The notes under the pieces: generated by a model
Told to the model about the DNA's origin: nothing
The model's input: only the letters and a program-made list of their open reading frames with translations
Databases searched by the model: none
Part shown: one piece after another, positions 1 through 64,000 of the stretch
Position numbering within the stretch: the first letter of the stretch is position 1
Layout: each line of letters begins with the position of its first letter
NCBI GenBank assembly: GCA_040386275.1
Contig: JAZKFU010000005.1
Coordinates: 7,378-71,377 of the forward strand
DNA from: Patescibacteria group bacterium
GTDB taxonomy: Bacteria > Patescibacteriota > Minisyncoccia > Phycocordibacterales > UBA918
DNA length: 64,000 nt
Direction of reading: 5' to 3'
Translations under genes and position numbers: made by a program

Positions 1-139
1 AGCTTTTCCCTCTTTTTTGATACTTAGTTGCTGATTTCCCTACCTATCACAGGTTACAAAATACTGCCTCACGGTGTATTACATGATTCAAAATGTCTAA
101 CCAGCAATCCTGAGTACTTTTTGATATACTAGGAACATT

Positions 140-1129
140 ATGAGCGATTCGCCAAAGAAAACCATCACGAGAGATGATGCCGGACATCTCGATCAGACGT
201 TACGACCCCAAAGTTGGGAGGAATATGTTGGCCAAAGTAAGATTAAAGAAAATCTGCGCATTTTACTAGAAGCCGCACGCGAACGAGGTCATGCCGCGGA
301 ACACATTTTATTGTACGGCCCGCCCGGATTAGGTAAAACCACATTGGCGCACCTGATTTCGAAAACCCTAGGCACCAACATGCGTACCACTTCTGGCCCC
401 GCCATAGAACGAGTAGGTGATTTGGCGGCCATCCTGACCAACCTTAGTCCCGGCGACGTACTCTTTATTGATGAAATTCATCGCTTAAGCAAAACCATTG
501 AGGAAGTCCTCTACCCAGCCATGGAATCAGGCGTGCTTGATATCATTATCGGTAAAGGTCCTTCTGCGCGTACCGTACAATTAGAACTCCCGCCGTTTAC
601 CCTGGTTGCAGCCACTACTCGGATATCGCTTCTTTCTGCCCCCTTACGCTCCCGTTTTTCTGGCGGAACCTTTCGGTTAGAGTTTTACACCGATACCGAA
701 ATTGCTGACATTTTGACTCGTTCTGCCTCCCTATTACAAGTAACAGCCGATAGTGCTGTTATGCATAATATTGCCGTCCGCTGTCGCGCCACCCCTCGAA
801 CGGCTAACTATCTTTTGAAACGCTGTCGTGACCTTGCTCAACTTGAGAAAGGTGACCTCACTTCAGATATCGTGCAAAAAACTTTTAAACTACTTGAAGT
901 CGACACCCTGGGGTTAGGTGCTCCTGACCGGGCTGTGCTAGAAGCTATTATTCATAAGTTCGGTGGCGGACCGGTAGGTCTTAACACCATCGCAGCGGCA
1001 ACTGGTGAAGAACAGTCAACTATTGAAGATGTTATTGAACCCTACCTCATTCGACAAGGACTCCTAGAACGGACTCCTCGTGGTCGAGTAGCCGCCGCTC
1101 TCGCGTACAGTCATTTACAAGAATTATAA
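140..1129 (+). CDS. ruvB: Holliday junction branch migration helicase RuvB
   Basis: Walker [15 protein letters not shown], Walker [11 protein letters not shown], full-length 329 aa with the typical RuvB N-terminus. Confidence 0.95.
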
Positions 1130-1208
1130 ATAGACTAGAATCAACCTATTAGAAATAGTAGTTTTAAAGAGACTCCTCTTCATTACTACGCTCATAAGAA
1201 AATCTGGC

Positions 1209-1754
1209 ATGAGTGGACATAATAAATGGTCAAAAATTAAACACAAAAAAGCAGCTACCGATGGACAAAAGAGTAAAATCTTTTCCAAACATTCAATGTT
1301 GATTGCGATGGAGTCCCGAAAAGCCGGTGGTAATTTAGCGTCAGCCTCTTTGCAGGCCGCTATCTCTCGTGCTAAAGCCGACTTAATGCCAAAGGATAAT
1401 ATCGACCGAGCCGTAGCCAAGGGTTCAGGTGTCGGCGGTGCTGCTTTAACCGAAGTACTGTTTGAAGCGTTCGGCCCAGGAGGAACAGCCATTTTAATTA
1501 CCGCCGTGACCGACAACAACAATCGAACAGCTCCAGAAATTCGTAGCATTTTTACCAAAGCCGGACTGGCGCTCGGTGGCCCTGGTTCTGCTTCCTGGGC
1601 ATTTACCAAAGCAGATGCCGGGTATGTACCTATGAATCCCGTAGAACTCTCAGACGAAGATGGAGAAAAGTTAGCTGATTTGATTGAGAAGTTAGAGGAT
1701 CAGGAGGATGTGCAAGAAGTCTTTACCACCGCCGATGAGCCCGAAGAGGCATAA
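1209..1754 (+). CDS. yebC: YebC/PmpR-family DNA-binding regulator (short, 181 aa)
   Basis: N-terminal MSGHNKWSKIKHKK...KSKIF signature of the YebC/TACO1 family; acidic C-terminus. Confidence 0.85.
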   Translation: MSGHNKWSKIKHKKAATDGQKSKIFSKHSMLIAMESRKAGGNLASASLQAAISRAKADLMPKDNIDRAVAKGSGVGGAALTEVLFEAFGPGGTAILITAVTDNNNRTAPEIRSIFTKAGLALGGPGSASWAFTKADAGYVPMNPVELSDEDGEKLADLIEKLEDQEDVQEVFTTADEPEEA

Positions 1755-1761
1755 GAACCTC

Positions 1762-2012
1762 ATCTACTGCGTTGCGCTACGTTAAATAATTTTTCAACGT
1801 ACAAGAAGTACGTCTCAAAATATTTACCTTGCGCGCCTTGTATCTGAAGTCCTTCTGCCTCTTCTTTCTTTGCAAGCAAAAATTAAATTATAAATTAGAC
1901 GCTCAAAAATCGATACAGTCCTAGGCGCGGAAATAAAAGTTTGCGAGCCGTACTTTTGTACGGTGAGTAAAATTTTATGCACCGCTACAACGGAATGTGC
2001 GATTTTTGTGCG
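1762..2012 (+). repeat. Intergenic repeat element (B module 1762-1830 with ACGTACaagaaGTACGT hairpin, A module 1906-2012 with CCGTACttttGTACGG hairpin)
   Basis: Near-identical copies elsewhere in the window (25425-25510, 53999-54093, inverted 28853-28930; B module at 10335-10410 and 58790-58860). Confidence 0.7.
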
Positions 2013-2040
2013 TCTTCTCTAAAATGGTAGACTATGTCAT

Positions 2041-2520
2041 ATGAGAGTATTAGCTATTGATCCGGGATATGACAGGCTTGGGGTGGCGGTAATGGAGTAC
2101 CAGAACGGAAAAGAACATTTGATTTTTTCGACCTGCGTGGAAACGGACAGAAAAAGTGACTTGCCCGAACGTCTGTTTATGGTCGGAGATACCATCGCTA
2201 CACTTATTGCCACCCACGCCCCTGATACCGTCGCTATTGAAACGCTCTTTTTTAATAAAAATGTTAAAACTGCAATTGGGGTGGCCCAGGCTCGTGGCAT
2301 CATTATCTACCTCGCTAAAAAATCGGGCTGTGTAGTTCATGAATTTGGCCCTCAAGAAATTAAAGTGGCGGTAACTGGTTACGGTAACAGTGATAAAGCA
2401 GCGGTGTTTGCTATGGTAACTCGACTGGTACCCAATGTACCAAGGAAAGCTCTTGACGATGAGTACGATGCAATTGCTGTTGGTATTACCTGCCTTGCAC
2501 AATTTGGACGAAACCCGTAG
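2041..2520 (+). CDS. ruvC: Crossover junction endodeoxyribonuclease RuvC
   Basis: MRVLAIDPGYDRLGVAV N-terminus (catalytic Asp), RNase H-like fold length 159 aa. Confidence 0.9.
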   Translation: MRVLAIDPGYDRLGVAVMEYQNGKEHLIFSTCVETDRKSDLPERLFMVGDTIATLIATHAPDTVAIETLFFNKNVKTAIGVAQARGIIIYLAKKSGCVVHEFGPQEIKVAVTGYGNSDKAAVFAMVTRLVPNVPRKALDDEYDAIAVGITCLAQFGRNP

Positions 2521-2594
2521 AATCTCGAGCGTACTGGTAAAGGGAGTTGCATAAAATGACAACCTTTGTTACAACATTTACATAAATAATTGAT

Positions 2595-2870
2595 ATGATA
2601 AGCAACTTTGCAAAAAACGACGACGACATCGAAGAACCGGAAGAGTTAAATGATGAGGATGCAACCCTTGCTGATGATTTACTCGATGAAGTAGCCGCTG
2701 ACGAAGTCGAAGAAGATGACGCTCTACTGGAAGGCTTTGGAATTTTAACTGAAAAGGAAGTACCTGAAGATGAAGAAGAAAAAGACGAGGATGAAGAAGG
2801 TGATGCGGAACTCGAGGACGATGCTGAGGATGTAGAGTTTGACGCGTTTGATGACATTGACGAGCTCTAA
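2595..2870 (+). CDS. Small highly acidic protein (91 aa, D/E-rich), function unknown
   Basis: ORF followed immediately by a strong terminator hairpin; antisense ORFs are low-complexity artefacts. Confidence 0.5.
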   Translation: MISNFAKNDDDIEEPEELNDEDATLADDLLDEVAADEVEEDDALLEGFGILTEKEVPEDEEEKDEDEEGDAELEDDAEDVEFDAFDDIDEL

Positions 2871-2875
2871 CAAAA

Positions 2876-2905
2876 AACACCCCCTGTGCAGGGGGTGTTT
2901 TTTGT
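2876..2905. terminator. Bidirectional rho-independent terminator (aaaaaacaccccctgtgcagggggtgtttttt)
   Basis: Perfect GC-rich inverted repeat flanked by A/T runs between convergent genes. Confidence 0.75.
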
Positions 2906-2907
2906 TA

Positions 2908-4170
2908 TTACGTTGTGCGGAGGATGACGATATTCTTTTTTCCTCTTTTCAGTGGCTTAATCTCCCCTGCTGTAAGCGTAATGACGGCCTCTAAATTAGT
3001 AACTTTAACTCCGTCGTAGGTAATAGCACCTGACTCAATAAAGGTTCGCGCTTCTCGATTACTCGAAGCTAATCCTGAAGAAACTAATAGCTCAATCAGT
3101 GATGTTGGTGCAGTCACCGTAATAGCAGGTGCATTCGTTAAGAGGATATCTTTTTCTAACGGCGAAAGTGTAGTGGTATCTTTATCACTAAAGAGTATTC
3201 CGGCCACGTTGGCTACAGCGTTTGCTGTTTCAGACCCATGAACAAAGGCAGTAACGGCGAGCGCCAACTCTCGTTGCGCCCGGCGTTCACTTGGATGTTG
3301 CTTAAAATCAGCCACAATTGTTTCAATTTCTTCTAATGAAAGGAGTGTGAATAATTTTAAATAATCAACCACCCCTTCATCCCCTTGATTGAGCCAAAAT
3401 TGATAAAATGCAAACGGTGAAGTTTTTTCGGCATCAAGCCAAATCGCATTCCCCTCACTTTTACCAAACTTTTTACCGGTACTTTTATCTACCACCAAGG
3501 GAACGGTTATCGCATGAACTGTTTTTTGTTCTTTACGACGAATCAACTCTACTCCCGCTATAATATTCCCCCACTGATCTGAACCCCCCACCTGAACATC
3601 ACACCCGTGTTCTTTATTAAGGACTAAGTAGTCATACCCTTGTAGTAACGGGTAGGCAAATTCGGTATAAGAAAGTCCGACGTCACTTCCCAGTCTCGTC
3701 GCAATGGCATCTTTTTTTATTAATTCATTAACGGTAAAGTGTTTTCCAATATCTCGCAAAAAGGTTAAGAGACCTACTGAACCGAGCCAATCTTTATTAT
3801 TTACAAACGTAATCGGTACATTCTCTCCCCCAATTAACCGCTGGGCTTGGGCTTTAATTTTCTCAACATTACCATCAGTTATAGCTACGTCTTGTAACAC
3901 CCGCTCAGCATTAGGCTTGGGGTCACCAATCATACCCGTACCACCCCCCACCAAAAAAATAACTCGGTGTCCCGCCTGAGCTAAATGGTGCAACAACAAC
4001 CAAATCACCATATTACCCGCGTGTGCTGAGTCAGCACTCGGGTCAATCCCGTGGTAAATAGTCCGTTTAGGACCATCCAGAACATCGGCGAGCGATTCAC
4101 TGGTATGTTGATGAATAAATCCGCGTTTAGTTAAATCAGTAGATAACGACATAGCTATAATGTACCACAC
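2908..4170 (-). CDS. tyrS: Tyrosine--tRNA ligase
   Basis: Class I aaRS with KFGKS (KMSKS-type) motif, C-terminal S4-like domain, 420 aa. Confidence 0.93.
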   Translation of the reverse strand: MWYIIAMSLSTDLTKRGFIHQHTSESLADVLDGPKRTIYHGIDPSADSAHAGNMVIWLLLHHLAQAGHRVIFLVGGGTGMIGDPKPNAERVLQDVAITDGNVEKIKAQAQRLIGGENVPITFVNNKDWLGSVGLLTFLRDIGKHFTVNELIKKDAIATRLGSDVGLSYTEFAYPLLQGYDYLVLNKEHGCDVQVGGSDQWGNIIAGVELIRRKEQKTVHAITVPLVVDKSTGKKFGKSEGNAIWLDAEKTSPFAFYQFWLNQGDEGVVDYLKLFTLLSLEEIETIVADFKQHPSERRAQRELALAVTAFVHGSETANAVANVAGILFSDKDTTTLSPLEKDILLTNAPAITVTAPTSLIELLVSSGLASSNREARTFIESGAITYDGVKVTNLEAVITLTAGEIKPLKRGKKNIVILRTT

Positions 4171-4228
4171 TCATTTGTTAATTTAACTAGACAAATTATG
4201 CTACTATTGGCACTATACACACAAATTT

Positions 4229-6508
4229 ATGTTCAAAAAACTCATTACAAAAGACTGGTGGAAGAAAAACTATAAACGAATTATCGTTGATAGTTTAATT
4301 GTTATGTTCGTCGGCACCGTCTTAATCGTGAGTGGTCTCTTAATTTGGGTATCCACCTTAGAAATACCTGATCTTTCCTCATTTGAAGACAGACGGATTC
4401 TTCAATCTACTAAAATTTATGACCGAACGGGGGAAATTCTTTTATATGACCTTCACCAAGACGTAAAGCGGACGATAGTTCCCTACGAAAACATCTCTCG
4501 CAACATCAAAAACGCCACCATAGCGATTGAAGATGAACGGTTTTATAGTCACTTTGGGATTGACTTAAAATCAATTGTTCGAGCAGCAGTCGTTAACACC
4601 ACCGCCGGTGATCTTTTAGGCGGACAAGGTGGTTCAACAATTACGCAGCAAGTAATCAAAAACTCGGTATTGCAACGAGATAAAAAACTGTCACGAAAAG
4701 TAAAAGAGGCTATTTTATCCATTAAGCTTGAACGAACGCTTTCTAAAGATGAGATTTTAAGTATCTACCTTAACGAATCCCCGTACGGCGGAACTATCTA
4801 TGGGGTAGAGGAGGCTTCTCAGTCTTTCTTTGGCAAAAAAGCCAGTGATGTAACACTCGCTGAAGCGGCGTATCTCGCTTCCCTCCCGCAAGCTCCTACA
4901 TACCTCTCTCCTTACGGCAACAACAAAGAAGATCTTGATGCTCGAAAAAATGTTACCTTGCGAAAAATGCTGGAAAACCAACTCATTTCAGCCGACGAGT
5001 ACAATCAAGCAAAAGATGAAGTAGTGACTTTTTTGCCCCAGGCTATTTCTGGTATTCGCGCCCCGCACTTTGTAATGTTTGTGCGCGAGCAATTAGTAAA
5101 ACAATACGGTGAAGAAGCGCTCGCTGAACGTGGGTTTAAAGTTATCACAACGCTTAACTATGAATTCCAAGAAAAGGCTGAGAAAATCGTAGCTGAAAAA
5201 GCAGCCATCAACAAAGAACGTTTTAAAGCAGATAACGCTGGCTTAGTAGCAGTTGACCCAAAGAACGGAGATGTACTTACTATGGTAGGATCAAAGGATT
5301 ATTTCAGTGAAGAAATTGACGGCAACTTTAATATAGCCCTCGCTGAACGTCAGCCTGGATCTGCAATTAAACCCTTTATTTACGCGGCCGCTTTTTCTAA
5401 AGGCTACCTCCCTAATACTATTCTCTTTGACGTTAAAACTCAGTTCTCTCCACTATGTCCACCTGATAGCACCAGCTCTGAATCACCATGTTATTCTCCA
5501 AACAACTACAACGGAAAATTCTTAGGACCAATCAGTATGCGCAACGCCATGGCGCAATCATTAAACATCCCAGCTGTAAAAACATTGTACCTAGCCGGCA
5601 TTAAAAACTCGCTTAAGCTGGCAGCAGACATGGGTCTCACCACCCTTAATGACCCCGAACGATACGGACTAACCCTAGTACTCGGCGGTGGTGAAGTTCG
5701 CCTACTTGATATGACTCATGCGTTTGGAGTCTTTGCCAACGAAGGCGTGCGCGCAGAACCACGCAGCGTGCTAAAGATTGAAGATTCTCAAGGTAACCTT
5801 GTATTTGAAAGCCAGGTAGCCAGTAAGCGAGTTCTCGACCGTAACGTTGCATTAATGATTAGTGACGTACTTACTGACAACGTTGCCCGAACACCACTAT
5901 GGGGAGCAAACTCACTGGTTAATTTCACCACTCGTGATGTAGCCTCAAAAACCGGAAGTACCAACAACCTCCGTGATGCCTGGCTTATGGGGTACACGCC
6001 TAACCTCGCAGTAGGCACCTGGGTCGGAAACAACAACAACGCCCCGATGGGTGGTGGCCTTTCAGGATTAATTGTTACCCCTATGTGGCGAGAGTTCTTT
6101 GATTTTGCCCTCGAGAAAATTCCTGATGAAAAATTTGCCCAACCACAAATAGACTTAGCGGGAGTTAAGCCCATAATTCGTGGTGACTATATTGATAGCT
6201 CAATCTTAATCTCCCAAGCACAAACTGGATCTACCACCCCTGACATTAGTGGAGTCATCAATAGTATTCACGACATCTTGTATTACGTCGATAAAAATGA
6301 CCCTCAAGGACCATACCCTTCAAACCCTAATGTAGACGATCAATTTGCTAACTGGGAATATGGAGTGCAAGCGTGGAAAAACGCCACGTACGGTGCCATT
6401 TTAGCCGCTTCAGTTGCATCTTCTACAGCAGAGACAGTGACACCAGATGAAGAAACTGAGGAAGAGGAGGAGACGCCCAGACGGCGACGAAACAATCGTG
6501 ACGATTAA
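4229..6508 (+). CDS. Class A penicillin-binding protein (transglycosylase/transpeptidase, PBP1A-like)
   Basis: GT51 motif EDERFYSHFGID, transpeptidase SAIKPF (SxxK), N-terminal TM anchor, 759 aa. Confidence 0.93.
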   Translation: MFKKLITKDWWKKNYKRIIVDSLIVMFVGTVLIVSGLLIWVSTLEIPDLSSFEDRRILQSTKIYDRTGEILLYDLHQDVKRTIVPYENISRNIKNATIAIEDERFYSHFGIDLKSIVRAAVVNTTAGDLLGGQGGSTITQQVIKNSVLQRDKKLSRKVKEAILSIKLERTLSKDEILSIYLNESPYGGTIYGVEEASQSFFGKKASDVTLAEAAYLASLPQAPTYLSPYGNNKEDLDARKNVTLRKMLENQLISADEYNQAKDEVVTFLPQAISGIRAPHFVMFVREQLVKQYGEEALAERGFKVITTLNYEFQEKAEKIVAEKAAINKERFKADNAGLVAVDPKNGDVLTMVGSKDYFSEEIDGNFNIALAERQPGSAIKPFIYAAAFSKGYLPNTILFDVKTQFSPLCPPDSTSSESPCYSPNNYNGKFLGPISMRNAMAQSLNIPAVKTLYLAGIKNSLKLAADMGLTTLNDPERYGLTLVLGGGEVRLLDMTHAFGVFANEGVRAEPRSVLKIEDSQGNLVFESQVASKRVLDRNVALMISDVLTDNVARTPLWGANSLVNFTTRDVASKTGSTNNLRDAWLMGYTPNLAVGTWVGNNNNAPMGGGLSGLIVTPMWREFFDFALEKIPDEKFAQPQIDLAGVKPIIRGDYIDSSILISQAQTGSTTPDISGVINSIHDILYYVDKNDPQGPYPSNPNVDDQFANWEYGVQAWKNATYGAILAASVASSTAETVTPDEETEEEEETPRRRRNNRDD

Positions 6509-6514
6509 GCTTTA

Positions 6515-6545
6515 AAAAACACCTGGACAGCCAGGTGTTTTTTAA
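6515..6545. terminator. Bidirectional terminator (aaaaaacacctggacagccaggtgtttttt)
   Basis: Inverted repeat with flanking T/A runs between convergent PBP and DUF721 genes. Confidence 0.7.
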
Positions 6546-6832
6546 AAAATGATTTTAGGTACACTCGTCTCCCCCAACCGAGCTTTAAGATGAATTAGAA
6601 TTTCCTCTTGGTGTAATTTTATTTCTTGCTTTAACACTGCCGGCGCAGTTAAAGAAATGGTTCGTGAATGTACAGCGTATTTTATATACTTAGGACTTAA
6701 CGCTACTCCAGTTAAATCAGCAATTACCTCTATCACCTCTTTAACCACACTACTTTGTGGTGCTTTAAGTACCTTTTTATATTTTTCAAAAAGTTCACTA
6801 ACTTTTGTAATTTCACCGCGCCGGGTTTTCAT
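6542..6832 (-). CDS. DUF721/DciA-like protein (origin-region small protein)
   Basis: About 96 aa basic protein directly downstream of dnaN, typical position of DUF721/DciA; weak sequence-level call. Confidence 0.6.
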   Translation of the reverse strand: MKTRRGEITKVSELFEKYKKVLKAPQSSVVKEVIEVIADLTGVALSPKYIKYAVHSRTISLTAPAVLKQEIKLHQEEILIHLKARLGETSVPKIIF

Positions 6833-7044
6833 ATCTCTATTATAAAAGGAAATTTAGAAAATGAGTAAGGAGGGATTTATAGGTTTAAGTTAACGTCTTA
6901 AGGAGGTCTACTTTAACGATGACAAGTTCTAGCGATTTACCCCAGGAACGTTCACCTCAACGATTTCAGGTTCCAGGAGTTTGCCCTAGCGAGGGGCAAA
7001 CTCGGAACAAAATTCGCAATACACCCTTCGGGTGTTTGCTTATT

Positions 7045-8139
7045 TTATTTATTCATCGGCATCACGAGATACCTCAGAGTGGTATCAGATACACCTTGGA
7101 TTACCAGAGGCCTTCCAATGCCGGCAAAGTGCATTATAAGACTATCGTCACTAATATGTGACAGCGGATCAATTAAGTACTGTTGGTTAAAATTAAGCGT
7201 AAGGTCCTCCCCTTCTGTTTGCACTTTAATCGTATCGGTAGTGGTTCCAACTTCACCATTCTGAGACGAAATAGTTAATTCCGAAGCAGCAATTTTAATA
7301 GTAACCTGCATAAACTTATTTAAAAATACTTGTGTCTTTTTAAATGACTGCAAAATATCACTCTTAAGCGCAGTGGTGTGTGTCACATACTCCTTAGGAA
7401 TAATCTGCTCATAGTCGGGAAACGAGCCTGAGACGAGTCGTGACGTGATATACACCCCTTCAGAAAACGAAAGCGCACATTGATTATCATTAATAATGAG
7501 AGTTGGATCAGTTTCAAGCAAATCACAGATACGAGCTAATTCAATTGCGTTCTTTTGGGGAATAAGAATAGTTTGATTGAGTATAAAATTCTTTTGCGGA
7601 ACAGTCTTTTCCATCAACCTAAAAGAATCAGTAGCCACAAACGTGAGTGAGTGTTCTTTTTTTTGTTGAATAAAAATACTGCCTAATTCCGGCTTAATAG
7701 AAGACTGCGAAGCAGCAAACGCCACTGTCTTTATTCCTAACGCAAAAAGATTTTTTTGGATTGGAGAACCACCCACAGTTAGTTTTACAATTGACGGAAA
7801 CTCATCATACGGAATAGCGTTAATGGTAGTTTTACCACTTCCACTATCAACTAAGAGCACACCTTCAGTAACAGAGAGCGTTACATCCTTTTTAGTAATA
7901 TATTGCACTGCTTGCATTAAGGTGGTGGCTGAGACTGCCACAATTCCCTCTTCTTCCACATTAGCTTCCACTACCACCTCAATTCCTATCTCTAAGTTAG
8001 TCGCTTTAAAAGTGACTGTACCTTCTTTAACAGTAATTAAGACACACTGTAGAACGGGTAACGTTACATGTTTGATACTTACTCGGGTAATGAGTTCTAG
8101 TGCGTGGATAAGTTTTTGTTGGTTGAGTATTATTTTCAT
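7045..8139 (-). CDS. dnaN: DNA polymerase III beta sliding clamp
   Basis: 364 aa, MKIILNQQKLIHAL N-terminus, located immediately downstream of dnaA. Confidence 0.93.
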   Translation of the reverse strand: MKIILNQQKLIHALELITRVSIKHVTLPVLQCVLITVKEGTVTFKATNLEIGIEVVVEANVEEEGIVAVSATTLMQAVQYITKKDVTLSVTEGVLLVDSGSGKTTINAIPYDEFPSIVKLTVGGSPIQKNLFALGIKTVAFAASQSSIKPELGSIFIQQKKEHSLTFVATDSFRLMEKTVPQKNFILNQTILIPQKNAIELARICDLLETDPTLIINDNQCALSFSEGVYITSRLVSGSFPDYEQIIPKEYVTHTTALKSDILQSFKKTQVFLNKFMQVTIKIAASELTISSQNGEVGTTTDTIKVQTEGEDLTLNFNQQYLIDPLSHISDDSLIMHFAGIGRPLVIQGVSDTTLRYLVMPMNK

Positions 8140-8496
8140 TTTTTTATATTTTACTCTCTCTTATTAGGGGTGTGGAAGTGTGCATAAGCTAAAAATATGT
8201 TGTATTTATAAGGCTACTGTAGCACCTTTATTTATAAAATACCTGTGTATTTATCTGTGCATACTGTTCATTTCTTTGGGGATAGAACTGGTCTTTTCAT
8301 AATATGGGTATAACTCACTCTTTTATACCCACTATTTTTTGTAAAAATTAGCAGTATCGACGGTTTATTAGCCACTAAACCAGCTCTTCTTCCCCAGGGT
8401 TACAAAGGATCATCCCCAGTTTATCCCACGTTGGTGGGTATAACTGATACTGCTGTATAAAATAAAACATCAGGTATCCTCGTGATACCTGATGTT
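8140..8496. promoter_or_regulatory. AT-rich dnaA-dnaN intergenic region (possible oriC part / DUE)
   Basis: 357 bp non-coding, AT-rich, degenerate DnaA-box-like words; hairpin 8464-8498 overlapping dnaA stop. Confidence 0.4.
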
Positions 8497-9882
8497 TTAT
8501 TTTAAGAGTAGTCGTACCTGAGTAATCTCTTCTTCTAGTTCGGCGTCTACTTTGAGGTCTCGTTTAATTTTTTCACAACTATGGATCACCGTGGTATGGT
8601 CTCTTCCTCCAAGTTTTTTACCAATGGCCGGGTACGATACCTGAAAATCTTCTCGTAAAATGTACATGATAATCTGTCTTGGCTTCACTACTTCTTTTCG
8701 ACGGGTCTTTTCGTAAATACTCGCTTGATCAATATCAAAGAAGCGTGCCACTTTATCAACTACATCAGAGACGGCTAGGGTTTTTCGGGGTCGACTACTG
8801 TTTTTAATAATCGCCTTTACCTCCTCGATAGTAAGGGTTCGTCCCAATAGTTGTGATTGGCACATAATGGTATTAAGAGCCCCTTCGAGTTCCCGGATGT
8901 TGCCTTCAATAGTTTGAGCGAGGTGTTCAACTACATCGTCAGCCAGAGAAATACTATTTTGCGCAGCTTTGGCGCGTAAAATAGCCGCTCGTGATTCTGT
9001 GTCGGGAGCAGGAATATCAACAATCATCCCCTGTCCAAACCGTGATCGTAACCGATCTTCCATACCAGCAAGTAACGCTGGGTGCATGTCACTTGAAAAC
9101 ACAATTTGCTTATTGGTGTCATGGAGCGCATTAAAGAGGTGAAATAATTCTTCTTGTGTCTTTTCTTTGGTGGCTAAGAACTGGACGTCGTCCATAATCA
9201 GAACATCATACTGGCGGTATTTGTCTTTAAAATTATTAGCAGTTCCACTTTGCAGCGCATTAAAGTAATCCACGGCAAACCGTTCACTGGTGACATAAAA
9301 CACCTTCTTACCAGTCTTTTTTACCTGATTACCTACCGCTTGAATGAGGTGAGTCTTACCGTGACCGGTTTTACCATAAATAAATAGTGGATTATACGCA
9401 ATTCCCGGCTTTTCACTCACAGTTTTAGCAGCTGCGTGCGCAAGCGCGTTGTAAGGGCCTACCACAAAGTTTTCAAAAGAATATTTTGGGTTAAGGTTAT
9501 CACTTTTATTGATGTAGTAATCCTCAAGCGGGAGAGCGGCATTAATGGTTTGAGTTTTATTGGTCTCCCCTCTTCTATCGCTCCGTTGTAGTACGGCGTA
9601 TTCAATACTCCGTACATAGGGAGTAATTTCACGCAGGGTTTTTAAAATCATTGACTGAAATTTATCAGCCAGCCAGTCCCGAACAAAAATACTCGGTACC
9701 CCAATAGTGAGGGTGCCGTCCTCAAGCGAAACAATGTGCGTGTCGCGAAACCAAGTCTTAAAGTTAGCAGGAGTGATTGATAGTTCAATCTTAACCAAGG
9801 CATTATCCCACAGACTTTTAACATCAATTTGCTCAGTTCGAACAATGCTATTGCTTTGATGTTGGTGTGTTACAGGAGGCAT
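8497..9882 (-). CDS. dnaA: Chromosomal replication initiator DnaA
   Basis: Walker A GKTGHGKTHL, AAA+ sensor motifs, C-terminal DNA-binding domain, 461 aa. Confidence 0.97.
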   Translation of the reverse strand: MPPVTHQHQSNSIVRTEQIDVKSLWDNALVKIELSITPANFKTWFRDTHIVSLEDGTLTIGVPSIFVRDWLADKFQSMILKTLREITPYVRSIEYAVLQRSDRRGETNKTQTINAALPLEDYYINKSDNLNPKYSFENFVVGPYNALAHAAAKTVSEKPGIAYNPLFIYGKTGHGKTHLIQAVGNQVKKTGKKVFYVTSERFAVDYFNALQSGTANNFKDKYRQYDVLIMDDVQFLATKEKTQEELFHLFNALHDTNKQIVFSSDMHPALLAGMEDRLRSRFGQGMIVDIPAPDTESRAAILRAKAAQNSISLADDVVEHLAQTIEGNIRELEGALNTIMCQSQLLGRTLTIEEVKAIIKNSSRPRKTLAVSDVVDKVARFFDIDQASIYEKTRRKEVVKPRQIIMYILREDFQVSYPAIGKKLGGRDHTTVIHSCEKIKRDLKVDAELEEEITQVRLLLK

Positions 9883-9995
9883 AGTGATAATATTTCTAAA
9901 GCTGTGTGAATTATACTGGGTGAAAAAAAACTGTAAATACTAAGGCAATAAAGTGACTAAAAAGTACCCCTCAGTATTGATACTCTTTATGCAAC

Positions 9996-10015
9996 TGTGG
10001 ATAACCTGTGGACAA
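9996..10015. promoter_or_regulatory. Two adjacent DnaA boxes (TGTGGATAA, TGTGGACAA) in the dnaA-rpmH intergenic region
   Basis: Exact reverse complement of consensus TTATCCACA plus a 1-mismatch copy 2 bp away. Confidence 0.65.
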
Positions 10016-10145
10016 TAATTTTTTATACCAACTGTCCATCCCCTATCGAGTCACTCGTACTATTATTATACGGATAGTGAGGGTCGGTTAACAGGTTGCG
10101 AACTTTAAAATATCATGTATAGTTCTACCACTAATTACATTTAAT

Positions 10146-10301
10146 ATGAGTAAACGAACCTACCAACCAAGTAAGCAGAAACGAGCCACTACCCACGGCT
10201 TCTTAGTGCGTATGGCAACTACTGCCGGAGCCAAGATTATCCGCGCTCGAAGACGAGTGGGACGTGCACGACTAACCGTTAAGCCCTCAAAAGCTCGATA
10301 A
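10146..10301 (+). CDS. rpmH: 50S ribosomal protein L34 (51 aa; missed by the >=60 aa ORF track)
   Basis: Translation [45 protein letters not shown]..., classic L34; rpmH-rnpA-yidC synteny. Confidence 0.9.
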
Positions 10302-10466
10302 ACAATTCTAAAAAGGCCCCATCTACGTTGTTGCCTGCACAGTTTATTAAGTTCATCGTACAAGAAGTACGTTTCACCTAAAAACTGCTGGTCGCCTAGT
10401 ATCTGGGGCCTTTTTAGAACCGTTTAATTACGCAAGGCAATATACTTTCTAGAGTATAATTTATAT

Positions 10467-10793
10467 ATGTTCAAAAAATCCGAACGTATCACCCGTACCG
10501 CTTTTACACAATACTTTAAAATTGGCCGTCGGTTCCATACTGATTTCTTTACGCTTATTTACTCCCCCGCCCCGGTGCGGGGAGTGGCGGTGGTGGTTGG
10601 AAAAAAAGTATTTAAAGAGGCAGTTGATCGGAATACGTTACGTAGACGGGTCTATGCGGCGGCACGCACTTCACTTCAAACGAGTACTGGTATCTATCTG
10701 ATTATCGCCAAGCCGACTGCTAAAAATCTGAATCAAAAAGACGTAGCTCCGGCAATAGCAGAGCTTCTCGCCACCGCGTTAAAAGCAAGGTAG
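10467..10793 (+). CDS. rnpA: Ribonuclease P protein component
   Basis: 108 aa basic protein downstream of rpmH, RnpA-like. Confidence 0.85.
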   Translation: MFKKSERITRTAFTQYFKIGRRFHTDFFTLIYSPAPVRGVAVVVGKKVFKEAVDRNTLRRRVYAAARTSLQTSTGIYLIIAKPTAKNLNQKDVAPAIAELLATALKAR

Positions 10794-10805
10794 AATAGCG
10801 ACATT

Positions 10806-11540
10806 ATGTTTAGTTATATTTGGCACACGATTTTTTTTGACCCGGTCTATAACGGACTGGTGTTTTTTATTGATGTAATGCCCCGAGGAGACGTGGGGTT
10901 AGCGATTATTGCCATCGTTATTTTGGTAAAGTTTTGTCTCCTTCCTTTGTCTATAAAGGCGGTCAAGACACAAAAAATTATGAAGGAACTTGAGCCAAAG
11001 CTCAAGGAACTCAAAGAAAAATTTAAAGACAAGCGGGAGGAACAAGCGAAGGCCATGATGGAATTATACAAAGAAGCGGGCATGAATCCGTTTGCTAGTA
11101 TTTTACTTTTGTTTATTCAAATCCCGTTTATCATTGCCATTTACTTCGCGGTGTCTAAGGGTGGAGGCGTTCCTCTACCGGGCATTAATACAGATATCCT
11201 CTATTCTTTTATTCCCAATCCGGTCATGGTTTCGATGGAATTTTTTGGCAGTATTGATATTACGCAAAAGAGTATGGCGCTCGCATTGCTCGCGGGTATT
11301 ACTCAATTTTTTAGTACCAAACTCTCAATGGCTTCGATGCCGTTAAAAGAGAAAGATAAAGATGCGGCCCCAAGTCTAAAAGATGATTTTGCTCGCAATA
11401 TGCAGTTTCAAATGAAATACGTTATGCCTGTTTTTATTATCTTCATCGCCTACAGCTTCTCTGCTACCATCGCCCTATATTTTGTAGTCAGTAACCTAGT
11501 CCAAATCGCTCAAGAGTTCTACGTACGAAAGCACCGGTAA
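10806..11540 (+). CDS. yidC: Membrane protein insertase YidC/Oxa1 (short form)
   Basis: Multi-TM, coiled KELEPKLKELKEKFKDKREEQAKAMMELYKEAGMNP motif typical of YidC. Confidence 0.88.
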   Translation: MFSYIWHTIFFDPVYNGLVFFIDVMPRGDVGLAIIAIVILVKFCLLPLSIKAVKTQKIMKELEPKLKELKEKFKDKREEQAKAMMELYKEAGMNPFASILLLFIQIPFIIAIYFAVSKGGGVPLPGINTDILYSFIPNPVMVSMEFFGSIDITQKSMALALLAGITQFFSTKLSMASMPLKEKDKDAAPSLKDDFARNMQFQMKYVMPVFIIFIAYSFSATIALYFVVSNLVQIAQEFYVRKHR

Positions 11541-11552
11541 AAGTAACTATCA

Positions 11553-12629
11553 TTATAGAATCGGATCGACGTAACCTTCAGGTACACATCCACGAGTGGA
11601 ATCCCATTGTGTAGTCGGGTCTGCATCGCACGCTACCCGGGCAGCTTCTTCCGCAGCTTCTTCCGCAGCTTCTGCTTCGGCAGCAAGGTCTCGAGGTATT
11701 GAACAAGTAACAGTGGTATCTGTAGCAGCAGTTACATACCCAGATCTATCGTAACAATCATCTCGAGCAGATTGGCAAAAGCCCCCTTGATTTATTGCGG
11801 CACCACCTCCTCTACCTCCACCACCACTAGTAGCTCCGGTACAGGTAATAGATTCTGTAGCACCATTTCTCACTAAGCACGTCTGGCCGTTACTGGTATA
11901 CACACCATTTATCCCACTACACGCTCCTGGGCAGGTATTGTAATCAGCACCATACACTTCACAACTTAGAACCGAACATTGCTGGCTATTTCCACCGCAC
12001 GAACTTCCTACCATAAGTTCAGCCAGGCGTTCATTACTTACGGCACATCGTATGGCTCCATTAGCTGTTTCTCGGAACACAAAACCATCTGCATTATTAC
12101 AATCATCCTGGCAAGAGGCGCCAGACCCGCCGGGTAAAAATTCACTTATGCCCGGCAATCGGTTCTGGCTATCAGTACATACTTGAATAGTACAGGTGCT
12201 ATTATCTGTTCCACAAAGTCTTCGTAATTCACCCTCAGGGCCAGTTAGAGGACGATCGTTAATGGGGAGAGTTTCAAGATCAAAATTTACATTCGTTAAG
12301 TCAGTGTTAATAGTATTAAGAATTACAATAGCACCGATGACAATTAAAAGTCCAATTAAAGCCCCTTGGATATCTTTTTTGGCTTCTTCTTTGGCTGGCA
12401 CTATGTCGGTGAGCATGTATTTTGCTCCCGCGGCGATAATTTTAATTACCGCAAGCAAAGCTGCAATACTAATAGAGAGTCTATAGAGGGCGTTAATATA
12501 TTGATTTAAACCACCTCCTACTACATCTACCCCCGGTATACCCACCAACATTCTAAATTCAGCTGCAAAAAGAGCACTTGGTGTTAAAAATCCGATTATC
12601 AGTAAGGAAATAAATAGTTTAGATTTCAT
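11553..12629 (-). CDS. VirB2/TrbC-like pilin domain fused to a C-terminal Cys-rich (about 22 Cys) extracellular domain
   Basis: Signal peptide MKSKLFISLLIIGFLTPSALFA, two hydrophobic helices separated by a short loop, then a Cys/Gly-rich 240-aa domain; start overlaps upstream gene stop (ATGAAATCTAA). Confidence 0.5.
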   Translation of the reverse strand: MKSKLFISLLIIGFLTPSALFAAEFRMLVGIPGVDVVGGGLNQYINALYRLSISIAALLAVIKIIAAGAKYMLTDIVPAKEEAKKDIQGALIGLLIVIGAIVILNTINTDLTNVNFDLETLPINDRPLTGPEGELRRLCGTDNSTCTIQVCTDSQNRLPGISEFLPGGSGASCQDDCNNADGFVFRETANGAIRCAVSNERLAELMVGSSCGGNSQQCSVLSCEVYGADYNTCPGACSGINGVYTSNGQTCLVRNGATESITCTGATSGGGGRGGGAAINQGGFCQSARDDCYDRSGYVTAATDTTVTCSIPRDLAAEAEAAEEAAEEAARVACDADPTTQWDSTRGCVPEGYVDPIL

Positions 12630-13797
12630 ACATCCAAAGTGTATTATCAGTTTTATTTGTAAAGTATAACACCCCGCCGTCACTACTGGTCTGCATAGTT
12701 GTAACGTCAATTGCTCTCCCTACGACTGATTCAGGGTTAATCAATTGTGAGGCGCTACCTTTAGATGCATCTATTCTCCATAGTTGATCAGAGTAGGAAC
12801 GAATTCCTTTATACCAATCGTCGGGAAATTCAGAACCATATGTTTCCTGGGTTGATCCACAGTAGAATATATTTAATTCAGTTTTTGAAAAGGCACATTT
12901 GTTTGGGTCTATAGTTGAAGCCAGGGTGCTGCTTGTTTTTTTGTCTACGGAATACGCCTGACTTGCAGGGCCGTTTCCTGTTTGTTTTGAAAAAATTACA
13001 TAATCACTATTGGCAAAGCTGGTTAATCCCCTCCCCTCAATTGGTAAGCGGTTAACAGTACCTCCTACAAAAGAATAGAGAAAACCGGTTAATTTTGCCG
13101 AGGCTTTTGGATATACATAATGTGGTGTTGTGGTAGTCATGCTCCATATAAAAGTTGCACTTTGAAATGGTACTGAAAAAAGTGTACGTATAGTTTTTGT
13201 AGTCGGGTTGAGTTCCTTTCCGGTTAAACCAACAGAACTAAATTCAGAATAAAGAAGTTGATTATTATCATTAAAATTAAAATCAACCATTTTGGGAATC
13301 AGGGTTACTTTAGTGGCGCTATTTTCTCCGGCTAGAGTTAAAAGTTCAACCGTGTTTTGAGCGCCATAACCTGATCGAATCGCAACGTATTCCCCGTTAG
13401 GGCTAAATTTTGCTAATTGAGGATTTGTAATTGTTATGTTTGAGAGACGGATTTCCGTTCCGGTCACAAGATCAATAGAAAAAACATGCCCAGTCCCCGC
13501 TTCGGCATACAACATTAATTGTTCATTATTAGTAATGCTTATTTTTTCTCCAAATCCAATGGTAGGTTTAAGGGTCAATTGTCTGAGCTGTACTAGATCA
13601 TCGACATCAACTTGACCATTGGTTACTTCGGGTATAAATGGTGTAAGGGGTGTAATATCAGAGTTTTCCGCAAAACTAAAATCAGTAAAAAATTGTTCAA
13701 TTGGTTTTGGTGTTCCATAAATAAGGAGGTATAACCAAATAGCTACTAGTAGTAGTATAGCGGATACTCCAGCGATAATAAGTAGTGTTTTATTCAT
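12619..13797 (-). CDS. Membrane-anchored secreted protein (possible beta-propeller), T4SS-cluster member
   Basis: N-terminal TM MNKTLLIIAGVSAILLLVAIWLYLL, operon context with VirB4/VirB6-like genes. Confidence 0.55.
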   Translation of the reverse strand: MNKTLLIIAGVSAILLLVAIWLYLLIYGTPKPIEQFFTDFSFAENSDITPLTPFIPEVTNGQVDVDDLVQLRQLTLKPTIGFGEKISITNNEQLMLYAEAGTGHVFSIDLVTGTEIRLSNITITNPQLAKFSPNGEYVAIRSGYGAQNTVELLTLAGENSATKVTLIPKMVDFNFNDNNQLLYSEFSSVGLTGKELNPTTKTIRTLFSVPFQSATFIWSMTTTTPHYVYPKASAKLTGFLYSFVGGTVNRLPIEGRGLTSFANSDYVIFSKQTGNGPASQAYSVDKKTSSTLASTIDPNKCAFSKTELNIFYCGSTQETYGSEFPDDWYKGIRSYSDQLWRIDASKGSASQLINPESVVGRAIDVTTMQTSSDGGVLYFTNKTDNTLWMYEI

Positions 13798-13798
13798 A

Positions 13799-14773
13799 TT
13801 AAAGCTTCACCTGGAATGAACTTTCATCACTTTGTAAAAGTTCTGAAAGGTTTCGAATTTTAAAACCAACACGGGCACTTCCGGCCGCTCCCCGTTCCAG
13901 GTTAATTTCGAATGGGTCAAAGTTGTTTGTTGGTGTTGGCCTGTTATTTATGCTCCACTCAGTAAAAAGATTGCCATTAATTGCTCTGGTGTCGAGGTAA
14001 TATGGTGCCGCTTTAATAGATGCGCTGTTACCAGTGAGAATAAACTCACTGGAAATTGCTTTTTGACCCAAACCAAGCAGGCTATTCATTTCGTAAAATT
14101 GCACATCAAGCTTAGCGGTTGGAATAGAAACTAACTTCCGAGCGACGGTGGTGTTATTTTTATCTTGTACGGAAATGGTGACGACACTCGTTTCACCATG
14201 CGGAACAACAATTTGTGCCCAATTCCCCCCTAGTCTCCCTCCTCCGTATACTGAATCGTTATTTAAGCTCCAAACATAGATGTAATTAGCACTATTAATT
14301 GGACCGTTTATATTTTGAAGCAGCGCATTAATATTAATGATGCTCCCTTTGGTAGGTAAAGCTCTTCCTTGATAAAAAACAGGAGTATAGGTTTGAGGTT
14401 CAACAATAAGGTCGAGGTAAAGGGGCGAGAGAATTCTTTTCGCTTCAATTTTTTGTCCGTTTGGATAAGTCAGACGGGCTATAACTGACATGGATTTACC
14501 AATCGCTGGTGCGGTAAAAGTAATTTTACGGAGGTTAGTAACCGCTGGAGCACTGAGTCCATCAAAATACCAAGTAATTGTTGCTCCGCTTCCGTTGAGA
14601 GCATAATCATCAAGGGTGGCAGTGACTTGTTCGTCAGGATTAGGAAATTGAGGATTAAGAATAATACTCACGTTTTCACCTGTTATTTCTGCAATACTGC
14701 TCCCCACTTGAGCACATAAGATAGTTGTCGGCGTCGCGAGCAATAAAAAAAATATAATAGCAATCAATCGCAT
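13799..14773 (-). CDS. Secreted hypothetical protein (start moved to MRLIAIIFFLLL signal peptide)
   Basis: Signal peptide; the longer ORF would overlap the upstream gene by 82 nt. Confidence 0.5.
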   Translation of the reverse strand: MRLIAIIFFLLLATPTTILCAQVGSSIAEITGENVSIILNPQFPNPDEQVTATLDDYALNGSGATITWYFDGLSAPAVTNLRKITFTAPAIGKSMSVIARLTYPNGQKIEAKRILSPLYLDLIVEPQTYTPVFYQGRALPTKGSIININALLQNINGPINSANYIYVWSLNNDSVYGGGRLGGNWAQIVVPHGETSVVTISVQDKNNTTVARKLVSIPTAKLDVQFYEMNSLLGLGQKAISSEFILTGNSASIKAAPYYLDTRAINGNLFTEWSINNRPTPTNNFDPFEINLERGAAGSARVGFKIRNLSELLQSDESSFQVKL

Positions 14774-14820
14774 ATCCCTATTGTACCAAAGTGTTTTCCC
14801 TAAATGACGAGGAAGTTCAC

Positions 14821-15591
14821 TTATTTTGGATAAGCGGCCACTGCCCACGCCCAAATAGCCGTCATGGGCACAATGGGTAAAAAGCAACTTATAATCGCAC
14901 AAAGGAAGAGACCAGTTTTTAAAGTGGTAGCGTTACCAAATAATGGATGAAGTCGCATTATTTTGGCACCTAGTAGTGCGCCGAGTAAAAGTACTCCCCC
15001 TATAATGGCAAGTAAGGCAAAGGCCGCGCTTGCCAGTGCACTCAAATCGGAATACTCAAACCCTACTACCCAACCCACATTTTGCACCACTTTGTCAGCG
15101 GCCCAGGCCAGCCAGGATTCTTCAACTTGGGTCGACATACCTAAAAGAATTCCCCCAATAGACGCAAGTAATATCTGTATGGGCCAGAGCGTAAACGCAA
15201 TGCTGGCGACAATGCCACCAAACGATACTCCGCGAGCTCGTGCGAGGATGGTAATTTTTGGTTTATTGGCGTCGAGCGCAGTATCGTTGCTTGCCATTAT
15301 TTGTTGTTCTTCTCTGTAGTAGCGCTGATCCACACGTTCATTGCGTGGACTGATCTCAGTTTCCTTTAAAGATTCATTTCGGCCTTGGTAACGTCGGGCA
15401 GTTGTACGTTTACGCCGTCCATCTTCACTAGGTCGTGAAGTAAGGGTTCTCGGTTGATTCCCATTTTCTATTCGTGAATTTTGTATACCTGAGTCATTTT
15501 CCGAGGAGTTTCTAAAGCGCAGGTTGGGATTATTATAACCTTCTTCAAATTCCGAGGCTATATCACGTTGTTTGGGGCCAAAAGTTGCCAT
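14821..15591 (-). CDS. Integral membrane protein with long hydrophilic N-terminus, T4SS-cluster member
   Basis: C-terminal multi-TM region; tightly packed in operon upstream of the VirB4-like gene. Confidence 0.5.
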   Translation of the reverse strand: MATFGPKQRDIASEFEEGYNNPNLRFRNSSENDSGIQNSRIENGNQPRTLTSRPSEDGRRKRTTARRYQGRNESLKETEISPRNERVDQRYYREEQQIMASNDTALDANKPKITILARARGVSFGGIVASIAFTLWPIQILLASIGGILLGMSTQVEESWLAWAADKVVQNVGWVVGFEYSDLSALASAAFALLAIIGGVLLLGALLGAKIMRLHPLFGNATTLKTGLFLCAIISCFLPIVPMTAIWAWAVAAYPK

Positions 15592-15606
15592 ATACTGCTA
15601 AGTATA

Positions 15607-17403
15607 CTACAACTGACTCTCGTTTAATTCCTTGCGCGCATTTTTGATTTGGAGAATTTGAGAAGGGTCCGAGGTGATGATTTGATCTTCCGTGTATGAA
15701 GCAATCACTTTAATAGCGACGTGTTTTAACCCGACGAAGAATAAGCCCTCCCCCACATCTGATTCCAGTAACAAGAACTTTTCTTCATCTGTTAAGTTAA
15801 ACGTGCGTTGAATGTTATCAATGGCGGTAGGTGATTGTTTCATTAAAAATTGAAGCGACGAGTTTGTAATCATCGGTACCCCGTACGGTGAGCGTAAAAA
15901 GTCGTCCACGTCTTGCGTTATAGTAGCAATACCTAAAAAGTATTTTCGTCCTCGTTTAGCCAAACTAAACAAGAAAGAAGCAGTGTCTTCAGATTTCATC
16001 ATCCACCAGGCTTCATCAATCACCAGTAGTCGTTTAACCAAGCGACGACGAATAGCAGCCCAGATGTAGTTGGTCACGATAAACATGGCGATGGTTTTTA
16101 ATTCATCTTCCATGTCTCGGAGTGAAAACACCACAAATTTCTGTTGAATATCAACGTTGGTGGGGTGGTTCATAAAACCAGACCAAGTACCAGAGGTATA
16201 TTTTTGTAATCGACTAATTAACGAGGCGCTCCCATTCATTCCGGCAAGCACCATTTCAAAGTCCGAGAGTAGTGGCGGTTCAAGATCTTTAAAGTTACTT
16301 TGTTCGGTAATATCCTTTAAGGCGTAGGTTTCGCGAATCGCTAAGTCAATAATTGTCTCTTCTTCAGGCGCTAGTCCGCCTAACATTAATTTAAAAAGTC
16401 CAATTAAATGAACGATCTGTGATCGCAGTACGTCAGCTGGTTCCTCGTCATCTCCTGGAGGTGGTAGATCAAAGGGGTTAATGTGGTGTTTTGAAGAAAG
16501 TGAAATATTAAAAAATCGTCCGCCGGTGGCTTCTGCTAAGTACTCGTATTCACGCTCCGGGTCAATCACGATTACCTCTGACCCAAACATAAGGGATCGG
16601 AGAATTTCTAACTTAATACTGTATGACTTCCCGGCTCCCGAGGTCGCAAAGGTAACAGAGTTGTAGTTCGTTAATCCAAAACGATCAAATAATACCAATG
16701 ATGAGTTGTGGCGATTGATACCATATAAAATTCCCGTGTCTGAAGTGAGGTCAAACGAAGTAAACGGAAAGAAGCTAGAAAGTGGTGAGGAGTTAAATTT
16801 ACTGTGGGTCATTAACTCATCGGTTCCGGTTGGAATAATACTTTGCAGTCCGGGTTCTTGGCGGAAGAGGGCGGGTTTGATGTAAATGAGTTTAGAGTCA
16901 AGGATACCTTTAATGTCATTTTCGACTTTATTTAGTTTGGCGTCGTCTTCTCCATAAACCGCAATGTATAGCCCGACATCAAATAACTTTTCTTCGGCTT
17001 GTTGGAGCTTGTCGCGCAAATCCTCAAGGTTACGATAGGCCGCTTCAAGTTGCGGGTCACGCACTTCCCCGCGCTCGGCACGAATATTAATTTGACTCTG
17101 TACCTCCGCTACTTTTTTCTGAAATTTCTTTAAAGTTTCGGCAGTACTAATCGGGTGAATCACAATGGTCACATCGAGTTCCTTTTCCATGTTGAGTACT
17201 GGTTCAAGCCAGCCGTCATTTAAAAAGCGGGGGTAGGATACTGCATAAAATACGCGGGCGGAGGTACCGCTAATATTAATACTGCCGGGTTTGATACTAA
17301 CAGCCGAAGGAGCGATAACGTCAGCCAGCGTTAAAAGACTTTCACTAATCGCGATTTGATTTTCATCTAATTTTTTTGGTCGTAGATTATCGAGAAGTCC
17401 CAT
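15607..17403 (-). CDS. virB4: VirB4/TrbE/CagE-family type IV secretion ATPase, C-terminal 598-aa part
   Basis: Walker A FATSGAGKS, Walker B LLVIDEAWWMM, CagE/TrbE-family conservation throughout. Confidence 0.9.
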   Translation of the reverse strand: MGLLDNLRPKKLDENQIAISESLLTLADVIAPSAVSIKPGSINISGTSARVFYAVSYPRFLNDGWLEPVLNMEKELDVTIVIHPISTAETLKKFQKKVAEVQSQINIRAERGEVRDPQLEAAYRNLEDLRDKLQQAEEKLFDVGLYIAVYGEDDAKLNKVENDIKGILDSKLIYIKPALFRQEPGLQSIIPTGTDELMTHSKFNSSPLSSFFPFTSFDLTSDTGILYGINRHNSSLVLFDRFGLTNYNSVTFATSGAGKSYSIKLEILRSLMFGSEVIVIDPEREYEYLAEATGGRFFNISLSSKHHINPFDLPPPGDDEEPADVLRSQIVHLIGLFKLMLGGLAPEEETIIDLAIRETYALKDITEQSNFKDLEPPLLSDFEMVLAGMNGSASLISRLQKYTSGTWSGFMNHPTNVDIQQKFVVFSLRDMEDELKTIAMFIVTNYIWAAIRRRLVKRLLVIDEAWWMMKSEDTASFLFSLAKRGRKYFLGIATITQDVDDFLRSPYGVPMITNSSLQFLMKQSPTAIDNIQRTFNLTDEEKFLLLESDVGEGLFFVGLKHVAIKVIASYTEDQIITSDPSQILQIKNARKELNESQL

Positions 17404-17408
17404 AGTTG

Positions 17409-18041
17409 TTATTGTATCGTAGGAGCGGAGCCAGTGATATCACCGGGGTTGTATATGTGATAAAACAGCTCAACTAATTCGTCTGTTTGAAGTGCAATCG
17501 TACGAACTCCCATGCGATTAAGTCCTTGTTCCACCACCGCTTGGCGTTGCTCAAGTTGGAGTCGCTGTTCTTCTAGAGTAGCTTCGTTTTGTAACCCGGC
17601 CCGGCCTTGGTTTAAAATGCCTTTAAAACCTTGTGTAATATTAATTTTGTTTGGCGTATACGGCACAATCACAAAAAAGTTTTTACTCATCACATCAACT
17701 TCAACGGTAAAACTGCGAATAAATTCAATATATTCGCGTAACTGGACGCGCATTAAATCATTATCCTGACTCCCCTGCCGTTCGGCGAGCATGGCTAGAT
17801 ATGGTTCGATGTTTAATCGACGTGACTGCACGTAAATTTGTAGAGAAAAATCGATAGTATTAAGAAAGTTTTGAAATTGAAACAAGATGGCACGTTGTTC
17901 ATCTTGTGATTTGAGTGCAAAGTTAACTGACGAAGCTAACAGTACTTTACAAATCTGGCCAGATTTTAATATCACAATGCCGTCGCGAATGTCGCGAATT
18001 GAAACAAAGTCTTGAGTTGCTGCAGAAGTATTGGTAGCCAT
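17409..18041 (-). CDS. VirB4/PrgJ N-terminal domain (210 aa), separated from the ATPase part by TAA plus 5 nt (frame change)
   Basis: DFVSIRDIRDGIVILKSGQICKVLLASSVNFALKSQDEQ pattern matches VirB4 N-terminus; 210+598 aa is about full-length VirB4. Confidence 0.65.
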   Translation of the reverse strand: MATNTSAATQDFVSIRDIRDGIVILKSGQICKVLLASSVNFALKSQDEQRAILFQFQNFLNTIDFSLQIYVQSRRLNIEPYLAMLAERQGSQDNDLMRVQLREYIEFIRSFTVEVDVMSKNFFVIVPYTPNKINITQGFKGILNQGRAGLQNEATLEEQRLQLEQRQAVVEQGLNRMGVRTIALQTDELVELFYHIYNPGDITGSAPTIQ

Positions 18042-18047
18042 ATAGTA

Positions 18048-18467
18048 TTAATCCTTTTTTTCCATGGCTTTAAGTTCCAAACGGCGCGCCAAAGACGTAA
18101 TATCCTTTTTTTGGTTATGGGTCGGATTCATCATAATAGGATTACGAATAGTCGTGGTGGGCGTAAAAGTTTCTTTATGAACAATTTCTCGTGTTTGTTG
18201 CCATAGATAGAGCCGTTTCCGACGATAGTGGTTATACATCGCCTCCAGAAAGTGAGAAAAGGGACGATTGTTAACGGGGTAAAACGCTAAAGCGGCGGTA
18301 AAAAGTCCAATTAAAAATGCCGGAATAATAGCGAGGAAAAACGGTAATGTTAAGAGTAACACCACGACCATTCCCCCACCGCCACCCAAATACAAAAATT
18401 GCCGCCACGTAAATGGACCTACAATCTTGTCTTCTATTTCGATGAACTGCGGGACTTCAAACTGCAT
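18048..18467 (-). CDS. Small two-TM membrane protein, VirB3/PrgI-like
   Basis: 139 aa, hydrophobic core GGGGGMVVVLLLTLPFFLAIIPAFLIGLF, immediately upstream of VirB4 as in monoderm T4SS loci. Confidence 0.5.
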   Translation of the reverse strand: MQFEVPQFIEIEDKIVGPFTWRQFLYLGGGGGMVVVLLLTLPFFLAIIPAFLIGLFTAALAFYPVNNRPFSHFLEAMYNHYRRKRLYLWQQTREIVHKETFTPTTTIRNPIMMNPTHNQKKDITSLARRLELKAMEKKD

Positions 18468-18526
18468 GCGATTATTATACAGTATCGCTACTAATAGAGA
18501 GTCAGACTTTTACTCAGTGCTCGGTG

Positions 18527-19444
18527 TTAGCTCCAGCGAGATTCATCTGTATCAGGCTTTGCTGGTACTGGTTGTGTGTATGTCGGCACACCCACGGCAG
18601 TTCGTTCGAGGGTTGGCTGGGTCGATACGTAGATAGGTTCATCAATATTCGCTACTGCATTAAATGTAGTCCGGGCCGGTGATCGTTCCTGAGCCATATC
18701 CGACGCCATGGTTCGAATTTCTGGAATTGCAGACTGTTGTTCGAAATGTACTGGTGTAGAAGGTTCTAATGGGGACTGGGTACTATTAGATAGTGGTGGA
18801 TTAGAAGCTTCAAACTCCTCTTCCTCGTCATCTCCTGGTGGTTGCCAGTTAGGATCAGAAAGTGGTTTTAGAAACTCTTGTATATCAATCGCAATTTTTT
18901 CGGCTGTAGTGGTATCAAGTGCTAGTTCCTGCTGAAGAAGGGCTGCAGTATCTTCAATTTTATAAAAGCCCAGAGCAATATCTCCAATAACTATAAGAAA
19001 CTGTTTAAAGGAAACAACCTCAAAAAGATTGTTAGTAGTATAAATTTCAGCAACTTCAATTTTACACTTGGGAGCGTGAATAAAATAGGCTTTATGTGGA
19101 TCATGGTTCATTTGGTTAGTTCGTAATTCTGTAGAAATTTGCGGGGCAAGTGTTGTGTAGTCATTTTCAGTAAGAAAAAAATGAAAACAAAGCTCAGTGA
19201 CAGGCGTAATTAAACTGCTGTTTAAATTGTTTTTACTAATGTAACTTTCTAAATCATTTGATTCTGATAAATTCAAAACCGTGTTACTTATATGCAGTAC
19301 CAAATCACGAATAATTACACTAGTTAGTTTCCCCGCAAGTTTTTTTTGTAAATATTTCGAAATTATATTTGAATCAATAAAATTCTGCGTCTGAGGACTT
19401 GCTTGTCGGTAGGCTTCAATAAATTTTTCCCAATTGTAAAACAT
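18527..19444 (-). CDS. Hypothetical protein (acidic C-terminal tail), T4SS-cluster member
   Basis: 305-aa ORF in operon; no recognisable motif. Confidence 0.45.
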   Translation of the reverse strand: MFYNWEKFIEAYRQASPQTQNFIDSNIISKYLQKKLAGKLTSVIIRDLVLHISNTVLNLSESNDLESYISKNNLNSSLITPVTELCFHFFLTENDYTTLAPQISTELRTNQMNHDPHKAYFIHAPKCKIEVAEIYTTNNLFEVVSFKQFLIVIGDIALGFYKIEDTAALLQQELALDTTTAEKIAIDIQEFLKPLSDPNWQPPGDDEEEEFEASNPPLSNSTQSPLEPSTPVHFEQQSAIPEIRTMASDMAQERSPARTTFNAVANIDEPIYVSTQPTLERTAVGVPTYTQPVPAKPDTDESRWS

Positions 19445-19447
19445 ATT

Positions 19448-21649
19448 TTAAGCAAAGTTTATACCTAACTGCGCGCCATACACGGTATTGTCAGACCATT
19501 TACGCCACATTTTAAGCGAAGAAGGATTGGCAGAGGTAGCATGAATAACATTAGCTTCAATATTGTTTCGTATTTCTTCCAATTGTGATGAGTTGATAGC
19601 ACCAGTTTTCATTTTTTCTTCTACCATTTGTGGTGTTAAGTACTGTGCCATTGCTGGCTTTGTAAACACCTCGGTCGGCATTTTAGCAATATCTTGAACA
19701 CTTCGGTTCATAAGTTTTTGTCTTTGTTTGCTTGTAACGGTAGTAGAAGAAGCTGCTGAAGGAATGGATCCAGACGTTATGCTATGACCAGTTGCGGCAA
19801 TATTAGTAAAGGCATTAGTACGGGAGGCTTTAATTTCTGAAATCTCTTGTCTTGAGAATTTACCTGACTTTTCCAATGATTCGATGTGACCGTCAGTTAA
19901 ATGAGCTGCAATTTGAGTACTTTTAAGTTTGTTTATACCCAAATCAGTGCGCTGTTCATCACTCATCTCTTTAATAGTTTTGCCAAGTGTTTCAAAGGCT
20001 GAGTTCAATTCATCAGCAGTGGCTGATGTTTTAGCGAGAGTAGAGTCGGCATTTTTAAATGAGTTTACCCGTTCAATATCATCTCCTTTACGTTCATCAG
20101 CTCTGCGAGTTTGGTCTGCTCTAGCACTAATTCCAGCAGCATATTTTCTTTGCTCTTTATTTGAGCCAACTGTTCCTAATTTTGCATTACTAGCTGATTC
20201 AGCTGCGCCCCGTAAAGCACGATCAACTGTATTAGTGCTTGCTAATTTTCCTAATACACCCCCTCTCGCCTGGAGCCTGTTAAGACCACGCTCTGACATT
20301 TCTCCCGCCTTATTTACAGCCATCCGTGTACCAGCACGTGGCATGTAGGTAATGGCATTTTTAGCTCGACCAGTAATATTTTTTCCAAATGATGCAGTCA
20401 TCGTGGCACCGTGTGCGCCCATTTTTTTAGCTACCACAATAGAGGCTACTAAAAAGACAATCACCATCGCAAAAAATGGAATGGTTGGATCAATCGCAGA
20501 AGTGCTACCGGCAAATCCACCTTGAGAACCGTCTTGCGTTGTGCCAAACACGTAGGCAAAACTTCTTTGACTTGAAGGAAAGGACGAGGCAACTCTATAG
20601 GATAGATAGAGCATAAACATAAACGCTGGTGCAAAAAATGCTTGGCGGAGGAATCCACTCCAGTAGTCACGGGAATAATGTTGAAGGGCAGGAAATACCC
20701 ACCCAAGAAACATAAAAGGTGAAAAAACCATATAGATACACAATACGACGAATCGAATCATTATCATTAACGCGCCCGCTAAAAATACGTATCCTAAAAC
20801 CAATAGTACTATTGCCAGACCGACAACATATTGATATCCACCTTCAGTTTGAATATACGAAACTCCCAAAATCTCATTAATACCCATTAAATTTTTGAAC
20901 GATTCCGTTAGACTAAAAACTCCCGGACTAGTGCCCGCAAAAGCCGTATATATTTGATACGCAGCTATATTAGAAAAATCAACGACAAATTTAGTTATAA
21001 ATAAACTAAAGTTTACCAAGAGAGCTGCTCCTATTAAAGACACGAGCATTTTTCGAGCACTACTGTCACTACTGTCTAAAATCATTTTAAACCCGATATA
21101 CACGAGTCCAAAAATAAACGTTAGATTAAAAATATCGCGAACAGTGGTCCATAAGTTGTCTATGTTTTGACCGATATTTTGATTCAAATACAATTCCCCA
21201 AAACCGATAATAAAATTATTTACGGAGTAGTCAAACATGTACCCTATCTGACCTACCACCCACCCTAAGCCGGTGACAAAGATGGCGTGTAGTAGTAAAA
21301 GTACAGGGTCACTCGTTCCTCCTGTTTGCACTAAGGGTACCGGTTCTGTTTGATTTGCACTCCCCGAATAATCGTCACCATAAGGCACATTTCCTGCTCC
21401 AGTTCCGCCTGTGGCCCCACCACCTGTGCCGGCACCGGGTCCGTTACCTCCAACTGGAAATGTTCCAGGTCCTCCAACAGGTATTGGTGGAGGATTAGCT
21501 GCACCGCCTGAATCAGCTCCTCCGCCTTGAGCAAGTACCTGAGCAAAACTGCTTAAGAAGAGTGTACTTAATATTAAGAGTAAAAAGACAAAGGAAATAC
21601 CCCGTTTACCTAATTTATCTCCACTGAAAATACCGACCAAATAAGTCAT
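19448..21649 (-). CDS. Polytopic membrane protein, VirB6/TrbL-like, with Gly-rich N-terminus and long C-terminal hydrophilic extension
   Basis: Signal/TM, GGxG-rich segment, 6-7 TM helices, 733 aa; architecture of VirB6/TrbL. Confidence 0.5.
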   Translation of the reverse strand: MTYLVGIFSGDKLGKRGISFVFLLLILSTLFLSSFAQVLAQGGGADSGGAANPPPIPVGGPGTFPVGGNGPGAGTGGGATGGTGAGNVPYGDDYSGSANQTEPVPLVQTGGTSDPVLLLLHAIFVTGLGWVVGQIGYMFDYSVNNFIIGFGELYLNQNIGQNIDNLWTTVRDIFNLTFIFGLVYIGFKMILDSSDSSARKMLVSLIGAALLVNFSLFITKFVVDFSNIAAYQIYTAFAGTSPGVFSLTESFKNLMGINEILGVSYIQTEGGYQYVVGLAIVLLVLGYVFLAGALMIMIRFVVLCIYMVFSPFMFLGWVFPALQHYSRDYWSGFLRQAFFAPAFMFMLYLSYRVASSFPSSQRSFAYVFGTTQDGSQGGFAGSTSAIDPTIPFFAMVIVFLVASIVVAKKMGAHGATMTASFGKNITGRAKNAITYMPRAGTRMAVNKAGEMSERGLNRLQARGGVLGKLASTNTVDRALRGAAESASNAKLGTVGSNKEQRKYAAGISARADQTRRADERKGDDIERVNSFKNADSTLAKTSATADELNSAFETLGKTIKEMSDEQRTDLGINKLKSTQIAAHLTDGHIESLEKSGKFSRQEISEIKASRTNAFTNIAATGHSITSGSIPSAASSTTVTSKQRQKLMNRSVQDIAKMPTEVFTKPAMAQYLTPQMVEEKMKTGAINSSQLEEIRNNIEANVIHATSANPSSLKMWRKWSDNTVYGAQLGINFA

Positions 21650-21701
21650 TACATTAATATTCTAGCACTGCTACCGCTTCGTTTACCTAGGTTAACCACT
21701 A

Positions 21702-23390
21702 CTAAAGGTTAAGTGCTTGTCGCCAACGGGTACGATTCTGGTCTATGGTTAATTGAGTGGTAAGAGTGCCTCCAGTGACCAATGTAGAGTATTCTAATGC
21801 CACATCATTTCGTATTGAGGTAGGTGATGATGTTGAAGCACTTGAGCCAATAACCGGCACGTCAGCATTGTTGTACCTCGAAATTAAGCTAGTAAGTCTA
21901 GAAACATTGGCGGTAGTTCTTGGAACAATCACATTGAGTTCTGAAACAAGGGTTGTAAGTTGGGTAACCACCCGTGCTCCTTCTGCTTCAAGTCTGGTAA
22001 AGGTAAAGGTTGGTAACGTTGTGGCAAGCGTTCTGTCGTCAGACATGGTAGCGATGACACTTAAAGCATTGCTAATAGTGTCTAATTGAGTTTGTACTAC
22101 GGTTAGGTCGGCTCGCTCTTGAGTAGTGGGGCTATCACTAAGGGCCGTGGAAACCTTACTACGAGCGCTCGTGAGGGTGTCTGAGCGGGTGATGTTGGCG
22201 AGGTTGGTGCCGGGGTTACCAGCAGCAAATAAGTTGGTAATGGCACTTTGACTGGCTGCTACCAGGCTTAATCTTCGGCTGGCTTCACTTAAGGTGCCCG
22301 AAGTCAGAGTGAGATAAGACTGTTCGGTTGTAAGAGAAGTTTGCATTTGTGACAGAGTGGCACTAGTGTTTAGTGATCCCTGGTCAACCATATCATCAAG
22401 GTAGGCACGAGTGCTTGATCCATTCAAACTGTAATCAGTATACCCAGTACCCTCACTTAGTCCCAACAGACCATTAATTCCCTCCATGGCAGCGGTTACG
22501 AGTTGATTTAACAGTGCGCCAATAAGTTCGTTAATTTCGTCTGCTTCAATAAGAGAGCGTGGTCCGGTTGAAAGTTGAAAGGTTAGTGCTTCAGAAATTA
22601 CTTGTCCCGGGGTTGAAATAGTACAGTTTTCTCGACCGCCACTACCTTCAATAGTCTCACATATTTTTTTTGATAAAAAACCATCTCCCCAGCTCGCCAC
22701 CTCAATTTCCTGGCCAGCTTCATTTTTTAATTTAATATTAAGTCGAGCCTGCGCTTCAAGGTAGGCCCCATAGGGAGTGTTTTGTGGACTACTCGTAACA
22801 TCTAGCCACTCTCCCCACCCTCCATCAGAAACTCCCGCAAAAAAACCTTCAATATTATTGGCTATATCAGAGAGTCTACAAGCGGGTGCGGTTGGTCCTG
22901 AGGGCATTCCACTGCGTGCTTGAGCGTAGGAAACGCTCAAAGCAGCTTGCACATCCAATCGAAACGGCGAACAAATAAATTCACCAATTCCACCGAGACT
23001 TCTTATATATTCTCCAGCTGCAGTATCCAAGGCATCAAGTAAAAAAGCGTTTAAATCGGTAATAAACGCGGGACTACCTTCAAAGCCCGAGTTAATCCAG
23101 TTAATCAAACTGCGAGTCATGCTACTGACCATTTGTTTGGCAATGGCCCAGCCAATTCCGTCAAGAACAGTTTCTTTTAATACTAAGCTATTAACACCAA
23201 CCGCCGTAGCTGCGTTTGATAATGCCGATGATGCTAATTCCGCTTGTTGGACAATCTGCATTCCTAATGTCGCTCCCCCGCCTGCTCCTCCCGCTTCTGC
23301 TTTATGGGTCGGTACCGAAACAGCAAAGACAGTCATGAGCAAGAAGCATGACAATGCAAGGACAGAATATTTTTTAAGGCGGTAATACAT
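21702..23390 (-). CDS. Large secreted protein (562 aa) with Ser/Thr-rich C-terminus
   Basis: Signal peptide MYYRLKKYSVLALSCFLLMTVFAVSVPTHKAEA. Confidence 0.55.
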   Translation of the reverse strand: MYYRLKKYSVLALSCFLLMTVFAVSVPTHKAEAGGAGGGATLGMQIVQQAELASSALSNAATAVGVNSLVLKETVLDGIGWAIAKQMVSSMTRSLINWINSGFEGSPAFITDLNAFLLDALDTAAGEYIRSLGGIGEFICSPFRLDVQAALSVSYAQARSGMPSGPTAPACRLSDIANNIEGFFAGVSDGGWGEWLDVTSSPQNTPYGAYLEAQARLNIKLKNEAGQEIEVASWGDGFLSKKICETIEGSGGRENCTISTPGQVISEALTFQLSTGPRSLIEADEINELIGALLNQLVTAAMEGINGLLGLSEGTGYTDYSLNGSSTRAYLDDMVDQGSLNTSATLSQMQTSLTTEQSYLTLTSGTLSEASRRLSLVAASQSAITNLFAAGNPGTNLANITRSDTLTSARSKVSTALSDSPTTQERADLTVVQTQLDTISNALSVIATMSDDRTLATTLPTFTFTRLEAEGARVVTQLTTLVSELNVIVPRTTANVSRLTSLISRYNNADVPVIGSSASTSSPTSIRNDVALEYSTLVTGGTLTTQLTIDQNRTRWRQALNL

Positions 23391-23391
23391 A

Positions 23392-24288
23392 TTAATATTT
23401 AGGGCTAAAGGCTAAGAACACAAAGGCAGGGTCCCTTTCGGTAAATAAACGTACATGTGGCATAAAGGCGCTGTACATATTTTGCAAGGCAATCCCAAGA
23501 CCCTTGGTATCGTCTTGGTACCGTCGCACTCGTAATAACGCCACTACCGGATCGTCGTACACGAGTTTAAGTCCACTCAAGGTGGAATACATAGCTTGAT
23601 AGACATTGATCAAATCAAGATGCTGTTTTTCAAACCCCGTAGGCACTGGAGTGGCGAGCGTTTGATCACGGAGGTTTTTATACATCGTGATGAGCGGGTC
23701 TAGTTTCTTTAGTTCTTCTGGGTTTTCGGTTTGCAAAGCCCGTTCAATAATCGCCAGGTCGCTATCTCCCTTTACGTTATTATTGATAATAATTTGACCT
23801 AATGTGTTTGCGTACGTTCTTATAGCTTCGTCATTGGTACCAATAACTTGAATTTGATTAAGTTTAAAAATATAGTCGTTCATGGCGGTGCTACGAAGCA
23901 TTTCCGCGGTATCGGCTACTACTTGTTGCGGATTTGGGCCAACATTACCTCGGCCTTTAGCCTGCAGTACATTTTGAAATAGTTGAATCCCCACTTGATC
24001 CGTCAGTGAGGTTGGTGGTGTGTATTGTACTGGTCCTGCTACATCTGAATTATCAATAATTATAGGCGTATTATTAACAAATTCCTCTCGCCAATCTTCA
24101 ATTCCATTATCGTCAGCGTCGATAACTGGAATGTAATTTCGGGCGGCAGCTGGACTAGCGCCTAATCCATACACCGGTTCATTTTGAGTATCAATCCGAG
24201 GAGCATTAAAGTTACTGATGGTATAGGCACCAGCAACCAGCGCAAAACCAACCACAAATGCGCCGAGAATTTTTGGATTATATGCCAT
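23392..24288 (-). CDS. Membrane-anchored extracytoplasmic protein (298 aa)
   Basis: N-terminal TM MAYNPKILGAFVVGFALVAGAY; 1-nt spacing to downstream gene. Confidence 0.5.
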   Translation of the reverse strand: MAYNPKILGAFVVGFALVAGAYTISNFNAPRIDTQNEPVYGLGASPAAARNYIPVIDADDNGIEDWREEFVNNTPIIIDNSDVAGPVQYTPPTSLTDQVGIQLFQNVLQAKGRGNVGPNPQQVVADTAEMLRSTAMNDYIFKLNQIQVIGTNDEAIRTYANTLGQIIINNNVKGDSDLAIIERALQTENPEELKKLDPLITMYKNLRDQTLATPVPTGFEKQHLDLINVYQAMYSTLSGLKLVYDDPVVALLRVRRYQDDTKGLGIALQNMYSAFMPHVRLFTERDPAFVFLAFSPKY

Positions 24289-24359
24289 TACGAATTATTA
24301 TAGCAACTACAAGGATTACTTTTAGCCTAGTAGTGTATAAGTTGTGTAAATCTTGTTGA

Positions 24360-25250
24360 TTACTCTGTCGATAACACTTGCGTAAGGTTGGGTATATGGA
24401 TGAGATGTTTAGTTAATGAAAGCCATGTGGGGAGCGGTAGGGTTTCGGCGCGGGCGTCTAGTCGTATTTTGAGGGTGGTAAAAAGTTGCTCAAGGGTACC
24501 CCGGTCGTAGCGATGAGAAAAATTAGACAGTAATTGCTTACGTTTTTGACCAAAACCCAGATGCAGGAGTTCAAAAAACAGCTGTTGTTCCGCGACCGAA
24601 GCAAAATTATTGGTGGTAATGTCGCTCACTCGTAAAATTGCCGAATCAACCTTCGGTTTTGGGTTAAAATGGCCTCGCGTAACGGTTTTTATGTACTTAG
24701 GGACGCCAAAAGCCTGTACCGACAGTGATAAAATAGACGATTTACTCGCTCTGGCAATCCGCTCCACTACCTCTTTTTGCATTAAAAACACTAATTGGGA
24801 GGGTTGAATCGGGTTTTCAAGGAAGGTTCGCAATAAAAACCCCGATAAATAGTACGGAATATTAGCCACTACTTTAAATTGCTGGTGTGTAAGACCTAAA
24901 TCACTCACCGAAAGCTCCCGGGCATCAAAATGTATTAGGGTTAGCTGTTTTGAGGTTATGTAGTCTTTAAATACATCTTCTAAAATAACTACCGCCCGAT
25001 TATCAGCTTCTAAGGCTATTACGTTTGCTCCCGTTGCCAACAGCGACTTAGTTAAGGCTCCTGTTCCAGGGCCAATTTCTATCACGGTATCGTTACGCGT
25101 TACTTCCCCAGCTTCGGTGAGCCATTTGGGCACTACATCGCTCGTAAGAAAATTTTGCCCGAGGGATTTTTTATGCAAAAATTTCTCCACCCCCTCCCCC
25201 TCTTCTGTATGTCCATAATGAGTACGCTTCATATACCCCCGAGCATACAT
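24360..25250 (-). CDS. rsmA: 16S rRNA (adenine1518/1519-N6)-dimethyltransferase RsmA/KsgA
   Basis: LGQNFL motif and SAM-binding EIGPGTGALT. Confidence 0.9.
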   Translation of the reverse strand: MYARGYMKRTHYGHTEEGEGVEKFLHKKSLGQNFLTSDVVPKWLTEAGEVTRNDTVIEIGPGTGALTKSLLATGANVIALEADNRAVVILEDVFKDYITSKQLTLIHFDARELSVSDLGLTHQQFKVVANIPYYLSGFLLRTFLENPIQPSQLVFLMQKEVVERIARASKSSILSLSVQAFGVPKYIKTVTRGHFNPKPKVDSAILRVSDITTNNFASVAEQQLFFELLHLGFGQKRKQLLSNFSHRYDRGTLEQLFTTLKIRLDARAETLPLPTWLSLTKHLIHIPNLTQVLSTE

Positions 25251-25424
25251 ATATATGTACTTAATTACAAGAGAATGTTGAATATTAAATATGGGATAGA
25301 GAATATAGAAAATGGAATATTGAAAAGTGAAGAGTTTAAAGAAATAAATTCAAAATAGAAGTAAACGAATCAACAAATGTTACCCTGCATAAAAGGACGC
25401 TCATAAATGAGTGCAATTCAAGGC

Positions 25425-25510
25425 AACCAAGTAAAATGGACTGAGCCGTACTTTTTGTACGGTGAAGAGCATTTTGCGCGGGTTAACGCAGAAGTGTGCC
25501 ATTTATGCGT
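25425..25510 (+). repeat. Intergenic repeat element, A module copy 2
   Basis: gagccgtactttttgtacggtgaagagcattttgcgcgg...acgcagaagtgtgcc aligns with 1925-2010. Confidence 0.65.
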
Positions 25511-25519
25511 GTCCGCTCC

Positions 25520-27481
25520 TTAGTCGAGGAAGATTGTGGTCTCGTAACCGGATGAAGTATTCCCCCACCCTCTCGGGTTCTCACTCTCCACGTATTCTTT
25601 ACTAATATCATTAATAAATGTCGAAGGCACATTTACTTTTTGGGTTCCATAAATGGTGCGCATATGTGCGTAGGTCAAATACACTTTTTTCTCTGCTCGC
25701 GTTAACGCTACATAAAATAACCGACGCTCTTCTTCGTGATCAATGCCGATGTCATCGAGGCGTTCATGAGGAAACAATCCTTGCTCAAGACCACACACAA
25801 ACACGTATGGGAATTCCAGTCCTTTTGCGGAGTGTACGGTCATAAGTCGTACTGCATTTAATTCCTCTTTGTCTTTAATTTCATCTTGATCACTTTGCAG
25901 AGCGGCATTTTCAAGTAAGGCCTCAACTGCATCTTCGGGACTGAGCTCGTCGTAACGGACAGCCAGGGTAACAAGCTCCTGAAGGTTTTCCAGACGAGAT
26001 AAATCATCCTCTGTTCCGTTCTTTTTTAATTCAGTTTCTATCCCGGTCCGCTTCATAATAAATTTTAGCGTCTCAGAAAGTACTTTGGTGCGGGCTTCAT
26101 CAGCAATATCGAGCATCATTTGATCAAATCGTTCCACTTTTTCTAAGGTGGCTCCTTTGAGTTCAGCCTTCTTGCCTTCCATAACTTTAAGCATCGTTAC
26201 TTTACCTATACCACGAGCTGGCTCATTAATTACCCGGGCTAAATCAGCGGTGCTGGTAGGATTTAAGGCTAACCGAAGGTACGATAATACGTCCTTAACT
26301 TCTTTACGTTCAAAGAATTTTGTACCCAAAAGCTGGTAGGAAACCCCGTAGTTAAGGAATGCTTCTTCTAGCACTCGAGATTGGAAGTTCGTTCGATAGA
26401 GCACGGCAATCTGGGATGGTTCTAGGCCGTCTTCGATAAGTTTTTTTGCGGTGCGGGCAATGTATTCAGCTTCGTCAGGACCAGTCATAGCGGCATAGAG
26501 GGATATTTTCTCCCCATCCCCATTACTGGTGAATACTTCTTTAGCAACGCGATTTTTATTTTTTTCAATGACATCATTTGACGCACCAATGATGTTTTTA
26601 GTGGAACGATAGTTTTCTTCAAGGAGTATGGTAGTAGCAGTAGGGAAAAACCTTTCAAACTGTAGTACGTTTTTAATATCTGCTCCTCGCCAGGAGTAAA
26701 TATTTTGGTCGATATCTCCCACGACGCATAAATTGTGACGTTCGCCAGTTAGTAATTTAGCAATTTCAAATTGTACGCGATTAGTATCTTGATACTCATC
26801 AACGTGAATGTATTGAAAACGGTTTTGCAGCGTTGTGCGTACAGTTTGGTTTTGTTCAATTAAACGTAAGGTTTTAATCAGTAAATCATCAAAATCTAAG
26901 GCGTGTTCTCCCTTCATTATTTCTTCATACTTCACCCAGACATCACCCGCTACCCGATCCGGATATGATGAGGCTTCGTCTTTAAAAGCAGCAGGTGATT
27001 TTGCATCACCTTTTGCTTTAGAAATTTTACTGAGAATTTTTCGGGGTTCAAATTCTTTTGGGTCGTTATTTGTAGCCTCCAGAGCCTGTTTGATGGCCCG
27101 TAAACTGTCACTTCGATCATAGATAGTGAAGTGACGACGTAATCCAACCGCTTCGTGGAACTCGCGTAAAATCCGGACTCCGAGGGCATGGAAGGTGGTG
27201 ACGGTGGGTAGTGAATTAACTACCGTTCCGTTTGAAGTGGGAAATTCATGAATCAATTTTTCTACCCGCTCGCGCATTTCTTTAGCTGCTTTATTGGTAA
27301 AGGTAACGGCTAAAATGTTGTGTGGGGCTACCCCGCCTTGGATTAAATGGACAATCCGATGAGTAATTACACGGGTTTTTCCTGAGCCGGCGCCGGCGAG
27401 AATAAGTAAAGGACCTTTCGTGTGCAATACGGCTTGTTTTTGAGGGGTATTTAAACCTGAAAAGTACGGTGCATCATTCAT
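25520..27481 (-). CDS. pcrA: ATP-dependent DNA helicase UvrD/PcrA
   Basis: Walker A AGAGSGKTRVITHRI, UvrD motifs, 653 aa. Confidence 0.93.
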   Translation of the reverse strand: MNDAPYFSGLNTPQKQAVLHTKGPLLILAGAGSGKTRVITHRIVHLIQGGVAPHNILAVTFTNKAAKEMRERVEKLIHEFPTSNGTVVNSLPTVTTFHALGVRILREFHEAVGLRRHFTIYDRSDSLRAIKQALEATNNDPKEFEPRKILSKISKAKGDAKSPAAFKDEASSYPDRVAGDVWVKYEEIMKGEHALDFDDLLIKTLRLIEQNQTVRTTLQNRFQYIHVDEYQDTNRVQFEIAKLLTGERHNLCVVGDIDQNIYSWRGADIKNVLQFERFFPTATTILLEENYRSTKNIIGASNDVIEKNKNRVAKEVFTSNGDGEKISLYAAMTGPDEAEYIARTAKKLIEDGLEPSQIAVLYRTNFQSRVLEEAFLNYGVSYQLLGTKFFERKEVKDVLSYLRLALNPTSTADLARVINEPARGIGKVTMLKVMEGKKAELKGATLEKVERFDQMMLDIADEARTKVLSETLKFIMKRTGIETELKKNGTEDDLSRLENLQELVTLAVRYDELSPEDAVEALLENAALQSDQDEIKDKEELNAVRLMTVHSAKGLEFPYVFVCGLEQGLFPHERLDDIGIDHEEERRLFYVALTRAEKKVYLTYAHMRTIYGTQKVNVPSTFINDISKEYVESENPRGWGNTSSGYETTIFLD

Positions 27482-27799
27482 AACGGTGACACTATACCAT
27501 ACCTGGTAAAAAAACCATTAATTAGATTTAATAAAGTGTCAATAGAATAAAAACAGTTATTTTTATACCTATTTCGACCCTTCCCTCCCTCGACTGGGGA
27601 AAGTGCATTACGTCAATTGTACTTACGGAAGACTCTAGTAGAATTAGCGCATTACCAACGTGTGGTAACGGCAGAAGAGCCTTTGGCTCTTTTTGTTTCG
27701 ACAAAATTTCCTGTAGCGGTTGTACGGCGGCGTGTCCATAACTTAACAACTATTCAACCAACTCCACCAAAGTCCAAAACAATTCTCGTACTTGACCGT

Positions 27800-28849
27800 A
27801 TGGTTGCTCGGATGAAACATAGAACAATTACAAAACGCCTCGCGCGATATAGTTTTGACGGTGTATTACTGATTGTATCGATTGTTGTCCCGTTATCTGT
27901 ACAAGCGGGTGTTTTCCCATCCTTTAAAGACGTGGGTGAAACTCCTCAAGTAACTGAATTTAATCCCACTGAATCATTAGTAGATGTAACGGTATTAACT
28001 GCCGCTCAAAATGCAGAACCACACGATGCTCGAGGCGGATCTGATGTTTTAGCACAAGATGGGGTATTGGTTTCAACCGGTCCGGTAGGAGCGGATGAGA
28101 TTACCGCATCTCGCACCAATGGTGGAGAAATTAGTGTGTATGTAGTTCGGGCCGGGGATTCCCTTTCTGAGATTGCCGCTATGTTTGGCGTGACTTCAAA
28201 TACTATTTTATGGGCTAATGATTTGCCGCGCGCTTCAGCTATTAAGCCCGGTGACACATTAATTATTCTTCCTATTGCCGGTGTCAGACACGTGGTTAAA
28301 TCAGGTGATACACTTTCCAGTATTGCTAAAAAATACAAAGGAAACGCAGAAGAAATTTTGTCCTACAATCAATTAGAGAATAATAATGATTTAGCGATTG
28401 GCGATACGATTGTTATTCCAGGTGGTGCCCTGCACGTTGAATCAGCTCCTCTTTCTACAAAAACAGCCAAGAAGAGTAGCACCATTAAAAATACTGCGAC
28501 TGGGGGTAGTTCATTCTCGCATCCAATTCCAGGTGGAGTAAAAACTCAAGGTATCCATGGTTCAAACGGCGTCGACTTTGGAGCGGGTATTGGAACAACT
28601 ATTCGCGCAGCCGCTGCCGGACAAGTTATCGTTGCCAAGAGTACTGGCTGGAACGGAGGATATGGTAACTACATTGTAATTAAACATGCCAATGGTACGC
28701 AGACACTGTACGCCCACCTCTCTCGAGTTGATGTCGGAGTAGGTGCTTCAGTTGCTTCTGGAGAATCAATTGGTGCTTCAGGAAATAGTGGTAAGTCGAC
28801 GGGGCCACATCTTCACTTTGAAGTTCGTGGAGGAAAAAATCCTTTCTAA
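27800..28849 (+). CDS. LysM-domain M23 family metallopeptidase (start inferred at MVARMKHRT)
   Basis: Two LysM repeats (GDSLSEIAAMFGV..., GDTLSSIAKKYKG...), M23 motif ending GPHLHFEVR; TM anchor. Confidence 0.82.
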   Translation: MVARMKHRTITKRLARYSFDGVLLIVSIVVPLSVQAGVFPSFKDVGETPQVTEFNPTESLVDVTVLTAAQNAEPHDARGGSDVLAQDGVLVSTGPVGADEITASRTNGGEISVYVVRAGDSLSEIAAMFGVTSNTILWANDLPRASAIKPGDTLIILPIAGVRHVVKSGDTLSSIAKKYKGNAEEILSYNQLENNNDLAIGDTIVIPGGALHVESAPLSTKTAKKSSTIKNTATGGSSFSHPIPGGVKTQGIHGSNGVDFGAGIGTTIRAAAAGQVIVAKSTGWNGGYGNYIVIKHANGTQTLYAHLSRVDVGVGASVASGESIGASGNSGKSTGPHLHFEVRGGKNPF

Positions 28850-28852
28850 TTT

Positions 28853-28930
28853 CGGCGCATTCCGTTGTCGCTACAGAAAATGGCGTTCGTCGTATATTGA
28901 ATACGCCTCGCGCCATTTTTCTTAGGCTCC
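28853..28930 (-). repeat. Intergenic repeat element, A module copy 4 (inverted; hairpin replaced by CGTATtcaatATACG)
   Basis: Reverse complement contains cagtcctagg...acaacggaatgcgcc matching copy 1. Confidence 0.6.
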
Positions 28931-29183
28931 TAGGACTGCATCCAAAATAAGAAAGGATTATCTCGTTGCTCCAAAACTTTTCCTTGCGCGCCTCGACCTT
29001 CATTGTGTTGAGCAAGTTTGTATTTTACCAAATATTCTTATTGTATTACTAGTGTATAATTTTTAAATGAGTCGTATCTGGCCGCTCTTTTGTAGTCCTG
29101 GTAACTGTTTTTTACATAGTTTGTTCCAGATTGCCGCAATTAATCTTTAGTATCAAACGCAAAACGTAGTATATACTTGTTAT

Positions 29184-29738
29184 ATGAAATTGCAGAACAA
29201 TGGTTTTACTTTACTGGAATTGCTAGTTGTTCTGACTATAATTGGAATGCTGGCTTCAATTGTGATTGCAAGTATTAGTGAGGCGCGCGAGAAAGGTCGC
29301 ATTGCAAAAGCACAGGCTGAACTGAACCAGTTATCGATAGCTATGGAACTACTCTTCAATGACACTGGATATTATCCATCTGGTGAACCAAACGTTACTA
29401 CGGTATGTGCCCGTACAATAGCGACAAATGAAATTCGTGCATCCTACCCACGTGCGGGACTTGTCTCCAATGGTCAAAGTTGGACTACCTGGAATGGACC
29501 ATACATTCGAATCGGGGACGACCCTTGGGGCACACCGTATTTTTTTGACAGCGATTACGAGTGTTCTCCTGAAGTGCTTGGTTGTAATGGTATCAATGAC
29601 AACGGGCAGCTTATCTCCTCGGTAATTATAAGTTGTGGCCCGAATAGAGACCTCACGGGTAGTGACGCGTCTGGAAATCTTCAGTGTGACAGTGATAGTG
29701 ATAATATTGTGTTTCGAATCTGCCGTAATGGTTACTAA
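29184..29738 (+). CDS. Type IV pilin / pseudopilin (prepilin-type N-terminal cleavage/methylation domain)
   Basis: MKLQNNGFTLLELLVVLTIIGMLASIV class III signal; Cys pairs in C-terminal domain. Confidence 0.82.
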   Translation: MKLQNNGFTLLELLVVLTIIGMLASIVIASISEAREKGRIAKAQAELNQLSIAMELLFNDTGYYPSGEPNVTTVCARTIATNEIRASYPRAGLVSNGQSWTTWNGPYIRIGDDPWGTPYFFDSDYECSPEVLGCNGINDNGQLISSVIISCGPNRDLTGSDASGNLQCDSDSDNIVFRICRNGY

Positions 29739-29865
29739 ATAAAAAACTCAAAATAGACTAATCTCTTCTTCAGATTAGAAATAGCTCGTCACCGTACTAA
29801 TGTAGGCTCTGAGTTTTTTGTTAATTTGCCTTCACTTCTATTCTAAAATTATTTTTGATATCCCA

Positions 29866-30462
29866 CTATAACTTTACTCGATATTGGAGGGCTTCGAATA
29901 AATGTTTGGGTTCTATTACGTGTATTCCCTCCAGGTCAGCTATTGTTTGCGCTACTTTTATTAAGCGGTGGTAACTGCGAGGTGAAAGATTTAGTTTAGC
30001 GGCAGAAGCTTTTAAGATGTCTTTTACTGGTGGAGTGAGTGTTATGACGTCGTCAATATCACGGCTCGACATGTGCGCGTTTACGGTAATGCCGCGGTTA
30101 TGTAATCGAGTCTCTTGCCGGTTGCGGGCGTTTACTATTTCTTTTCTAGCGTTTTGGGTCTCGCCTTTATTCATAGCTAGAGCGGTCAATGTGTCATACG
30201 GTATATGGGGTACTTCTATCCATAAGTCTATCCGATCTAAAATGGGACCTGATACTTTTTCCCGGTAAGTTTCTTTCATGGCGCGTGCTAAATCAGTAGT
30301 GCCATCATAACTCCCTCGGTATGGATTCATGGCTGCCACTAAAATAAAATCTGCGGGAAACAGCGCGGTGCCTTGTACTCGCGAAATACTAATAACTCTA
30401 TCTTCAAGCGGTTGACGTAACGCATCCAGTGAACGCCGATCAAATTCTGGGAATTCATCCAT
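29866..30462 (-). pseudogene. comM: comM/yifB (Mg-chelatase-like AAA ATPase) 3' fragment, C-terminal 198 aa, separated from its 5' part by a 12.4 kb insertion
   Basis: Starts MDEFPEFDRRSLDALRQPLE (ComM sensor/arginine-finger region); the matching N-terminal half is at 42794-43744. Confidence 0.85.
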
Positions 30463-30594
30463 AATGAGTGTCCCACAATTAGAATATTTTTTCTGTTAGT
30501 AATTCTCCCAGTACCTTGGTTCTTGACCTTGTATCTTTGACTCATTAAACCGGCTGCCAATTTCAGAAAGTCTTGCCACTTTTGTAAAGTGTTG

Positions 30595-30822
30595 TCATTC
30601 CTTTTTCTCTATTAAACTCCTTGTTACGAAAGGAGTCGTACTGATATCATAATTCTTTGAGAGCTGGATAAAGTGTTCTGGTAAAGGTAAAACGTTACCT
30701 CGTTTGGATGAATGAGTAAGCATAACACCGTGAAAAGAATATTCGTCAATATCAGATAAAAACACTATAGGGTGGCTACCTAAATGGTTATTTGTTCCAA
30801 AAACAATATCGCCTGCTTCCAT
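30595..30822 (-). CDS. Small protein with MazF/PemK-like N-terminal region (75 aa, possibly truncated toxin-fold protein)
   Basis: EAGDIVFGTNNHLGSHPIVFLSD...GVMLTHSSKRGNVLPLP resembles the GDIxxVDFxPxxGSE...RPxxVLS...TS core of MazF/Kid. Confidence 0.4.
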   Translation of the reverse strand: MEAGDIVFGTNNHLGSHPIVFLSDIDEYSFHGVMLTHSSKRGNVLPLPEHFIQLSKNYDISTTPFVTRSLIEKKE

Positions 30823-30832
30823 ACATTAACAA

Positions 30833-31576
30833 CTACTTAATATGTGGCAATACCCTAAGTCCATCTTGAATTGAAATTGCAGCCACATTTGTCCTTAATA
30901 GCTTTTTTGCAATAAGACTAATCGGTAATTCTCCTGTAATTACAGCAATAATCATAACGTACGTTAAGTAGTTGTTTTTGCCACCTACTCCACCCTTAGT
31001 TAAATCCTTACCTTTATAATAATATTTAACGTCTTCATTTAAAGCTATTGCATCTAGATACTGTAAAAAGACAATGGGTGGCACTCCGTAAATTAAAGGG
31101 ATTTTTGACGTTATATAGTCAATCACCATACTGTTTGGACAATATCTATAAATACGAGTGCCTGAGATTGTTAATTCATCTTTATGATCAAGCAGAAATG
31201 CTGAACGGAAAAGCAAAGCTCCAATTAATTCAACACAATATTTTTCTACTTTTGCTACTTCTTCTAAATCGCTTACTACATCACCAAATGTTGCCGCTGA
31301 TCCAAGATTAATATTATTCTTAAACAGGTCTGGTCTCATATCATGAGGATTTAGTGCACCGGTATACCCCGACTCGTTAGTTGATTCCTTACCAGGTTTA
31401 CCGAATGCTATTTTATAAACCCCATTTTCCCATATAGAGTGATATATTTTGCTTCTGAAAGTACCTGAATCCCAAGACATAGCTTCATTAATACGATTCA
31501 TTCTTTTTTCAAATACCGCTCGTTGACTAGGTGGATTTCCAACAATTTTCAGTATTTCGTTAAATTCAGGCACCAT
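30833..31576 (-). CDS. Hypothetical protein (247 aa), middle gene of GHKL-ATPase operon
   Basis: 10-nt spacing to downstream small gene, 132 nt to upstream GHKL gene; no recognisable motif. Confidence 0.5.
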   Translation of the reverse strand: MVPEFNEILKIVGNPPSQRAVFEKRMNRINEAMSWDSGTFRSKIYHSIWENGVYKIAFGKPGKESTNESGYTGALNPHDMRPDLFKNNINLGSAATFGDVVSDLEEVAKVEKYCVELIGALLFRSAFLLDHKDELTISGTRIYRYCPNSMVIDYITSKIPLIYGVPPIVFLQYLDAIALNEDVKYYYKGKDLTKGGVGGKNNYLTYVMIIAVITGELPISLIAKKLLRTNVAAISIQDGLRVLPHIK

Positions 31577-31708
31577 AAATATTGAGTTTGAGATTAAAGT
31601 TTGCTTCGAAACGAAGATATTTTATATTAGCATCATTGCTGTTTAATGGCTAAATGAAATACTAAAAATGACCTGCAAAGTGCAGGTCATTTTCAATAAA
31701 GTAAAGTA

Positions 31709-33259
31709 CTATCCTAGAAGTATTCTAAGATTGCTAGACATTGTAATAATCATGTCATTTAATAACTTACTTCTTAGTGCGTCAGTAGAATATTGCAACT
31801 TTGCTTCACCAATAACATAAACAAGAGCATGGACAGCATTTAGCAAGTCTTTATTGTCACTATTGTTAATTACAAATGTTTGGTAGAAAGGGTGGTCAAT
31901 GTTCCAGATAATAATAGTTAGTTTGCCTTCTTTCTCGACATCAATTATTGGACCTGCGGCAGTAAACGACGAAGTGCCAAACCTAACAATGTCACTAGAA
32001 AGCAATTGTTTACCAGTCTGAGAAGTTTTCTTTGGATTGGCGTCAGTCAAAAAACTAACAAGCTTTTTCTTTGTAATAGAAGAAGCGGTTGATTCTGGGG
32101 AGGCGATTTCAAGTAGCTTTGCAGAAGATTTAATATTTTTTTCTGCACTAATAAAATCATCTACCAGTTCCTCAGTACTTTTCTTAACAGAATTTTTATC
32201 TGTGCGATTTTTAATTGTTTCTACTGTATTGTAAGTACACTGATCAAGTAAATCAATAATTTTTTGCGTTGGATTGATATCGTGTTTTGAGAAGTTTATG
32301 CCCATTTGGTTATCTAATTCAGCACTAAATAACACTTCAATTCTCACACGATTTAACGCATTATGAACTTTAAACCTTCCAAGTTTGAGCCCTTTTGCAA
32401 TTTGTCGGTGGTTTCTAAGAATGTAGAATCCTTGATTTGTTTGATTAATTTTAAGACGAGTGTTTGTAGGCTTATCAAATTCAGGAATATGATAAATCTT
32501 TATTCTGATACTCTCTACAGCACCACTCTCGAGAGTGACGGGATATTTTTCGTCACTCAGTAATGTTGTGGTTTCTGCTTCGTTATATTGATCTACTAAT
32601 ATTCCGTCTACCCACATTGGGTCTTTGATAAAAACAGGTTCATTGTTAATGCTAATTTTGAGTCCAGCTCGCAAGAAATATCTGTAAATTTCACCAAAAT
32701 GGTTTGATAGAGTATCAATCAATTCTTTAGTATTTCTGATTGTGAGCTTATCACAATTACGTAGCACTAAAACTGTTCCTTGCTCACCAAGTCCAAATTC
32801 TTGACTAACTTCGATATGCGCTGGTGTTGCCAGACCACGTTGAAATTCAAAGGAGTTAGTCTTAATTACATCATCTAAGTCAAGAATCCCCGCAAAAGTT
32901 TGAGAGTTTTTCTTTTTAGTGTATATTTCGATTCTCTTTGTAAGAGATATTGAAGCTGTGACCAATCCAAGTCCAAATTTTCCTAAATCAGAACTATCTT
33001 CATGGTTAGTATCTGATCCAAGTCTGAGCGCCTGGCAAAGAACGTTGAAATCCATTCCTATTCCATCGTCAGATACGGCAATTGTAGTTTGTCCCTTTTC
33101 TTCAAGAACGTAAACCTTGATATTCTTTGCGTCTGCGTCGATACTATTGTCTAGTATATCTGCTATTGCTGTTTCATTTTTATAGCCACTGCTTCGTAGT
33201 GATGTCATCAATCTACCAGCATTTGGTGTATTTTCTGCCGTCGTAAATTTCTCGTTCAT
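31709..33259 (-). CDS. GHKL/Bergerat-fold ATPase (HATPase_c_3, MORC/Hsp90-like N-terminal domain), 516 aa
   Basis: Motif I IADILDNSIDADAKN, motif II DDGIGMD, motif III GKFGLGL. Confidence 0.8.
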   Translation of the reverse strand: MNEKFTTAENTPNAGRLMTSLRSSGYKNETAIADILDNSIDADAKNIKVYVLEEKGQTTIAVSDDGIGMDFNVLCQALRLGSDTNHEDSSDLGKFGLGLVTASISLTKRIEIYTKKKNSQTFAGILDLDDVIKTNSFEFQRGLATPAHIEVSQEFGLGEQGTVLVLRNCDKLTIRNTKELIDTLSNHFGEIYRYFLRAGLKISINNEPVFIKDPMWVDGILVDQYNEAETTTLLSDEKYPVTLESGAVESIRIKIYHIPEFDKPTNTRLKINQTNQGFYILRNHRQIAKGLKLGRFKVHNALNRVRIEVLFSAELDNQMGINFSKHDINPTQKIIDLLDQCTYNTVETIKNRTDKNSVKKSTEELVDDFISAEKNIKSSAKLLEIASPESTASSITKKKLVSFLTDANPKKTSQTGKQLLSSDIVRFGTSSFTAAGPIIDVEKEGKLTIIIWNIDHPFYQTFVINNSDNKDLLNAVHALVYVIGEAKLQYSTDALRSKLLNDMIITMSSNLRILLG

Positions 33260-33520
33260 ATTTTTTTGTTTTAGCCCCCAATGACGTGTGCCACCAGAGA
33301 ATTTTTAAAATAAAAATGCAGACTCCAAAGGATGCCTGCATAATACAAAATAGTATAGTGCTAGCTTCTTTGGTCCTCGATAACCATTGGCCACCAAGAT
33401 AAGAATGCTATTTTTATGTAAATTGATTCTAGCGCATGAATATTTATCTGTCAATTTGAATAGGAATGTGTTTGCTTAATATGTCAATTCTCTATATTAG
33501 TCGATTTTCTCACACAATAG

Positions 33521-33555
33521 AGGGACAATTACTAGAATAGCTGTCCCACATTTAG
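33521..33555. promoter_or_regulatory. Dyad-symmetric site GGGACA-N14-TGTCCCACATTTAG, near-copy of the island-terminal recombinase half-site
   Basis: GTCCCACATTTAG vs island left end GTCCCACAATTAG (12/13); inverted GGGACA arm 14 bp upstream. Confidence 0.55.
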
Positions 33556-33559
33556 TTAT

Positions 33560-34396
33560 TTATATAATAATTTTTCTTAATTTATATATAACTTCCTTCA
33601 TATTTTCACTATTTTTAGTGTTTTCTCTTAGTGTAAGCGCGAAAACAGAGTAGGTATGTACCGCAGTCATATTGATAGCAAACCGTATCATTCCCTCTGA
33701 TTGCTTAAAATGATCATCTGTTTCAGAGTGGTAAGAATCAATGGTACTTGGTCCTCCATGAACAAAAGAGGATAGTCTGGAGTAATCAGATACAAGGGCT
33801 GGAATAAAATCACTTCCTGGAGCCTTGTGTTCAGATAGATATCTAATGATATTCTTATAATCAAAGTTTGCTACCGCATCTTTTACTGATTGGTGCGAGG
33901 TATCCTTTAGGGAGGGTAAGTGCTTGATTATGTGTTGCCATACATTTAAGTTCTTTGATTCCAAGTCCATGATTTCAGACATTCGTTTTAGAGATATTCC
34001 ATACTGAACCTCTTCCCCAATTCTAACTAAACTTCGGTATTCATTTCCAGTTTCATCACTTTTTTCATTTGAGTATCTTGTCCAAATATAAGTAGCCTTA
34101 AGCCAATGTTCTAGAAAAGACCTGTACAGGACGTTCATGCTGTAATAATTGTCCTCTTTACCCAATTGAAGGAGGCCATTCTTAATCGTAGAAAGTCGCA
34201 CTATAAACTCCATTAAAACAATGAGGGTAACTTTGTCAGACCATCCTTTAATATGGTCATTTAATATCGGCATTCCAGTTTCAAATAGCTCAAAATAAGA
34301 GTTATTTACATCGTTAGCTGTATCTAGCCATTTAGAGAAAATTTCAAATTTATCGTCGTACTCTTTTTCCTTAGTACTTTGTTGATTCATCCTCAA
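33560..34396 (-). CDS. Hypothetical protein (278 aa) translationally coupled (ATGA overlap) to the serine recombinase
   Basis: 4-nt overlap with recombinase stop; no motif recognised. Confidence 0.5.
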   Translation of the reverse strand: MRMNQQSTKEKEYDDKFEIFSKWLDTANDVNNSYFELFETGMPILNDHIKGWSDKVTLIVLMEFIVRLSTIKNGLLQLGKEDNYYSMNVLYRSFLEHWLKATYIWTRYSNEKSDETGNEYRSLVRIGEEVQYGISLKRMSEIMDLESKNLNVWQHIIKHLPSLKDTSHQSVKDAVANFDYKNIIRYLSEHKAPGSDFIPALVSDYSRLSSFVHGGPSTIDSYHSETDDHFKQSEGMIRFAINMTAVHTYSVFALTLRENTKNSENMKEVIYKLRKIII

Positions 34397-36165
34397 ATGA
34401 TACTACTCATTCTAGGTTTGTACATTAGTGGGTTACTTTTTAAAAGATATTGCCTTCGCTGTGTTTCAGAGAGAATTTTTACGTGAAGTACTAATCGCAT
34501 TTTTTGGTCCACGTTTAGTTGTTTGCTAGTTGGTGATTTGATTGAGGATGGAAAGCGAAACACAACTTCTGCGTAATTGTCTTGAATAAATAGAGATATC
34601 CTTTCAATGAATAATCGTAGGATATATTGCTGTTCTTCGTAGCTCACATTAGCTAGTCGAGACTCGTACTGCTTAAACAACATCTTGATAATGTCATTTC
34701 TATTTACCAGCTCATCTGCTTTTAATAATGACTGGGTCAATTTATCTCTTTCGATAGTAAGAGTATTTACACGTTCCTTATTATCTCTAATTAGTTTTCT
34801 ATAGTCATCTTCTGCGAGATTCATTTCAGCAAATGCTAGCGCGATACGACCTTGTTGGTCTTTAAGGTTTTTAACTTGTTCCGTCAGTTCAGCAACTTTC
34901 TTTTCAATTCTTGCTTCGTTGCGGTTCTTAAAAGTGTACTCTTCAAGTCGAGGTAAAACGTTGTCTGGATTACTTAGAATCTCGACCAATGTTGTCCATA
35001 TAGGTATCAATCTAGTTTCTGCGCATTGACCCTCTGGATTGTGTTTTGAGTCACTCGAAGCAACTCTGTCTATGTCTTGAACATAAACATGGTAATACTT
35101 ACCTAATGTTGGTGTTTTTTGGTCTTTCTTTGGCTTCTGATATCCGCTCTGCAGTTTCTTGCCAGTGCTTCCCGAATAGAGCAAGCCAGAAAATAGATAT
35201 ATTCTTTTTTCATTACGCTTTTGCATTCGACGATTCATGTGTAGCTGTTCGATAGCCTGCGCGAACATTTCTTTTGAGATTATTGCTGGAACTGTTATTA
35301 AAACATGTTCAGAGCTATCTTTGTGAAAGCTTGTATCTGTAACAATTTGGGCTGTCCTTTGATTAGTTTTATATTTTCCAAAATACGTTTCACCAGTGTA
35401 TACCTCGTTAGCTAAAATTCGGTTGATTGTTCGTTTGTACCAGCTACCTTTCTTTTTTCTTGCGGTAATAGTTGTGTGTTTTGGGGTCGGTAGTTTGAGT
35501 TCAATCGCTCGCTTAGTAATTTCACGAAGTGAACATCTCTCATGTACCAACCATTCAAAGAATCTAACGACGACCTCTGCTTCCTCTGGGCATACAATCA
35601 ATTTCTTAGTTTCAGTGTTTACACGATAGCCGTATGGAGGTACTCCGGTAACCCATTTACCTTCTGCAGCAGCTCTTCGTTTACCTCCCATCATTCGGTC
35701 TCGTATAACTTCTCTCTCGTGTTCCGCAAAAGAACCTAGAATTTGTAGCATTAATCTACCGCTTGGAGTTGCTGTATCGAACGCTTCAGTCGAAGATTGA
35801 AACGCAACACCATACTCAACTAACTTGGCCAGTGCATTTAGTAGCTTACGTTGATTACGGAAGATACGGTCGAGCTTATAGACCAGCAGTAAATCAAATT
35901 CTTTATTTTCAGCCGCTTTAAAAGCTTTTGCTAATCCTGGTCGGGATTCAATTTCAAGAGTTCCTGAAAGACCCTCATCTCTAAATACATGCTCATCTAA
36001 TAGTGTGAAACCCTGACTGCTACAAAACTGTTTTAGTCTATCCTCTTGTACCTCCAGTCCGTAGTGCCCCTCTTTAGCCTGTTCTTCAGTTGATACACGC
36101 AAATAGATTGCCACTCGCTTGGTGGGTGCTATTGTGAAATTTAAGTTATTTAATTGCGTTTGCAT
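34393..36165 (-). CDS. Large serine recombinase (integrase), 590 aa
   Basis: Catalytic N-domain RVAIYLRVSTEEQ ... LLLVYKLDRIFRN, recombinase domain, Zn-ribbon/coiled-coil C-terminal extension. Confidence 0.9.
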   Translation of the reverse strand: MQTQLNNLNFTIAPTKRVAIYLRVSTEEQAKEGHYGLEVQEDRLKQFCSSQGFTLLDEHVFRDEGLSGTLEIESRPGLAKAFKAAENKEFDLLLVYKLDRIFRNQRKLLNALAKLVEYGVAFQSSTEAFDTATPSGRLMLQILGSFAEHEREVIRDRMMGGKRRAAAEGKWVTGVPPYGYRVNTETKKLIVCPEEAEVVVRFFEWLVHERCSLREITKRAIELKLPTPKHTTITARKKKGSWYKRTINRILANEVYTGETYFGKYKTNQRTAQIVTDTSFHKDSSEHVLITVPAIISKEMFAQAIEQLHMNRRMQKRNEKRIYLFSGLLYSGSTGKKLQSGYQKPKKDQKTPTLGKYYHVYVQDIDRVASSDSKHNPEGQCAETRLIPIWTTLVEILSNPDNVLPRLEEYTFKNRNEARIEKKVAELTEQVKNLKDQQGRIALAFAEMNLAEDDYRKLIRDNKERVNTLTIERDKLTQSLLKADELVNRNDIIKMLFKQYESRLANVSYEEQQYILRLFIERISLFIQDNYAEVVFRFPSSIKSPTSKQLNVDQKMRLVLHVKILSETQRRQYLLKSNPLMYKPRMSSII

Positions 36166-36168
36166 ATT

Positions 36169-36606
36169 TTATGTTTCTTCAAGTTCATCTGGACAGATAA
36201 TTAGTCGTCCGTCGTTAAAGTAAGTAGTGAATGGTCGATTAATACAGTGTATGTTTATGTCATTTTTCAGTAGCTCACCCACAAAATTGACGAGTCCACG
36301 GGTATTCTTACTGACTTCACTGAATCTCATAATTATGAGCACATCGTACTTTCTTGCGTGACCGGCAGAACGTGCGCCGTTTAATCCTGGAAGTTCATCG
36401 TAATTCTGTTCTTTGTAATTAATATGGTCTGTGAACTCGAGTATCGGTTTAATGTTTTGCTTTTGACAATACTGTTCAACAAACATTTTGTTTCGTCTTC
36501 CTCCATGCTGTTCTGCTCCATGAGTCATAAGTGAAAATGGTTTTTTCCATGCCCAGTAGTAAGTTGCGTAACGCACTGATTTGTTAGGCTTATTCTCCAT
36601 AAGCAT
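36169..36606 (-). CDS. Resolvase/invertase-like serine-recombinase catalytic-domain protein (145 aa, lacks HTH; possibly degenerate)
   Basis: YDVLIIMRFSEVSKNTRGLVNFVGELLKNDINIHC matches DVLxVxKLDRLxRS...LxxxGVxF core; N-terminal RVS(T)xxQ motif divergent. Confidence 0.45.
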   Translation of the reverse strand: MLMENKPNKSVRYATYYWAWKKPFSLMTHGAEQHGGRRNKMFVEQYCQKQNIKPILEFTDHINYKEQNYDELPGLNGARSAGHARKYDVLIIMRFSEVSKNTRGLVNFVGELLKNDINIHCINRPFTTYFNDGRLIICPDELEET

Positions 36607-36854
36607 TTTTGTCTACTGAAACAACAATCATTCCTTCCTCAATTCTTCGTTCAAACACTATTCCCTCAGGTGATTCATATTCGTGTAATATACGGTGGAG
36701 CAAGTCATTTTCCGATATACACTTAGATAGCCGTTTTAATCTATGATTTGTTGTTTTCATAATGCCATATAGTTGACTATATGGCTGATTAAATACGGCT
36801 CCTTCTAAATGTACATAGGACGCCTGTTATTCATCCCTCTGATTTACCTGGCTT

Positions 36855-37838
36855 TTAGTGAACTAATTTGTACTCTCTTTTCCCATTCTTAGTGTCATAT
36901 ACAATTTTTTGTTCACTAACAAGTAATCTTATAGCTTCTCCAGCATTGCGTACTCCACACTTTGATTCTCTAACGATTCTTTCCTGAAGAATCATTCTAG
37001 GCAAAGATTCTTCGTTCAATATTTTTAAACAAAATGTTTTTGCAGTATCAACTTTAAGGATATTTTTGTCCGAATGTCCTCCATATTCTAAGGTCAAACC
37101 CTTATCATCTTCGTTTTGTATAAGGAATAATTTGATTGGCTCCGATTTTGGACCACACCGATTTTTTTCCTGTTGCAGAATTATTGTGTTTATCCCGTCA
37201 AGAGTTTTACCATCGATACTTATTGCAGAATCTGCACGGCCTAATATTGCCGAAGAACCTCTCGTGTTCTGTCCAGATGTACCAATTCCTTTTCTGCTGT
37301 GATGAACGAAAATTACAGAACATCCAGCTAATGCAAGTTGCTGTAACGCGGTCATCACTTTCTGCATTTCACTTGAACTATTTTCTTCACAGTCGTGAAC
37401 TGCAGCAAAGGGGTCGAGGATGAGACATTTTATATTGTTATCCATTATGTATTGCACAATCTCATCAATCCAACTCGGATTATCGAGCTTAAAACCATTC
37501 TGGGAAAGAAAATTCAGCGGTAAATTTTTGGAAAACCCAAGTAACTTACAGCGTTGTCTCATCTGCCAGATCCCTGATTCTTCGTCAATTATAAGAACAT
37601 TTCCTTGCTTAACATCAATTTGACCTACGAATTTATCACCACTTGCAACAGCTCTAGCTATTTCTAGTACAACCCAAGTTTTGCCCATACCAGGATGGCC
37701 ATATAGATATGAGATTCCGAATTCTGGAATAAGTTGATTTACTAAATATGAAGGAGCGGAGGATTCTGGTAATTCCATCAGCTCTTTAAGTGTGCAGGTC
37801 CCTTTATAGTAGATGGGGCTACTTTCAGTTTTACTCAT
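36855..37838 (-). CDS. RecA-fold AAA_25/RepA-like ATPase (plasmid/phage replication-associated)
   Basis: Walker A YGHPGMGKTW, Walker B CLILDPFAAV, 327 aa. Confidence 0.7.
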   Translation of the reverse strand: MSKTESSPIYYKGTCTLKELMELPESSAPSYLVNQLIPEFGISYLYGHPGMGKTWVVLEIARAVASGDKFVGQIDVKQGNVLIIDEESGIWQMRQRCKLLGFSKNLPLNFLSQNGFKLDNPSWIDEIVQYIMDNNIKCLILDPFAAVHDCEENSSSEMQKVMTALQQLALAGCSVIFVHHSRKGIGTSGQNTRGSSAILGRADSAISIDGKTLDGINTIILQQEKNRCGPKSEPIKLFLIQNEDDKGLTLEYGGHSDKNILKVDTAKTFCLKILNEESLPRMILQERIVRESKCGVRNAGEAIRLLVSEQKIVYDTKNGKREYKLVH

Positions 37839-38098
37839 AGTCTTCCTGAAATTCGAGTATCTTGTAAAAGTGCGACAGTCTTTGAAAAACCACTCAGAAT
37901 CTCTTGAATATCCTCCGTCCCATTCAACACTCGATTATTCATAGTAAGAGAAATTCTGTCACCTTCTCTTGTCTGGTAATAAAGGATGTTCGTATCTCCA
38001 ACGCTGTCTAATCTAACGTAACTTTCTTTCATACTTTTGCTTATTTCTAAGCACCCCGTCCTGTTCAGGAGATTTCGCATCTGAGAGTAACTTCTCAA
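37835..38098 (-). CDS. Hypothetical small protein (87 aa), overlaps upstream gene by 4 nt
   Basis: Operon position only. Confidence 0.35.
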   Translation of the reverse strand: MRSYSQMRNLLNRTGCLEISKSMKESYVRLDSVGDTNILYYQTREGDRISLTMNNRVLNGTEDIQEILSGFSKTVALLQDTRISGRL

Positions 38099-38179
38099 AC
38101 AATATTCTCCATTCCGTTTCTAAATTACCGAAGTGCATACGCACAAGGATAATTTAAAAACGATAATCCGTCGGTTAAT

Positions 38180-38983
38180 TTACTTTTTACCACTCAATCC
38201 ACGTCTTGAAATAAAGCTTTTGTTGTCACTAAGTGGTAAAACTCTTAGCCATATGTCACTTTTATCAATTTTTATTTTCAAGGGAATGCGCTTAGTATTT
38301 AGTTGGCGTTGAATTTCTCGAGTTACAAGTGTTAGTTTATTGAGGTTTAAATTTTCTTTGTCATATACAAATTCATGATTCTTCCAGTCAAGTTTCGATA
38401 TTAGACGTTCTAGGGGCATTTCTTCATAAACTTTTACACCAGCTTCCATTTTTGCAGGCTGACTTAGTAAAATTTTGAGTAGCTGTTTAGCTGTTTTGCG
38501 AGGTGAGTACTCTTCGCCAAGCGGCACTTTTATCGTAAGTGTGTCATCATTAGTAAAAATAAATTGCACCTCAGTTTGGCTTATAGATGCACTGGATACT
38601 GTGTCCTCGCTAGAGTTAAGAATTAAGCATAGCCTTTCGTATAAATAGCTACCCCATTCAACTAATTCCTTTTGTGCTTGTGATTGATTTTGTAATTCGT
38701 AATTTATTGTTCCTGGAGTATAAGTAAATGAATTACTACAATAAGCAGCAAAGCCAATGAAATCTTTCACAAAATCCCAAACAGCATAATTGGCTCCGAC
38801 TGGCGAAAGTTTGCTTGAAAATGATGTCGTTAGAAGTTGAGTAGTTTTGTCTAAAAAATTGACATTTCGTTGAGTTACCATTCCATCATTCAAATTTACA
38901 AGCAAATCCTGAAATTCAGTTTCAGAGAAAATAACGTCAGTTGTTAAATTGTAATGCTCTGAGACTATATTCTGCTTCTTCAT
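38180..38983 (-). CDS. Hypothetical protein (267 aa), island cargo
   Basis: ORF only. Confidence 0.45.
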   Translation of the reverse strand: MKKQNIVSEHYNLTTDVIFSETEFQDLLVNLNDGMVTQRNVNFLDKTTQLLTTSFSSKLSPVGANYAVWDFVKDFIGFAAYCSNSFTYTPGTINYELQNQSQAQKELVEWGSYLYERLCLILNSSEDTVSSASISQTEVQFIFTNDDTLTIKVPLGEEYSPRKTAKQLLKILLSQPAKMEAGVKVYEEMPLERLISKLDWKNHEFVYDKENLNLNKLTLVTREIQRQLNTKRIPLKIKIDKSDIWLRVLPLSDNKSFISRRGLSGKK

Positions 38984-39259
38984 ATTACCAGCATATCAAT
39001 CTCATTTATTATTGCAAAAGTGCAATCTATTTAATAGATTGCACTTTTGCACAAATTTACTACGTAGCACGCCTTTTGCGTGATATGTAGTAAATCGCTT
39101 ACTTTGAATTGATTTAAATCATCAAGTGATTACCTGACTTTATTAGAGAGATTTAACCAGATTACATTTCTACTATCTAGATGTAGTAAATACCTTAATG
39201 ACACTTTTCGTGTCATCTAGTGTATTTCCAGGGCTCAAGACCATGGCTCGATACAACAC

Positions 39260-39853
39260 CTATCGGCCAAATCTAGCTTTGCAATCGTCTACTTTTTCTT
39301 TAATTCTTTTTTCTACCAGACCATCTGCCCTGAAAGACTCTGCGTCTTTTAGACAAAGTGTGTAAAGCGTTGCTTTGTCGTTTACTCTAAAGATACCAAT
39401 ATCCTTAACGTCAGAAAAGGAAATACTGGAAGTAGATTGGACTTGAGGTGACAGAACTGTTGTGTCACCACTCACAGCGTAAACTTCGTTGTTAGATATT
39501 AAATATACATATCCAGCATTTGGTGAAGCGATAGCTCCTATCCAAACTATTACTCCATCTCCAATCGGATTTTGATAGACGTCAATATACGACTTACCGA
39601 TACCCAATCTGTCCCAGAAAGCATCGTCGATTGTGGCATAGACTTTCTCAATAGCAGCTTCTCTTTCCTTTTTATTAGTTATTCTTACAACTGGATTTGC
39701 TTCAGGTAGATTCCAATTCTCAGTATCGAGTACTTCAGCTACTGGTTTTTGTTCTGGTGTAAACATACCCTTAAAGAAAAGTATTCCTAGTATGAACAAA
39801 ACCACTACTAGAATTACTTTGCGGTTCTTACTTTGATTGGTCGCTCCTTCCAT
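39260..39853 (-). CDS. Membrane-anchored hypothetical protein (start inferred at MEGATNQSK)
   Basis: N-terminal TM KVILVVVLFILGILFF. Confidence 0.45.
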   Translation of the reverse strand: MEGATNQSKNRKVILVVVLFILGILFFKGMFTPEQKPVAEVLDTENWNLPEANPVVRITNKKEREAAIEKVYATIDDAFWDRLGIGKSYIDVYQNPIGDGVIVWIGAIASPNAGYVYLISNNEVYAVSGDTTVLSPQVQSTSSISFSDVKDIGIFRVNDKATLYTLCLKDAESFRADGLVEKRIKEKVDDCKARFGR

Positions 39854-40062
39854 ATTAAAAGGCTTAACTTTGTAAGCGCAAGGAGTAACAAAAAACTCCC
39901 CGCGAGATGGTGGCATGGCCACCCACTGTCAGTTTCCCAACAGGGCCTACAAAGCATCCCTCGCGAGGAGGTTTTTACTTTGTAGGACTTGCGGCCATAC
40001 CTCTATCAAGAGATAAAGGGTTAGGCCATTAATATTCAGTTGTCAGCTAATAGTATATCTTT

Positions 40063-41442
40063 TTAAACATTAGTAAATATATTAGGACCAGCAAAGGTAT
40101 ACTCTGCTAAAGATTTAAGAACACTTTTAGAAACCACAACATTTATTGGCATTTCAACAAGTTTTTTTGAATAATAAAAATAGAAGCCATTATGCACACC
40201 TTTTTCAAGTGCGCCTTCAACATCTTTTTTCCTTATTTCTAAAGTCTTCTCACGTAAGGTTTTTGTATCAAACCCATTTTCACTAAGGTACTCACTAATT
40301 TTATTTCTGGACACCAGATATAGCTGTGCGTGTGTAATGTCCGAATGCTTAATGTCCCACTCTTTTTTAGCTCTTAGCCAGACAATCATATAATACTCCG
40401 TTACCTTATCAGTGTCAGTAAACCAGCCCTCAATGACGTCACCTTTGTTTATAAAACTTAACTCAAAGGCAAATGTTGGCAAATCCTTATTTATATAATG
40501 CGTAAGTGTCTTTTCGTCTACTGTTACGTTCTTCAAATCTTTATATGTAAAATGAATATCAATTCCTTTCATTTGTGTTTCCCGGTCGAAATAACGTTTG
40601 ATTTTTGCACCAATCTTAGGATAAACATTGTTATCTAAATAGGTAACAACTTCATTATCGACTTCCATGTCTCGAGTTCGATTTCCATTCATATATCAAC
40701 TCACAAAATCCTTAAGCTTATCTGGACTTGTCCTCTCGAGATAGCGACGAATCACTTGAGTCATATATGAATTTTTAAGGCGAAAAGCTCTAATCTCAGC
40801 AGGACTTTCACTAAAAGGCTGTGTGGTTTTCGATTTTCTATCGCTGGGGTCTTTAAATGTTCCTCCGTGTTTAGGACATAGTGTGAGGTATTTATGATCT
40901 GACTGGTGGATATGATGTGCGTTGCCAGATTTAATCTTATCTAAAATTAGTAGATAGTCATCATTTAGTTCATTTAAGATAGTGTCGTCCATCCTCCATA
41001 TAAAGACGTATGGGATTATGTATTCGGAACGCGGTTTTGATTCGTCATGTACATACCAAACGAAAAGAATATTCTTGTTCTTTTTTACAAGCGATGACTG
41101 ACTAATCTGAGTATTTTTTGATTCCTCGTTGTAGTTGATTATATTTAGTGAAAGGGGCTCTTTAACTCTCAATTTTCCATCCTTACCCATTTTTAATGCA
41201 CTACTTTTTATCTCCACACCTAAATGCGGTATATCAGCTCCGGCTATATTATTTCTAGACAGACCAAATACTCCTTGTTCAACAAGGTCACCAACTCCAG
41301 CCTTGGAAGACACCCTACTAACATCGTCACTTTTCAGGATTTCTTCAGTTATCTCTTTGAGAGACTTACCTTCAATATAGAATTTAGCGATACGTTCAAG
41401 TTCTTCAATAGACTTAATATCTGCAATGTTGACTAAACCCAT
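40063..41442 (-). pseudogene. Sau3AI/MutH-family GATC restriction endonuclease, single 460-codon frame interrupted by one in-frame TGA (at + coords 40696-40698)
   Basis: N-part has MutH catalytic motif DIPHLGVEIKS and KAGVGDLVEQGVFG; the 248-aa and 209-aa ORFs are in the same frame separated by TGA-TAT; combined length matches two-domain Sau3AI. Confidence 0.7.
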
Positions 41443-41529
41443 ATATTTGATCTTTTATAAAATTGTTGTTGAATAGTAAGAAATCCTTGATCTTTAGCTG
41501 CTGCAATGATAAGATACTAGCATCATATT

Positions 41530-42801
41530 TTGTCAAACACCATGAGTTCAAAAAAAATTAGAGTAGTTGAATTATTTGCTGGCGTAGGTGGTTTTCGCCT
41601 AGGTTTAGAAGGACACGAGGGAAATAAAAAGCCTCACCACGATACATTTAAAACCGTCTGGTTTAATCAATGGGAACCCGCAACTAAAAGACAACATGCA
41701 CACGAAACGTATGTTCAACGATTTGGCTCTATTGATGAATACACCAATTACGATATCGCTAAAGTGGTAGATAAAGTACCAGAGCATGACTTATTGGTTG
41801 GCGGTTTTCCGTGCCAGGATTATTCGGTTGCTAAGAATCTCTCTGCGTCTGGTGGCATTGAAGGTAAGAAGGGTGTTCTATGGTGGTCAATCTACGATAT
41901 CCTTAAACTTAAAGGTGACAAAGCGCCAAATTACATAATGCTTGAAAACGTTGATAGATTGTTAGTTTCACCAGCTAAACAAAGAGGACGTGACTTTGCA
42001 ATCATCTTGTCATGCTTAAACTCACTCGGCTACGTGGTTGAGTGGCGTGTTATTAATGCTGCAGAGTATGGAATGCCACAACGTCGAAGACGTATATTCA
42101 TATTGGGATATAAAAAGGGTTCAAATATTGAGAAGAGATTCAAGAAGAGTACACCACTAGATTGGCTATCAAAGGACGGTGTAGCACAACAGGCATTTCC
42201 AGCTACGATTCTTAAAAGCGTAGATTCAATCGAGATAAATACAGACCCACTTGAAGTTTCAAAAAGCTTTAATATTGAAAGACCAGCTACGCCACCGTTC
42301 GGAAATGCAGGAGTAATGTGTGACGGCACTGCATTCACCACCAGAGTTGAGTCTGCATACACTGGTAAGTATTCCAAATTAGGGGATTTTACTCTGGCAG
42401 ATAAAGATGTGCCTGAAGAGTACTACATAACTGATGCAAAAGATTTAGAACGATGGAATTATCTGAAAGGTGCTAAAAATGAAGAAAGAAAGGCAGCTAG
42501 TGGATTTCAATTTATCTATAAAGAGGGTGCTGTTGGCTTTCCAGATGCCTTAGATAAGCCTTCTCGCACAATCATTACAAGTGAAGGTGGGTCTACACCA
42601 TCCAGATTTAAGCATGTGATTCAAACAAAGAAGGGATTACGTAGACTAACACCAATTGAACTGGAAAGATTATGTATGTTTCCTGATTATCACACCGTAG
42701 GACATAGTGACACTAAAAGAGCTTTCTTTATGGGCAATGCTTTAGTTGTGGGTGTAATTGATGGGTTCGGGAAAGCCATTTCTGAATTTCATTCTAAATA
42801 G
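41530..42801 (+). CDS. DNA (cytosine-5)-methyltransferase (Dcm family), cognate MTase of the Sau3AI-like system
   Basis: Motif I VELFAGVGGF, motif IV GGFPCQDYS, motif VI IMLENV; 423 aa. Confidence 0.9.
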   Translation: MSNTMSSKKIRVVELFAGVGGFRLGLEGHEGNKKPHHDTFKTVWFNQWEPATKRQHAHETYVQRFGSIDEYTNYDIAKVVDKVPEHDLLVGGFPCQDYSVAKNLSASGGIEGKKGVLWWSIYDILKLKGDKAPNYIMLENVDRLLVSPAKQRGRDFAIILSCLNSLGYVVEWRVINAAEYGMPQRRRRIFILGYKKGSNIEKRFKKSTPLDWLSKDGVAQQAFPATILKSVDSIEINTDPLEVSKSFNIERPATPPFGNAGVMCDGTAFTTRVESAYTGKYSKLGDFTLADKDVPEEYYITDAKDLERWNYLKGAKNEERKAASGFQFIYKEGAVGFPDALDKPSRTIITSEGGSTPSRFKHVIQTKKGLRRLTPIELERLCMFPDYHTVGHSDTKRAFFMGNALVVGVIDGFGKAISEFHSK

Positions 42802-43744
42802 CAAACTGTGGGACTGGTTTCATAAATAAAACCCCTTTGTGCGCTAGCGTAACTTCGCCCGGTTTGGGGTGTGTGCCGCCACCCACTAAGGCTGTGTGTG
42901 ACGCGGTGTGGTGCGGTGTCCGGAACGGAGGCATCGAATTCAGTAAGTTCTCGGCATTGCCTGCCAATGAATGAATTGATCCGACTGCCAAAGTTTCCTC
43001 TCGAGACAGAGGCGGCAAGATACCCTGAAAAGCTCGGGCTAACATGGTTTTACCCGTGCCCGGTGGACCGACCAGCATAACATTGTGTCGTCCAGCGGCA
43101 GCAATAATCAGGGCTCGCTTGGCCGACTCTTGCCCTTTAATATCTTCTAAGAGTATCGCGCTGTCGTACCAATGGTTTTGGATTACCGTGGTGGGAGTGT
43201 CTGTAATTTTTTTATGATCAGGATGCGTGTGGTCGATATGAAAAATAACTTCTTGTAAATTTTTGGCTGCACAAATACTCACGCCTTCAATCATAGCTGC
43301 CTCTGCTTGATTTTCAAAGGGTACGATGACCTCGGTAAATCCATGCTGCTTGGCAGTTTGTACCATGGATAATACTCCTCGTACGGCACGGAGTTCCCCA
43401 CTTAACCCCAGCTCTCCAATAAAGATTCGTTTAGTAGCATTACTACTTATGAGTCCAGCGGTCAATAAATACGCAATGGCAATCGGTAAATCAAAGAGTG
43501 GTCCCTCTTTTTTTAAATCGGCGGGAGCTAGAGAAATTACAATTTTCTGGTTCTTACTTTTAGGAGAATCATACCCACTATGTTTGATAGCGGTACTGAC
43601 TCGGTCTTTAGCTTCTTCAATGGCCTTGCCTGCTAATCCCACAATTGAAAATGAATGCAGTCCTAAACTTAAGTCGGCTTCAATACTAACGACAGTTCCC
43701 CCAAGTACGTGTCCTTGCACTGTATATACTTGGGTGATACTCAT
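42794..43744 (-). pseudogene. comM: comM/yifB 5' fragment (N-terminal 308 aa + 8 island-encoded residues)
   Basis: Walker A LVGPPGTGKTMLA, ends ...HKGVLFM-KPVPQFAI* where KPVPQFAI is read from island DNA. Confidence 0.85.
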
Positions 43745-43750
43745 AACCAG

Positions 43751-44128
43751 TTATGGTAACGGCAAATCAAACTCAGTCTCCATATGCTGGGTGCACGTAC
43801 GTGCGGCAGGGTTTGCTTCGAGTCTGCCTAATTCAATCGCCTCGCCGGCAATTTCACATATGCCGTAGGTACCATTCTTACATTTTTCTAGTGCATGTTG
43901 TATGAGGTGATAGCGATTTTCTAGTTCAGCTACAATAGCTATTCGTTCATCAGCTTCTTCTGAATTATCAGCCTGACTATTTACATCTGCTTCGGTTACA
44001 TCAAAGTCATAAGTTTTAATGATCCAATCTTGAGACTCTTCATCAAGGATAGCGAGGTCTTGTAGTTGTGCAGTAACGTCTTGTAATTGCATCGTTAGTA
44101 TCTCTTGGTATTTTTGTAAATGATCCAT
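43751..44128 (-). CDS. DksA/TraR-family C4 zinc-finger protein
   Basis: C-terminal CEIAGEAIELGRLEANPAARTC pattern; 125 aa. Confidence 0.55.
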   Translation of the reverse strand: MDHLQKYQEILTMQLQDVTAQLQDLAILDEESQDWIIKTYDFDVTEADVNSQADNSEEADERIAIVAELENRYHLIQHALEKCKNGTYGICEIAGEAIELGRLEANPAARTCTQHMETEFDLPLP

Positions 44129-44162
44129 ATACCACTATGGTAGCACACTGTAATGTTATGTA

Positions 44163-45998
44163 TTAGGGGGTGGGAAAATTAGCAACCAAGAACATAAAAG
44201 AATCGGTGTCGCTCGTGATAATAATGGTGGTTTCAGAAATAAAGCCATACACCAATACTTCGTCACCCTCATTATTCTTGAGAATGCGTACATCGCGGGT
44301 GCCGCTAATGCCGTCAGTAAATGTATTGGCGGTACCTATAGTGTTGGGGTTAAAAATAGGACTTAGGTTTGAGGCCATGGTAGTTTCCCATTGGAGCATT
44401 CCACCCAGGGCGGTAATAGCGTCGAGAACTGATAAGGTTACCCACGGCTCACTTTGATATCCACCAAACCGGACTTCGGTCACTGTTTCTTTAAAATCAA
44501 ATACTACCGGAGCGTTAGTGAAACTGAAAAAATCATCAGGACTGACTACGGCATTAGTGGCACTATTAATAAAAGTAATTTCAAACAAATCATTGGTGGT
44601 GACGAGTTGGTTTCTTAGTTCGGTAAATAACGCATCACTTGAAGCGATAACTGTCGGACTCGGAGCAATACTACTTGAGTCAAACGTGGTGGTTACCTCA
44701 GTTAATTCCACGGGCGCAATTTCTGCGGTGTTTGAGTTTTGTAAATAACTGCGCAAACTTAATCCCGTCACTACCACAAAAAGTAATACTCCAAAGGAAA
44801 TAAATACCAATTGATTGGTTTGGGTCATCACATCAATAAACGAACGACGAGGGGTTCGCGGTGGAGCAAACTGCCGTTCAGGTGTTCCCTTTTCAGCTCG
44901 AGGCGTAGCCGGGTCTGTATACTCTGAATCAAAAACCGACGGTGGATTAGAGGGGGTTACGTTATTGGTAATGATAGTTGATGGAGTGGGAGCAGGTACA
45001 AAATTTGGTGTGCTTGCGGGCACGACGGGAGTAATTTTTGGTCGAGACGGAGTAATTGGTGTGATAGCTGGTTGTTCGTGTACCGTAGTAATCGGTAGTG
45101 CCGATTGGGTCTTTGTTGCAGGCGTTGTTTTTACCGGTTCTGGTTCAGTGACGGTAATGGCTTTTGCAGCCACTGCCGGTACTGCTTCAATTTTTTTAAC
45201 AGTTTCTGCTGCGGTAGTGACGGGTTTATGTGCAACTGCTGAAATTATTGGAATTGAAGCATTATGAATATGAGAGGGTGATTCGGTAGCGTTGGTATGA
45301 ATAGTTGAAACGGCCGGTTCGGGTGTCGTTTGAATTTTTTGAGTGACAAGTCCCACCGCTGGTTTTTTGGGTACTGAAGTTGCTTCGTGACCTGATTCCC
45401 AGGTCGGAGTCGTTGCATGAGTAGCCGTTGTAGAAACGAGTGGGCTTGGAGTGTTATGTGGGACTTGTTTAGCAGCTTTAATTCTTGATACCACTGCCGC
45501 ATGATCGGCAGTTGATTCACGACCGGTTTTTGTCGTCGCTTTTTGAATAACTCCTTTACGTCGTTCTGCTGAAGCGACAGTATATTTAGGTAATTTCCGT
45601 TTGCGCGCTTCTTCTTTTTTGGTGTGCCACCACTGCGACATCGACTCCCCGAGAGCCTCGGTTAAAGAAAATCGCTTTCGTTTTGTGTCGGTAATAATTA
45701 CAGCCGGTAAGGATTCAGTGGTAGTTTTAGATTTAGTACTATTGGCACTAATAATCTGCTGTGCTTTAACGGTTGATTCACTAACGGGTGCAGCGATAAC
45801 CGGAGCAGCGTCTTTGTGGGCATGGGTAAAGGTATGAAACGGAGGGATAACTCCTGATGAAGCGGCTGCTACTGGCGGGGCAGTTTTAACGGGGGTTTTT
45901 TGTGCGGTATGGTCACTACCGTCAACGCGGTTCGCTGATAAATCAGTCGCAAACGTGCGCATTTTAGGGAGAGTCTTCGCCGTGTCGTTTGTAGTCAT
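44163..45998 (-). CDS. Pro/Thr-rich low-complexity protein with single central TM (611 aa)
   Basis: Long PT-rich tracts, TM FISFGVLLFVVVTGLSL. Confidence 0.5.
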   Translation of the reverse strand: MTTNDTAKTLPKMRTFATDLSANRVDGSDHTAQKTPVKTAPPVAAASSGVIPPFHTFTHAHKDAAPVIAAPVSESTVKAQQIISANSTKSKTTTESLPAVIITDTKRKRFSLTEALGESMSQWWHTKKEEARKRKLPKYTVASAERRKGVIQKATTKTGRESTADHAAVVSRIKAAKQVPHNTPSPLVSTTATHATTPTWESGHEATSVPKKPAVGLVTQKIQTTPEPAVSTIHTNATESPSHIHNASIPIISAVAHKPVTTAAETVKKIEAVPAVAAKAITVTEPEPVKTTPATKTQSALPITTVHEQPAITPITPSRPKITPVVPASTPNFVPAPTPSTIITNNVTPSNPPSVFDSEYTDPATPRAEKGTPERQFAPPRTPRRSFIDVMTQTNQLVFISFGVLLFVVVTGLSLRSYLQNSNTAEIAPVELTEVTTTFDSSSIAPSPTVIASSDALFTELRNQLVTTNDLFEITFINSATNAVVSPDDFFSFTNAPVVFDFKETVTEVRFGGYQSEPWVTLSVLDAITALGGMLQWETTMASNLSPIFNPNTIGTANTFTDGISGTRDVRILKNNEGDEVLVYGFISETTIIITSDTDSFMFLVANFPTP

Positions 45999-46116
45999 AT
46001 ACTACTCTATAGTATCTCATGTTTTAGTAATTATTTTCAGTCTACCTCTGTGAGTCTGGATAGAACAATACACCGTGCCAAAGCGGCACGGTGTATTGTT
46101 CAGTTGAAACGAATAA

Positions 46117-48237
46117 CTACAGTGAGGACGAAGCGTTGGTTGCGAGAAAGTGAGGGTTAATTTTCTTAATGGATAGTCCAATTTTTCCTTCATCAATTTT
46201 CACAACAGCCACCATCACTTTATCCCCTGGTTTGAGAATACCCTCGAGCGATTCGAGTCGCTCAGGTATAACTTCAGAAATATGAATTAGTCCTTCATGG
46301 TAGGTATCGAGTCGAGCAAAGGCGCCAAAAGCAGTAATTTTTGTGATTTCTACTTCAACAATATCCCCCACCGCGTACACTTTTGTCATGGCGGTGATTA
46401 TGGCGGCGGCTGTTTGGGTGGCTATGTTCGTGCCTGTTATATAGACGATCCCCGAGTCTTCAATGGTAATTTCGTCTACTCCTGATTCGTCTTTTATTTT
46501 ATTAATGGTCTTGCCCCCGCCCCCAATAACCAACCCAATTTGTTCCGGGAGAATATGCACCATTGTGATATGCGGAGCCCGTGGTGAAATCTGGCTTTGG
46601 GGCATAGGAATAGTAGCGACTAATGTCTCTAGAATTTGTAACCGAGCCAACCGGGCTTTTTCTAACGCACCGTGTAAAATTTCAATCGATACCCCTTTTA
46701 CCTTTACATCCATTTGAATAGCGGTAATGCCTTCACTTGTTCCGGCTACTTTAAAATCCATATCCCCGTGTTCATCTTCTGGTCCTTGAATATCAGTCAG
46801 TAACACGTATGAACTCTCTCCCATCATGACGCCCGAAGCAATCCCCGCTACGTGGCACTTCATCGGTACTCCCCCATCAAATAACGCAAGAGAGCTGGCG
46901 CATACCGAAGCCATCGAACTGGAGCCGTTGCTCGACATTGTTTCAGATACTAAACGAATCGTATACGGAAAATCCGCTTGGGCGGGTAGTAACGGCACGA
47001 GGGCTTTTTCGGCGAGCGCCCCGTGTCCAATCATGCGCCGGTTAAATCCACCCACTCTTCCCGTCTCCCCGACACTGTAGGGTGGGAAGTTATAGTGATG
47101 CATAAAACGTTTACTAAAATTTTTGTCTTCTACGCTATCAATAATTTGGGCACTATCAGGACCACCCAAGGTAAGGGCGGAAAACACGTGGGTCTCACCA
47201 CGGTAAAAAATACCACTGCCGTGTAGTACTGGCGAAATTCCACCCGCTTGAGCATGGAGGGGTCTCACTTCATCCAACGCTCGTCCGTCGGCTCGCAAAC
47301 CCGAGGCTGCTCCACTATGGAGCACGTCGTTTATTTTTTCGTCAAAGTAATCTTTACTATGAACGGGAGATAATGTGGCGTCGAGTGCAGCGACAGCAGT
47401 TATAAATTCTTTCCCTAAGGCTACTATATGGTTTTTGCCTGATTGTTTAGAAAATACCGTCTCCCATAAACGATGAGAAAATTGACTAGCGTACAGTTCT
47501 TCCACCGCGGGCGCAATAGCTGTAGCGGTAATCCTTCGCTTTGGTTTACCAATCTGGGAAATAATATTTTTTTGGAAAACTTCAAGGACGGCATGAAAAT
47601 TAATCGCTCCCTCAAGTACTGCGAGTACGTCCCCTTCTTGTACTTCGTCGCCGCTTACTTCAATCATATTTATCGTGCCCTCTAACCCACACGCCACTAC
47701 TTCAAACTCCATTGCTCCTACCGGTCGCTCAATGTAGGTTGGATTAATGTAGAGCGCACCGGTAACTTTGTTGCGACTAATCCGAACGGCTCCGACGGGT
47801 CCTCCCCACGGAATATCAGAAATACCAAGTGCTAGTGAGGCGCCAATAATTCCGAGAATATCGGGATCGTCTTCACCTAACGCAAGCACGGTGATAACCA
47901 CTTGAACATCATGCCGAAGGTGAGATGGAAAGAGTGGACGAATGGTACGATCAATTAAGCGAGCAGACAACACCGCTTCGTCACTCGGCTTGCCTTCACG
48001 GCGACTAAAGCGACTTCCCATAATTGCACCGGCTGCATAAAATTTTTCTTCAAACTCAACTGACAACGGAAAGTATGGAAGTGCCGGTTGTGTGTGGTCA
48101 CTCATGACTGCAGTAGCCAAGACTACCGTCTCTCCCAATTTCACCATCACTGAACCCCCAGCCTGACTGGTGAGGTCGGTATGTTCTACGATTAATGTTT
48201 TTCCGGCGAGTGGTAATTCAAAAATTTGTTTTTTCAT
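46117..48237 (-). CDS. pnp: Polyribonucleotide nucleotidyltransferase (PNPase)
   Basis: Two RNase PH domains, KH and S1 C-terminal domains, 706 aa; rpsO upstream. Confidence 0.95.
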   Translation of the reverse strand: MKKQIFELPLAGKTLIVEHTDLTSQAGGSVMVKLGETVVLATAVMSDHTQPALPYFPLSVEFEEKFYAAGAIMGSRFSRREGKPSDEAVLSARLIDRTIRPLFPSHLRHDVQVVITVLALGEDDPDILGIIGASLALGISDIPWGGPVGAVRISRNKVTGALYINPTYIERPVGAMEFEVVACGLEGTINMIEVSGDEVQEGDVLAVLEGAINFHAVLEVFQKNIISQIGKPKRRITATAIAPAVEELYASQFSHRLWETVFSKQSGKNHIVALGKEFITAVAALDATLSPVHSKDYFDEKINDVLHSGAASGLRADGRALDEVRPLHAQAGGISPVLHGSGIFYRGETHVFSALTLGGPDSAQIIDSVEDKNFSKRFMHHYNFPPYSVGETGRVGGFNRRMIGHGALAEKALVPLLPAQADFPYTIRLVSETMSSNGSSSMASVCASSLALFDGGVPMKCHVAGIASGVMMGESSYVLLTDIQGPEDEHGDMDFKVAGTSEGITAIQMDVKVKGVSIEILHGALEKARLARLQILETLVATIPMPQSQISPRAPHITMVHILPEQIGLVIGGGGKTINKIKDESGVDEITIEDSGIVYITGTNIATQTAAAIITAMTKVYAVGDIVEVEITKITAFGAFARLDTYHEGLIHISEVIPERLESLEGILKPGDKVMVAVVKIDEGKIGLSIKKINPHFLATNASSSL

Positions 48238-48387
48238 TATGTAATGCTTAAAGGCGAGTCAGACACGTTTCAGATTTCAAAAGAGAAACCTACCTACGTA
48301 TCAAACTCGTAACGAATAATGGGGTGAGTATATCAAAAAAACGTGCCCGCTGTGTAAAGACTGCGGGCACGTTTTATCGTAAAAAAG

Positions 48388-48990
48388 TTAGGCGAGAAAA
48401 TCGGTATCCGTGCCCACCACTTTATTAATTTGTAATTTTAATGATGAAGATTTTTCTCGTTTATGACCTTTTGATTTTCCACCTTTATACCCGATTAAAT
48501 ACTCACTCGGGTTTTCGTCGAGGTCAATAAAGTCGTCAACAACTTCTCGTAATTTTCCCGAGGCGGAGCGACCAAACGTCACGGCTTCAACTTGGCACCC
48601 CTGACTTTTTACATATTCAACCAACGGAATAAAATCTCCATCTCCCGTCACTAAAATAATGGCATCAACTTTGTGGGCCATCTTAATAGCATCAACGGCC
48701 ATCCCAACATCCCAGTCAGCTTTTTTGGCTCCACCGTAAAAAATTTGTAAATCTTTCGTTTTAATTTCGATACCTACTTTTTCAAGCGCATCAAAGAATG
48801 CTGACTCCTCTCCCCCTTCCGTATTTACAACATATGACAGTGCGCGCACTAAGCGACGGTTACCTAACGCTGCGTGCACTACTGCTCCAAAATTTACTTT
48901 AGACTTGTATAAATTTTTAGCACTGTGATAGAGGTTTTGCGTATCAATAAAAATTGCTACCCGTTGATCGTCATGTCGTATTACTCCCAT
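48388..48990 (-). CDS. NYN (LabA-like PIN-fold) domain protein
   Basis: VAIFIDTQNLYHSAK ... ILVTGDGDFIPLV motifs. Confidence 0.75.
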   Translation of the reverse strand: MGVIRHDDQRVAIFIDTQNLYHSAKNLYKSKVNFGAVVHAALGNRRLVRALSYVVNTEGGEESAFFDALEKVGIEIKTKDLQIFYGGAKKADWDVGMAVDAIKMAHKVDAIILVTGDGDFIPLVEYVKSQGCQVEAVTFGRSASGKLREVVDDFIDLDENPSEYLIGYKGGKSKGHKREKSSSLKLQINKVVGTDTDFLA

Positions 48991-49125
48991 ATAAAATTAT
49001 ATTAGCTACTGATTCTATTTCTTAAATTAAAAAACAGATTTATATTAAAAACTTCACTCCCTCCTATAATTACTATACTCCTAAAACTACATTTGCTCCA
49101 CTACAAGAGTAGTGGAGCAAATGGA

Positions 49126-49392
49126 TTAACGCTTGAGGTTAAGCTTCTTGATCAATGCTTCGTAGGCTGCCTCATTTTTCCGTTTAAGGTATTTAAGGTG
49201 AGACCGACGATCTGCTACTAATTGAAGCAATCCGCGTCGTGAGTGAAAATCTTTTTTGTGTTTACGCAAGTGCGTAGAGAGATCTTCAATCTGTCGAGAG
49301 ATAAGGGCTACTTGCGCCTCAGGAGATCCGGTGTCAGTGTCATGACGGTGTACGGATTTGAGGACATTTTCTTTTACTCGCTTTGTTAACAT
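49126..49392 (-). CDS. rpsO: 30S ribosomal protein S15
   Basis: 88 aa, HRHDTDTGSPEAQVALISRQIEDLSTHLRKHKKDFHSRRGLL. Confidence 0.95.
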   Translation of the reverse strand: MLTKRVKENVLKSVHRHDTDTGSPEAQVALISRQIEDLSTHLRKHKKDFHSRRGLLQLVADRRSHLKYLKRKNEAAYEALIKKLNLKR

Positions 49393-49866
49393 AATGATGA
49401 ATATTAGTTACAGTCGAGTATAGATACTTCTCTAATTTTTATTGAGAATACCAGACTGCACTTTTAGTAATAACCTGCGAAGGTGAAAAATATTATAGCA
49501 TATCCTTTAAAAAATGCAAGATACACACAAGAGTGACACTGTATTGTCAATGCTGGGTCTTCCCCAACGCTCGTGGAACGCTTGTGTTTAAGGCGTAATT
49601 GAGAGCGTGGAATATATTTTTAAATTATAGCTGTGATGTAGTAATTATTAGTGTCGTGGAATCACGTTGGGAATGAATGCAAAAGTTACTAATCCCCGAT
49701 GACACGAATAGTTACTTACTAGTAACTCCGTGGGTAGCGCTGTGGTGACAGGCGTAACCTTGACGTTGATATTTTTTAGCGCGGTAAAAATACCACATAA
49801 GAAAAACCAAATTTAATCACCCACGACTACTTCCCGGTGGGGTGGGGCAGCAGGGGTCACTACTAA

Positions 49867-50577
49867 TTAATACACGTTGTACGAATCTTCTTCTTTGATA
49901 AGCGCGTAGTCAATGTGCTCTCCCAGTACAGACTGTGCGTAAGGTGTTTGGTCACATACAAATTTTGTGATTTCAGCCGTACTCGCCTTTTCCCATTGTT
50001 GCCAAATTTTATGTACATGGGCAAGTTCTTTTTTAGACAAAAGCCCAAGTGATTTTTTTACCGAGGCACGTGTCTCTTCAATTTCGTACATGTGATAGTC
50101 ATCGCGGTAAATTTGTTTAATGTTTATGACTCCCCCTTGCTCCATTTCTTCAAGTAATCTGAAATAAGAATCAGCCACCGGACCAAAGGCAATTTTTCGA
50201 TACGACAAATCACTTAAGCTAGTATTAGTGTGGTAGTACCAAGCAAAGTCAGTGAGGTACAGTAAATTAGCGAGCTTAGTTTTTTTAAGTGCAATCTTGC
50301 TCGCCTTTGCTTCACGTAAAAACGCGAGAATCAGTTCCCGATATTTCTCAAGATTAGGTGCTGCGGTTTGTACTAGATCATCAATCGTAATGCCAAATAA
50401 TTTTGTGAGTGTGAGGGCTTCACTGAGGGATAATTCTTTTGTCCCTTTTTCGAGGGCAACATATGAGGCGCGTGACATGTGGGTAGCTTGAGCCACTTCA
50501 GCCTGCGAAAGGTTGCGCTCTTCCCGAAGGTATTTTATAAAATCTGCGTAAGTAGTTTTCATGGATTGAGTATACAA
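49867..50577 (-). CDS. XRE-type HTH protein with C-terminal DUF4065/Panacea-like domain (candidate antitoxin)
   Basis: N-terminal HTH LSQAEVAQATHMSRASYVALEKG; C-terminal KLANLLYLTDFAWYYHTN...FGPV matches KLxKLLYxxDF...GPV Panacea signature. Confidence 0.55.
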   Translation of the reverse strand: MYTQSMKTTYADFIKYLREERNLSQAEVAQATHMSRASYVALEKGTKELSLSEALTLTKLFGITIDDLVQTAAPNLEKYRELILAFLREAKASKIALKKTKLANLLYLTDFAWYYHTNTSLSDLSYRKIAFGPVADSYFRLLEEMEQGGVINIKQIYRDDYHMYEIEETRASVKKSLGLLSKKELAHVHKIWQQWEKASTAEITKFVCDQTPYAQSVLGEHIDYALIKEEDSYNVY

Positions 50578-50686
50578 GAGCTGTATATTTTTTCAACGTT
50601 AAATGTTGATAAAATTGACACCTTACTTACAGTACAATTTCATCAAAAATTGAACAATACATCTTCTTACTTTCGATATAAAAATA

Positions 50687-50716
50687 ATTATGGGGTGCGC
50701 GAAATAATTTCGCGCA
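50687..50716. terminator. Perfect hairpin GGGGTGCGCGAAAT-AA-TTTCGCGCACCCC with T-rich flanks (bidirectional terminator)
   Basis: 14-bp perfect stem. Confidence 0.75.
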
Positions 50717-50723
50717 CCCCATT

Positions 50724-50915
50724 TTATGCATTGTGTGGTTGCCGTTCAGTCTTGGTCATCGTATCAGTAACAACGTGAACGAATAGTGATTCATGTTCCG
50801 TCATGCACACACGAAACGTATGCAAGCCGAGACTGAAACTTTCTCCAACTCCCACTCCGCGATCACGAACGATGTTCAAGACCTCACTTTGTGTCAGATT
50901 GGTTTTGCCGAGCAT
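50724..50915 (-). CDS. Small hypothetical ORF (63 aa) ending 8 nt before the terminator hairpin
   Basis: ORF plus immediately following terminator; no homology recognised. Confidence 0.3.
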   Translation of the reverse strand: MLGKTNLTQSEVLNIVRDRGVGVGESFSLGLHTFRVCMTEHESLFVHVVTDTMTKTERQPHNA

Positions 50916-50985
50916 GGAACCTCCTCCCTTCTATCGGTCGCTATCATGCCAGGTTGTCGAGCAGTTTGCAACTCCTTTGGCAGCG

Positions 50986-53415
50986 TTATGAAAGTGAAAG
51001 TTCAACAGGAGAAAAATCTTCAACACTGAGATGGATGTGTCCACCGACGGGAGTTTTTCCTTCGATAATTATTTGGGCAATTTTTTCTTCTATCAAATCT
51101 TGGATGCCGTGATTGAGTCCTCTTCCCCCGCTACGTTCGGTAAAACTTTTTTCTACAATGAGCGCTATAAGTTCTGGTGTGGTGGTCAGGTGATAACCGC
51201 GCGTGAGGACGCGGGTAGAAACATCGTTCACTAACAGCTGTGCTACTTGGGTCAAGGCTTCTTTTGGCAATGGTTCAAAAATTACGGTACTGTCAAAACG
51301 ATTTAAAAGTTCTGGTTTAAATATTCCGTTTTCAATAATGTGATTAAGAACATCTGCTTCAAGGTGCGGGGCATTAGTTCGAATGTGAGAAGTCTTAGCA
51401 ATTAAATCACTCGCTGCATTACTAGTAGCAATAATAAGCGTGTTGCGTGCATTTACCTTAATTCCCTGAGTACTAGTGAAGTACCCTTCATCAAGAATTT
51501 GTAAAAATAAATCGTGCACTGAGGAATGGGCTTTTTCGAATTCATCGAGTAATATCAAACAGTATGGATGTTCTTGTAATTTGTCGGTCAGCATACCTGT
51601 TCCATTTTCGTCACCCGTTAAATACCCCAAGGTATGGGCCCCGCTAAATTCTGACATATCAAAGCGCACCATTTTCTGTTCATCGCCAAAAAATATATGG
51701 GCTAAGGCTTTAGCAGTTTCAGTTTTTCCTACCCCCGTTGGTCCGAGGAACAAAAATGACCCCATCGGTTTATCGGTACGTTCAATATCAACGCGAGCTC
51801 GCCTCAGAGTACGGGCGATAGCTTTAACGGCTTCAGGCTGCCCCACTACGCGCATACTTAAAATTTGCTCGAGGTGTAACAACTGATCACGCTCTTGTGT
51901 CGTTATCGGTCCAAGTGGGATACCGGTTGCTTGTGATAAGAATGTTTGTACAAATGGAATTGTTATACAGACTACTCCTTGTTGTTGCGCAGATTGGGCA
52001 ATGTCGTGAATTAAGTCGATAGCTTTTTCAGGCATTAACCCTTGAGGTATGTATCGTTCGGCTCCTTCTACTACCGCCACTATCGCGTCATACGTAAAGA
52101 GAACCCCACGGCGACTTTCTTGCCGAGCTACAATCGGTTGCAGAATATTTATAGTGTCTCCAAGGGTGGTGCCTTCAAGAATTATTTGTTGGAAACGACG
52201 CATCATTGTGGTGTGGGGTTGTAGTCCGGCGTGGTAGTTATTGGCACTATCAATGCCAATGCAGTGAATGGTGGGATGTGCTAAATATGTTTCAAGAATG
52301 GTTGGTAATGAAACATCGTAGGCTAAGCACGCGTTAATCGCATCTCGTAAACGAGGAATGATGATTACTTGGGTGGCTGCCTCTCCGGCTTGGGTAAGCA
52401 TATGGTGCAGGGCTGTTTCTAATGAATTGGTATCGGGGTGCGCTGAAATTATTTTTTCAATAGAAAGAATTCTAAAACTAAGTCCCGAAAGAGCATTTAA
52501 TCCTGAACCACGAACAACGCGCGAAGCGAGTGCCGTGAGAATAGCAAGTGCCCGCGATTCATCTTCAGCAATTACCATGATATTACTGGCTTTATCAGTA
52601 GCCAACATTCGTTCCATATTTTGAATCTGTTGTATTTCCTCTGGGGTGAACCTCCGGTCACTATCATGGTTGAGGGATAGTGACTGTGAAAACCGGTCTA
52701 ATTCTGGGGCTGTGCCGGTAGAAAGTGAACGTCCAATCCCTCGATGTAACGAAAGCTGGTCACGGCTCCACCATCGGGTGCGGCGTTTGGCGCTTATGTA
52801 CCGATTTAAAACAAATTGCAGGGCTCCAAAAAACGTATCATGCTGTACCCCGTGTTCAGTAAGGAGAGTCACAAAGCTTTGATCGTGGGTATAAAGAAAC
52901 GTAGCGACATCGTAGACCGTAGTGCTCGACTGGGGAGAAAGGGTAAGGTTAACCGCCGGAATAAATATGCGATTAGAGCTGAGATAGCTTTTTATATCAC
53001 GGGCAGAAATATTGCAACGCACGAGCACCTCGGCCCCTAACGGAGAGAGACAAAATCCAGAAGTTATGTCCCCTTCGTTGCGTAAGAGTATTTGCGCTAC
53101 TTCGTGCGTGATGCCCTGGCTAGATTTGTGAGCACTGCCAATAAATGAATCAAATCCTCGATAGTAAAAACTATTATGAAAACAGTATAAAAGAATTTGT
53201 TCCAGCCATAGGGCAAAAAATACTAACGCCGACCCGAGCAGGGCTCTATCGTAGGAGCCGTTGTTGTAGTGAGCGCTTATAATAAGGCTCAGGGTGCACA
53301 CAATAAACAATATAAAAAAACTAACGCGAAACACCGTGAGACTGGTTCGACCCAGGGTGGCCTCGTAGGTAATTACAGAGCGGAAGTGCTCAAGCTCTTG
53401 ATGTATTGATTTCAT
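50986..53415 (-). CDS. Membrane-anchored ClpB/ClpC-like AAA+ protein with degenerate D1 (no P-loop) and intact D2
   Basis: D2 Walker A FLGPTGVGKTETAKALA, Walker B CLILLDEFEKAH; D1 region NIMVIAEDESRALAIL replaces GEPGVGKT; two N-terminal TM helices; 809 aa. Confidence 0.85.
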   Translation of the reverse strand: MKSIHQELEHFRSVITYEATLGRTSLTVFRVSFFILFIVCTLSLIISAHYNNGSYDRALLGSALVFFALWLEQILLYCFHNSFYYRGFDSFIGSAHKSSQGITHEVAQILLRNEGDITSGFCLSPLGAEVLVRCNISARDIKSYLSSNRIFIPAVNLTLSPQSSTTVYDVATFLYTHDQSFVTLLTEHGVQHDTFFGALQFVLNRYISAKRRTRWWSRDQLSLHRGIGRSLSTGTAPELDRFSQSLSLNHDSDRRFTPEEIQQIQNMERMLATDKASNIMVIAEDESRALAILTALASRVVRGSGLNALSGLSFRILSIEKIISAHPDTNSLETALHHMLTQAGEAATQVIIIPRLRDAINACLAYDVSLPTILETYLAHPTIHCIGIDSANNYHAGLQPHTTMMRRFQQIILEGTTLGDTINILQPIVARQESRRGVLFTYDAIVAVVEGAERYIPQGLMPEKAIDLIHDIAQSAQQQGVVCITIPFVQTFLSQATGIPLGPITTQERDQLLHLEQILSMRVVGQPEAVKAIARTLRRARVDIERTDKPMGSFLFLGPTGVGKTETAKALAHIFFGDEQKMVRFDMSEFSGAHTLGYLTGDENGTGMLTDKLQEHPYCLILLDEFEKAHSSVHDLFLQILDEGYFTSTQGIKVNARNTLIIATSNAASDLIAKTSHIRTNAPHLEADVLNHIIENGIFKPELLNRFDSTVIFEPLPKEALTQVAQLLVNDVSTRVLTRGYHLTTTPELIALIVEKSFTERSGGRGLNHGIQDLIEEKIAQIIIEGKTPVGGHIHLSVEDFSPVELSLS

Positions 53416-53416
53416 A

Positions 53417-53803
53417 TTAAAAAAGTAAATAGAGGCCGTAGCTAAAACAAAGTGCCACTAATATCGGAGCAATAATAAAAATAGCGTACCAGATTGCGGC
53501 CACGAGACTAAACACACTCAGACTCAGTACCCCACTAATAATAATAGTGAGTCGCGCCACAAGCCCGAGGAGTCGTGAAAGTAGATTAATGGTGAAGTAT
53601 TCCAACCATCCTTCCATGTCTAATAATTTTCCCCGTCGCTCCGTCATTCGTTTGTAGGGGGCAAATAATGAGGTGAGAAGTTGTGGAAGCGAAAAAAATT
53701 GCGTTAAAAACCACCAGAAGTTTTTATAAATCCGCACAAATGAAATCAAGGCAGTGGTGTAATGCCAGGTAAGATAATCATGAACAATGGTAAGGAAGAA
53801 CAT
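53417..53803 (-). CDS. Small 3-4 TM membrane protein, 1-nt spacing upstream of the ClpB-like gene
   Basis: 128 aa hydrophobic; operon partner. Confidence 0.55.
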   Translation of the reverse strand: MFFLTIVHDYLTWHYTTALISFVRIYKNFWWFLTQFFSLPQLLTSLFAPYKRMTERRGKLLDMEGWLEYFTINLLSRLLGLVARLTIIISGVLSLSVFSLVAAIWYAIFIIAPILVALCFSYGLYLLF

Positions 53804-53998
53804 AGAGTGTTATGCGTACAGTATAGCAGTCGTATTTGCAAAAAGAGTAGTCACGTGGTGAAAATTTTTTATCAGTTTAGTTTCATGTCTTTTTAAATTA
53901 AGAGAACGAAGACGTAATATACATATATATATGTATCGAAGGAAGTGATTAAAATAAACGAGTACTGTCCAAAAAATAAGATTGGTGTAGACGAGTGC

Positions 53999-54093
53999 AG
54001 TTCTAGGCAGGCAAGGAAAATAATTTGAGTCGTACTTTAGTACGGTGAAAATTATTTTACCGCAGCCTAACAACGAAATGTGCTGTATACGCC
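53999..54093 (+). repeat. Intergenic repeat element, A module copy 3
   Basis: cagttctaggcaggcaaggaaaataatttgagtcgtactttagtacggtgaaaattatttt...caacgaaatgtgc aligns with 1906-2005. Confidence 0.65.
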
Positions 54094-54154
54094 AATCACC
54101 GTAAAAGAAAATACCACATGCAATGCATGTGGTATTTTCCTTTTACGGTGCGTA

Positions 54155-54355
54155 TTATGCGCGACGTACGTTTGTTGCAGCTGGTCCTTTCGGGCCGTCT
54201 TCAAGATCAAAAGTAATTTTGTCTCCTTCGTTCAATTCATCGTAAACATTGTCTACAACTGATTGTGCGTGGAAGAATACGTCCTTTCCTCCATCATCTG
54301 GAGTAATGAAACCGTAACCATTGTCTTTCTTCATTCGTGCAATTGTTCCTGTCAT
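54155..54355 (-). CDS. cspA: Cold-shock protein (CspA family)
   Basis: GTIARMKKDNGYGFITPDDGGKDVFFH RNP motifs, 66 aa. Confidence 0.92.
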   Translation of the reverse strand: MTGTIARMKKDNGYGFITPDDGGKDVFFHAQSVVDNVYDELNEGDKITFDLEDGPKGPAATNVRRA

Positions 54356-54653
54356 TTTATTTTTTTTATATTTTTAATACAAAACTTCACTACGCCTTAC
54401 CACTCGTTACCTTGCTTTGAGGGAGTTATTGTTTCGCTACTCTTATTAAAGCACACCATAAGGAATATAACAAGCAAATACACAACGCTAGTATTGTTGG
54501 GTTTGGGTAAGGCGATGGGTGAAATTCGGTATAGTGGACCTGCGGTAGGCCAGATTGCGCGCGGGCCTTGTTAGGAGGGGTCCTCACCGTAGTATAGAAA
54601 AAACCACTAGTTTGCCCGTGGCAGCTAGTGGTTTTTCCTTTAAAAATTGAAGT

Positions 54654-55805
54654 TTAGAGTCCAACTTCTACGTCTGAGGTAACAGAACTGTTGCTTTCAA
54701 TTGTAGTGTCGAGTAATTCGGTGCTCGTTGTGCTGTCAATTGAGGCTCCACCCTGAATCTTGGCATTCTGATCACGGTTATCTGAAGAGGTAGAACCTTC
54801 CCCGTCCCCGCGGTCAATTTTCATAGGGTCAATAGAGAAATCTATATCGGCAATAATTCCAGTATCTGGATCAATTTCCACTTGTCCCAATGTTGATAAG
54901 GTTGCTTCTACTTCTCCAGCGAGCGTAGCGGCTTTTTCAAGCGTGAGGCGTGCATCGGCTTCTGCCTGGGTTTCTGCCTGGGTCGTGAGCGTTGTGGCGG
55001 TAGTAATTTTAGCAGTTACCTCAGTGTACACAGCGGCACTTAATTTACTTTGGTGCTTCACAATTATATTTTTTAACGCTGTGGTTCGAGCTTTCATATC
55101 CGCTTGGTAGGCTGTAATTGAGTACAGGCCAGTGGCTAGATCTGAGGCGCGCATGCTCATAGATATATCTGAATTACTTTCGGACGCAATAGCGGCATCA
55201 CCGGCTTCGATGGTGGCAATGGTTGTGGTGTCACCTCCAAGTGCTAGATACGTGGTCATAGCTTTTTCGAGGCGCCAGTTAATTTCCGCGGCCACTTTCT
55301 CACTACTCTTTGCTGAGGCTTCGGTCGCTACGGCAAATTGATTACTAATAGCAGTAGAAACCTCGGTAGCTGTTTCGGCAGTCAGACGTCCCTCTGCTTG
55401 AAGCGTTTGAGCCTCCTCAATTCGTTCTTCTAATAAGGCAGTGTGAACTTTAGCTTCACTGTCGGCTGAAAAAGCAAACGCCGTTCGGATGTTTTCATTA
55501 AATTCAGTTTTTACGGGATACAGGAAGTCACCTGGTACCGCAGTTTGAGCTGCAAAGGTAGTTGATCCACCGATGACAACAGCAAGGATAAGCATTAATG
55601 GCATAAAGGAATAACGTAAAGATAATAATGAGGTACTCGCGGTTGCGGGCACTTCACTAATAAAACGACTTTCCTCCCCGCCTCTTACCGCATGAAACGA
55701 AGCGTAGGCTTGGAGATTATCGGCAATGCGTGTTCGGGCACTGTCAGACAGCTTAATATCCTTAAGCTTAGAAACGTATTCTGTTGTTTTTAATTCCGGA
55801 TTCAT
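54654..55805 (-). CDS. Putative membrane-spanning anti-sigma factor (383 aa) co-transcribed with ECF sigma
   Basis: ATGA overlap with sigma gene, single TM MPLMLILAVVIGGSTTF, extracytoplasmic Ala/Thr-rich coiled region. Confidence 0.5.
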   Translation of the reverse strand: MNPELKTTEYVSKLKDIKLSDSARTRIADNLQAYASFHAVRGGEESRFISEVPATASTSLLSLRYSFMPLMLILAVVIGGSTTFAAQTAVPGDFLYPVKTEFNENIRTAFAFSADSEAKVHTALLEERIEEAQTLQAEGRLTAETATEVSTAISNQFAVATEASAKSSEKVAAEINWRLEKAMTTYLALGGDTTTIATIEAGDAAIASESNSDISMSMRASDLATGLYSITAYQADMKARTTALKNIIVKHQSKLSAAVYTEVTAKITTATTLTTQAETQAEADARLTLEKAATLAGEVEATLSTLGQVEIDPDTGIIADIDFSIDPMKIDRGDGEGSTSSDNRDQNAKIQGGASIDSTTSTELLDTTIESNSSVTSDVEVGL

Positions 55806-56299
55806 ATATGTAAAATGGTCTGCAAACGTTTGGTGGCCCGATTTATGCGAACCGATATAACATTTGCTGTTTCATCTAACAGTGTGGCAATATCTTTAGG
55901 TTCTAAACCCTCCACAAACCGTAGAACCATCACCTCCTTATCTTTTTCGTCGAGATGATCTAAGGCTTCGATAACTTCCCGATGGCTTGCGAGGATTTCA
56001 GCACTGGGGCTTTTTTCGGCCGGTGCAAACCCTTGGTCCATTTGATCATCAAGCGAGTCAGATTTTTTCTTTTTATACCAATCTTTGGCTAAGTTGTTAG
56101 CGATAGTATATAAAAGGGCTCGAGGATTCGCTACATCAGTGCCAGCTTTTAGGTAACCCCAATACCGCATAAATACCTCCTGGGTCATATCTTCAGCAAT
56201 ATCAACATTTGATACCTTAACGATACAGAAACGAAAAATCGCATCCCCATATTCGGCGAAGTGATCAGCAAACAATTTTTCTTTCCTGCTCTGTAACAT
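55802..56299 (-). CDS. ECF (sigma-70 family group 4) RNA polymerase sigma factor
   Basis: Region 2 DIAEDMTQEVFMRYW and region 4 DKEVMVLRFVEGLEPKDIATLLDETANVISVRINRATKRL. Confidence 0.85.
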   Translation of the reverse strand: MLQSRKEKLFADHFAEYGDAIFRFCIVKVSNVDIAEDMTQEVFMRYWGYLKAGTDVANPRALLYTIANNLAKDWYKKKKSDSLDDQMDQGFAPAEKSPSAEILASHREVIEALDHLDEKDKEVMVLRFVEGLEPKDIATLLDETANVISVRINRATKRLQTILHI

Positions 56300-56413
56300 A
56301 AAACGATTTTATACCCATACTCTTACATTGAAAGCACGACCCTGCAAGTCTAAATGTGTGCTTTTACTCCATACATAAAAAGGTGTCCCTCGAAGGGGAC
56401 ACCGTAATTCTTT

Positions 56414-56860
56414 CTATACACAAGCAGCAATCAAGCCATGAACCATCCGTACACTGCGGAAATTGTCACCACGAAACGGAAACTGCTCAATTCTCTTCTG
56501 CGCATGTATCGTATAAATCCCCTGATCGAGATACCGGTGATGACGTTTGCAGTACCCGCGCACCGTCGCCTCGTCCTGGCGTGGAATACTCAGTATGCCC
56601 CAGGTTATTGATTCCCAGATAAGAGCGCGTGAATGAAACCCATTGTTTTGCTTTGTGCCATATGGGTACAGTTCTCGTTCGAGCCCCTCAGTAAATTCAG
56701 CGCCCTCTTTGGCTAATAAGGGAAGCACAAGATGGATATGGAGTGGCCGAGCAAAAAATGCCCGTGCCGCATCGTATGTTTCGTAGCAAGCTTCAGTTTC
56801 GCTCAATCCAACGACCAGATGGTTTGGTCGCAGTCCGAGTAGGATATTCAAAGAACTCAT
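56414..56860 (-). CDS. Hypothetical protein (148 aa)
   Basis: ORF; weak HxH(LHIHLV) resemblance only. Confidence 0.35.
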   Translation of the reverse strand: MSSLNILLGLRPNHLVVGLSETEACYETYDAARAFFARPLHIHLVLPLLAKEGAEFTEGLERELYPYGTKQNNGFHSRALIWESITWGILSIPRQDEATVRGYCKRHHRYLDQGIYTIHAQKRIEQFPFRGDNFRSVRMVHGLIAACV

Positions 56861-56918
56861 TAGCCCCTCATGTTGGCTGTTTTTTCCGGATGGACACTAT
56901 CGCACAAACCACCTAAAG

Positions 56919-57320
56919 ATGCAAAGCGTCTCGGTTACCGTAGTATTTACAGTACTTTGTACCTGTGTTTTACTGACTTTGACCTCTCATAAAAAGGGTT
57001 CACTGATGGAGCAAGAACAAAAAGTAACGTGTGAGTGTACTTATGAATGTGTAAATATCTTTGGAGATAAGGCCAGATTTTGGGCCCGGATTGTTATTCC
57101 CCATTTTCCCCTTAATCAAGAAGACAGAGATATTTTGGTGGCTTGGCTAGCTCAACATGATGAGGTAAGTAAATGGAGTCAAGTAGAAACAGCCATGTTG
57201 CTGGAGATTCGATCTCTTACCGTAAAAGTCATCGAAGAAAATATCACCAAAGAAGAACTATTTAGAATGTATTATCTTCTCACCCAGTTTGAGTGTGTAA
57301 CCCGTATCCCCCTGCCCTAG
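56919..57320 (+). CDS. Hypothetical protein (133 aa)
   Basis: ORF whose stop lies in the loop of hairpin CCCCTGCcctagcGCAGGGG followed by T-run. Confidence 0.45.
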   Translation: MQSVSVTVVFTVLCTCVLLTLTSHKKGSLMEQEQKVTCECTYECVNIFGDKARFWARIVIPHFPLNQEDRDILVAWLAQHDEVSKWSQVETAMLLEIRSLTVKVIEENITKEELFRMYYLLTQFECVTRIPLP

Positions 57321-57466
57321 CGCAGGGGTTTATTTTATAAAACACTCTTTCAATAATTGAGACCGTTTTAATTCTTGCCGATTACAATTTTTAAGCGTAT
57401 CCTTATTTCAGAATTGTTTAGCTCTCATACCACGGTAGCCTCCAAGCTACAGAAAGGAAGGTAAAA

Positions 57467-57865
57467 ATGGCACCCAAGCAAACCCAGCCGCTGTTGTTAA
57501 CGAACAAACTTACCGAGTGGCAAAACGTACCGCCGCTTAATGTGCCTCAATACCGAGGAAGACATTATATAGGGATTATGCGACAAAAACGCGGCCACCG
57601 CTTTATTTGGCGGTTTGTGCACCGAAGCGGTCATGTCATGTTTGATGGTTGGTATGATGAAGTCAGGCACTTTTCCCACCATTACGCAGCTGTCCGTCGG
57701 GGAGAAAAGTGGCATTTTATCAACCTGCATGGCAAAGTTGCCTGTCGTCACCGGTTTTTAGAAGTGGGAGAAGTCAACGAACATAAAGAAGTAGCGGTTC
57801 TTCATCCCACCTATCTTGATATCCATACGCGGCAACCTCGTTGGTTCATCTATACCCTTCCGTAG
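57467..57865 (+). CDS. Hypothetical basic protein (132 aa)
   Basis: ORF followed by hairpin/T-run at 57895-57930. Confidence 0.4.
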   Translation: MAPKQTQPLLLTNKLTEWQNVPPLNVPQYRGRHYIGIMRQKRGHRFIWRFVHRSGHVMFDGWYDEVRHFSHHYAAVRRGEKWHFINLHGKVACRHRFLEVGEVNEHKEVAVLHPTYLDIHTRQPRWFIYTLP

Positions 57866-57978
57866 GTACCTGCCTATGGTTTCAAACTAAAAACGCTCCC
57901 CTCATTTTTGGGTGGCGTTTTTTTAATTTAAGAATCTAAGGTTTGAATGTTGTAGGCATTATGAGTATGATGAACATT

Positions 57979-58773
57979 ATGAAAATCTACTCGTGGAATG
58001 TGAACGGCATCAGGGCGGTTTTAAAGAAAGGAGAGTTTCAGGCATTTGTGAAAAACCACAATCCGGACGTGATTTGCCTCCAGGAAACCAAAGCACAGCA
58101 AAATCAGGTCGAGATAGACCTGGGGGAGTACGAGGAATACTGGTGTTCCGCCGAGAAAAAGGGGTACTCGGGAACAGCAATCTTCAGTAAAATAACGCCA
58201 GAAAATGTGTTTTACGGTTTACCGGAACATATTTCATCCCAATATGCCCTTAAAGATAGCTATGGTGACACCACGACCGAAGGTCGTGTAACTACCGTGG
58301 AATACGAAAACTTTTACATTAGTACCGTTTATACCCCCAATGCCAAGGATGATTTGTCACGCATTGCCATGAGAAAACAGTGGGATCCAGCCTATTTGGC
58401 CTATATGAGCGAGTTAGAGGCCATGAAACCAGTAATTTACTGCGGGGATTTTAATGTGGCACATACCGAATTGGACCTAGCTCGCCCTAAGGAAAATATA
58501 GGTAAAAAAGGCTTTACGACAGAAGAGCGGGAGGGCTTTGAGGCTATGGTTACGGCTGGGTTTGTTGATACCTTTCGGCACCTCCATCCAACCGAAGCCC
58601 AGCAGTATACCTGGTGGTCCCATTTCGCCAATGCCCGAGAACGAAATATAGGCTGGCGGATAGATTACATCATGAGCTCACCTGCTTTGATTCCATTGCT
58701 AAAATCCGCCAGGATTCATCCGGAAGTATATGGCTCGGATCACTGCCCGGTTTCAGCTGAGTTTAGTTTTTAG
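57979..58773 (+). CDS. xth: Exodeoxyribonuclease III (Xth/APE1 family)
   Basis: MKIYSWNVNGIRA, QETK, SDHCPV C-terminal motif. Confidence 0.9.
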   Translation: MKIYSWNVNGIRAVLKKGEFQAFVKNHNPDVICLQETKAQQNQVEIDLGEYEEYWCSAEKKGYSGTAIFSKITPENVFYGLPEHISSQYALKDSYGDTTTEGRVTTVEYENFYISTVYTPNAKDDLSRIAMRKQWDPAYLAYMSELEAMKPVIYCGDFNVAHTELDLARPKENIGKKGFTTEEREGFEAMVTAGFVDTFRHLHPTEAQQYTWWSHFANARERNIGWRIDYIMSSPALIPLLKSARIHPEVYGSDHCPVSAEFSF

Positions 58774-58980
58774 GAGGCAACTTCCACAAATAGCACACTG
58801 CGTTGTCGTGATGCGGTAAATAATTTTCAACGTATAAAAATACGTTTCAAACTATTTTCCTTCCACTCCTAGCACTGTATCTATTTCTGAAAGTCTAGTA
58901 TTAAAAGTAAGGTAAATTAAACTAAACAAAAGCACACGATTCTCGTGAATGTCAATATCTAGTGTTCGGTGTCAAAATGA

Positions 58981-59005
58981 CGGCTTAACTGAGCCGTTTT
59001 TTTGA
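58981..59005 (+). terminator. Rho-independent terminator ACGGCTtaactgAGCCGT + TTTTTTT
   Basis: Hairpin plus 7-T run about 200 nt after xth stop. Confidence 0.6.
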
Positions 59006-59603
59006 TGGTAAAAAATCTTTTTACTAGTTGTCTTTTATAAAGGACATTATTTTTTGAGTTATTCACATGTATCCCCGGTAATGTCCTTTACACTATTCTC
59101 TATAGGACATACTATAGTAGTAGGCCCAGAGAGGGCGAGCAGGAATCTCCAGAGTTCAGAACTTAAGTCAAAAACTTCAGTCCCGAACCCTGGAGGTTCC
59201 CCTTAAAGAGCACATTAATAATTAAGAGTATTACCTCCAAAAAACTCTAAAGCACATAGAACCCACCCGTGTGAAATCTTCTTACAAGATTAACTAATGT
59301 CAGACGTAAAGGACATCGGTAGATATTTGCAAGCAACATTGACTTCACACAAGTAGTAATCAACAAAAAATAATATGTTGAAACTCTAGAATAGATCTGA
59401 TGGACGGAAGGTAGAACGAATTGAGCAATAAACTTGGTTAGCCAATTAATTTGGCGCCACATAGAGACTCAAGTCTCTCACATAAGTAACGCTCAGAAAA
59501 TAAAGGCCTGAGGGCATCGCAAGCGGATTATCTAACAATCAGCTAACGATTCTCTCAGGCCTTTTTATTTTACCCAAAAATAACGCCTACCCTGAACTCT
59601 ATC

Positions 59604-59640
59604 AAAAAACCCCTCAAAGCGTACGCTTTGAGGGGTTTTA
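59604..59640 (-). terminator. Terminator AAAAAACCCCTCAAAGCGTACGCTTTGAGGGGTTTT downstream of cca
   Basis: 12-bp stem with flanking A/T runs. Confidence 0.7.
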
Positions 59641-59650
59641 ATGTTTAGGA

Positions 59651-61123
59651 TTATCCAACCTTATGTTCTTTGGCGATTTTTCGTAACGCGGCCGCTTCTT
59701 CCTCGGCTTGTTTCTTCTTGCCTGCTTCCGCTAAGGTGATTAACGCTGCTTCAGTGAGCGCATTAAGCTCTAAAACCCTTGATTCTAAATACTTGGAGGT
59801 GTTTTTCCCCGACTCTACTAACACCTCTTCCATTAAGGTATTCAGTATATATCCCAGCTTTTTCCCCGGTTTTTCCCCCGTTAATTCCATAATCTTTTCG
59901 CCGTTAATCTTGAGCATTTTAACCGAAATGGGGTCTCGCAAGGCTTCATCAACCATGGCTTTGTATTTTCGAAACCGAAATGGCTGTTCTTTTGGTCTGC
60001 CGGTTCCAATCCGGTCGCAAACCCTAAGATTGAGGAGGTTTTCAATGTTATCTTCTCCGATTCGAACGATGGTTCGTCGCACCGCCGCTAGAGTTATTTG
60101 CTCAGGATCGCTAAAAAACATGTGCCAACGAACCAATTTCTCTACGGCTTCAATAGTTTCGCGGGACATTTTGAGCCGCTGTAGTATCTTTTTGGTCATT
60201 CGCGCCCCCACTACTTCATGGCCAAAAAAAGTGTAGTGTTTGTTTTTACCTCCCGTACCACGGGTAGCTGGTTTCCCAATATCATGTAAAAGTGCCGCCA
60301 GACGGAGGTTGGTACCATATTCCTTGTCGGCTGCGGCTTGCAGGGTTCGCAGGGAATGTTCATAGACATCATACGCATGAATACCACCCTGTTCACAGCC
60401 AATTGCGGGTATGAGTTCAGGCAGGATGTATGGTAATAGGTTGAGCTTTTCGAGTAAGGCAATTCCTTGCATTGGCGCTGTCGAGTTAATAAGTTTTACA
60501 AATTCACTACTTACCCGTTCAATTGCAATTTTCTCTAAAAGTGACGATTTAGCTATAATTCCAGCCATAGTCTCGCTCTCAATCATAAAATTAAGTTCCG
60601 CAGCCAGGCGTACCGCGCGCATTAATCGTAACGCATCCTCCCCGAATCGCTCTGAAGGAACGCCGACGGTTTTAATCCTTTTCTTACGGATATCCTCCAC
60701 CCCTTCATATAAATCAACCGTCTCGCTGGTTTTTAAGCGGTACGCAATAGCGTTAATGGTAAAATCTCGTCTCGCTAAATCTTCAGCTAAACTAACCCCA
60801 AACGCCACACTATCGGGTCGCCGTGCGTCACTATAGGAACCCTCGCTCCGGTAGGGGGTGACTTCAACCACTTTAAGTTTAGTATCTTCCGTTTCCTCGT
60901 TTTTAACCCCAACGGTCCCATAGTCATTATTACAAAAACTTTCAGGAAATAGAGCCATTATCTGGTCTGGATGAGCGTTGGTGGTAATATCCCAATCCTT
61001 TGGTACTCTTCCCGTCACTAAATCCCGCACACATCCTCCTACCAAATAGGCTTCGTACCCCGCCGCTTCTAATGTTTCAGAAATAGTTCGGACTTCAAGC
61101 GGTATCGATAGATGGTTAATCAT
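59651..61123 (-). CDS. cca: CCA-adding tRNA nucleotidyltransferase with HD domain
   Basis: LVGGCVRDLVTGRVPKDWDITT polymerase beta head, HD domain LHDIGK, 490 aa. Confidence 0.9.
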   Translation of the reverse strand: MINHLSIPLEVRTISETLEAAGYEAYLVGGCVRDLVTGRVPKDWDITTNAHPDQIMALFPESFCNNDYGTVGVKNEETEDTKLKVVEVTPYRSEGSYSDARRPDSVAFGVSLAEDLARRDFTINAIAYRLKTSETVDLYEGVEDIRKKRIKTVGVPSERFGEDALRLMRAVRLAAELNFMIESETMAGIIAKSSLLEKIAIERVSSEFVKLINSTAPMQGIALLEKLNLLPYILPELIPAIGCEQGGIHAYDVYEHSLRTLQAAADKEYGTNLRLAALLHDIGKPATRGTGGKNKHYTFFGHEVVGARMTKKILQRLKMSRETIEAVEKLVRWHMFFSDPEQITLAAVRRTIVRIGEDNIENLLNLRVCDRIGTGRPKEQPFRFRKYKAMVDEALRDPISVKMLKINGEKIMELTGEKPGKKLGYILNTLMEEVLVESGKNTSKYLESRVLELNALTEAALITLAEAGKKKQAEEEAAALRKIAKEHKVG

Positions 61124-61210
61124 TACTCAGTATTGTAGCAGACCAACATTGCTTTTTCTTGTCTAGACGCGTATTATTTCGAAACTGCAGAAAGCAATGA
61201 CTGCCGTATT

Positions 61211-61285
61211 GCACCCGTAGTGAAGTGGATATCATTACTGACTTCGGATCAGTCGTCGGGGGTTCGAGTCCCTCCGGGTGCACCA
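61211..61285 (+). tRNA. tRNA-Arg (anticodon TCG), CCA encoded
   Basis: Manual cloverleaf: acceptor GCACCCG/CGGGTGC, D arm GTGA/TCAT, anticodon stem ACTGA/TCAGT loop CTTCGGA, T arm GGGGG-TTCGAGT-CCCTC, discriminator A, CCA. Confidence 0.8.
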
Positions 61286-61293
61286 GTGAAAAT

Positions 61294-61335
61294 CAAAACC
61301 ACCCCTTAAAATAAGGGGTGGTTTTGATTTAGTAA
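61294..61335. terminator. Terminator AAATCAAAACCACCCCTT-aaaata-AGGGGTGGTTTTGATTT
   Basis: 18-bp perfect inverted repeat right after the tRNA. Confidence 0.75.
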
Positions 61336-61463
61336 ACAACTGAGGTTGTTTGCGGCACTGGCGCACCCGGAGGGCGTAGCTTTTCTTTGAAAAGCGTATA
61401 CGCGACTCGAAGAGGTTGCCAGCTATTTTGAAAAAAGAGCACAACCTGTACTGAACTCGTAGA

Positions 61464-61478
61464 GTTCGAGTCCCTCCG
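61464..61478 (+). repeat. 15-nt direct copy of tRNA-Arg T-arm/acceptor (GTTCGAGTCCCTCCG); inverted 12-nt copy at 61372-61383
   Basis: Exact match to 61262-61276; surrounding sequence cannot fold into a tRNA. Confidence 0.55.
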
Positions 61479-61563
61479 ACCCAACAAACCATCACCTTGC
61501 AAACCACTCAATTTTCTATACTCTATATTTAGAAACGTTAATATAACTCCGAAAGGAATCAAA

Positions 61564-61896
61564 ATGAGCTACCTGTGTGTACGTTGCGGTCGTGAAAGAA
61601 TAGAGCACGATACGAATCTTGTTCTCGAAACCGAGGAAGTACTTGCTGAAATCGGAGCTCGCGACGTGGAAACCGGATTCAAGCTAAGCTTGCTCGATTG
61701 TAGCGACAGTCCACGTCCAAACGAGTATGTTACAAAAATGCATGACGAAGGCTACTTTTTTGGGTACGGTGCTGGCTACGTATCCTCCGACCCCGCGGCA
61801 GAAACGAAACTCTACCGCGAGTCACGACCAATGTTCCCTGGACACACAGTAACCATGTTGCTCCTGGGTGGTCGCGTCATGGATATTGGCCTTTAA
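61564..61896 (+). CDS. Hypothetical protein (110 aa), locally higher GC
   Basis: ORF only. Confidence 0.35.
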   Translation: MSYLCVRCGRERIEHDTNLVLETEEVLAEIGARDVETGFKLSLLDCSDSPRPNEYVTKMHDEGYFFGYGAGYVSSDPAAETKLYRESRPMFPGHTVTMLLLGGRVMDIGL

Positions 61897-61959
61897 GTTA
61901 GAAGTATAACCGCCCGGAGTTCCTCTGGGCGGTTTGTTTATATCAAAAAATTTAATCAC

Positions 61960-62526
61960 CTACCTCACCATCTCCTCCATCACCCCAGGATTTTTTGCAT
62001 TACGAGAAATCATTTCCCGACACTCTTCCCCTGCCAAATTACACGCCTTGATTTCCAATCGTCCGTCATCCGTCCATTTCATAACCTCGCCGTATATTTT
62101 TTCTGTAAACATGCCCGTGTCCACGTTGTAGATGTTCACAAAATAATCTTCAAATCCAATTGCTTGCAAGGCTACAAATCTAGCATCGGGCGAAATAAAG
62201 GCTTCTAAATAAGTTTCAATTAATTGAATGTCGGAAACATCTTCCGCGTCGAGTCCTTGAGCAATTACTTTGATGCTGCCGTCAGAAAAAGTAGCTTCTA
62301 CATCGTTATTTACGATAGTTGTTGTTGCAATAAAGAGATTAGACAGGTCGCTTTCAGAAGATTGAGGGTCTGCCATTACTAACTTCCCTACTTCAATTAC
62401 TTTTACAGGTGCCAGTGTGTAGCCAATATACCCCCCGATAAATGGCATAAGTATAAATAGAGTTGCCGCTAAATACTTAGAAAGCGGTGTTACTTGATTG
62501 AGTTGATCAAAATTTTTAATTTCCAT
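61960..62526 (-). CDS. Membrane-anchored hypothetical protein (188 aa)
   Basis: N-terminal TM LAATLFILMPFIGGYIGYTLA. Confidence 0.45.
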   Translation of the reverse strand: MEIKNFDQLNQVTPLSKYLAATLFILMPFIGGYIGYTLAPVKVIEVGKLVMADPQSSESDLSNLFIATTTIVNNDVEATFSDGSIKVIAQGLDAEDVSDIQLIETYLEAFISPDARFVALQAIGFEDYFVNIYNVDTGMFTEKIYGEVMKWTDDGRLEIKACNLAGEECREMISRNAKNPGVMEEMVR

Positions 62527-62606
62527 ATTTAAAATATATCACAGAATACGTTGTTCATATCTTCAAATCGAATAGTCGTACCAGTATATAATATACACAC
62601 TTTGCA

Positions 62607-63281
62607 ATGACAAAAGTTCGCCATTATAAACAAGATGCATACGATCAAGCGCTTGCCTTTCGTCGGCGTGGCTTTACGTATAGTGAAATTGCCAAGATAT
62701 GTAATGTTTCGGTGAGTACGTTAAGTAACTGGCTCGCCGATGAACCCTTTTCCAAGCAAGTAGCGCAAGACAACAATGATAAAGCCATAGCGCAAAACAC
62801 AAAACGATTGGCATTAATTAATAAAGCACGCACTACTGAGCGTAAAGGGCAATATGCTGAAATCACGCGCCTAGCCGAGATTGAATATAAAAACTACCGC
62901 ACCTCCCCACTTTTTATAGCTGGCTTAATGCTCTATATAACTGAAGGTGACGTTACTAACGATCGTCTCATTCGGGTAACTAATCGCCGAACTGAACTCC
63001 ATCGTGTATTCATTCGCTTCCTAACCACCTATTTAGGCGTTCCTAAGGGCTCAATCAGGTTTTGGCTCCTGTTGTATCCTGATCTCGATGAAGTCATGTG
63101 TATGAAGCATTGGTGCAAGAAAACTGGTTTAAGTGCCGGTCAGTTCTATAAAAATCAAGTAATTGAAGGACGAAGCACCAAGCGAACATTGCATTTTGGC
63201 GTTGGTAATACGATTGTGAGTAATACTCTCTTAAAAAAGAAGTTACAACGTTGGACGGAGTTGTTAGCTCGAGATATATAA
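62607..63281 (+). CDS. HTH-domain protein with C-terminal LAGLIDADG-like motif (224 aa), paralog 1
   Basis: N-terminal HTH GFTYSEIAKICNVSVSTLSNWL; motif LFIAGLMLYITEGD; paralogous to 63314-63988. Confidence 0.5.
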   Translation: MTKVRHYKQDAYDQALAFRRRGFTYSEIAKICNVSVSTLSNWLADEPFSKQVAQDNNDKAIAQNTKRLALINKARTTERKGQYAEITRLAEIEYKNYRTSPLFIAGLMLYITEGDVTNDRLIRVTNRRTELHRVFIRFLTTYLGVPKGSIRFWLLLYPDLDEVMCMKHWCKKTGLSAGQFYKNQVIEGRSTKRTLHFGVGNTIVSNTLLKKKLQRWTELLARDI

Positions 63282-63313
63282 ATGAACTACGGTACTATGC
63301 TACAATATGAGTA

Positions 63314-63988
63314 ATGCGAACAGATAAGGAATCAGCTTTTACACTTAGAAAGCAAGGGAAAAGCTATAAATATATTCATAAGGAGCTTGGAATGTCCATG
63401 AGCACTCTTTCCAATTGGTTTAAGGGTGTTGATTTTTCAGAGGATGTAAAGCGTGCTGTAACTGCAGAAGCTCTAACAAAAAGTACTCTACGACTTAAGG
63501 TTTTGAATCAAGCTCGTGGCGATTTGCTACGAGCTCATTATTTCCAAGCTGAAGCTGAAGCTCAGCAAGAGTTAAATGAAAATTTAAGTAATCCCCTTTT
63601 TGTTAGTGCAATAGCAGCATATTGGGGTGAAGGAGATAAATCTACTGGAAGTCTTGTCCGTTTAGCAAATACTGATCCGCAAATGATAAAGCTGTTTGCG
63701 AATTTCCTTTTAAATATATGTGAGGTGCCAAGAGATAAAATACGTTTAGCACTATATCTTTATGAAGATCTAAATGATATTGAATGTAGAAAATATTGGA
63801 CTGATAATACAAATCTGGATCACTTTCATAAGACGATGGTGTTGCCAAGTCGTCATAAAACAAAAAAATTGCCTTACGGAACCTGCACAATACTCGTTGC
63901 TAATACATACCTTAAAAAGAAACTACTGTTTTGGATTGACCAGATGCCCAAAATAGTATTAAATATGATGCCTGACGAGAAAAAATAA
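63314..63988 (+). CDS. HTH-domain protein with C-terminal LAGLIDADG-like motif (224 aa), paralog 2
   Basis: HTH GKSYKYIHKELGMSMSTLSNWF; motif LFVSAIAAYWGEGD; shared ...NTxLKKKLxxW... C-terminus. Confidence 0.5.
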   Translation: MRTDKESAFTLRKQGKSYKYIHKELGMSMSTLSNWFKGVDFSEDVKRAVTAEALTKSTLRLKVLNQARGDLLRAHYFQAEAEAQQELNENLSNPLFVSAIAAYWGEGDKSTGSLVRLANTDPQMIKLFANFLLNICEVPRDKIRLALYLYEDLNDIECRKYWTDNTNLDHFHKTMVLPSRHKTKKLPYGTCTILVANTYLKKKLLFWIDQMPKIVLNMMPDEKK

Positions 63989-64000
63989 TTTTTGCGGCCA

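Follow-up and report, generated by a model that had tools for sequence, protein, structure and literature searches.

The GTAC-rod, a dispersed family of long hairpins at gene ends in Patescibacteria and other bacteria

The window, meaning the whole stretch of 64,000 nt of Patescibacteria DNA that was analysed, carries seven full copies of a hairpin of about 120 nt, which we name the GTAC-rod. These copies belong to one family that is non-random and widespread, with a defined structure, a strand asymmetry, a position at gene ends, a record of gain and loss, and a wide distribution among bacteria. The family is absent from the catalogues searched (Rfam 15, IMG/VR, and phage and plasmid collections), and a literature search found no description of the element.

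One hairpin family in the window

The seven sites had been flagged in an earlier note, made from the sequence, as a dispersed family of hairpins rather than a 5′-UTR riboswitch, and both parts of that description are upheld. Each site is a genuine repeat (nhmmer E = 1e-14 to 1e-25 per site). The same note divided the sites into a module A of ~95 nt and a module B of ~70 nt, and here it was mistaken. Repeat search and alignment identify B as the reverse complement of A: within the window, the module A copy at 53998-54057 is 80% complementary to the module B copy at 58818-58877, and once the B copies are reverse-complemented the seven sites align as a single family. The proposed lengths were too short, as the element with its outer stem measures 117-159 nt, and the supposedly variable palindromic centre (CGTAY..RTACG) is its most conserved part, with only the 4-7-nt apical loop and the stems varying. 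A profile built from the seven copies finds exactly those seven in the window (E = 3e-15 to 7e-25), along with a weak half-copy at 28969-29002, and a broader profile returns the same seven sites. A structured pattern of 21 bases (CTAGG-N5-A-N11-15-GAR-N-CGTAY-N3-7-RTACG-N-YGA) recovers five window copies against 0.00 expected by chance; the two that it misses have CAAGG in place of CTAGG. The window total is therefore seven full copies (three on +, four on −) and one truncated remnant, a copy density of about one per 9 kb in this reduced genome.

In the window, every copy forms one long hairpin, 117-159 nt in length (−45 to −63 kcal/mol). We refer to the strand that reads as the former module A as the A strand, and to its complement as the B strand. 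Copy 1 (1738-1869, −; formerly module B, 1762-1830) is a 132-nt hairpin of the CAAGG/AACGCAG subtype, with a folding energy of −55.9 for the A strand and −39.7 for the complement. Its 3′ arm overlaps the last codons and stop of yebC (stop 1752-1754; gene identified by Pfam), so the yebC mRNA carries its complement, and orthologous copies stand behind yebC at loci L127, L129, L133, L147 and L169. Copy 2 (1897-2015, +; formerly module A, 1906-2012), a 119-nt hairpin (−55.0 for the A strand, −42.1 for the complement), lies in sense and ends 25 nt before the ATG of ruvC (2041; Pfam). Together, copies 1 and 2 form a divergent (−)(+) pair with 27 nt between the predicted hairpin bases. A similar (−)(+) pair at L011 (3798-4093) lies directly behind a 651-aa ORF, its window counterpart (1738-2015) standing behind yebC, and in both the spacer between profile matches is 47-48 nt. 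In relatives, a canonical terminator occupies the place of the pair's second copy.

Copy 3 (10299-10426, −; formerly module B, 10335-10410) is a 128-nt hairpin with a GC-rich outer stem between an A-tract and a T-tract (AAAAAGGCCCC...GGGGCCTTTTT), and is located in the 584-nt spacer between the divergent genes dnaA and rnpA (both by Pfam). The gene order across 7045-10793 is of the origin type, with dnaN (7045-8139, −), dnaA (8497-9882, −) and rnpA (10467-10793, +). Copy 4 (25395-25514, +; formerly module A, 25425-25510), a 120-nt hairpin of the CAAGG/AACGCAG subtype (−54.4 for the A strand, −33.2 for the complement), runs antisense to the genes on either side, with 5 nt between its end and the stop of a UvrD-type helicase gene (25520-27481, −; Pfam). 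Copy 5 (28821-28979, −), recorded earlier as an inverted module A at 28853-28930, has a conserved hairpin at ~28842-28952 and pairing that extends to 159 nt. It overlaps the stop of a LysM/M23 peptidase gene (27617-28849, +; Pfam), to which it is antisense, and it is flanked by the same arrangement of A-tract, GC stem and T-tract as copy 3. The truncated remnant (28965-29006, −) abuts copy 5 directly upstream; it retains the 5′ half of the element (GAGGCGCGCAAGGAAAAGTTTTGGAG...) up to a break at the GAG loop, and was detected both as a weak nhmmer match (29002-28969, E = 0.23) and in a direct-repeat search.

Copy 6 (53980-54097, +; formerly module A, 53999-54093), a 118-nt hairpin (−45.3 for the A strand, −33.4 for the complement), lies between the divergent ORFs 53417-53803 (−) and 54263-54574 (+), and its closest relative among the matches listed is a Kaiserbacteria copy with 79% identity. 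Copy 7 (58779-58895, −; formerly module B, 58790-58860) is an antisense 117-nt hairpin (−45.6 for the A strand, −23.4 for the complement) that starts 6 nt past the stop of an exo/endonuclease/phosphatase (ExoIII-type) gene (57943-58773, +; Pfam) and is followed downstream by a canonical terminator at 58979-58998 (+). Terminator-type hairpins with T-tracts occur there and at 59497-59569, so the organism uses ordinary intrinsic terminators beside the long hairpin. Overall, four window copies lie antisense behind a stop (of yebC and of the UvrD-type helicase, M23 peptidase and ExoIII-type genes), one lies in sense before ruvC, and two (copies 3 and 6) lie between divergent genes. An eighth copy is found just beyond the window, behind a T2SS-type ATPase gene (locus L001).

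Fold, covariation and strand asymmetry

On the A strand the element reads 5′-..CWAGG..GAR-N-CGUAY-loop-RUACG-N-YGA..AACAACG..-3′ and forms a helix of ~50-60 bp. At the tip, a variable 4-7-nt loop sits on an invariant 5-bp stem (CGUAY/RUACG), which is followed by a G.U closing pair and an internal loop of tandem G.A pairs (GAR/YGA). Next outward is a covarying helix of ~10 bp, then the purine-rich loop CAAG/GMAG, a 4-bp helix and the CWAGG/AACAACG loop. The outer stem of 15-30 bp keeps its pairing while its sequence differs between copies. Each rod thus contains three or four purine-rich internal loops with tandem G.A and conserved G.U pairs, and the spacing from CWAGG-N5-A to GAR is 13 nt in all seven window copies. 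Among the matches listed, ~35 bases are invariant across phyla; invariance at the positions of the search pattern is partly a matter of ascertainment, the loci having been retrieved with that pattern, while the AACAACG block, the helices and the outer stem lie outside it.

Covariation was assessed on an alignment of 73 non-redundant copies from many genomes. Here, 17 of the 24 predicted pairs changed on both sides, 90% of cells are paired (64% after shuffling and 26-41% with partners slid), and doubly changed cells number 469 against 155 in the control. The covariation score of 0.651 compares with 0.187 in controls, and none of 500 shuffles reaches it. Compensatory changes are in this way well above controls, as is expected generically of a structured non-coding RNA. 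The earlier note had pointed to further copies and compensatory changes as what such a family ought to display, and had proposed a covariation analysis of aligned copies; many copies were found, compensation is abundant, and the stems covary strongly.

The two strands are not equivalent. The A strand is more stable than its complement in 107 of the 111 copies listed, by a mean of 9.7 kcal/mol, and this preference is seen in separate parts of the rod, with the A strand better in 60 cases against 6 when the outer stem is folded alone and in 51 against 13 for the middle stem. G.U pairs in these stems favour the A strand by 167 to 80. Several pairs are mainly G.U with GC and AU alternatives (for example, column 59/79 has GU 48, GC 17 and AU 8), and such G.U pairs become C.A mismatches on the B strand. 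Unpaired bases on the A strand are 44% A and 25% G; unpaired positions rich in A and G are the usual signature of structured RNA. The asymmetry is independent of the direction of the neighbouring gene and so does not stem from transcription-linked mutation bias: it is a property of the element itself, and transcription does not produce it. Long DNA palindromes may also acquire compensatory changes through template-switch self-correction, but conserved G.U pairs are not favoured by self-correction, which argues against template switching being the whole story.

Distribution, position at gene ends, and gain and loss

A scan of one genome per species with the structured pattern lists more than 115 loci, and all of the listed matches show the full architecture, including the AACAACG block, which was not selected for, and the outer stem. 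Within the Patescibacteria, the hosts are Kaiser-, Uhr-, Zambryski-, Pacei- and Saccharibacteria, Peregrinibacteria and Minisyncoccia. The window, from an uncultured organism, itself resembles Patescibacteria in gene content and in its relatives. The element also occurs in many gut Clostridia/Bacillota MAGs, in Syntrophomonas, Smithella, Geobacter and other Deltaproteobacteria-type MAGs, in Desulfobacteraceae, Syntrophorhabdaceae, Nitrospira and Treponema, and in a few MAGs labelled Gammaproteobacteria. Many of the 8-kb loci carry two or three copies. A pattern scan gave 0 matches in 2.9 million IMG/VR viral contigs, and blastn of a Clostridia copy against plasmid and phage collections returned nothing. 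The Rfam scan proposed earlier provides no family for the element: at the gathering threshold of Rfam 15 (4227 families), the only families reported for the window and 15 related loci were LOOT, tRNA, RNase P and TD-2, all of them outside the element, and at E ≤ 10 three element regions gave only chance matches of the microRNA type.

The position of the element is tied to the ends of genes. Where a gene ends at the 3′ side of the element, the median gap from hairpin base to stop codon is 1 nt (n = 88), and of the copies with a gene end on their 3′ side, 60% are no more than 12 nt from the stop codon. The median gap to a gene start is ~70 nt. The idea that the 3′ end is flush with any gene boundary was rejected, as it is flush with stop codons only. 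The stop codons themselves (TAA/TAG/TGA, 51/32/9) do not differ significantly from background (p = 0.086). Between co-directional genes, among the matches listed, the A strand is antisense in 58 cases and sense in 14, a bias of ~4:1. No associated protein family emerged when ORFs within 4 kb of 115 copies were clustered, and the neighbours are unrelated housekeeping genes such as those for IF2/EF-type GTPases, DnaK, YebC, PheS and PriA. On one side of dnaA, the window copies at 25.4 kb (+), 28.9 kb (−), 54.0 kb (+) and 58.8 kb (−) alternate in strand, and orientation therefore tracks transcription and not replication, with the origin placed from dnaA alone. GC skew is flat over the window and marks no origin.

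In sense, copies adjoin a start codon without a gap (L134) or stand immediately before tRNA genes (L026, L036, L074), while antisense copies follow or separate tRNAs (L061, L084); tRNA linkage shows no preference, with three sense and three antisense cases. With copies in these positions, transcription must pass through the hairpin from either side. Beyond the element, a canonical terminator stands at 58979-58998 in the window and others at L127, L129, L147 and L169; at these sites the B strand must therefore be transcribed within a 3′ UTR. A U-tract after the hairpin (at least 5 T in 8 nt) is present in 8 of 117 copies on the A strand and 15 of 117 on the B strand, and in half of the copies the outer stem includes both an A-tract and a T-tract. 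Scans for sigma-70 promoters and terminators found no consistent promoter upstream of the A strand and did not call the element a terminator. Hexamers resembling a −10 box at the hairpin base number 14 on the A side and 10 on the B side in CPR, 14 and 4 in the Deltaproteobacteria group, and 28 and 26 in Clostridia, a comparison confounded by coding sequence on one side. In the yebC loci of relatives, only ~30 nt separate the element from a bidirectional terminator, and in Clostridia the ribosome-binding site of the next gene lies 15-30 nt from the hairpin. One Clostridia subfamily (L003, L013, L016, L021, L028, L088, L094, L096, L100) has a conserved tail of ~27 nt past the hairpin on the mRNA strand (CCWGRTTTGTGCCTTRAGRAAGGAATG), which places a Shine-Dalgarno-like AAGGA 10-15 nt before the starts of otherwise unrelated downstream genes. 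In a Pseudomonadales MAG (L114, ~4450-4620), a sense copy ends ~20 nt before the putative 5′ end of a 23S rRNA (GGTCAAGCGATATAAGTGCGCACGGTGGATGCCTAGG), as judged by eye.

The element is gained and lost between relatives, and at the DNA level it behaves like a REP/ERIC-type repeat that is copied, inserted and removed whole. At the yebC|ruvC junction, stop and start are 1-3 nt apart in most relatives and there is no element; in one clade, the element stands directly behind the unchanged C-terminus of YebC, as it does in the window, with a canonical terminator after it. Relatives whose RuvC is ~70% identical have retained the copy behind yebC. Between ruvB and yebC, an insertion of 145 nt in L134 contains a whole hairpin, and the same site is empty in L130, L125, L138 and L144 (9-12 nt, flanks ~81% identical). 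No target-site duplication is visible at this filled/empty site of L134, the single site compared. The yebC-ruvC spacer of the closest relatives (L119, 2161-2501; 339 nt) is free of the element; its predicted degree of structure is very high (−113.9 kcal/mol), and another repeat may lie there.

The age of the copies appears to differ between lineages. Window copies have a mean identity of 58% to each other and are often closer to copies of other Patescibacteria (up to 79%), yet all are still well folded, which indicates, from sequence comparison, that they are old paralogues under structural constraint. Clostridia and Treponema copies are near-identical across species and sites, and are thus taken to have spread recently.

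Proposed function, competing explanations and related systems

The reading that we prefer, with a probability of roughly 0.38, is that the A strand may be the functional form, most likely as RNA, with its invariant loops and tip docking a conserved factor. For modules behind a gene, such an RNA would be short and transcribed convergently or antisense; for modules in sense, it would belong to a 5′ UTR or tRNA precursor. The loops and tip would provide the docking surface for a conserved trans-acting protein, for which candidates are a nuclease, an RNA-binding protein or an enzyme responsible for copying the module. Because of its high stability, the A form would be counter-selected when inserted in sense within operons, and this, we propose, would leave about four in five copies between co-directional genes antisense and packed against the upstream stop. 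Against this reading, no consistent promoter precedes the A strand, the genes within 4 kb reveal no partner protein, the sole certain transcript at most loci is an mRNA with the weaker complement B, and several loci leave little room for an A-strand promoter.

It is doubtful that the GTAC-rod is instead a selfish, non-autonomous mobile hairpin following REPIN, MITE or IS200-type logic. Here, the A strand would be a single-stranded DNA form whose conserved loops are recognised by a transposase or recombinase acting in trans, and the host would filter the sites and orientations that survive. Gain and loss as a unit with flanking genes unchanged, the near-identity of copies that occupy unrelated sites across many Clostridia and Treponema MAGs, the presence in several genomes of two to three copies within 8 kb, a copy that is nested or truncated and the lack of a linked gene are all in keeping with mobility, and tandem G.A and G.T pairs are stable in DNA too. 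However, the filled/empty site has neither a target-site duplication nor terminal inverted repeats, and orientation follows transcription, unlike that of IS200/IS605. Next to the RAYT-like Y1 transposases of CPR relatives stands another motif, GGTGTCAGGTACC. Window copies that are 58% identical yet intact are unexpected if they were decaying selfish copies, and the element is missing from the 2.9 million viral contigs (0 matches) and from the plasmid and phage collections.

Comparison with known mobile and extragenic repeats bears on the same question. The earlier note had suggested REP-like elements, terminator or insulator modules, small RNA genes and MITEs; this was a sensible list, although the canonical terminator, the classic MITE and REP-RAYT each fail on their defining feature. 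A small RNA is still a candidate. Like REP/BIME elements and REPINs with their RAYT in Enterobacteria and Pseudomonas, the GTAC-rod is extragenic, multi-copy and hairpin-forming, lies behind genes in transcription units, persists for long and has no adjacent gene. REPs, however, are 20-40 nt long with a 5′ GTAG and are lineage-specific, whereas the GTAC-rod has ~120 nt with ~35 bases invariant across phyla, and its conserved part, unlike that of a REP, is the tip and loops of a single hairpin. A REP/REPIN unit was rejected for its size (20-40 nt against 117-159 nt) and because REPIN copies are highly similar, the window copies only 58% identical. REP-RAYT was rejected as well: in CPR relatives, the RAYT-like PF01797 genes (P0001, P0069, P0029; loci L198-L203; three contexts) lie between GGTGTCAGGTACC and its complement and not between copies of the GTAC-rod, the nearest of which is ~6-7 kb away. 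The GGTGTCAGGTACC motif is absent from the window.

These RAYT-like Y1/HUH transposases (PF01797, ~224 aa, 63-79% identity) form a large family in Patescibacteria, with genes at L009 (7567-8000), L198 (10001-10663), L200 (10001-10666) and L202 (10001-10675). They have GGTGTCAGGTACC upstream and its complement downstream, and in L200 several TGACACCATTTTT repeats follow the gene. Gene and GGTGTCAGGTACC repeats together look like a separate system of the REP-RAYT type.

ERIC/IRU elements of enterobacteria (127 nt) and the Correia/NEMIS elements of Neisseria are likewise imperfect palindromes of ~105-160 nt in transcribed intergenic regions, present or absent between relatives, and they fold as RNA hairpins with an orientation-dependent effect. 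They differ from the GTAC-rod in their terminal inverted repeats, TA target duplications, confinement to one bacterial family and highly similar copies. A MITE, ERIC and Correia included, was rejected because the outer stem sequence of the GTAC-rod varies and there is no duplication at the one filled/empty site. Integron attC sites resemble it in being hairpins (57-141 nt) right behind the stop of an ORF, with an antisense folding strand and structure conserved above sequence. They have RYYYAAC/GTTRRRY boxes at the base, a variable centre and cassette arrays, whereas the GTAC-rod has a conserved centre and a variable base, and its AAC motif has the opposite polarity. The attC assignment fails since there are no base boxes, AACAACG lies in the 3′-side internal loop and the neighbours are core genes (yebC, ruvC, dnaA, uvrD). 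An IS200/IS605-type element was rejected because orientation follows local genes and not replication, with the origin taken from dnaA only. Likenesses to a K-turn, the hairpin ribozyme, single-stranded-DNA promoters and the LexA box were dropped because their defining motifs do not fit.

The multi-copy motifs TD-1 and TD-2 of Treponema denticola in Rfam are comparable in that they covary, have many copies per genome and show no consistent gene association. They do not match the GTAC-rod in sequence or structure, and its taxonomic range is far wider. In a Treponema MAG (L055), TD-2 (RF03162) copies at 1052-1148 (+) and 1298-1394 (−) lie less than 350 nt from a GTAC-rod and are unrelated to it in sequence. 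We rate the GTAC-rod as belonging in kind with REP/ERIC-type structured repeats and multi-copy candidate RNA motifs.

We consider it unlikely that the element is a cis-acting 3′-UTR module of the upstream gene. In this case, the B strand would act within the mRNA from just past the stop codon, whether by blocking exonucleases, by offering a site for RNase processing or by weakly terminating transcription in both directions, comparable to enterobacterial REP/ERIC. The closeness of 60% of 3′-facing copies to the stop codon (at most 12 nt), the location behind housekeeping genes and the A- and T-tract outer stems in half of the copies agree with such a role, as do the downstream canonical terminators that put B in the 3′ UTR (58979-58998; L127, L129, L147, L169) and, in one Clostridia subfamily, the Shine-Dalgarno-like tail before the next gene, with B in sense. 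Yet B is the strand that folds worse, in 107 of the 111 copies listed, with pyrimidine-rich loops and C.A mismatches, and a U-tract follows the B hairpin in only 15 of 117. A plain stabiliser or terminator needs no ~35 bases invariant across phyla, and copy 3 lies between divergent genes and others in 5′ UTRs.

By analogy, the A-strand RNA could also be a self-cleaving ribozyme or the target of a specific nuclease, so that a sense insertion would cut the host mRNA, but this is very unlikely. Invariant loops between covarying helices, many copies, a scattered phylogeny and no linked gene make up a pattern in which twister, hammerhead and pistol ribozymes occur, and cleavage would fit the 4:1 bias against sense copies between co-directional genes. 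The continuous rod, however, gives the loops no obvious docking route, no Rfam ribozyme family resembles it, and sense copies are found directly before the start codons of ruvC and yebC.

Ordinary intrinsic terminators, possibly bidirectional and with a shared sequence, are likewise hairpins just downstream of genes, and copies 10299-10426 and 28821-28979 have the A-tract, GC stem and T-tract flanks to match, but this explanation is largely refuted and hardly credible, as the GTAC-rod has stems of 50-60 bp that carry conserved loops, only 8/117 (A) and 15/117 (B) copies have at least 5 T within the next 8 nt, the terminator scan calls none, expression of ruvC and yebC requires read-through of sense copies in 5′ UTRs, separate canonical terminators follow the element, and copy 3 lies between divergent genes.

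Returning to the A strand as the functional form, a broader claim is possible but tentative: the GTAC-rod may be a previously unrecognised class of functional structured RNA (or single-stranded DNA), common to Patescibacteria, Clostridia, Deltaproteobacteria-type lineages, Nitrospira and spirochaetes, whose GA-rich loops would serve a conserved machinery. Possibilities for such a class are a mobile hairpin colonising gene ends, a ribozyme or nuclease substrate, and a gene-end marker on the antisense strand. If real, it would constitute a large structured nucleic-acid family with strong covariation and riboswitch-like conservation in at least five phylum-level groups. It poses a puzzle in that the structurally selected strand lies opposite the genes, setting the folding and the transcribed strand in conflict. 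The invariance of the loops across phyla and the antisense bias of the folding strand place it above ordinary repeats in interest. The element offers a handle on gene-end biology in Patescibacteria, where non-coding RNA, terminators and repeats are almost uncharted. A model of it would improve the annotation of thousands of MAGs, and a partner protein, if found, could reveal a new RNA-protein or mobile-element system.

Two further features of the window are recorded here. A full-length LOOT RNA (RF03000) at 39909-40027 (−) scores 72.2 bits against a gathering score of 46.4, and adjoins the start of an ORF with no Pfam match (39260-39922, −). A gene with HTH_3 and SocA/Panacea antitoxin domains (49867-50577, −) lies where GC is lower, among small genes to which Pfam assigns no family.

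Follow-up and report, generated by a model that had tools for sequence, protein, structure and literature searches.

The 11 genes at positions 11553-24288 of the window (the whole 64,000-nucleotide stretch of Patescibacteria DNA that was analysed) most probably encode a type IV secretion system (T4SS) that is resident in, and vertically inherited by, an ultra-small member of the Paceibacteria (Kaiserbacteria-like) in the Patescibacteria, derived from MPF-FATA, the class of conjugation machinery found in single-membrane bacteria, and no longer a conjugation module. A resident machine, and not a conjugative element, is indicated by the fixed chromosomal position, the native GC content and the very strong conservation of VirB4. 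The type of T4SS, the absent relaxase and the origin-proximal position were already published between 2023 and 2025 (Wang et al. 2023; Quinonero-Coronel et al. 2025). New here are a TolB-like propeller (392 aa), Ig-like repeats (367 aa), an all-helical protein (298 aa), a large family without Pfam domains (562 aa) and a hypervariable, Cys-rich pilin tail.

Organization of the cluster

All 11 genes lie on the minus strand and are tightly packed, neighbours overlapping by up to 11 nt or lying at most 59 nt apart, which suggests an operon. Promoter and terminator scans gave counts equal to the shuffled expectation, and the top promoter-like site overlaps the start codon of the 298-aa gene. Five of the genes have type IV secretion homology: VirB6/TrbL, PrgI/VirB3, TrsD (the VirB4 N-domain as its own gene), the VirB4 ATPase and a VirB2-like pilin. 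The remaining six encode lineage-specific proteins. A T4SS-like cluster of about 12.7 kb beside the origin had been proposed in an earlier note on this DNA, and this was confirmed by profile matches and by the same gene order and flanks in related genomes; the limits given there are exactly those of the outer open reading frames, 11553-12710 and 23392-24288, both minus. All four VirB assignments of that note passed profile tests, two of them via orthologues alone.

Core T4SS components

The VirB4 ATPase (15607..17403, minus, 598 aa; C-terminal ATPase part) was identified with NCBIfam NF045971 (VirB4-like, CD1110 family; E=3e-108, model positions 178-733) and PF19044 (E=1e-25), and its translation shows Walker A (SGAGKS) and Walker B (LLVIDEAW) intact. 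The TrsD-like protein encoded beside it (17409..18041, minus, 210 aa) matches VirB4_plasma (4.8e-9), NF045971 at positions 3-168 and TrsD/TraD NF041427 (E=7.6e-5). The two proteins thus tile one VirB4, since they cover 3-168 and 178-733 of the same model. VirB4 had been described as split; the two open reading frames are real, but the arrangement is no anomaly, being the normal TrsD and VirB4 pair of 79 of 80 related genomes, where a separate TrsD frame lies beside virB4 across short gaps and in all three relative frames. A frameshift or pseudogene was ruled out by the same two-gene split in 79/80 loci.

VirB4 is 66-92% identical across 80 Paceibacteria genomes. The best 120 of 8000 VirB4 matches were 81-100% identical, and all source names given for them were Patescibacteria, Paceibacteria, Kaiserbacteria or Parcubacteria; judged from these nearest relatives and not from a tree, the protein probably belongs to the Patescibacteria clade. 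In distant relatives the median identity of VirB4 was 69%, against 57% for DnaA, 53% for UvrD and 39% for DnaN, and that of the extracytoplasmic cluster proteins was 25-36%.

The small membrane protein of PrgI/VirB3 type (18048..18467, minus, 139 aa) matches PF12666 (E=6.7e-12), in agreement with its earlier assignment, and is present in 78/80 loci. The putative VirB6/TrbL-type protein (19448..21649, minus, 733 aa) is an extended polytopic membrane protein with six TM-like segments and a hydrophilic C-terminal region of ~300 aa. The window copy has no Pfam match, and the assignment is supported through orthologues, 12 of 59 of which match TrbL/VirB6 PF04610 (best 2e-8). The orthologue profile matched R388 TrwI (7o3v_F) weakly (E=0.073), and the hhalign comparison with pCF10 PrgH was not significant (E=0.0036 but 9% probability).

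The putative VirB2-like pilin (11553..12629, minus, 358 aa, starting at MKSKLF) consists of a pilin domain, residues ~1-137, with a signal peptide and two hydrophobic helices, followed by a tail of 222 aa with 18 Cys. The window copy matches PF18895 below the Pfam threshold (E=1e-3) and the Mbov_0395 pilin profile at 2e-4; among the orthologues 59/64 match PF18895 (best 7e-11) and six match TrbC/VirB2, which bears out the pilin of the earlier note. Identification of the window copies of VirB6 and pilin is thus through orthologues and sub-threshold matches. Tails of 17-281 aa are found in about 52/64 pilin orthologues, and the 47 that reach 60 aa or more fell into 40 BLAST clusters, so that the tail is hypervariable; in a few relatives it is swapped for cell-wall hydrolase domains (VanY, CHAP).

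Accessory proteins

At least six secreted or membrane-anchored proteins with no recognisable domains had been listed in the earlier note. A signal or TM segment is present in five (298, 562, 256, 367 and 392 aa), but the 305-aa protein has no clear membrane segment, and TolB-like and Ig-like domains were seen at profile level.

The 298-aa protein (23392..24288, minus) has an N-terminal membrane anchor (TM-like segment, residues 7-25) and, in its AF2 model (pLDDT 78), an extracytoplasmic all-helical bundle with helices across residues 95-295. Foldseek found no match in the PDB (best E=0.7), and none of 377 homologues carries a Pfam domain. The gene is at the same position in 38/80 related loci. 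A VirB8-like fold had been suggested for this protein; the model is all-helical, not NTF2, and the missing PDB match gives that suggestion no support.

The 562-aa secreted or anchored protein (21702..23390, minus), present in 58/80 loci, belongs to a family without Pfam domains that numbers 4807 cluster representatives at E<=1e-3. Its N-domain is strongly conserved, and its helical C-terminus varies. The N-domain contains the motif WINSGFxGSPAF and four conserved cysteines, two of them invariant and two nearly so (C244 invariant; C140, C171 and C256 in >=90% of sequences). The AF2 model gives pLDDT <50 for the N-domain and >90 for the bundle at the C-terminus, and comparison with PDB folds gave no fold match and generic coiled coils at most. 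The C-terminus of long relatives carries a beta-helix domain in one case (E=3e-12) and a sub-threshold pectate-lyase-like match in another (E=0.004).

The 305-aa protein (18527..19444, minus) is fast-evolving and occupies the slot between VirB6 and PrgI; with an iterated profile a homologue was found there in all 63 of the 63 loci having both neighbours, and the profile found no relatives in Pfam or the PDB. The 256-aa protein (14821..15591, minus) starts with a polar stretch of low complexity and ends in three or four membrane helices (TM-like segments 127-145, 189-207 and 228-246). It too is fast-evolving and is missing in some relatives: among 73 loci examined, the iterated profile reached 55 slot ORFs (44 loci at the last round with a locus count), 17 loci lacked an ORF of 50 aa or longer in the slot and about 14 had a spacing of <100 nt. 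Its profile found no relatives in the PDB.

The Ig-like protein (13799..14773, minus) is 324 aa long from the start MRLIAIIFF, within the 367-aa frame of the earlier note. It has a signal-like segment (residues 3-21) and tandem Ig-like domains, its orthologue profile matches the Hoc Ig-like decoration protein 3shs (E=1.6e-6), and it occurs in 74/80 loci. The membrane-anchored 392-aa protein (12619..13797, minus; TM segment, residues 4-22) is a TolB-like beta-propeller by orthologue profile (E=1.4e-6), a few orthologues matching PD40 or other beta-propeller Pfam families; it occurs in 68/80 loci. VirB5- or VirB9-like folds had been suggested for the 562-aa and 367-aa proteins and are unsupported, the first having a conserved domain modelled at low confidence with coiled-coil matches only and the second matching Ig-like Hoc instead.

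By hhalign, the accessory families showed no homology to pCF10 PrgC/D/E/F/G/K/L/M, PcfA or PcfB. A VirB8-like (NTF2-fold) protein was not found, the 298-aa protein being all-helical and the hhalign comparisons of accessory families with PrgL and PrgD negative.

Chromosomal setting

The cluster adjoins an origin-type neighbourhood (7045-11540) of dnaN (7045-8139, minus), dnaA (8497-9882, minus), rnpA (10467-10793, plus) and yidC (10806-11540, plus), all by Pfam, and rpmH (10146-10301, plus) by L34 translation. The sole perfect DnaA box of the window, TTATCCACA (9996-10004), lies upstream of dnaA, beside a one-mismatch box at 10007-10015; over the whole window DnaA boxes are not enriched (16 found vs 18 expected).

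Housekeeping genes thus flank the cluster, yidC/rnpA/rpmH/dnaA/dnaN on one side and ksgA/uvrD on the other. The same gene order with ksgA and yidC-rnpA-rpmH-dnaA-dnaN as flanks was found in essentially all of the 80 related Paceibacteria genomes with enough flank, a synteny far above chance. The GC content is 0.421 in the cluster and 0.424 in its flanks, compared with 0.366 in a true island of the same window, and no integrase or recombinase lies next to the cluster. A mobile island or ICE was ruled out by the invariant position, the GC equal to that of the flanks and the lack of an adjoining recombinase.

No cell-wall hydrolase (VirB1, PrgK or TrsG) is encoded inside 11553-24288. A candidate VirB1 analogue with LysM and M23 peptidase domains (27617..28849, plus; Peptidase_M23 2.9e-29, LysM 1.4e-26) is located 3.3 kb upstream of the cluster, outside the range of the earlier note and beyond ksgA and uvrD; it is at the same relative position in 12/12 loci with a flank reaching that far. 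LysM/M23-containing VirB1 homologues have been reported, and an association of VirB1 homologues with virB4 in Paceibacteria is reported separately (PMC12102498).

Relaxase, coupling protein and other components

The absence of VirD4, VirB11 and relaxase from the window, as previously noted, agrees with Pfam scans, in which the ORFs of the 64 kb window (judged genes and remaining small ORFs) had no match to these families. The earlier note had set beforehand that an adjoining relaxase/VirD4 and oriT outside the window would speak for a conjugative element. Precomputed Pfam annotations of near-identical contigs, reaching ~7 kb beyond the left end and ~8 kb beyond the right, list no relaxase, T4CP or VirB11; window and flanks together cover ~80 kb of the genome. 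VirB5, B7, B9, B10 and B11, which include the MPF-T outer-membrane core and the VirB11 ATPase, likewise had no Pfam matches. The only T2SSE-family ATPase seen was PilB-like, carries an MshEN domain and is encoded ~17 kb away from the cluster in contig L082. A distant coupling protein is possible, because most Patescibacteria genomes are reported to have VirD4-like genes at other places (PMC12102498).

Comparison with known systems

A phylum-wide T4SS clade has been described that is relaxase-less and, in Paceibacteria, located near dnaA/ksgA/rnpA (PMC12102498). The cluster has no essential difference from the Paceibacteria arrangement of this clade (Quinonero-Coronel et al. 2025, PMC12102498), with which it shares VirB4 and a separate TrsD, PrgI/VirB3, VirB6, a VirB2-like pilin, the lack of a nearby relaxase or T4CP, the neighbours dnaA, dnaN, rnpA, ksgA and rpmH, and a nearby LysM/M23 hydrolase. 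The TolB-like, Ig-like, helical-bundle and 562-aa families and the long hypervariable tail of a single pilin are not described in that paper, as judged by a search for the terms.

Epibiotic growth of the Saccharibacterium Southlakia epibionticum ML1 requires a homologous VirB6-PrgI-TrsD-VirB4-pilin cluster, SEML1_0006-0019 (Wang et al. 2023, PMC10633639 and supplement). Both clusters are origin-proximal, have the one-strand core order VirB6-PrgI-TrsD-like-VirB4 and PF18895 pilins, and lack a relaxase and T4CP; in ML1 an essential exported Ig-like (PEGA) protein adjoins the T4SS cluster. S. epibionticum, however, has an array of six small pilins (103-185 aa), whereas the window has one with a 222-aa Cys-rich tail. 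It further encodes a pair of very large VirB6-like proteins, a VirB1 of the lysozyme type and one NTF2-like (VirB8-like) protein; no NTF2-like protein was detected in the window, and the accessory proteins differ.

The CD1110-family VirB4, PrgI and the VirB6-like polytopic protein are shared with Gram-positive MPF-FATA systems (pGO1/pSK41 Trs, pIP501 Tra, pCF10 Prg/Pcf, CTn2), as is a single-membrane architecture without VirB7/9/10, and, as in the pGO1 subclass, TrsD has a gene of its own. Unlike the conjugative members, the cluster lacks T4CP, relaxase and oriT and is chromosomally fixed; unlike Gram-positive MPF-FATA systems, which have surface adhesins and no VirB2-type pilin, it has a VirB2-like pilin. 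With Agrobacterium VirB and R388 Trw (MPF-T) it shares a VirB2-type pilin, VirB3, VirB4 and VirB6, including the weak profile match to TrwI, but VirB5, B7, B8, B9, B10, B11 and D4 were not detected, and the organism is presumed to be single-membrane. The window thus offers no new kind of system but a clean, complete Paceibacteria example.

Function and alternative explanations

The Patescibacteria T4SS is regarded as central to the way in which a very large share of the bacteria not yet in culture live on other cells, and its function has been called 'completely unknown' (PMC11665869). In the mechanism proposed here, VirB6 and PrgI would form the membrane translocon, on which the TrsD/VirB4 ATPase would dock, pulling pilin from the membrane to build a pilus or tube by polymerisation. 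The disulfide-rich pilin tail and the 562-aa, Ig-like, TolB-like and helical anchored proteins would form or decorate the wall-spanning, host-contacting part; these accessory roles are deduced from position, topology and fold class alone. The wall may be opened by the nearby LysM-M23 hydrolase, and the machine would serve host-cell attachment and macromolecule exchange. That the locus acts in host interaction rather than conjugation, as the earlier note had suggested, is supported by the fixed position, native GC, VirB4 conservation and lack of a relaxase, and by published work (PMC10633639, PMC12102498).

The cluster is very unlikely to be half of a conjugative system, namely its mating-pair-formation apparatus, used for DNA transfer by a T4CP and relaxase encoded elsewhere. 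VirB4 does fall in the CD1110 conjugal-transfer family, and t4cp is often far from virB4, with VirD4 homologues in most Patescibacteria genomes (PMC12102498); but the position is fixed between core genes in 80 species, GC is native and integrase and relaxase are absent. Just 109 relaxases turned up among 3,035 Patescibacteria genomes, and the T4CP of S. epibionticum is non-essential while its other T4SS genes are essential (PMC12102498). Effector delivery, which the earlier note also named, would make the machine an exporter that injects proteins into the host cell, by analogy with pathogen T4SSs. This has been speculated on (PMC10633639, PMC11665869), and Ptl and Brucella VirB are precedents for protein secretion without a T4CP (PMC12102498). 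No cluster protein, however, has a recognisable toxic or enzymatic domain, and the six unknown families look more like structural parts than substrates because all are syntenic in relatives (five in most loci, the 298-aa family in 38/80), so that effector export, while conceivable, seems unlikely.

The VirB4/VirB3/VirB6 core might instead just assemble an adhesive VirB2-type pilus with a host-binding variable tail and no substrate channel. Pilus biogenesis in Agrobacterium is independent of VirD4, no T4CP lies nearby here, the conserved pilin core with a hypervariable Cys-rich tail is as expected of an adhesin, and the pilins of S. epibionticum are essential. Type IV pili, however, already give adhesion in the phylum (PMC12857230) and a type IV pilus pilin gene is in the window, while extreme VirB4 conservation alone does not separate this explanation from the others; a pilus without a channel is regarded as doubtful. 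Somewhat better placed, though still tentative, is an importer, a feeding tube for host nucleic acids (RNA/DNA) or other macromolecules comparable to ComB- or Ced-type uptake. The organism class is without nucleotide biosynthesis according to the literature, comEC of S. epibionticum is dispensable whereas its T4SS is essential (PMC11665869, PMC12857230), and a PNPase is encoded in the window (46117-48237). Tubular structures, possibly T4SS pili, penetrate the host in a cultivated member of the Microgenomatia, and uptake of host RNA was seen in a Microgenomatia as well (bioRxiv 10.64898/2026.06.21.733656). The sequence itself gives no sign of the direction of transport. Import is a sub-case of the resident host-interaction machine and does not contradict it.

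A bolder and rather unlikely extension of the resident-machine explanation would make the T4SS pilus a host-specificity device in Paceibacteria. The single pilin would expose a rapidly diversifying, disulfide-rich C-terminal domain on the surface of the pilus, and the 562-aa protein would swap its C-terminus, a helical bundle in some members and a beta-helix or pectate-lyase-like module in others; with the TolB-like and Ig-like proteins added, they might build a feeding tube that penetrates the host envelope and imports nucleic acids. If true, this pilin architecture and accessory set would be undescribed for any T4SS. The six conserved partner families and the pilin with its hypervariable tail could serve as starting points for structural and genetic studies of cargo and host recognition.

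Other features of the window

An insert in comM (30463-42793) shows, unlike the T4SS cluster, an integrase, deviating composition and variable presence or position; no convincing att-type direct repeats were found at its ends. A type IV pilus pilin gene and a PNPase gene (46117-48237) are also present in the window.

Organization of the cluster and its core components

Eleven minus-strand ORFs, numbered g1 to g11 in transcription order, lie between yidC (10806-11540, plus strand), which borders the cluster on the left, and ksgA/rsmA (24360-25250, minus strand) on the right, with neighbours that overlap by up to 11 nt or stand up to 59 nt apart. The limits assigned to the cluster in the earlier note, 11553-24288, agree exactly with the ORF ends. 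The g7 product (15607-17403, 598 aa) was identified as a VirB4 ATPase using NCBIfam NF045971 ('VirB4-like, CD1110 family'; E=3e-108, model positions 178-733); it also matched the Pfam TraG P-loop family (1e-25), and both Walker motifs, A (SGAGKS) and B (LLVIDEAW), are intact. The g6 product (17409-18041, 210 aa) spans positions 3-168 of NF045971, the two proteins together tiling one VirB4 model, and matched TrsD/TraD as well (7.6e-5). Counterparts of g6 and g7 are separate ORFs in 79 of the 80 related loci, with short gaps and in all three relative frames. The VirB4 ATPase noticed earlier therefore stands, while its supposed split is the usual arrangement of TrsD and VirB4 as paired genes, reported to be the commonest T4SS component of the phylum (PMC12102498).

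The other VirB assignments made from the sequence were borne out. The small VirB3/PrgI-like membrane protein is g5 (18048-18467, 139 aa; PF12666, 6.7e-12). The VirB6/TrbL-like polytopic protein is g3 (19448-21649, 733 aa), whose window copy has six hydrophobic segments and no Pfam match of its own; it was recognized via its orthologues, 12 of 59 of which matched TrbL/VirB6 (best 2e-8), and the orthologue profile gave a weak match (E=0.073) to the membrane domain of R388 TrwI. The VirB2-like pilin is g11 (11553-12629, 358 aa counted from the likely start). The window copy matched T4SS_pilin at E=1e-3 only; 59 of 64 orthologues matched the same family (best 7e-11) and six matched TrbC/VirB2. The motor, membrane parts and pilin are thereby established by sequence homology.

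Genomic setting and mobility

The left flank comprises dnaN, dnaA (8497-9882), rpmH (L34), rnpA and yidC, and the right flank ksgA, uvrD/pcrA, a LysM-M23 peptidase and a type IV pilus-type pilin. The sole perfect DnaA box of the window lies upstream of dnaA, which makes a position of the cluster beside the origin plausible but does not prove it. Scanning of a genome collection with VirB4 yielded 80 loci (66-92% identity) from Kaiserbacteria, Paceibacteria, Campbellbacteria, Zambryskiibacteria, Taylorbacteria and Nomurabacteria MAGs. When all window genes were compared with these loci using tblastn, essentially all those whose flanks were long enough shared one order: uvrD-ksgA-g1-g2-g3-(g4)-PrgI-TrsD-VirB4-(g8)-g9-g10/g11-yidC-rnpA-dnaA-dnaN. 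The GC content of the cluster (0.421) equals that of its flanks (0.424), as against 0.366 for the genuine insertion in comM (see below).

An adjacent relaxase or VirD4 would mark the cluster as a conjugative element. As the earlier note had it, the window ORFs matched no relaxase, VirD4/TraG/FtsK-type coupling protein or VirB11 family, and near-identical contigs, which extend about 7 kb further left and about 8 kb further right, added housekeeping genes and a PilB-type ATPase only. The genes by which a conjugative element would be recognized were therefore found neither in the window nor in the extended flanks. The interpretation of the earlier note, a possible host-interaction apparatus rather than a conjugation module, is supported.

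The type IV pilus-type pilin (N_methyl + T2SSG; 29184-29738, plus strand) lies 5 kb from the cluster, and the PilB-like ATPase (T2SSE + MshEN; positions 4866-6596 of the near-identical contig L082) is encoded immediately beyond the left end of the window; the origin-proximal region thus holds type IV pilus genes as well.

Comparison with known systems

The cluster is an instance of a published system in its published genomic setting. That system was found in 2,417 of 3,035 Patescibacteria genomes, where VirB4 forms a monophyletic clade nested in MPF-FATA; it has TrsD, PrgI/VirB3, VirB6 and VirB2-like pilins, there are hardly any relaxases, and its neighbours in Paceibacteria are dnaA, dnaN, rnpA, ksgA and rpmH (PMC12102498). 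VirB1 homologues with LysM/M23 domains were described and, in a separate statement, VirB1 homologues were said to associate with virB4 in Paceibacteria (PMC12102498). The homologous Southlakia epibionticum cluster, SEML1_0006-0019, was essential to epibiotic growth by Tn-seq (PMC10633639). It, too, encodes no coupling protein or relaxase, and it shares the VirB6-PrgI-TrsD-VirB4 order of the window and carries six PF18895 pilins.

Among more distant relatives the median identity was 69% for VirB4, 57% for DnaA, 53% for UvrD and 39% for DnaN; across Paceibacteria these three housekeeping proteins are thus less conserved than VirB4. The extracytoplasmic proteins g1, g2, g3, g9, g10 and the pilin had median identities of 25-36%. 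Very strong constraint on the motor, combined with rapid evolution of the surface parts, would be in keeping with a core machine of the cell that presents its exterior to a changing partner.

Most likely, a VirB6/PrgI translocon driven by TrsD and VirB4 would assemble a VirB2-type pilus or tube, which lineage-specific surface proteins may decorate or support and through which the cell would contact a host and exchange macromolecules with it. Reviews regard the function of the T4SS as unknown, effector export and nucleic-acid import each having been proposed (PMC11665869, PMC12857230). Host-penetrating tubes, possibly T4SS pili, and feeding on host RNA were reported in one cultivated member of the Microgenomatia (bioRxiv 10.64898/2026.06.21.733656).

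Accessory proteins

The g1 protein (23392-24288, 298 aa), for which a VirB8-like fold had been suggested, was modeled with AlphaFold2 from a 65-sequence alignment (pLDDT 78) as a membrane anchor and a bundle made up entirely of helices, for which no significant neighbour was found in the PDB; this predicted fold is not VirB8-like. The g2 model (21702-23390, 562 aa) was confident in the C-terminal helical bundle only. Its N-domain, which gave no usable model and no structural match, is highly conserved, with a WINSGFxGSPAF motif and four conserved cysteines (C244 invariant; C140, C171 and C256 in at least 90% of sequences). The g2 family has 4807 representatives of 50%-identity clusters at E<=1e-3 and no Pfam domain. 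Among ten unusually long members that were tested, a beta-helix (3e-12) makes up the C-terminus of one, and another has a pectate-lyase-like match below threshold (0.004), a hint that the C-terminal end may be modular and envelope-directed.

An N-terminal anchor precedes a TolB beta-propeller match (E=1.4e-6, orthologue profile) in g10 (12619-13797, 392 aa), and a signal peptide precedes a match to Hoc, an Ig-like phage decoration protein (E=1.6e-6, profile), in g9 (13799-14773, 324 aa counted from the likely start). Using iterated profiles, the fast-diverging g4 (18527-19444, 305 aa) had a slot homologue in all 63 loci tested. For g8 (14821-15591, 256 aa), 55 ORFs were found in the slot among 73 loci examined (the last round counted by locus gave 44), and 17 loci had no ORF there. 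Profile searches returned no known relatives of g4 or g8, and none of the six accessory families, whose roles are putative, resembled the pCF10 Prg/Pcf proteins.

The pilin tail

The g11 core extends to about residue 137 and consists of a signal peptide and two hydrophobic helices; a tail of 222 aa with 18 cysteines follows (11553-12218). Most loci have one pilin gene and a few have two. Tails of 17-281 aa, with mostly even cysteine counts, occur in about 52 of 64 g11 orthologues, and the 47 tails of at least 60 aa fell into 40 BLAST clusters. The core is conserved, but both the length and the sequence of the tail are hypervariable; even in the genome with 92% identical VirB4 the tail is unalignable. 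Single orthologues have a VanY domain (5e-10) or a weak CHAP match (0.002) in its place. A term search of PMC12102498 found no mention of a pilin C-terminal tail, and this tail, a purely descriptive finding, may be the sole new aspect of the cluster.

Other features of the window

The competence gene comM (Mg-chelatase-like) is divided into a C-half (29866-30462) and an N-half (42794-43744) by a 12.3-kb insert (30463-42793) of low GC (0.366 versus about 0.42). The insert encodes two serine recombinases, an AAA_25 ATPase, an HATPase_c_3 protein, DUF5677 and a MutH/Sau3AI-like endonuclease, which would form a restriction-modification pair with the adjacent C5 DNA methylase. It is an integrated mobile element, without relaxase or T4SS genes.

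A polynucleotide phosphorylase (RNase_PH x2, KH, S1) is encoded at 46117-48237 (minus strand); PNPase-based use of host RNA has been proposed for the phylum, with the T4SS as a possible uptake route (bioRxiv 10.64898/2026.06.21.733656). Between this gene and a DksA/TraR-type zinc-finger gene lies a 611-aa ORF without a Pfam match (44163-45998, minus strand). An NYN-domain nuclease gene and an HTH + SocA/Panacea antitoxin-like gene (48388-50577, minus strand) are possibly toxin-antitoxin or defence-related. Tandem paralogous HTH_23 proteins of 224 aa each are encoded at 62607-63281 and 63314-63988 (plus strand), and the related assembly L083 has a single copy.

Follow-up and report, generated by a model that had tools for sequence, protein, structure and literature searches.

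A putative VirB2-like pilin joining a conserved core to a hypervariable cysteine-rich tail in an origin-proximal T4SS locus of Patescibacteria

The pilin gene lies at positions 11553–12629 of the (-) strand of a 64-kb stretch of Patescibacteria DNA (hereafter the window) and encodes 358 aa plus a stop. Within a stop-to-stop frame at 11556–12719 (-), the 358-aa product starts at an ATG at 12629, in an 11-nt overlap with the stop of the gene upstream; alignment shows that a start at the equivalent MK... is common to all homologues. An identical 358-aa protein is present in NCBI under the name 'MAG: pilin [Patescibacteria group bacterium]', and the source genome, that of an ultra-small bacterium of the candidate phyla radiation (CPR), is close to Candidatus Kaiserbacteria. 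The protein, which contains 41 glycines, begins with a signal peptide, continues with a hydrophobic hairpin of two helices and ends in a tail of 246 aa.

The gene is the last of an 11-gene T4SS-like operon. Next to it are the genes for a 392-aa protein (12619–13797, (-)) with one N-terminal TM segment and for a 324-aa secreted protein (13799–14773, (-)), both without family match. The latter gene is a conserved partner of the pilin gene, while the 392-aa protein (57% identical in the closest genome) always adjoins, in 9 related loci, either the pilin gene or the homologue of the 324-aa gene, in varying order. Further upstream lie a 256-aa protein in which a polar N-terminal stretch of ~110 aa precedes 3 TM segments at the C-terminus (14821–15591, (-)) and a VirB4-like ATPase of the CD1110 family, of monoderm type (15607–17403, (-); NF045971, 362.9 bits for a cutoff of 325; TraG P-loop, 1e-25). 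The following 210-aa TrsD-like protein (17409–18041, (-)) matches the N-terminal domain of full-length VirB4 proteins, suggesting that VirB4 is split here; its TrsD and VirB4 N-domain matches are below threshold and positionally consistent. The operon further includes a PrgI family protein, VirB3-like (18048–18467, (-); 46.2 bits, cutoff 27), a 305-aa protein (18527–19444, (-)), a 733-aa polytopic membrane protein with ~7 TM in the VirB6/PrgH position (19448–21649, (-)), syntenic and without HMM match, and two syntenic genes of 562 aa and 298 aa (21702–24288, (-)), each with one N-terminal TM or signal segment.

On the other side of the pilin gene are the origin-region neighbours dnaN, dnaA, rpmH, rnpA and yidC (7045–11540), the last of which converges on it. 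The T4SS order beside yidC-rnpA-rpmH-dnaA-dnaN recurs in 9 Patescibacteria genomes, and the gene order fits the published description of Patescibacteria T4SS (PMC12102498). A scan of the 64-kb window, covering ORFs of 100 aa or more, revealed no relaxase and no type IV coupling protein, in agreement with the absence of both from most Patescibacteria T4SS clusters (PMC12102498). Neither thioredoxin, VKOR or DsbA-type genes nor extra pilin paralogues or silent tail cassettes were found in the window. A separate pilin, of the T2SS-G/type IV type, is encoded at 29184–29738.

Hydropathy delineates three hydrophobic segments in the pilin (1–22, ~44–73 and ~85–110), where AlphaFold2 predicts helices 3–21, 40–76 and 80–107. 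The first corresponds to a signal peptide (aa 1–22, MKSKLFISLLIIGFLTPSALFA/AEF; 12564–12629, (-)), as judged by hydropathy, the AlphaFold2 helix and the aligned homologues, and we infer that it is cut after residue 22 (...ALFA/AEF). The mature N-terminal segment (aa 23–39; 12513–12563, (-)) displays an invariant F..LVGIPG motif in homologue alignments, G30, P32 and G33 being invariant across all aligned homologues; residues 23–35 were modelled with pLDDT <50. The two-helix pilin core (aa 40–112; 12294–12512, (-)), delimited by PF18895, NF045849, AlphaFold2 and homologue identity, consists of helix 40–76, the charged loop PAKEEAKKD, helix 80–107 and an N.DLT motif. A signal peptide followed by two spans implies a hairpin topology with the tail outside the cell. 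Judging from its sequence, the interhelix loop is not net positive, so that the positive-inside rule adds no support to this topology. Some relatives carry Cys-rich inserts at the mature N-terminus as well, on the same membrane side as the tail.

Assignment of the protein to a family was examined with several profiles. PF18895 (T4SS_pilin) aligned over profile positions 4–71 of 71 with aa 40–107 at 19.6 bits (E = 9.6e-4), below its gathering cutoff of 26.6; it was matched by 62 of 66 relatives at E <= 0.01 (best 3.1e-7), several of which carry a precomputed PF18895 label. Similarly, NF045849 (Mycoplasma ICE pilin-like, Mbov_0395) aligned with aa 41–107 over profile positions 9–76 of 80 at 21 bits (E = 1.9e-4), below the cutoff of 40. 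The TrbC/VirB2 profile (PF04956) gave 13.9 bits (E = 0.064), not reaching its cutoff of 27.9, and was matched at E <= 0.01 by only 5/66 relatives. With hhalign, controlled by shuffled and reversed sequences, the alignment with Agrobacterium VirB2 (a query 99.2% identical to the annotated virB2) was short and marginal, covering 18 columns only (P = 0.0045, probability 8%), and that with F TraA was no better than a shuffled control. A tblastn search with the core against 72,556 plasmids returned no match. Hydropathy and AlphaFold2 nevertheless both recover the PF18895-type layout of a signal peptide and two hydrophobic helices separated by a short polar loop. The T-pilin architecture put forward in the original prediction is supported by hydropathy, AlphaFold2, the alignment along the whole PF18895 profile and the weak TrbC/VirB2 match.

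Failure to reach the curated cutoff of either pilin family could also be expected if an unrelated secreted Cys-rich membrane protein happened to lie beside the T4SS genes. We regard such a chance association as highly improbable: it is contradicted by the position of the pilin gene, ~3 kb from virB4 on the same strand and adjacent to the T4SS cluster in 9/9 related loci, by the overlap of its start codon with the stop of the upstream operon gene, and by the PF18895 matches of 62/66 relatives. The T4SS link proposed initially therefore stands, since homologues are syntenic in the T4SS cluster of 9 genomes; neither a simple signal anchor nor homologues unlinked to a T4SS were found.

The hypervariable Cys/Gly-rich tail (aa 113–358; 11556–12293, (-)) is predicted to be extracytoplasmic and contains all 18 Cys of the protein, between residues 139 and 348. 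The original prediction of a Cys/Gly-rich domain was correct in kind and overestimated its cysteines at ~22; even 21 are reached only when the stretch of the frame ahead of the start codon, which is not translated, is counted. Of the tail residues, 7.6% are Cys, versus 0.53% in the 44 other ORFs of the window, an enrichment beyond chance (binomial P ~2e-15). Past the core, residues 113–135 form a variable linker (pLDDT 52–58 with AlphaFold2), after which the cysteines fall into successive modules. Module 1, with 6 Cys (aa 139–195, C-x6-C-x4-C-x21-C-x3-C-x17-C; 12045–12215, (-)), is predicted by AlphaFold2 as a strand, a CxxxC helix and a beta-hairpin. The 6-Cys module 2 (aa 211–251, C-x6-C-x4-C-x9-C-x3-C-x13-C; 11877–11999, (-)) resembles it in the spacing of its cysteines and in its predicted layout; at the sequence level, an internal repeat is weakly supported (z = 1.7 to 3.6). 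A 4-Cys module (aa 263–309; 11703–11843, (-)) includes a Gly-rich loop (GGGGRGGG) modelled with low confidence, which is followed by a helix and a beta-hairpin. The last module (11580–11687, (-)) combines an Ala/Glu-rich helix (aa 315–335) with a 2-Cys C..W..C beta-hairpin (aa 334–350); it is the best-modelled part of the protein (AlphaFold2, pLDDT 90–98), recurs in relatives and ends 22 tails. The acidic AEAEAAEEAAEEAA stretch, initially taken for the end of the protein, corresponds to this predicted helix 315–335, and is followed by the 2-Cys hairpin and a C-terminus in ...DPIL.

Searches for the identity of the tail gave no candidate fold. No EGF, TNFR or other Pfam domain was detected in the query at E <= 1, and none was shared by 66 relatives; the EGF/TNFR-like disulfide patterns that had been considered were thus not recovered, nor was any known fold. 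Against PDB sequences, phmmer and a profile search with the tail produced low-complexity noise only. Foldseek comparisons of the full and tail-only models with the PDB, and of the tail with BFVD, gave best E values of 0.09–0.25 with probability <= 0.28; the best of these weak matches, secretin N-domains and KH domains (small alpha/beta strings), were not regarded as homologous. Outside pilins, a phmmer search with the tail against 1.84 billion cluster representatives yielded 4 matches, all pilin fusions, and a profile of 12 tails against a 5.8-billion-protein set yielded 3, all pilins, although a word prefilter seemed limiting in the latter. The tail appears to represent a family of disulfide-rich folds for which Pfam, the PDB and a viral structure library contain no detectable relative.

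Comparison among relatives revealed a marked divergence between the two parts of the protein. Mean identity across 119 homologues was 77.5% for the core and 10.3% for the tail, and all core pairs but only 7% of tail pairs were similar at E < 1e-5. In the closest genome, VirB4 is 97% identical and the core 87%, while the tail has no significant similarity. A Cys-containing tail is nevertheless present in 117 of the 119 homologues, so that the fusion is kept across related genomes. It ranges from ~50 to ~310 aa with 4 to 24 Cys, and the number of Cys is even in 115 of the 117 (P ~4e-32). A few relatives are almost tail-less, which indicates that the core is able to exist without a tail. In L009, two paralogues are identical over 481 bp of core DNA and differ in their tails; the pair suggests tail swapping by recombination at the core and could also be an assembly artefact. 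The view that such a fusion is unusual holds in relation to classical VirB2 and to the short pilins of Saccharibacteria (126–138 aa), not in the lineage of the source genome, where a Cys-rich tail is the rule and not an oddity.

Two other readings of the same protein have to be weighed. In the first, the hairpin would be a two-span anchor or a fixed T4SS channel subunit, in a membrane-anchored surface protein that does not polymerise and whose tail acts as an adhesin or receptor-binding module beside the pore. Monoderm T4SSs generally lack pili and use surface adhesins instead (PMC12102498; PMC12857230), and no PrgB-type adhesin was detected in Patescibacteria (PMC12102498), leaving an adhesin role to be filled. 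In size, the tail also far exceeds anything borne by known VirB2 pilins; the pilins of Saccharibacteria for which pilus formation has been proposed measure only 126–138 aa, and sequence similarity to true VirB2 is weak. However, 77% identity across genera, together with an invariant loop and LVGIPG motif, is more than a plain anchor needs; constraint this strong on the core points to numerous contacts with other proteins, such as those made within a polymer or by a subunit tightly built into a machine. Since position and family are moreover those of the pilin gene of the cluster, we consider the anchored form rather doubtful.

The second reading is that of a pro-pilin, the tail being cleaved after export so that a short pilin assembles and the Cys-rich piece is discarded or becomes a secreted factor. 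Trimming at the C-terminus is established for P-type pilins, among them RP4 TrbC. The variable, low-confidence linker 113–135 would suit a protease site, and the wide variation in tail length, with a few relatives almost tail-less, points the same way. This possibility is nonetheless unlikely: past the N.DLT end of the core no conserved cleavage motif is seen, none of the operon genes was recognised as coding for a dedicated peptidase, and 4 to 24 paired Cys in a confidently folded structure would be needless in a discarded piece.

The explanation that we favour, with slightly better than even confidence, is that the protein is the single VirB2-like pilin (T4SS_pilin type) of an origin-proximal chromosomal Patescibacteria T4SS: its conserved core would serve assembly and present a rapidly evolving surface module, locked by disulfides and probably making contact with the host. 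This chromosomal T4SS resembles that of monoderm (single-membrane) bacteria. The precursor would be exported by Sec and cut after residue 22, helices 40–76 and 80–107 then forming a membrane hairpin with the invariant PAKEEAKKD loop on the cytoplasmic side. Outside, the 246-aa tail would fold into a chain of small alpha/beta modules that nine disulfides lock in place, an organisation proposed from Cys parity and moderate-confidence AlphaFold2 models. Exposure of the tail at the surface, as originally suggested, fits both the topology imposed by the hairpin and the even numbers of Cys. By analogy with VirB2 systems, VirB4, the VirB3-like PrgI and the VirB6-position protein would extract the hairpin and assemble a pilus or a short conduit and, if F-type pili are a guide, every subunit would show its tail on the filament surface. 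The alternative first envisaged, an adhesin-tipped pilin subunit, is unlikely: the window has just one such pilin gene, so that the tail would be present on all subunits. A helix of the VirB2 type may have difficulty accommodating a ~25 kDa tail on each of them.

The tail would in this way constitute a fast-evolving, exchangeable surface, most likely one that serves contact with the host cell or escape from agents directed against the pilus, as its pattern of variation suggests; variation of this kind fits host recognition, evasion or relaxed constraint alike. A more speculative extension, possible but somewhat doubtful, is a 'bottle-brush' T4SS filament on the single-membrane cells of Kaiserbacteria-type CPR bacteria. 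Each subunit would then bear a disulfide-locked recognition module of a fold unseen elsewhere, swapped between genomes by recombination at the conserved core and setting the hosts to which the cell can attach.

The pilin annotation and the origin-proximal T4SS are already known; for a hypervariable disulfide-rich pilin tail, no description was found in the searched literature. These observations bear on how CPR/Patescibacteria episymbionts recognise and exploit their hosts, the T4SS being essential for epibiotic growth in Southlakia, the one organism tested. In a large branch of the phylum, the sole T4SS pilin combines a core that hardly varies with a tail more variable than any other protein segment of the locus, a pattern which makes the tail a concrete candidate for a host-specificity determinant, and a tailed pilin would extend what VirB2-type pilins can carry. 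If the tail is cleaved or the protein does not polymerise, the finding amounts to no more than an extension, as yet uncharacterised, on a protein of the pilin family that is already annotated.

Among known systems, the closest are the origin-proximal Patescibacteria T4SS with VirB2-like pilins (PF18895) described in 2023–2025 (Southlakia epibionticum SEML1_0014-0019; Quinonero-Coronel et al. 2025). They share with the present locus the signal peptide and two-helix core, probably the Pfam family, a likewise relaxase-less, monoderm-type cluster with VirB4, VirB3/PrgI, TrsD and a putative VirB6-like protein, and the same chromosomal place near dnaA, dnaN, rnpA, rpmH and ksgA. The Southlakia PF18895 pilins, which are essential, also match TrbC/VirB2 (PMC10633639). 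In contrast to the 358-aa protein studied here, SEML1_0017-0019 are 126–138 aa long and belong to a sequence-divergent array of six, and the pilin arrays surveyed by Quinonero-Coronel et al. 2025 have a mean identity of ~25%; instead of an array, the present locus has a single pilin gene with a 77% identical core and a 246-aa hypervariable tail. Under the 'bottle-brush' reading, the variable tails would be the counterpart of the divergent short-pilin arrays of Saccharibacteria, and their exchange would be analogous to that of phage receptor-binding proteins. The Mycoplasma NF045849 pilin-like family is likewise composed of small VirB2-like two-helix proteins encoded beside a monoderm-type VirB4; it looks tail-less (80-position profile) and belongs to a mobile conjugative element, whereas the system here is chromosomal.

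Classical VirB2/TrbC/TraA pilins also lose a leader by cleavage, have two hydrophobic helices with a short polar loop between them, and are encoded with virB3 and virB4 as here; sequence similarity of our pilin to them (Agrobacterium VirB2, RP4 TrbC, F TraA) is marginal. Their mature subunits are small, ~70 aa without any extra domain, whereas here the core is followed by a 246-aa tail. Head-to-tail cyclisation, which T and P pilins undergo, is ruled out in the present case by such a tail. In F pili, for which a thickness of 87 Å has been measured, both pilin termini face outward, so that a C-terminal addition would be displayed on the filament. The classical systems further differ in that no VirB5, VirB7, VirB9 or VirB10 was found here, and in that the cell is single-membrane. 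Type IV pilins, with their disulfide-bonded D-region, and flagellins, with their hypervariable D2/D3, are unrelated in fold and in assembly machine and offer an analogy of design logic only: in both, a conserved polymerisation core is combined with a variable surface part, often disulfide-stabilised, that carries specificity or antigenic variation.

The pilin gene (11553-12629, minus strand) lies in an open frame of that strand running from 11556 to 12719. The ATG at 12629 is its best supported start codon; it overlaps the stop codon of the upstream gene (12619-13797) by 11 nt and lines up with the MK... at which all homologues begin. NCBI already holds an identical 358-aa protein as 'MAG: pilin [Patescibacteria group bacterium]' and, as an annotation, the name 'pilin' is ordinary. 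Three hydrophobic segments were detected by hydropathy (1-22, ~44-73 and ~85-110), and helices 3-21, 40-76 and 80-107 were modelled by AlphaFold2 (66-sequence alignment, mean pLDDT 78). The signal peptide and two hydrophobic helices of the original prediction were thus recovered. Directly past the predicted signal-peptide cut, a F..LVGIPG motif (aa 23-39; 12513-12563, minus strand) is invariant in 66/66 aligned relatives, with very low AlphaFold2 confidence; it could act as a signal in processing or assembly.

The tail (aa 113-358, 246 residues) carries all 18 cysteines of the protein (positions 139-348) and most of its 41 glycines. Cysteine makes up 7.6% of the tail versus 0.53% in the 44 other ORFs of the window (P ~2e-15), a composition which is not due to chance. 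About 22 cysteines had been announced originally, a figure that corresponds to the 21 of the stop-to-stop frame, in which untranslated upstream codons are counted. The acidic AEAEAAEEAAEEAA run, taken earlier for the protein's end, forms a predicted helix (315-335), after which come a 2-Cys beta-hairpin and ...DPIL. The protein ranking second in Cys richness in the window (3.3%, 6 Cys) is a T2SS-G/type IV-type pilin (N_methyl and T2SSG; 29184-29738, plus strand), separate from the T4SS pilin.

As to its family, the pilin covers the entire PF18895 profile with 19.6 bits (gathering score 26.6), matches TrbC/VirB2 marginally (E = 0.064) and, in NCBIfam, gives a sub-threshold match to a pilin-like protein of Mycoplasma ICEs. 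PF18895 was matched by 62 of the 66 relatives and TrbC by 5. The core profile aligned weakly with Agrobacterium VirB2 (an approximate query, 99.2% identical to the annotated virB2), in a match confined to 18 first-helix columns (P = 0.0045), which outscored shuffled and reversed controls; no match was obtained between the core profile and F TraA. Structure-based annotation has tied Southlakia PF18895 pilins to TrbC/VirB2 (PMC10633639). We file the protein in the Patescibacteria T4SS_pilin family and regard it as a likely VirB2 homologue.

The pilin gene closes a series of eleven genes on one strand (24288 to 11553). Among these, all on the minus strand, are a VirB4 ATPase from the CD1110 family of monoderms (15607-17403; NF045971, 362.9 bits for a cutoff of 325; TraG P-loop, 1e-25), a 210-aa TrsD-like protein (17409-18041), a VirB3-like PrgI family protein (18048-18467) and, at the VirB6 position, a 733-aa protein with ~7 TM segments (19448-21649). 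Since the 210-aa protein matches TrsD and the N-terminal domain of full-length VirB4s (CD1110 and Mbov_0397 families), VirB4 is split here, the 598-aa protein (15607-17403) matching the remainder. The other operon proteins, membrane-anchored or secreted, had no family match. In the window, a local HMM of pilin cores matches this pilin gene only, and neither relaxase nor coupling protein was found among the scanned ORFs of at least 100 aa. The pilin gene is flanked on its other side by yidC, rnpA, rpmH, dnaA and dnaN; the locus is the chromosomal origin region and not a plasmid. About 3 kb past the operon, beyond ksgA and uvrD, lies a LysM and M23 peptidase gene (27617-28849, plus strand); VirB1-like proteins with LysM/M23 domains were found in a 2025 survey, in which the VirB1-virB4 association was specific to Paceibacteria (PMC12102498).

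Further along on the minus strand, a Mg-chelatase gene of the comM/yifB type occurs in two pieces, the C-terminal one at 29866-30462 and the N-terminal one at 42794-43744. The ~12.3 kb between them (30463-42793) is of low GC content (0.35-0.38 vs ~0.42-0.45 elsewhere). Besides a large serine recombinase (34393-36165) and a second resolvase-like ORF, this stretch encodes an AAA_25 protein, a HATPase_c_3 protein and a MutH-like endonuclease with a C5 DNA methylase; it resembles a mobile island inserted into comM.

Nine related loci were recovered when one genome per species was scanned; their record labels are Kaiserbacteria, Paceibacterota, Nomurabacteria and 'Saccharibacteria' MAGs. Wherever the contig extends far enough, they share a gene order (proteins named by length in aa): 298, 562, VirB6-position protein, 305, PrgI, 210, VirB4, (256), 324, 392 and the pilin, which converges on yidC-rnpA-dnaA-dnaN. 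Because this order is common to the related loci, the linkage between pilin and T4SS is conserved, as the original prediction supposed, and chance adjacency is ruled out. The exported 392-aa and 324-aa proteins (12619-14773, minus strand), without family match, adjoin the pilin gene, in varying order, in all of the related loci; partners associated with the pilus or located at the surface are possible roles for them. Six loci (L004-L009) are labelled 'uncultured Candidatus Saccharibacteria'. Their DnaA, where on the contig, is 71-86% identical to that of the window, a range similar to that of the Paceibacterota and Nomurabacteria loci (87-88%), and their pilins bear tails, in contrast to the short Southlakia pilins; these labels may be unreliable.

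Among the 119 homologues with a locatable core motif, 117 carry a Cys-containing tail (median 196 aa and 10 Cys). The fusion, considered unusual at first, is therefore the rule in this lineage and stands out only against classical VirB2 and the 126-138 aa Southlakia pilins. The number of cysteines is even in 115 of these 117 tails (P ~4e-32), as is characteristic of extracytoplasmic domains whose cysteines are all paired in disulfides. In two homologues (L006:9560-10663 and L008:9395-10672), a Cys-rich segment of ~130-150 aa lies between signal peptide and core in addition to the C-terminal tail, so that ectodomains are possible at both core ends; this fits a topology with both termini together at the outer face of the membrane.

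Conservation differs sharply between the two parts. Mean identity to the query is 77.5% for the core (residues 40-112) and 10.3% for the tail; at E < 1e-5, all 6,786 pairs of cores are similar (6,786/6,786) versus 476 pairs of tails (7%), which form 29 single-linkage groups. Compared with the closest genome (L001), there is a sharp fall in identity from the machine's cytoplasmic and membrane components (VirB4, 97%; PrgI and the 210-aa protein, both 92%; yidC, 88%; pilin core, 87%, with 56/60 residues over 41-100) to the exposed parts. The exported 324-aa and 392-aa neighbours, at 69% and 57%, evolve faster than the cytoplasmic components, and for the pilin tail similarity is not significant. 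Two pilin paralogues of L009 (L009:7771-8619 and L009:9776-10639) lie on either side of the 324-aa gene homologue and share 481 bp of 100% identical DNA (7850-8330 = 9849-10329), which extends from the mature N-terminus through the core into the first residues of the tail, while signal peptides and tails are unrelated. Barring an assembly artefact, this pair suggests recombination that either exchanges tails (cassettes) or homogenises cores.

For the full-length protein and the isolated tail, AlphaFold2 gave concordant models (mean pLDDT 78 and 76), in which small alpha/beta units follow one another. Two 6-Cys modules (aa 139-195 and 211-251), each with a short strand, a CxxxC helix and a beta-hairpin, come first, then a low-confidence Gly-rich loop preceding a 4-Cys module (aa 263-309). 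The last unit, modelled with the highest confidence, is a long helix rich in Ala/Glu with a 2-Cys C..W..C hairpin as its cap, and it also ends 22 other tails. In the alignment of related tails, modules are gained, lost and reshuffled, and the cysteines alone are kept. No known domain or fold was retrieved from Pfam, PDB sequences or Foldseek against PDB and BFVD, and the suggested EGF/TNFR-like pattern did not emerge. A tail-alone search of 1.84 billion representatives and a tail profile returned pilin fusions only; from these searches, the tail looks like an extension diversifying in place on the pilin rather than a mobile domain borrowed from elsewhere. Seven of the 117 tails finish in P-(P)-I-[LIMS], at the C-terminus or at most one residue from it (...VDPIL in the window, 11556-11570, minus strand; P0007, P0009, P0040, P0047, P0051 and P0053); a sortase signal was rejected for this motif.

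The signal peptide and two spans imply that the tail is outside the cell. Signal peptidase would cleave after ALFA, leaving the hairpin membrane-embedded and the invariant PAKEEAKKD loop in the cytoplasm; VirB4, PrgI and the VirB6-position protein would then pull out the hairpin and assemble the pilin into a VirB2-type filament. As in the F pilus, where the loop is lumenal and both pilin termini point outward (PMC5018250), the loop would line the lumen, and each subunit would therefore display its tail. Alternatively, the hairpin may serve as a fixed anchor, with the protein acting at the pore as a surface adhesin, a reading we hold to be possible and rather unlikely; removal of the tail, as from a pro-pilin, appears quite improbable. 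Type IV pilins and flagellins have a conserved core and a disulfide-locked, exchangeable exterior. Since the constant core and variable exterior of this pilin match that pattern, we think by analogy that the displayed tail is probably a surface for host-cell contact or specificity, or a decoy under phage or host-defence pressure.

The T4SS, its near-origin position and the VirB2-like pilins of Patescibacteria are already published. The layout of our locus agrees with the survey of 3,035 genomes, which described monoderm-type (MPF-FATA-like) T4SS, mostly without relaxase, often adjoining dnaA, dnaN, rnpA, rpmH and ksgA, and VirB2-like pilins in 1,948 assemblies via PF18895 and PF04956 (PMC12102498). 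Cys-rich or hypervariable extensions on these pilins are not mentioned in the literature searched, which took in few subscription journals, an absence that is not proof. According to a preprint, PF18895 dominates the freshwater-specific structural clusters of a metagenomic structure atlas; this would fit many tails on one core, on which its authors are silent. For a large branch of the CPR, the tail offers a concrete candidate for host specificity that can be tested. Epibiotic growth of Southlakia epibionticum requires the T4SS and its pilin array (PMC10633639; review PMC12857230), with three genes of this experimentally studied array, SEML1_0017-0019, encoding 126-138 aa each (PMC10633639), and pilins in the surveyed arrays share a mean identity of ~25% (PMC12102498). 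Whereas those arrays consist of many divergent pilins, here a single gene combines a near-invariant core with a large variable tail.
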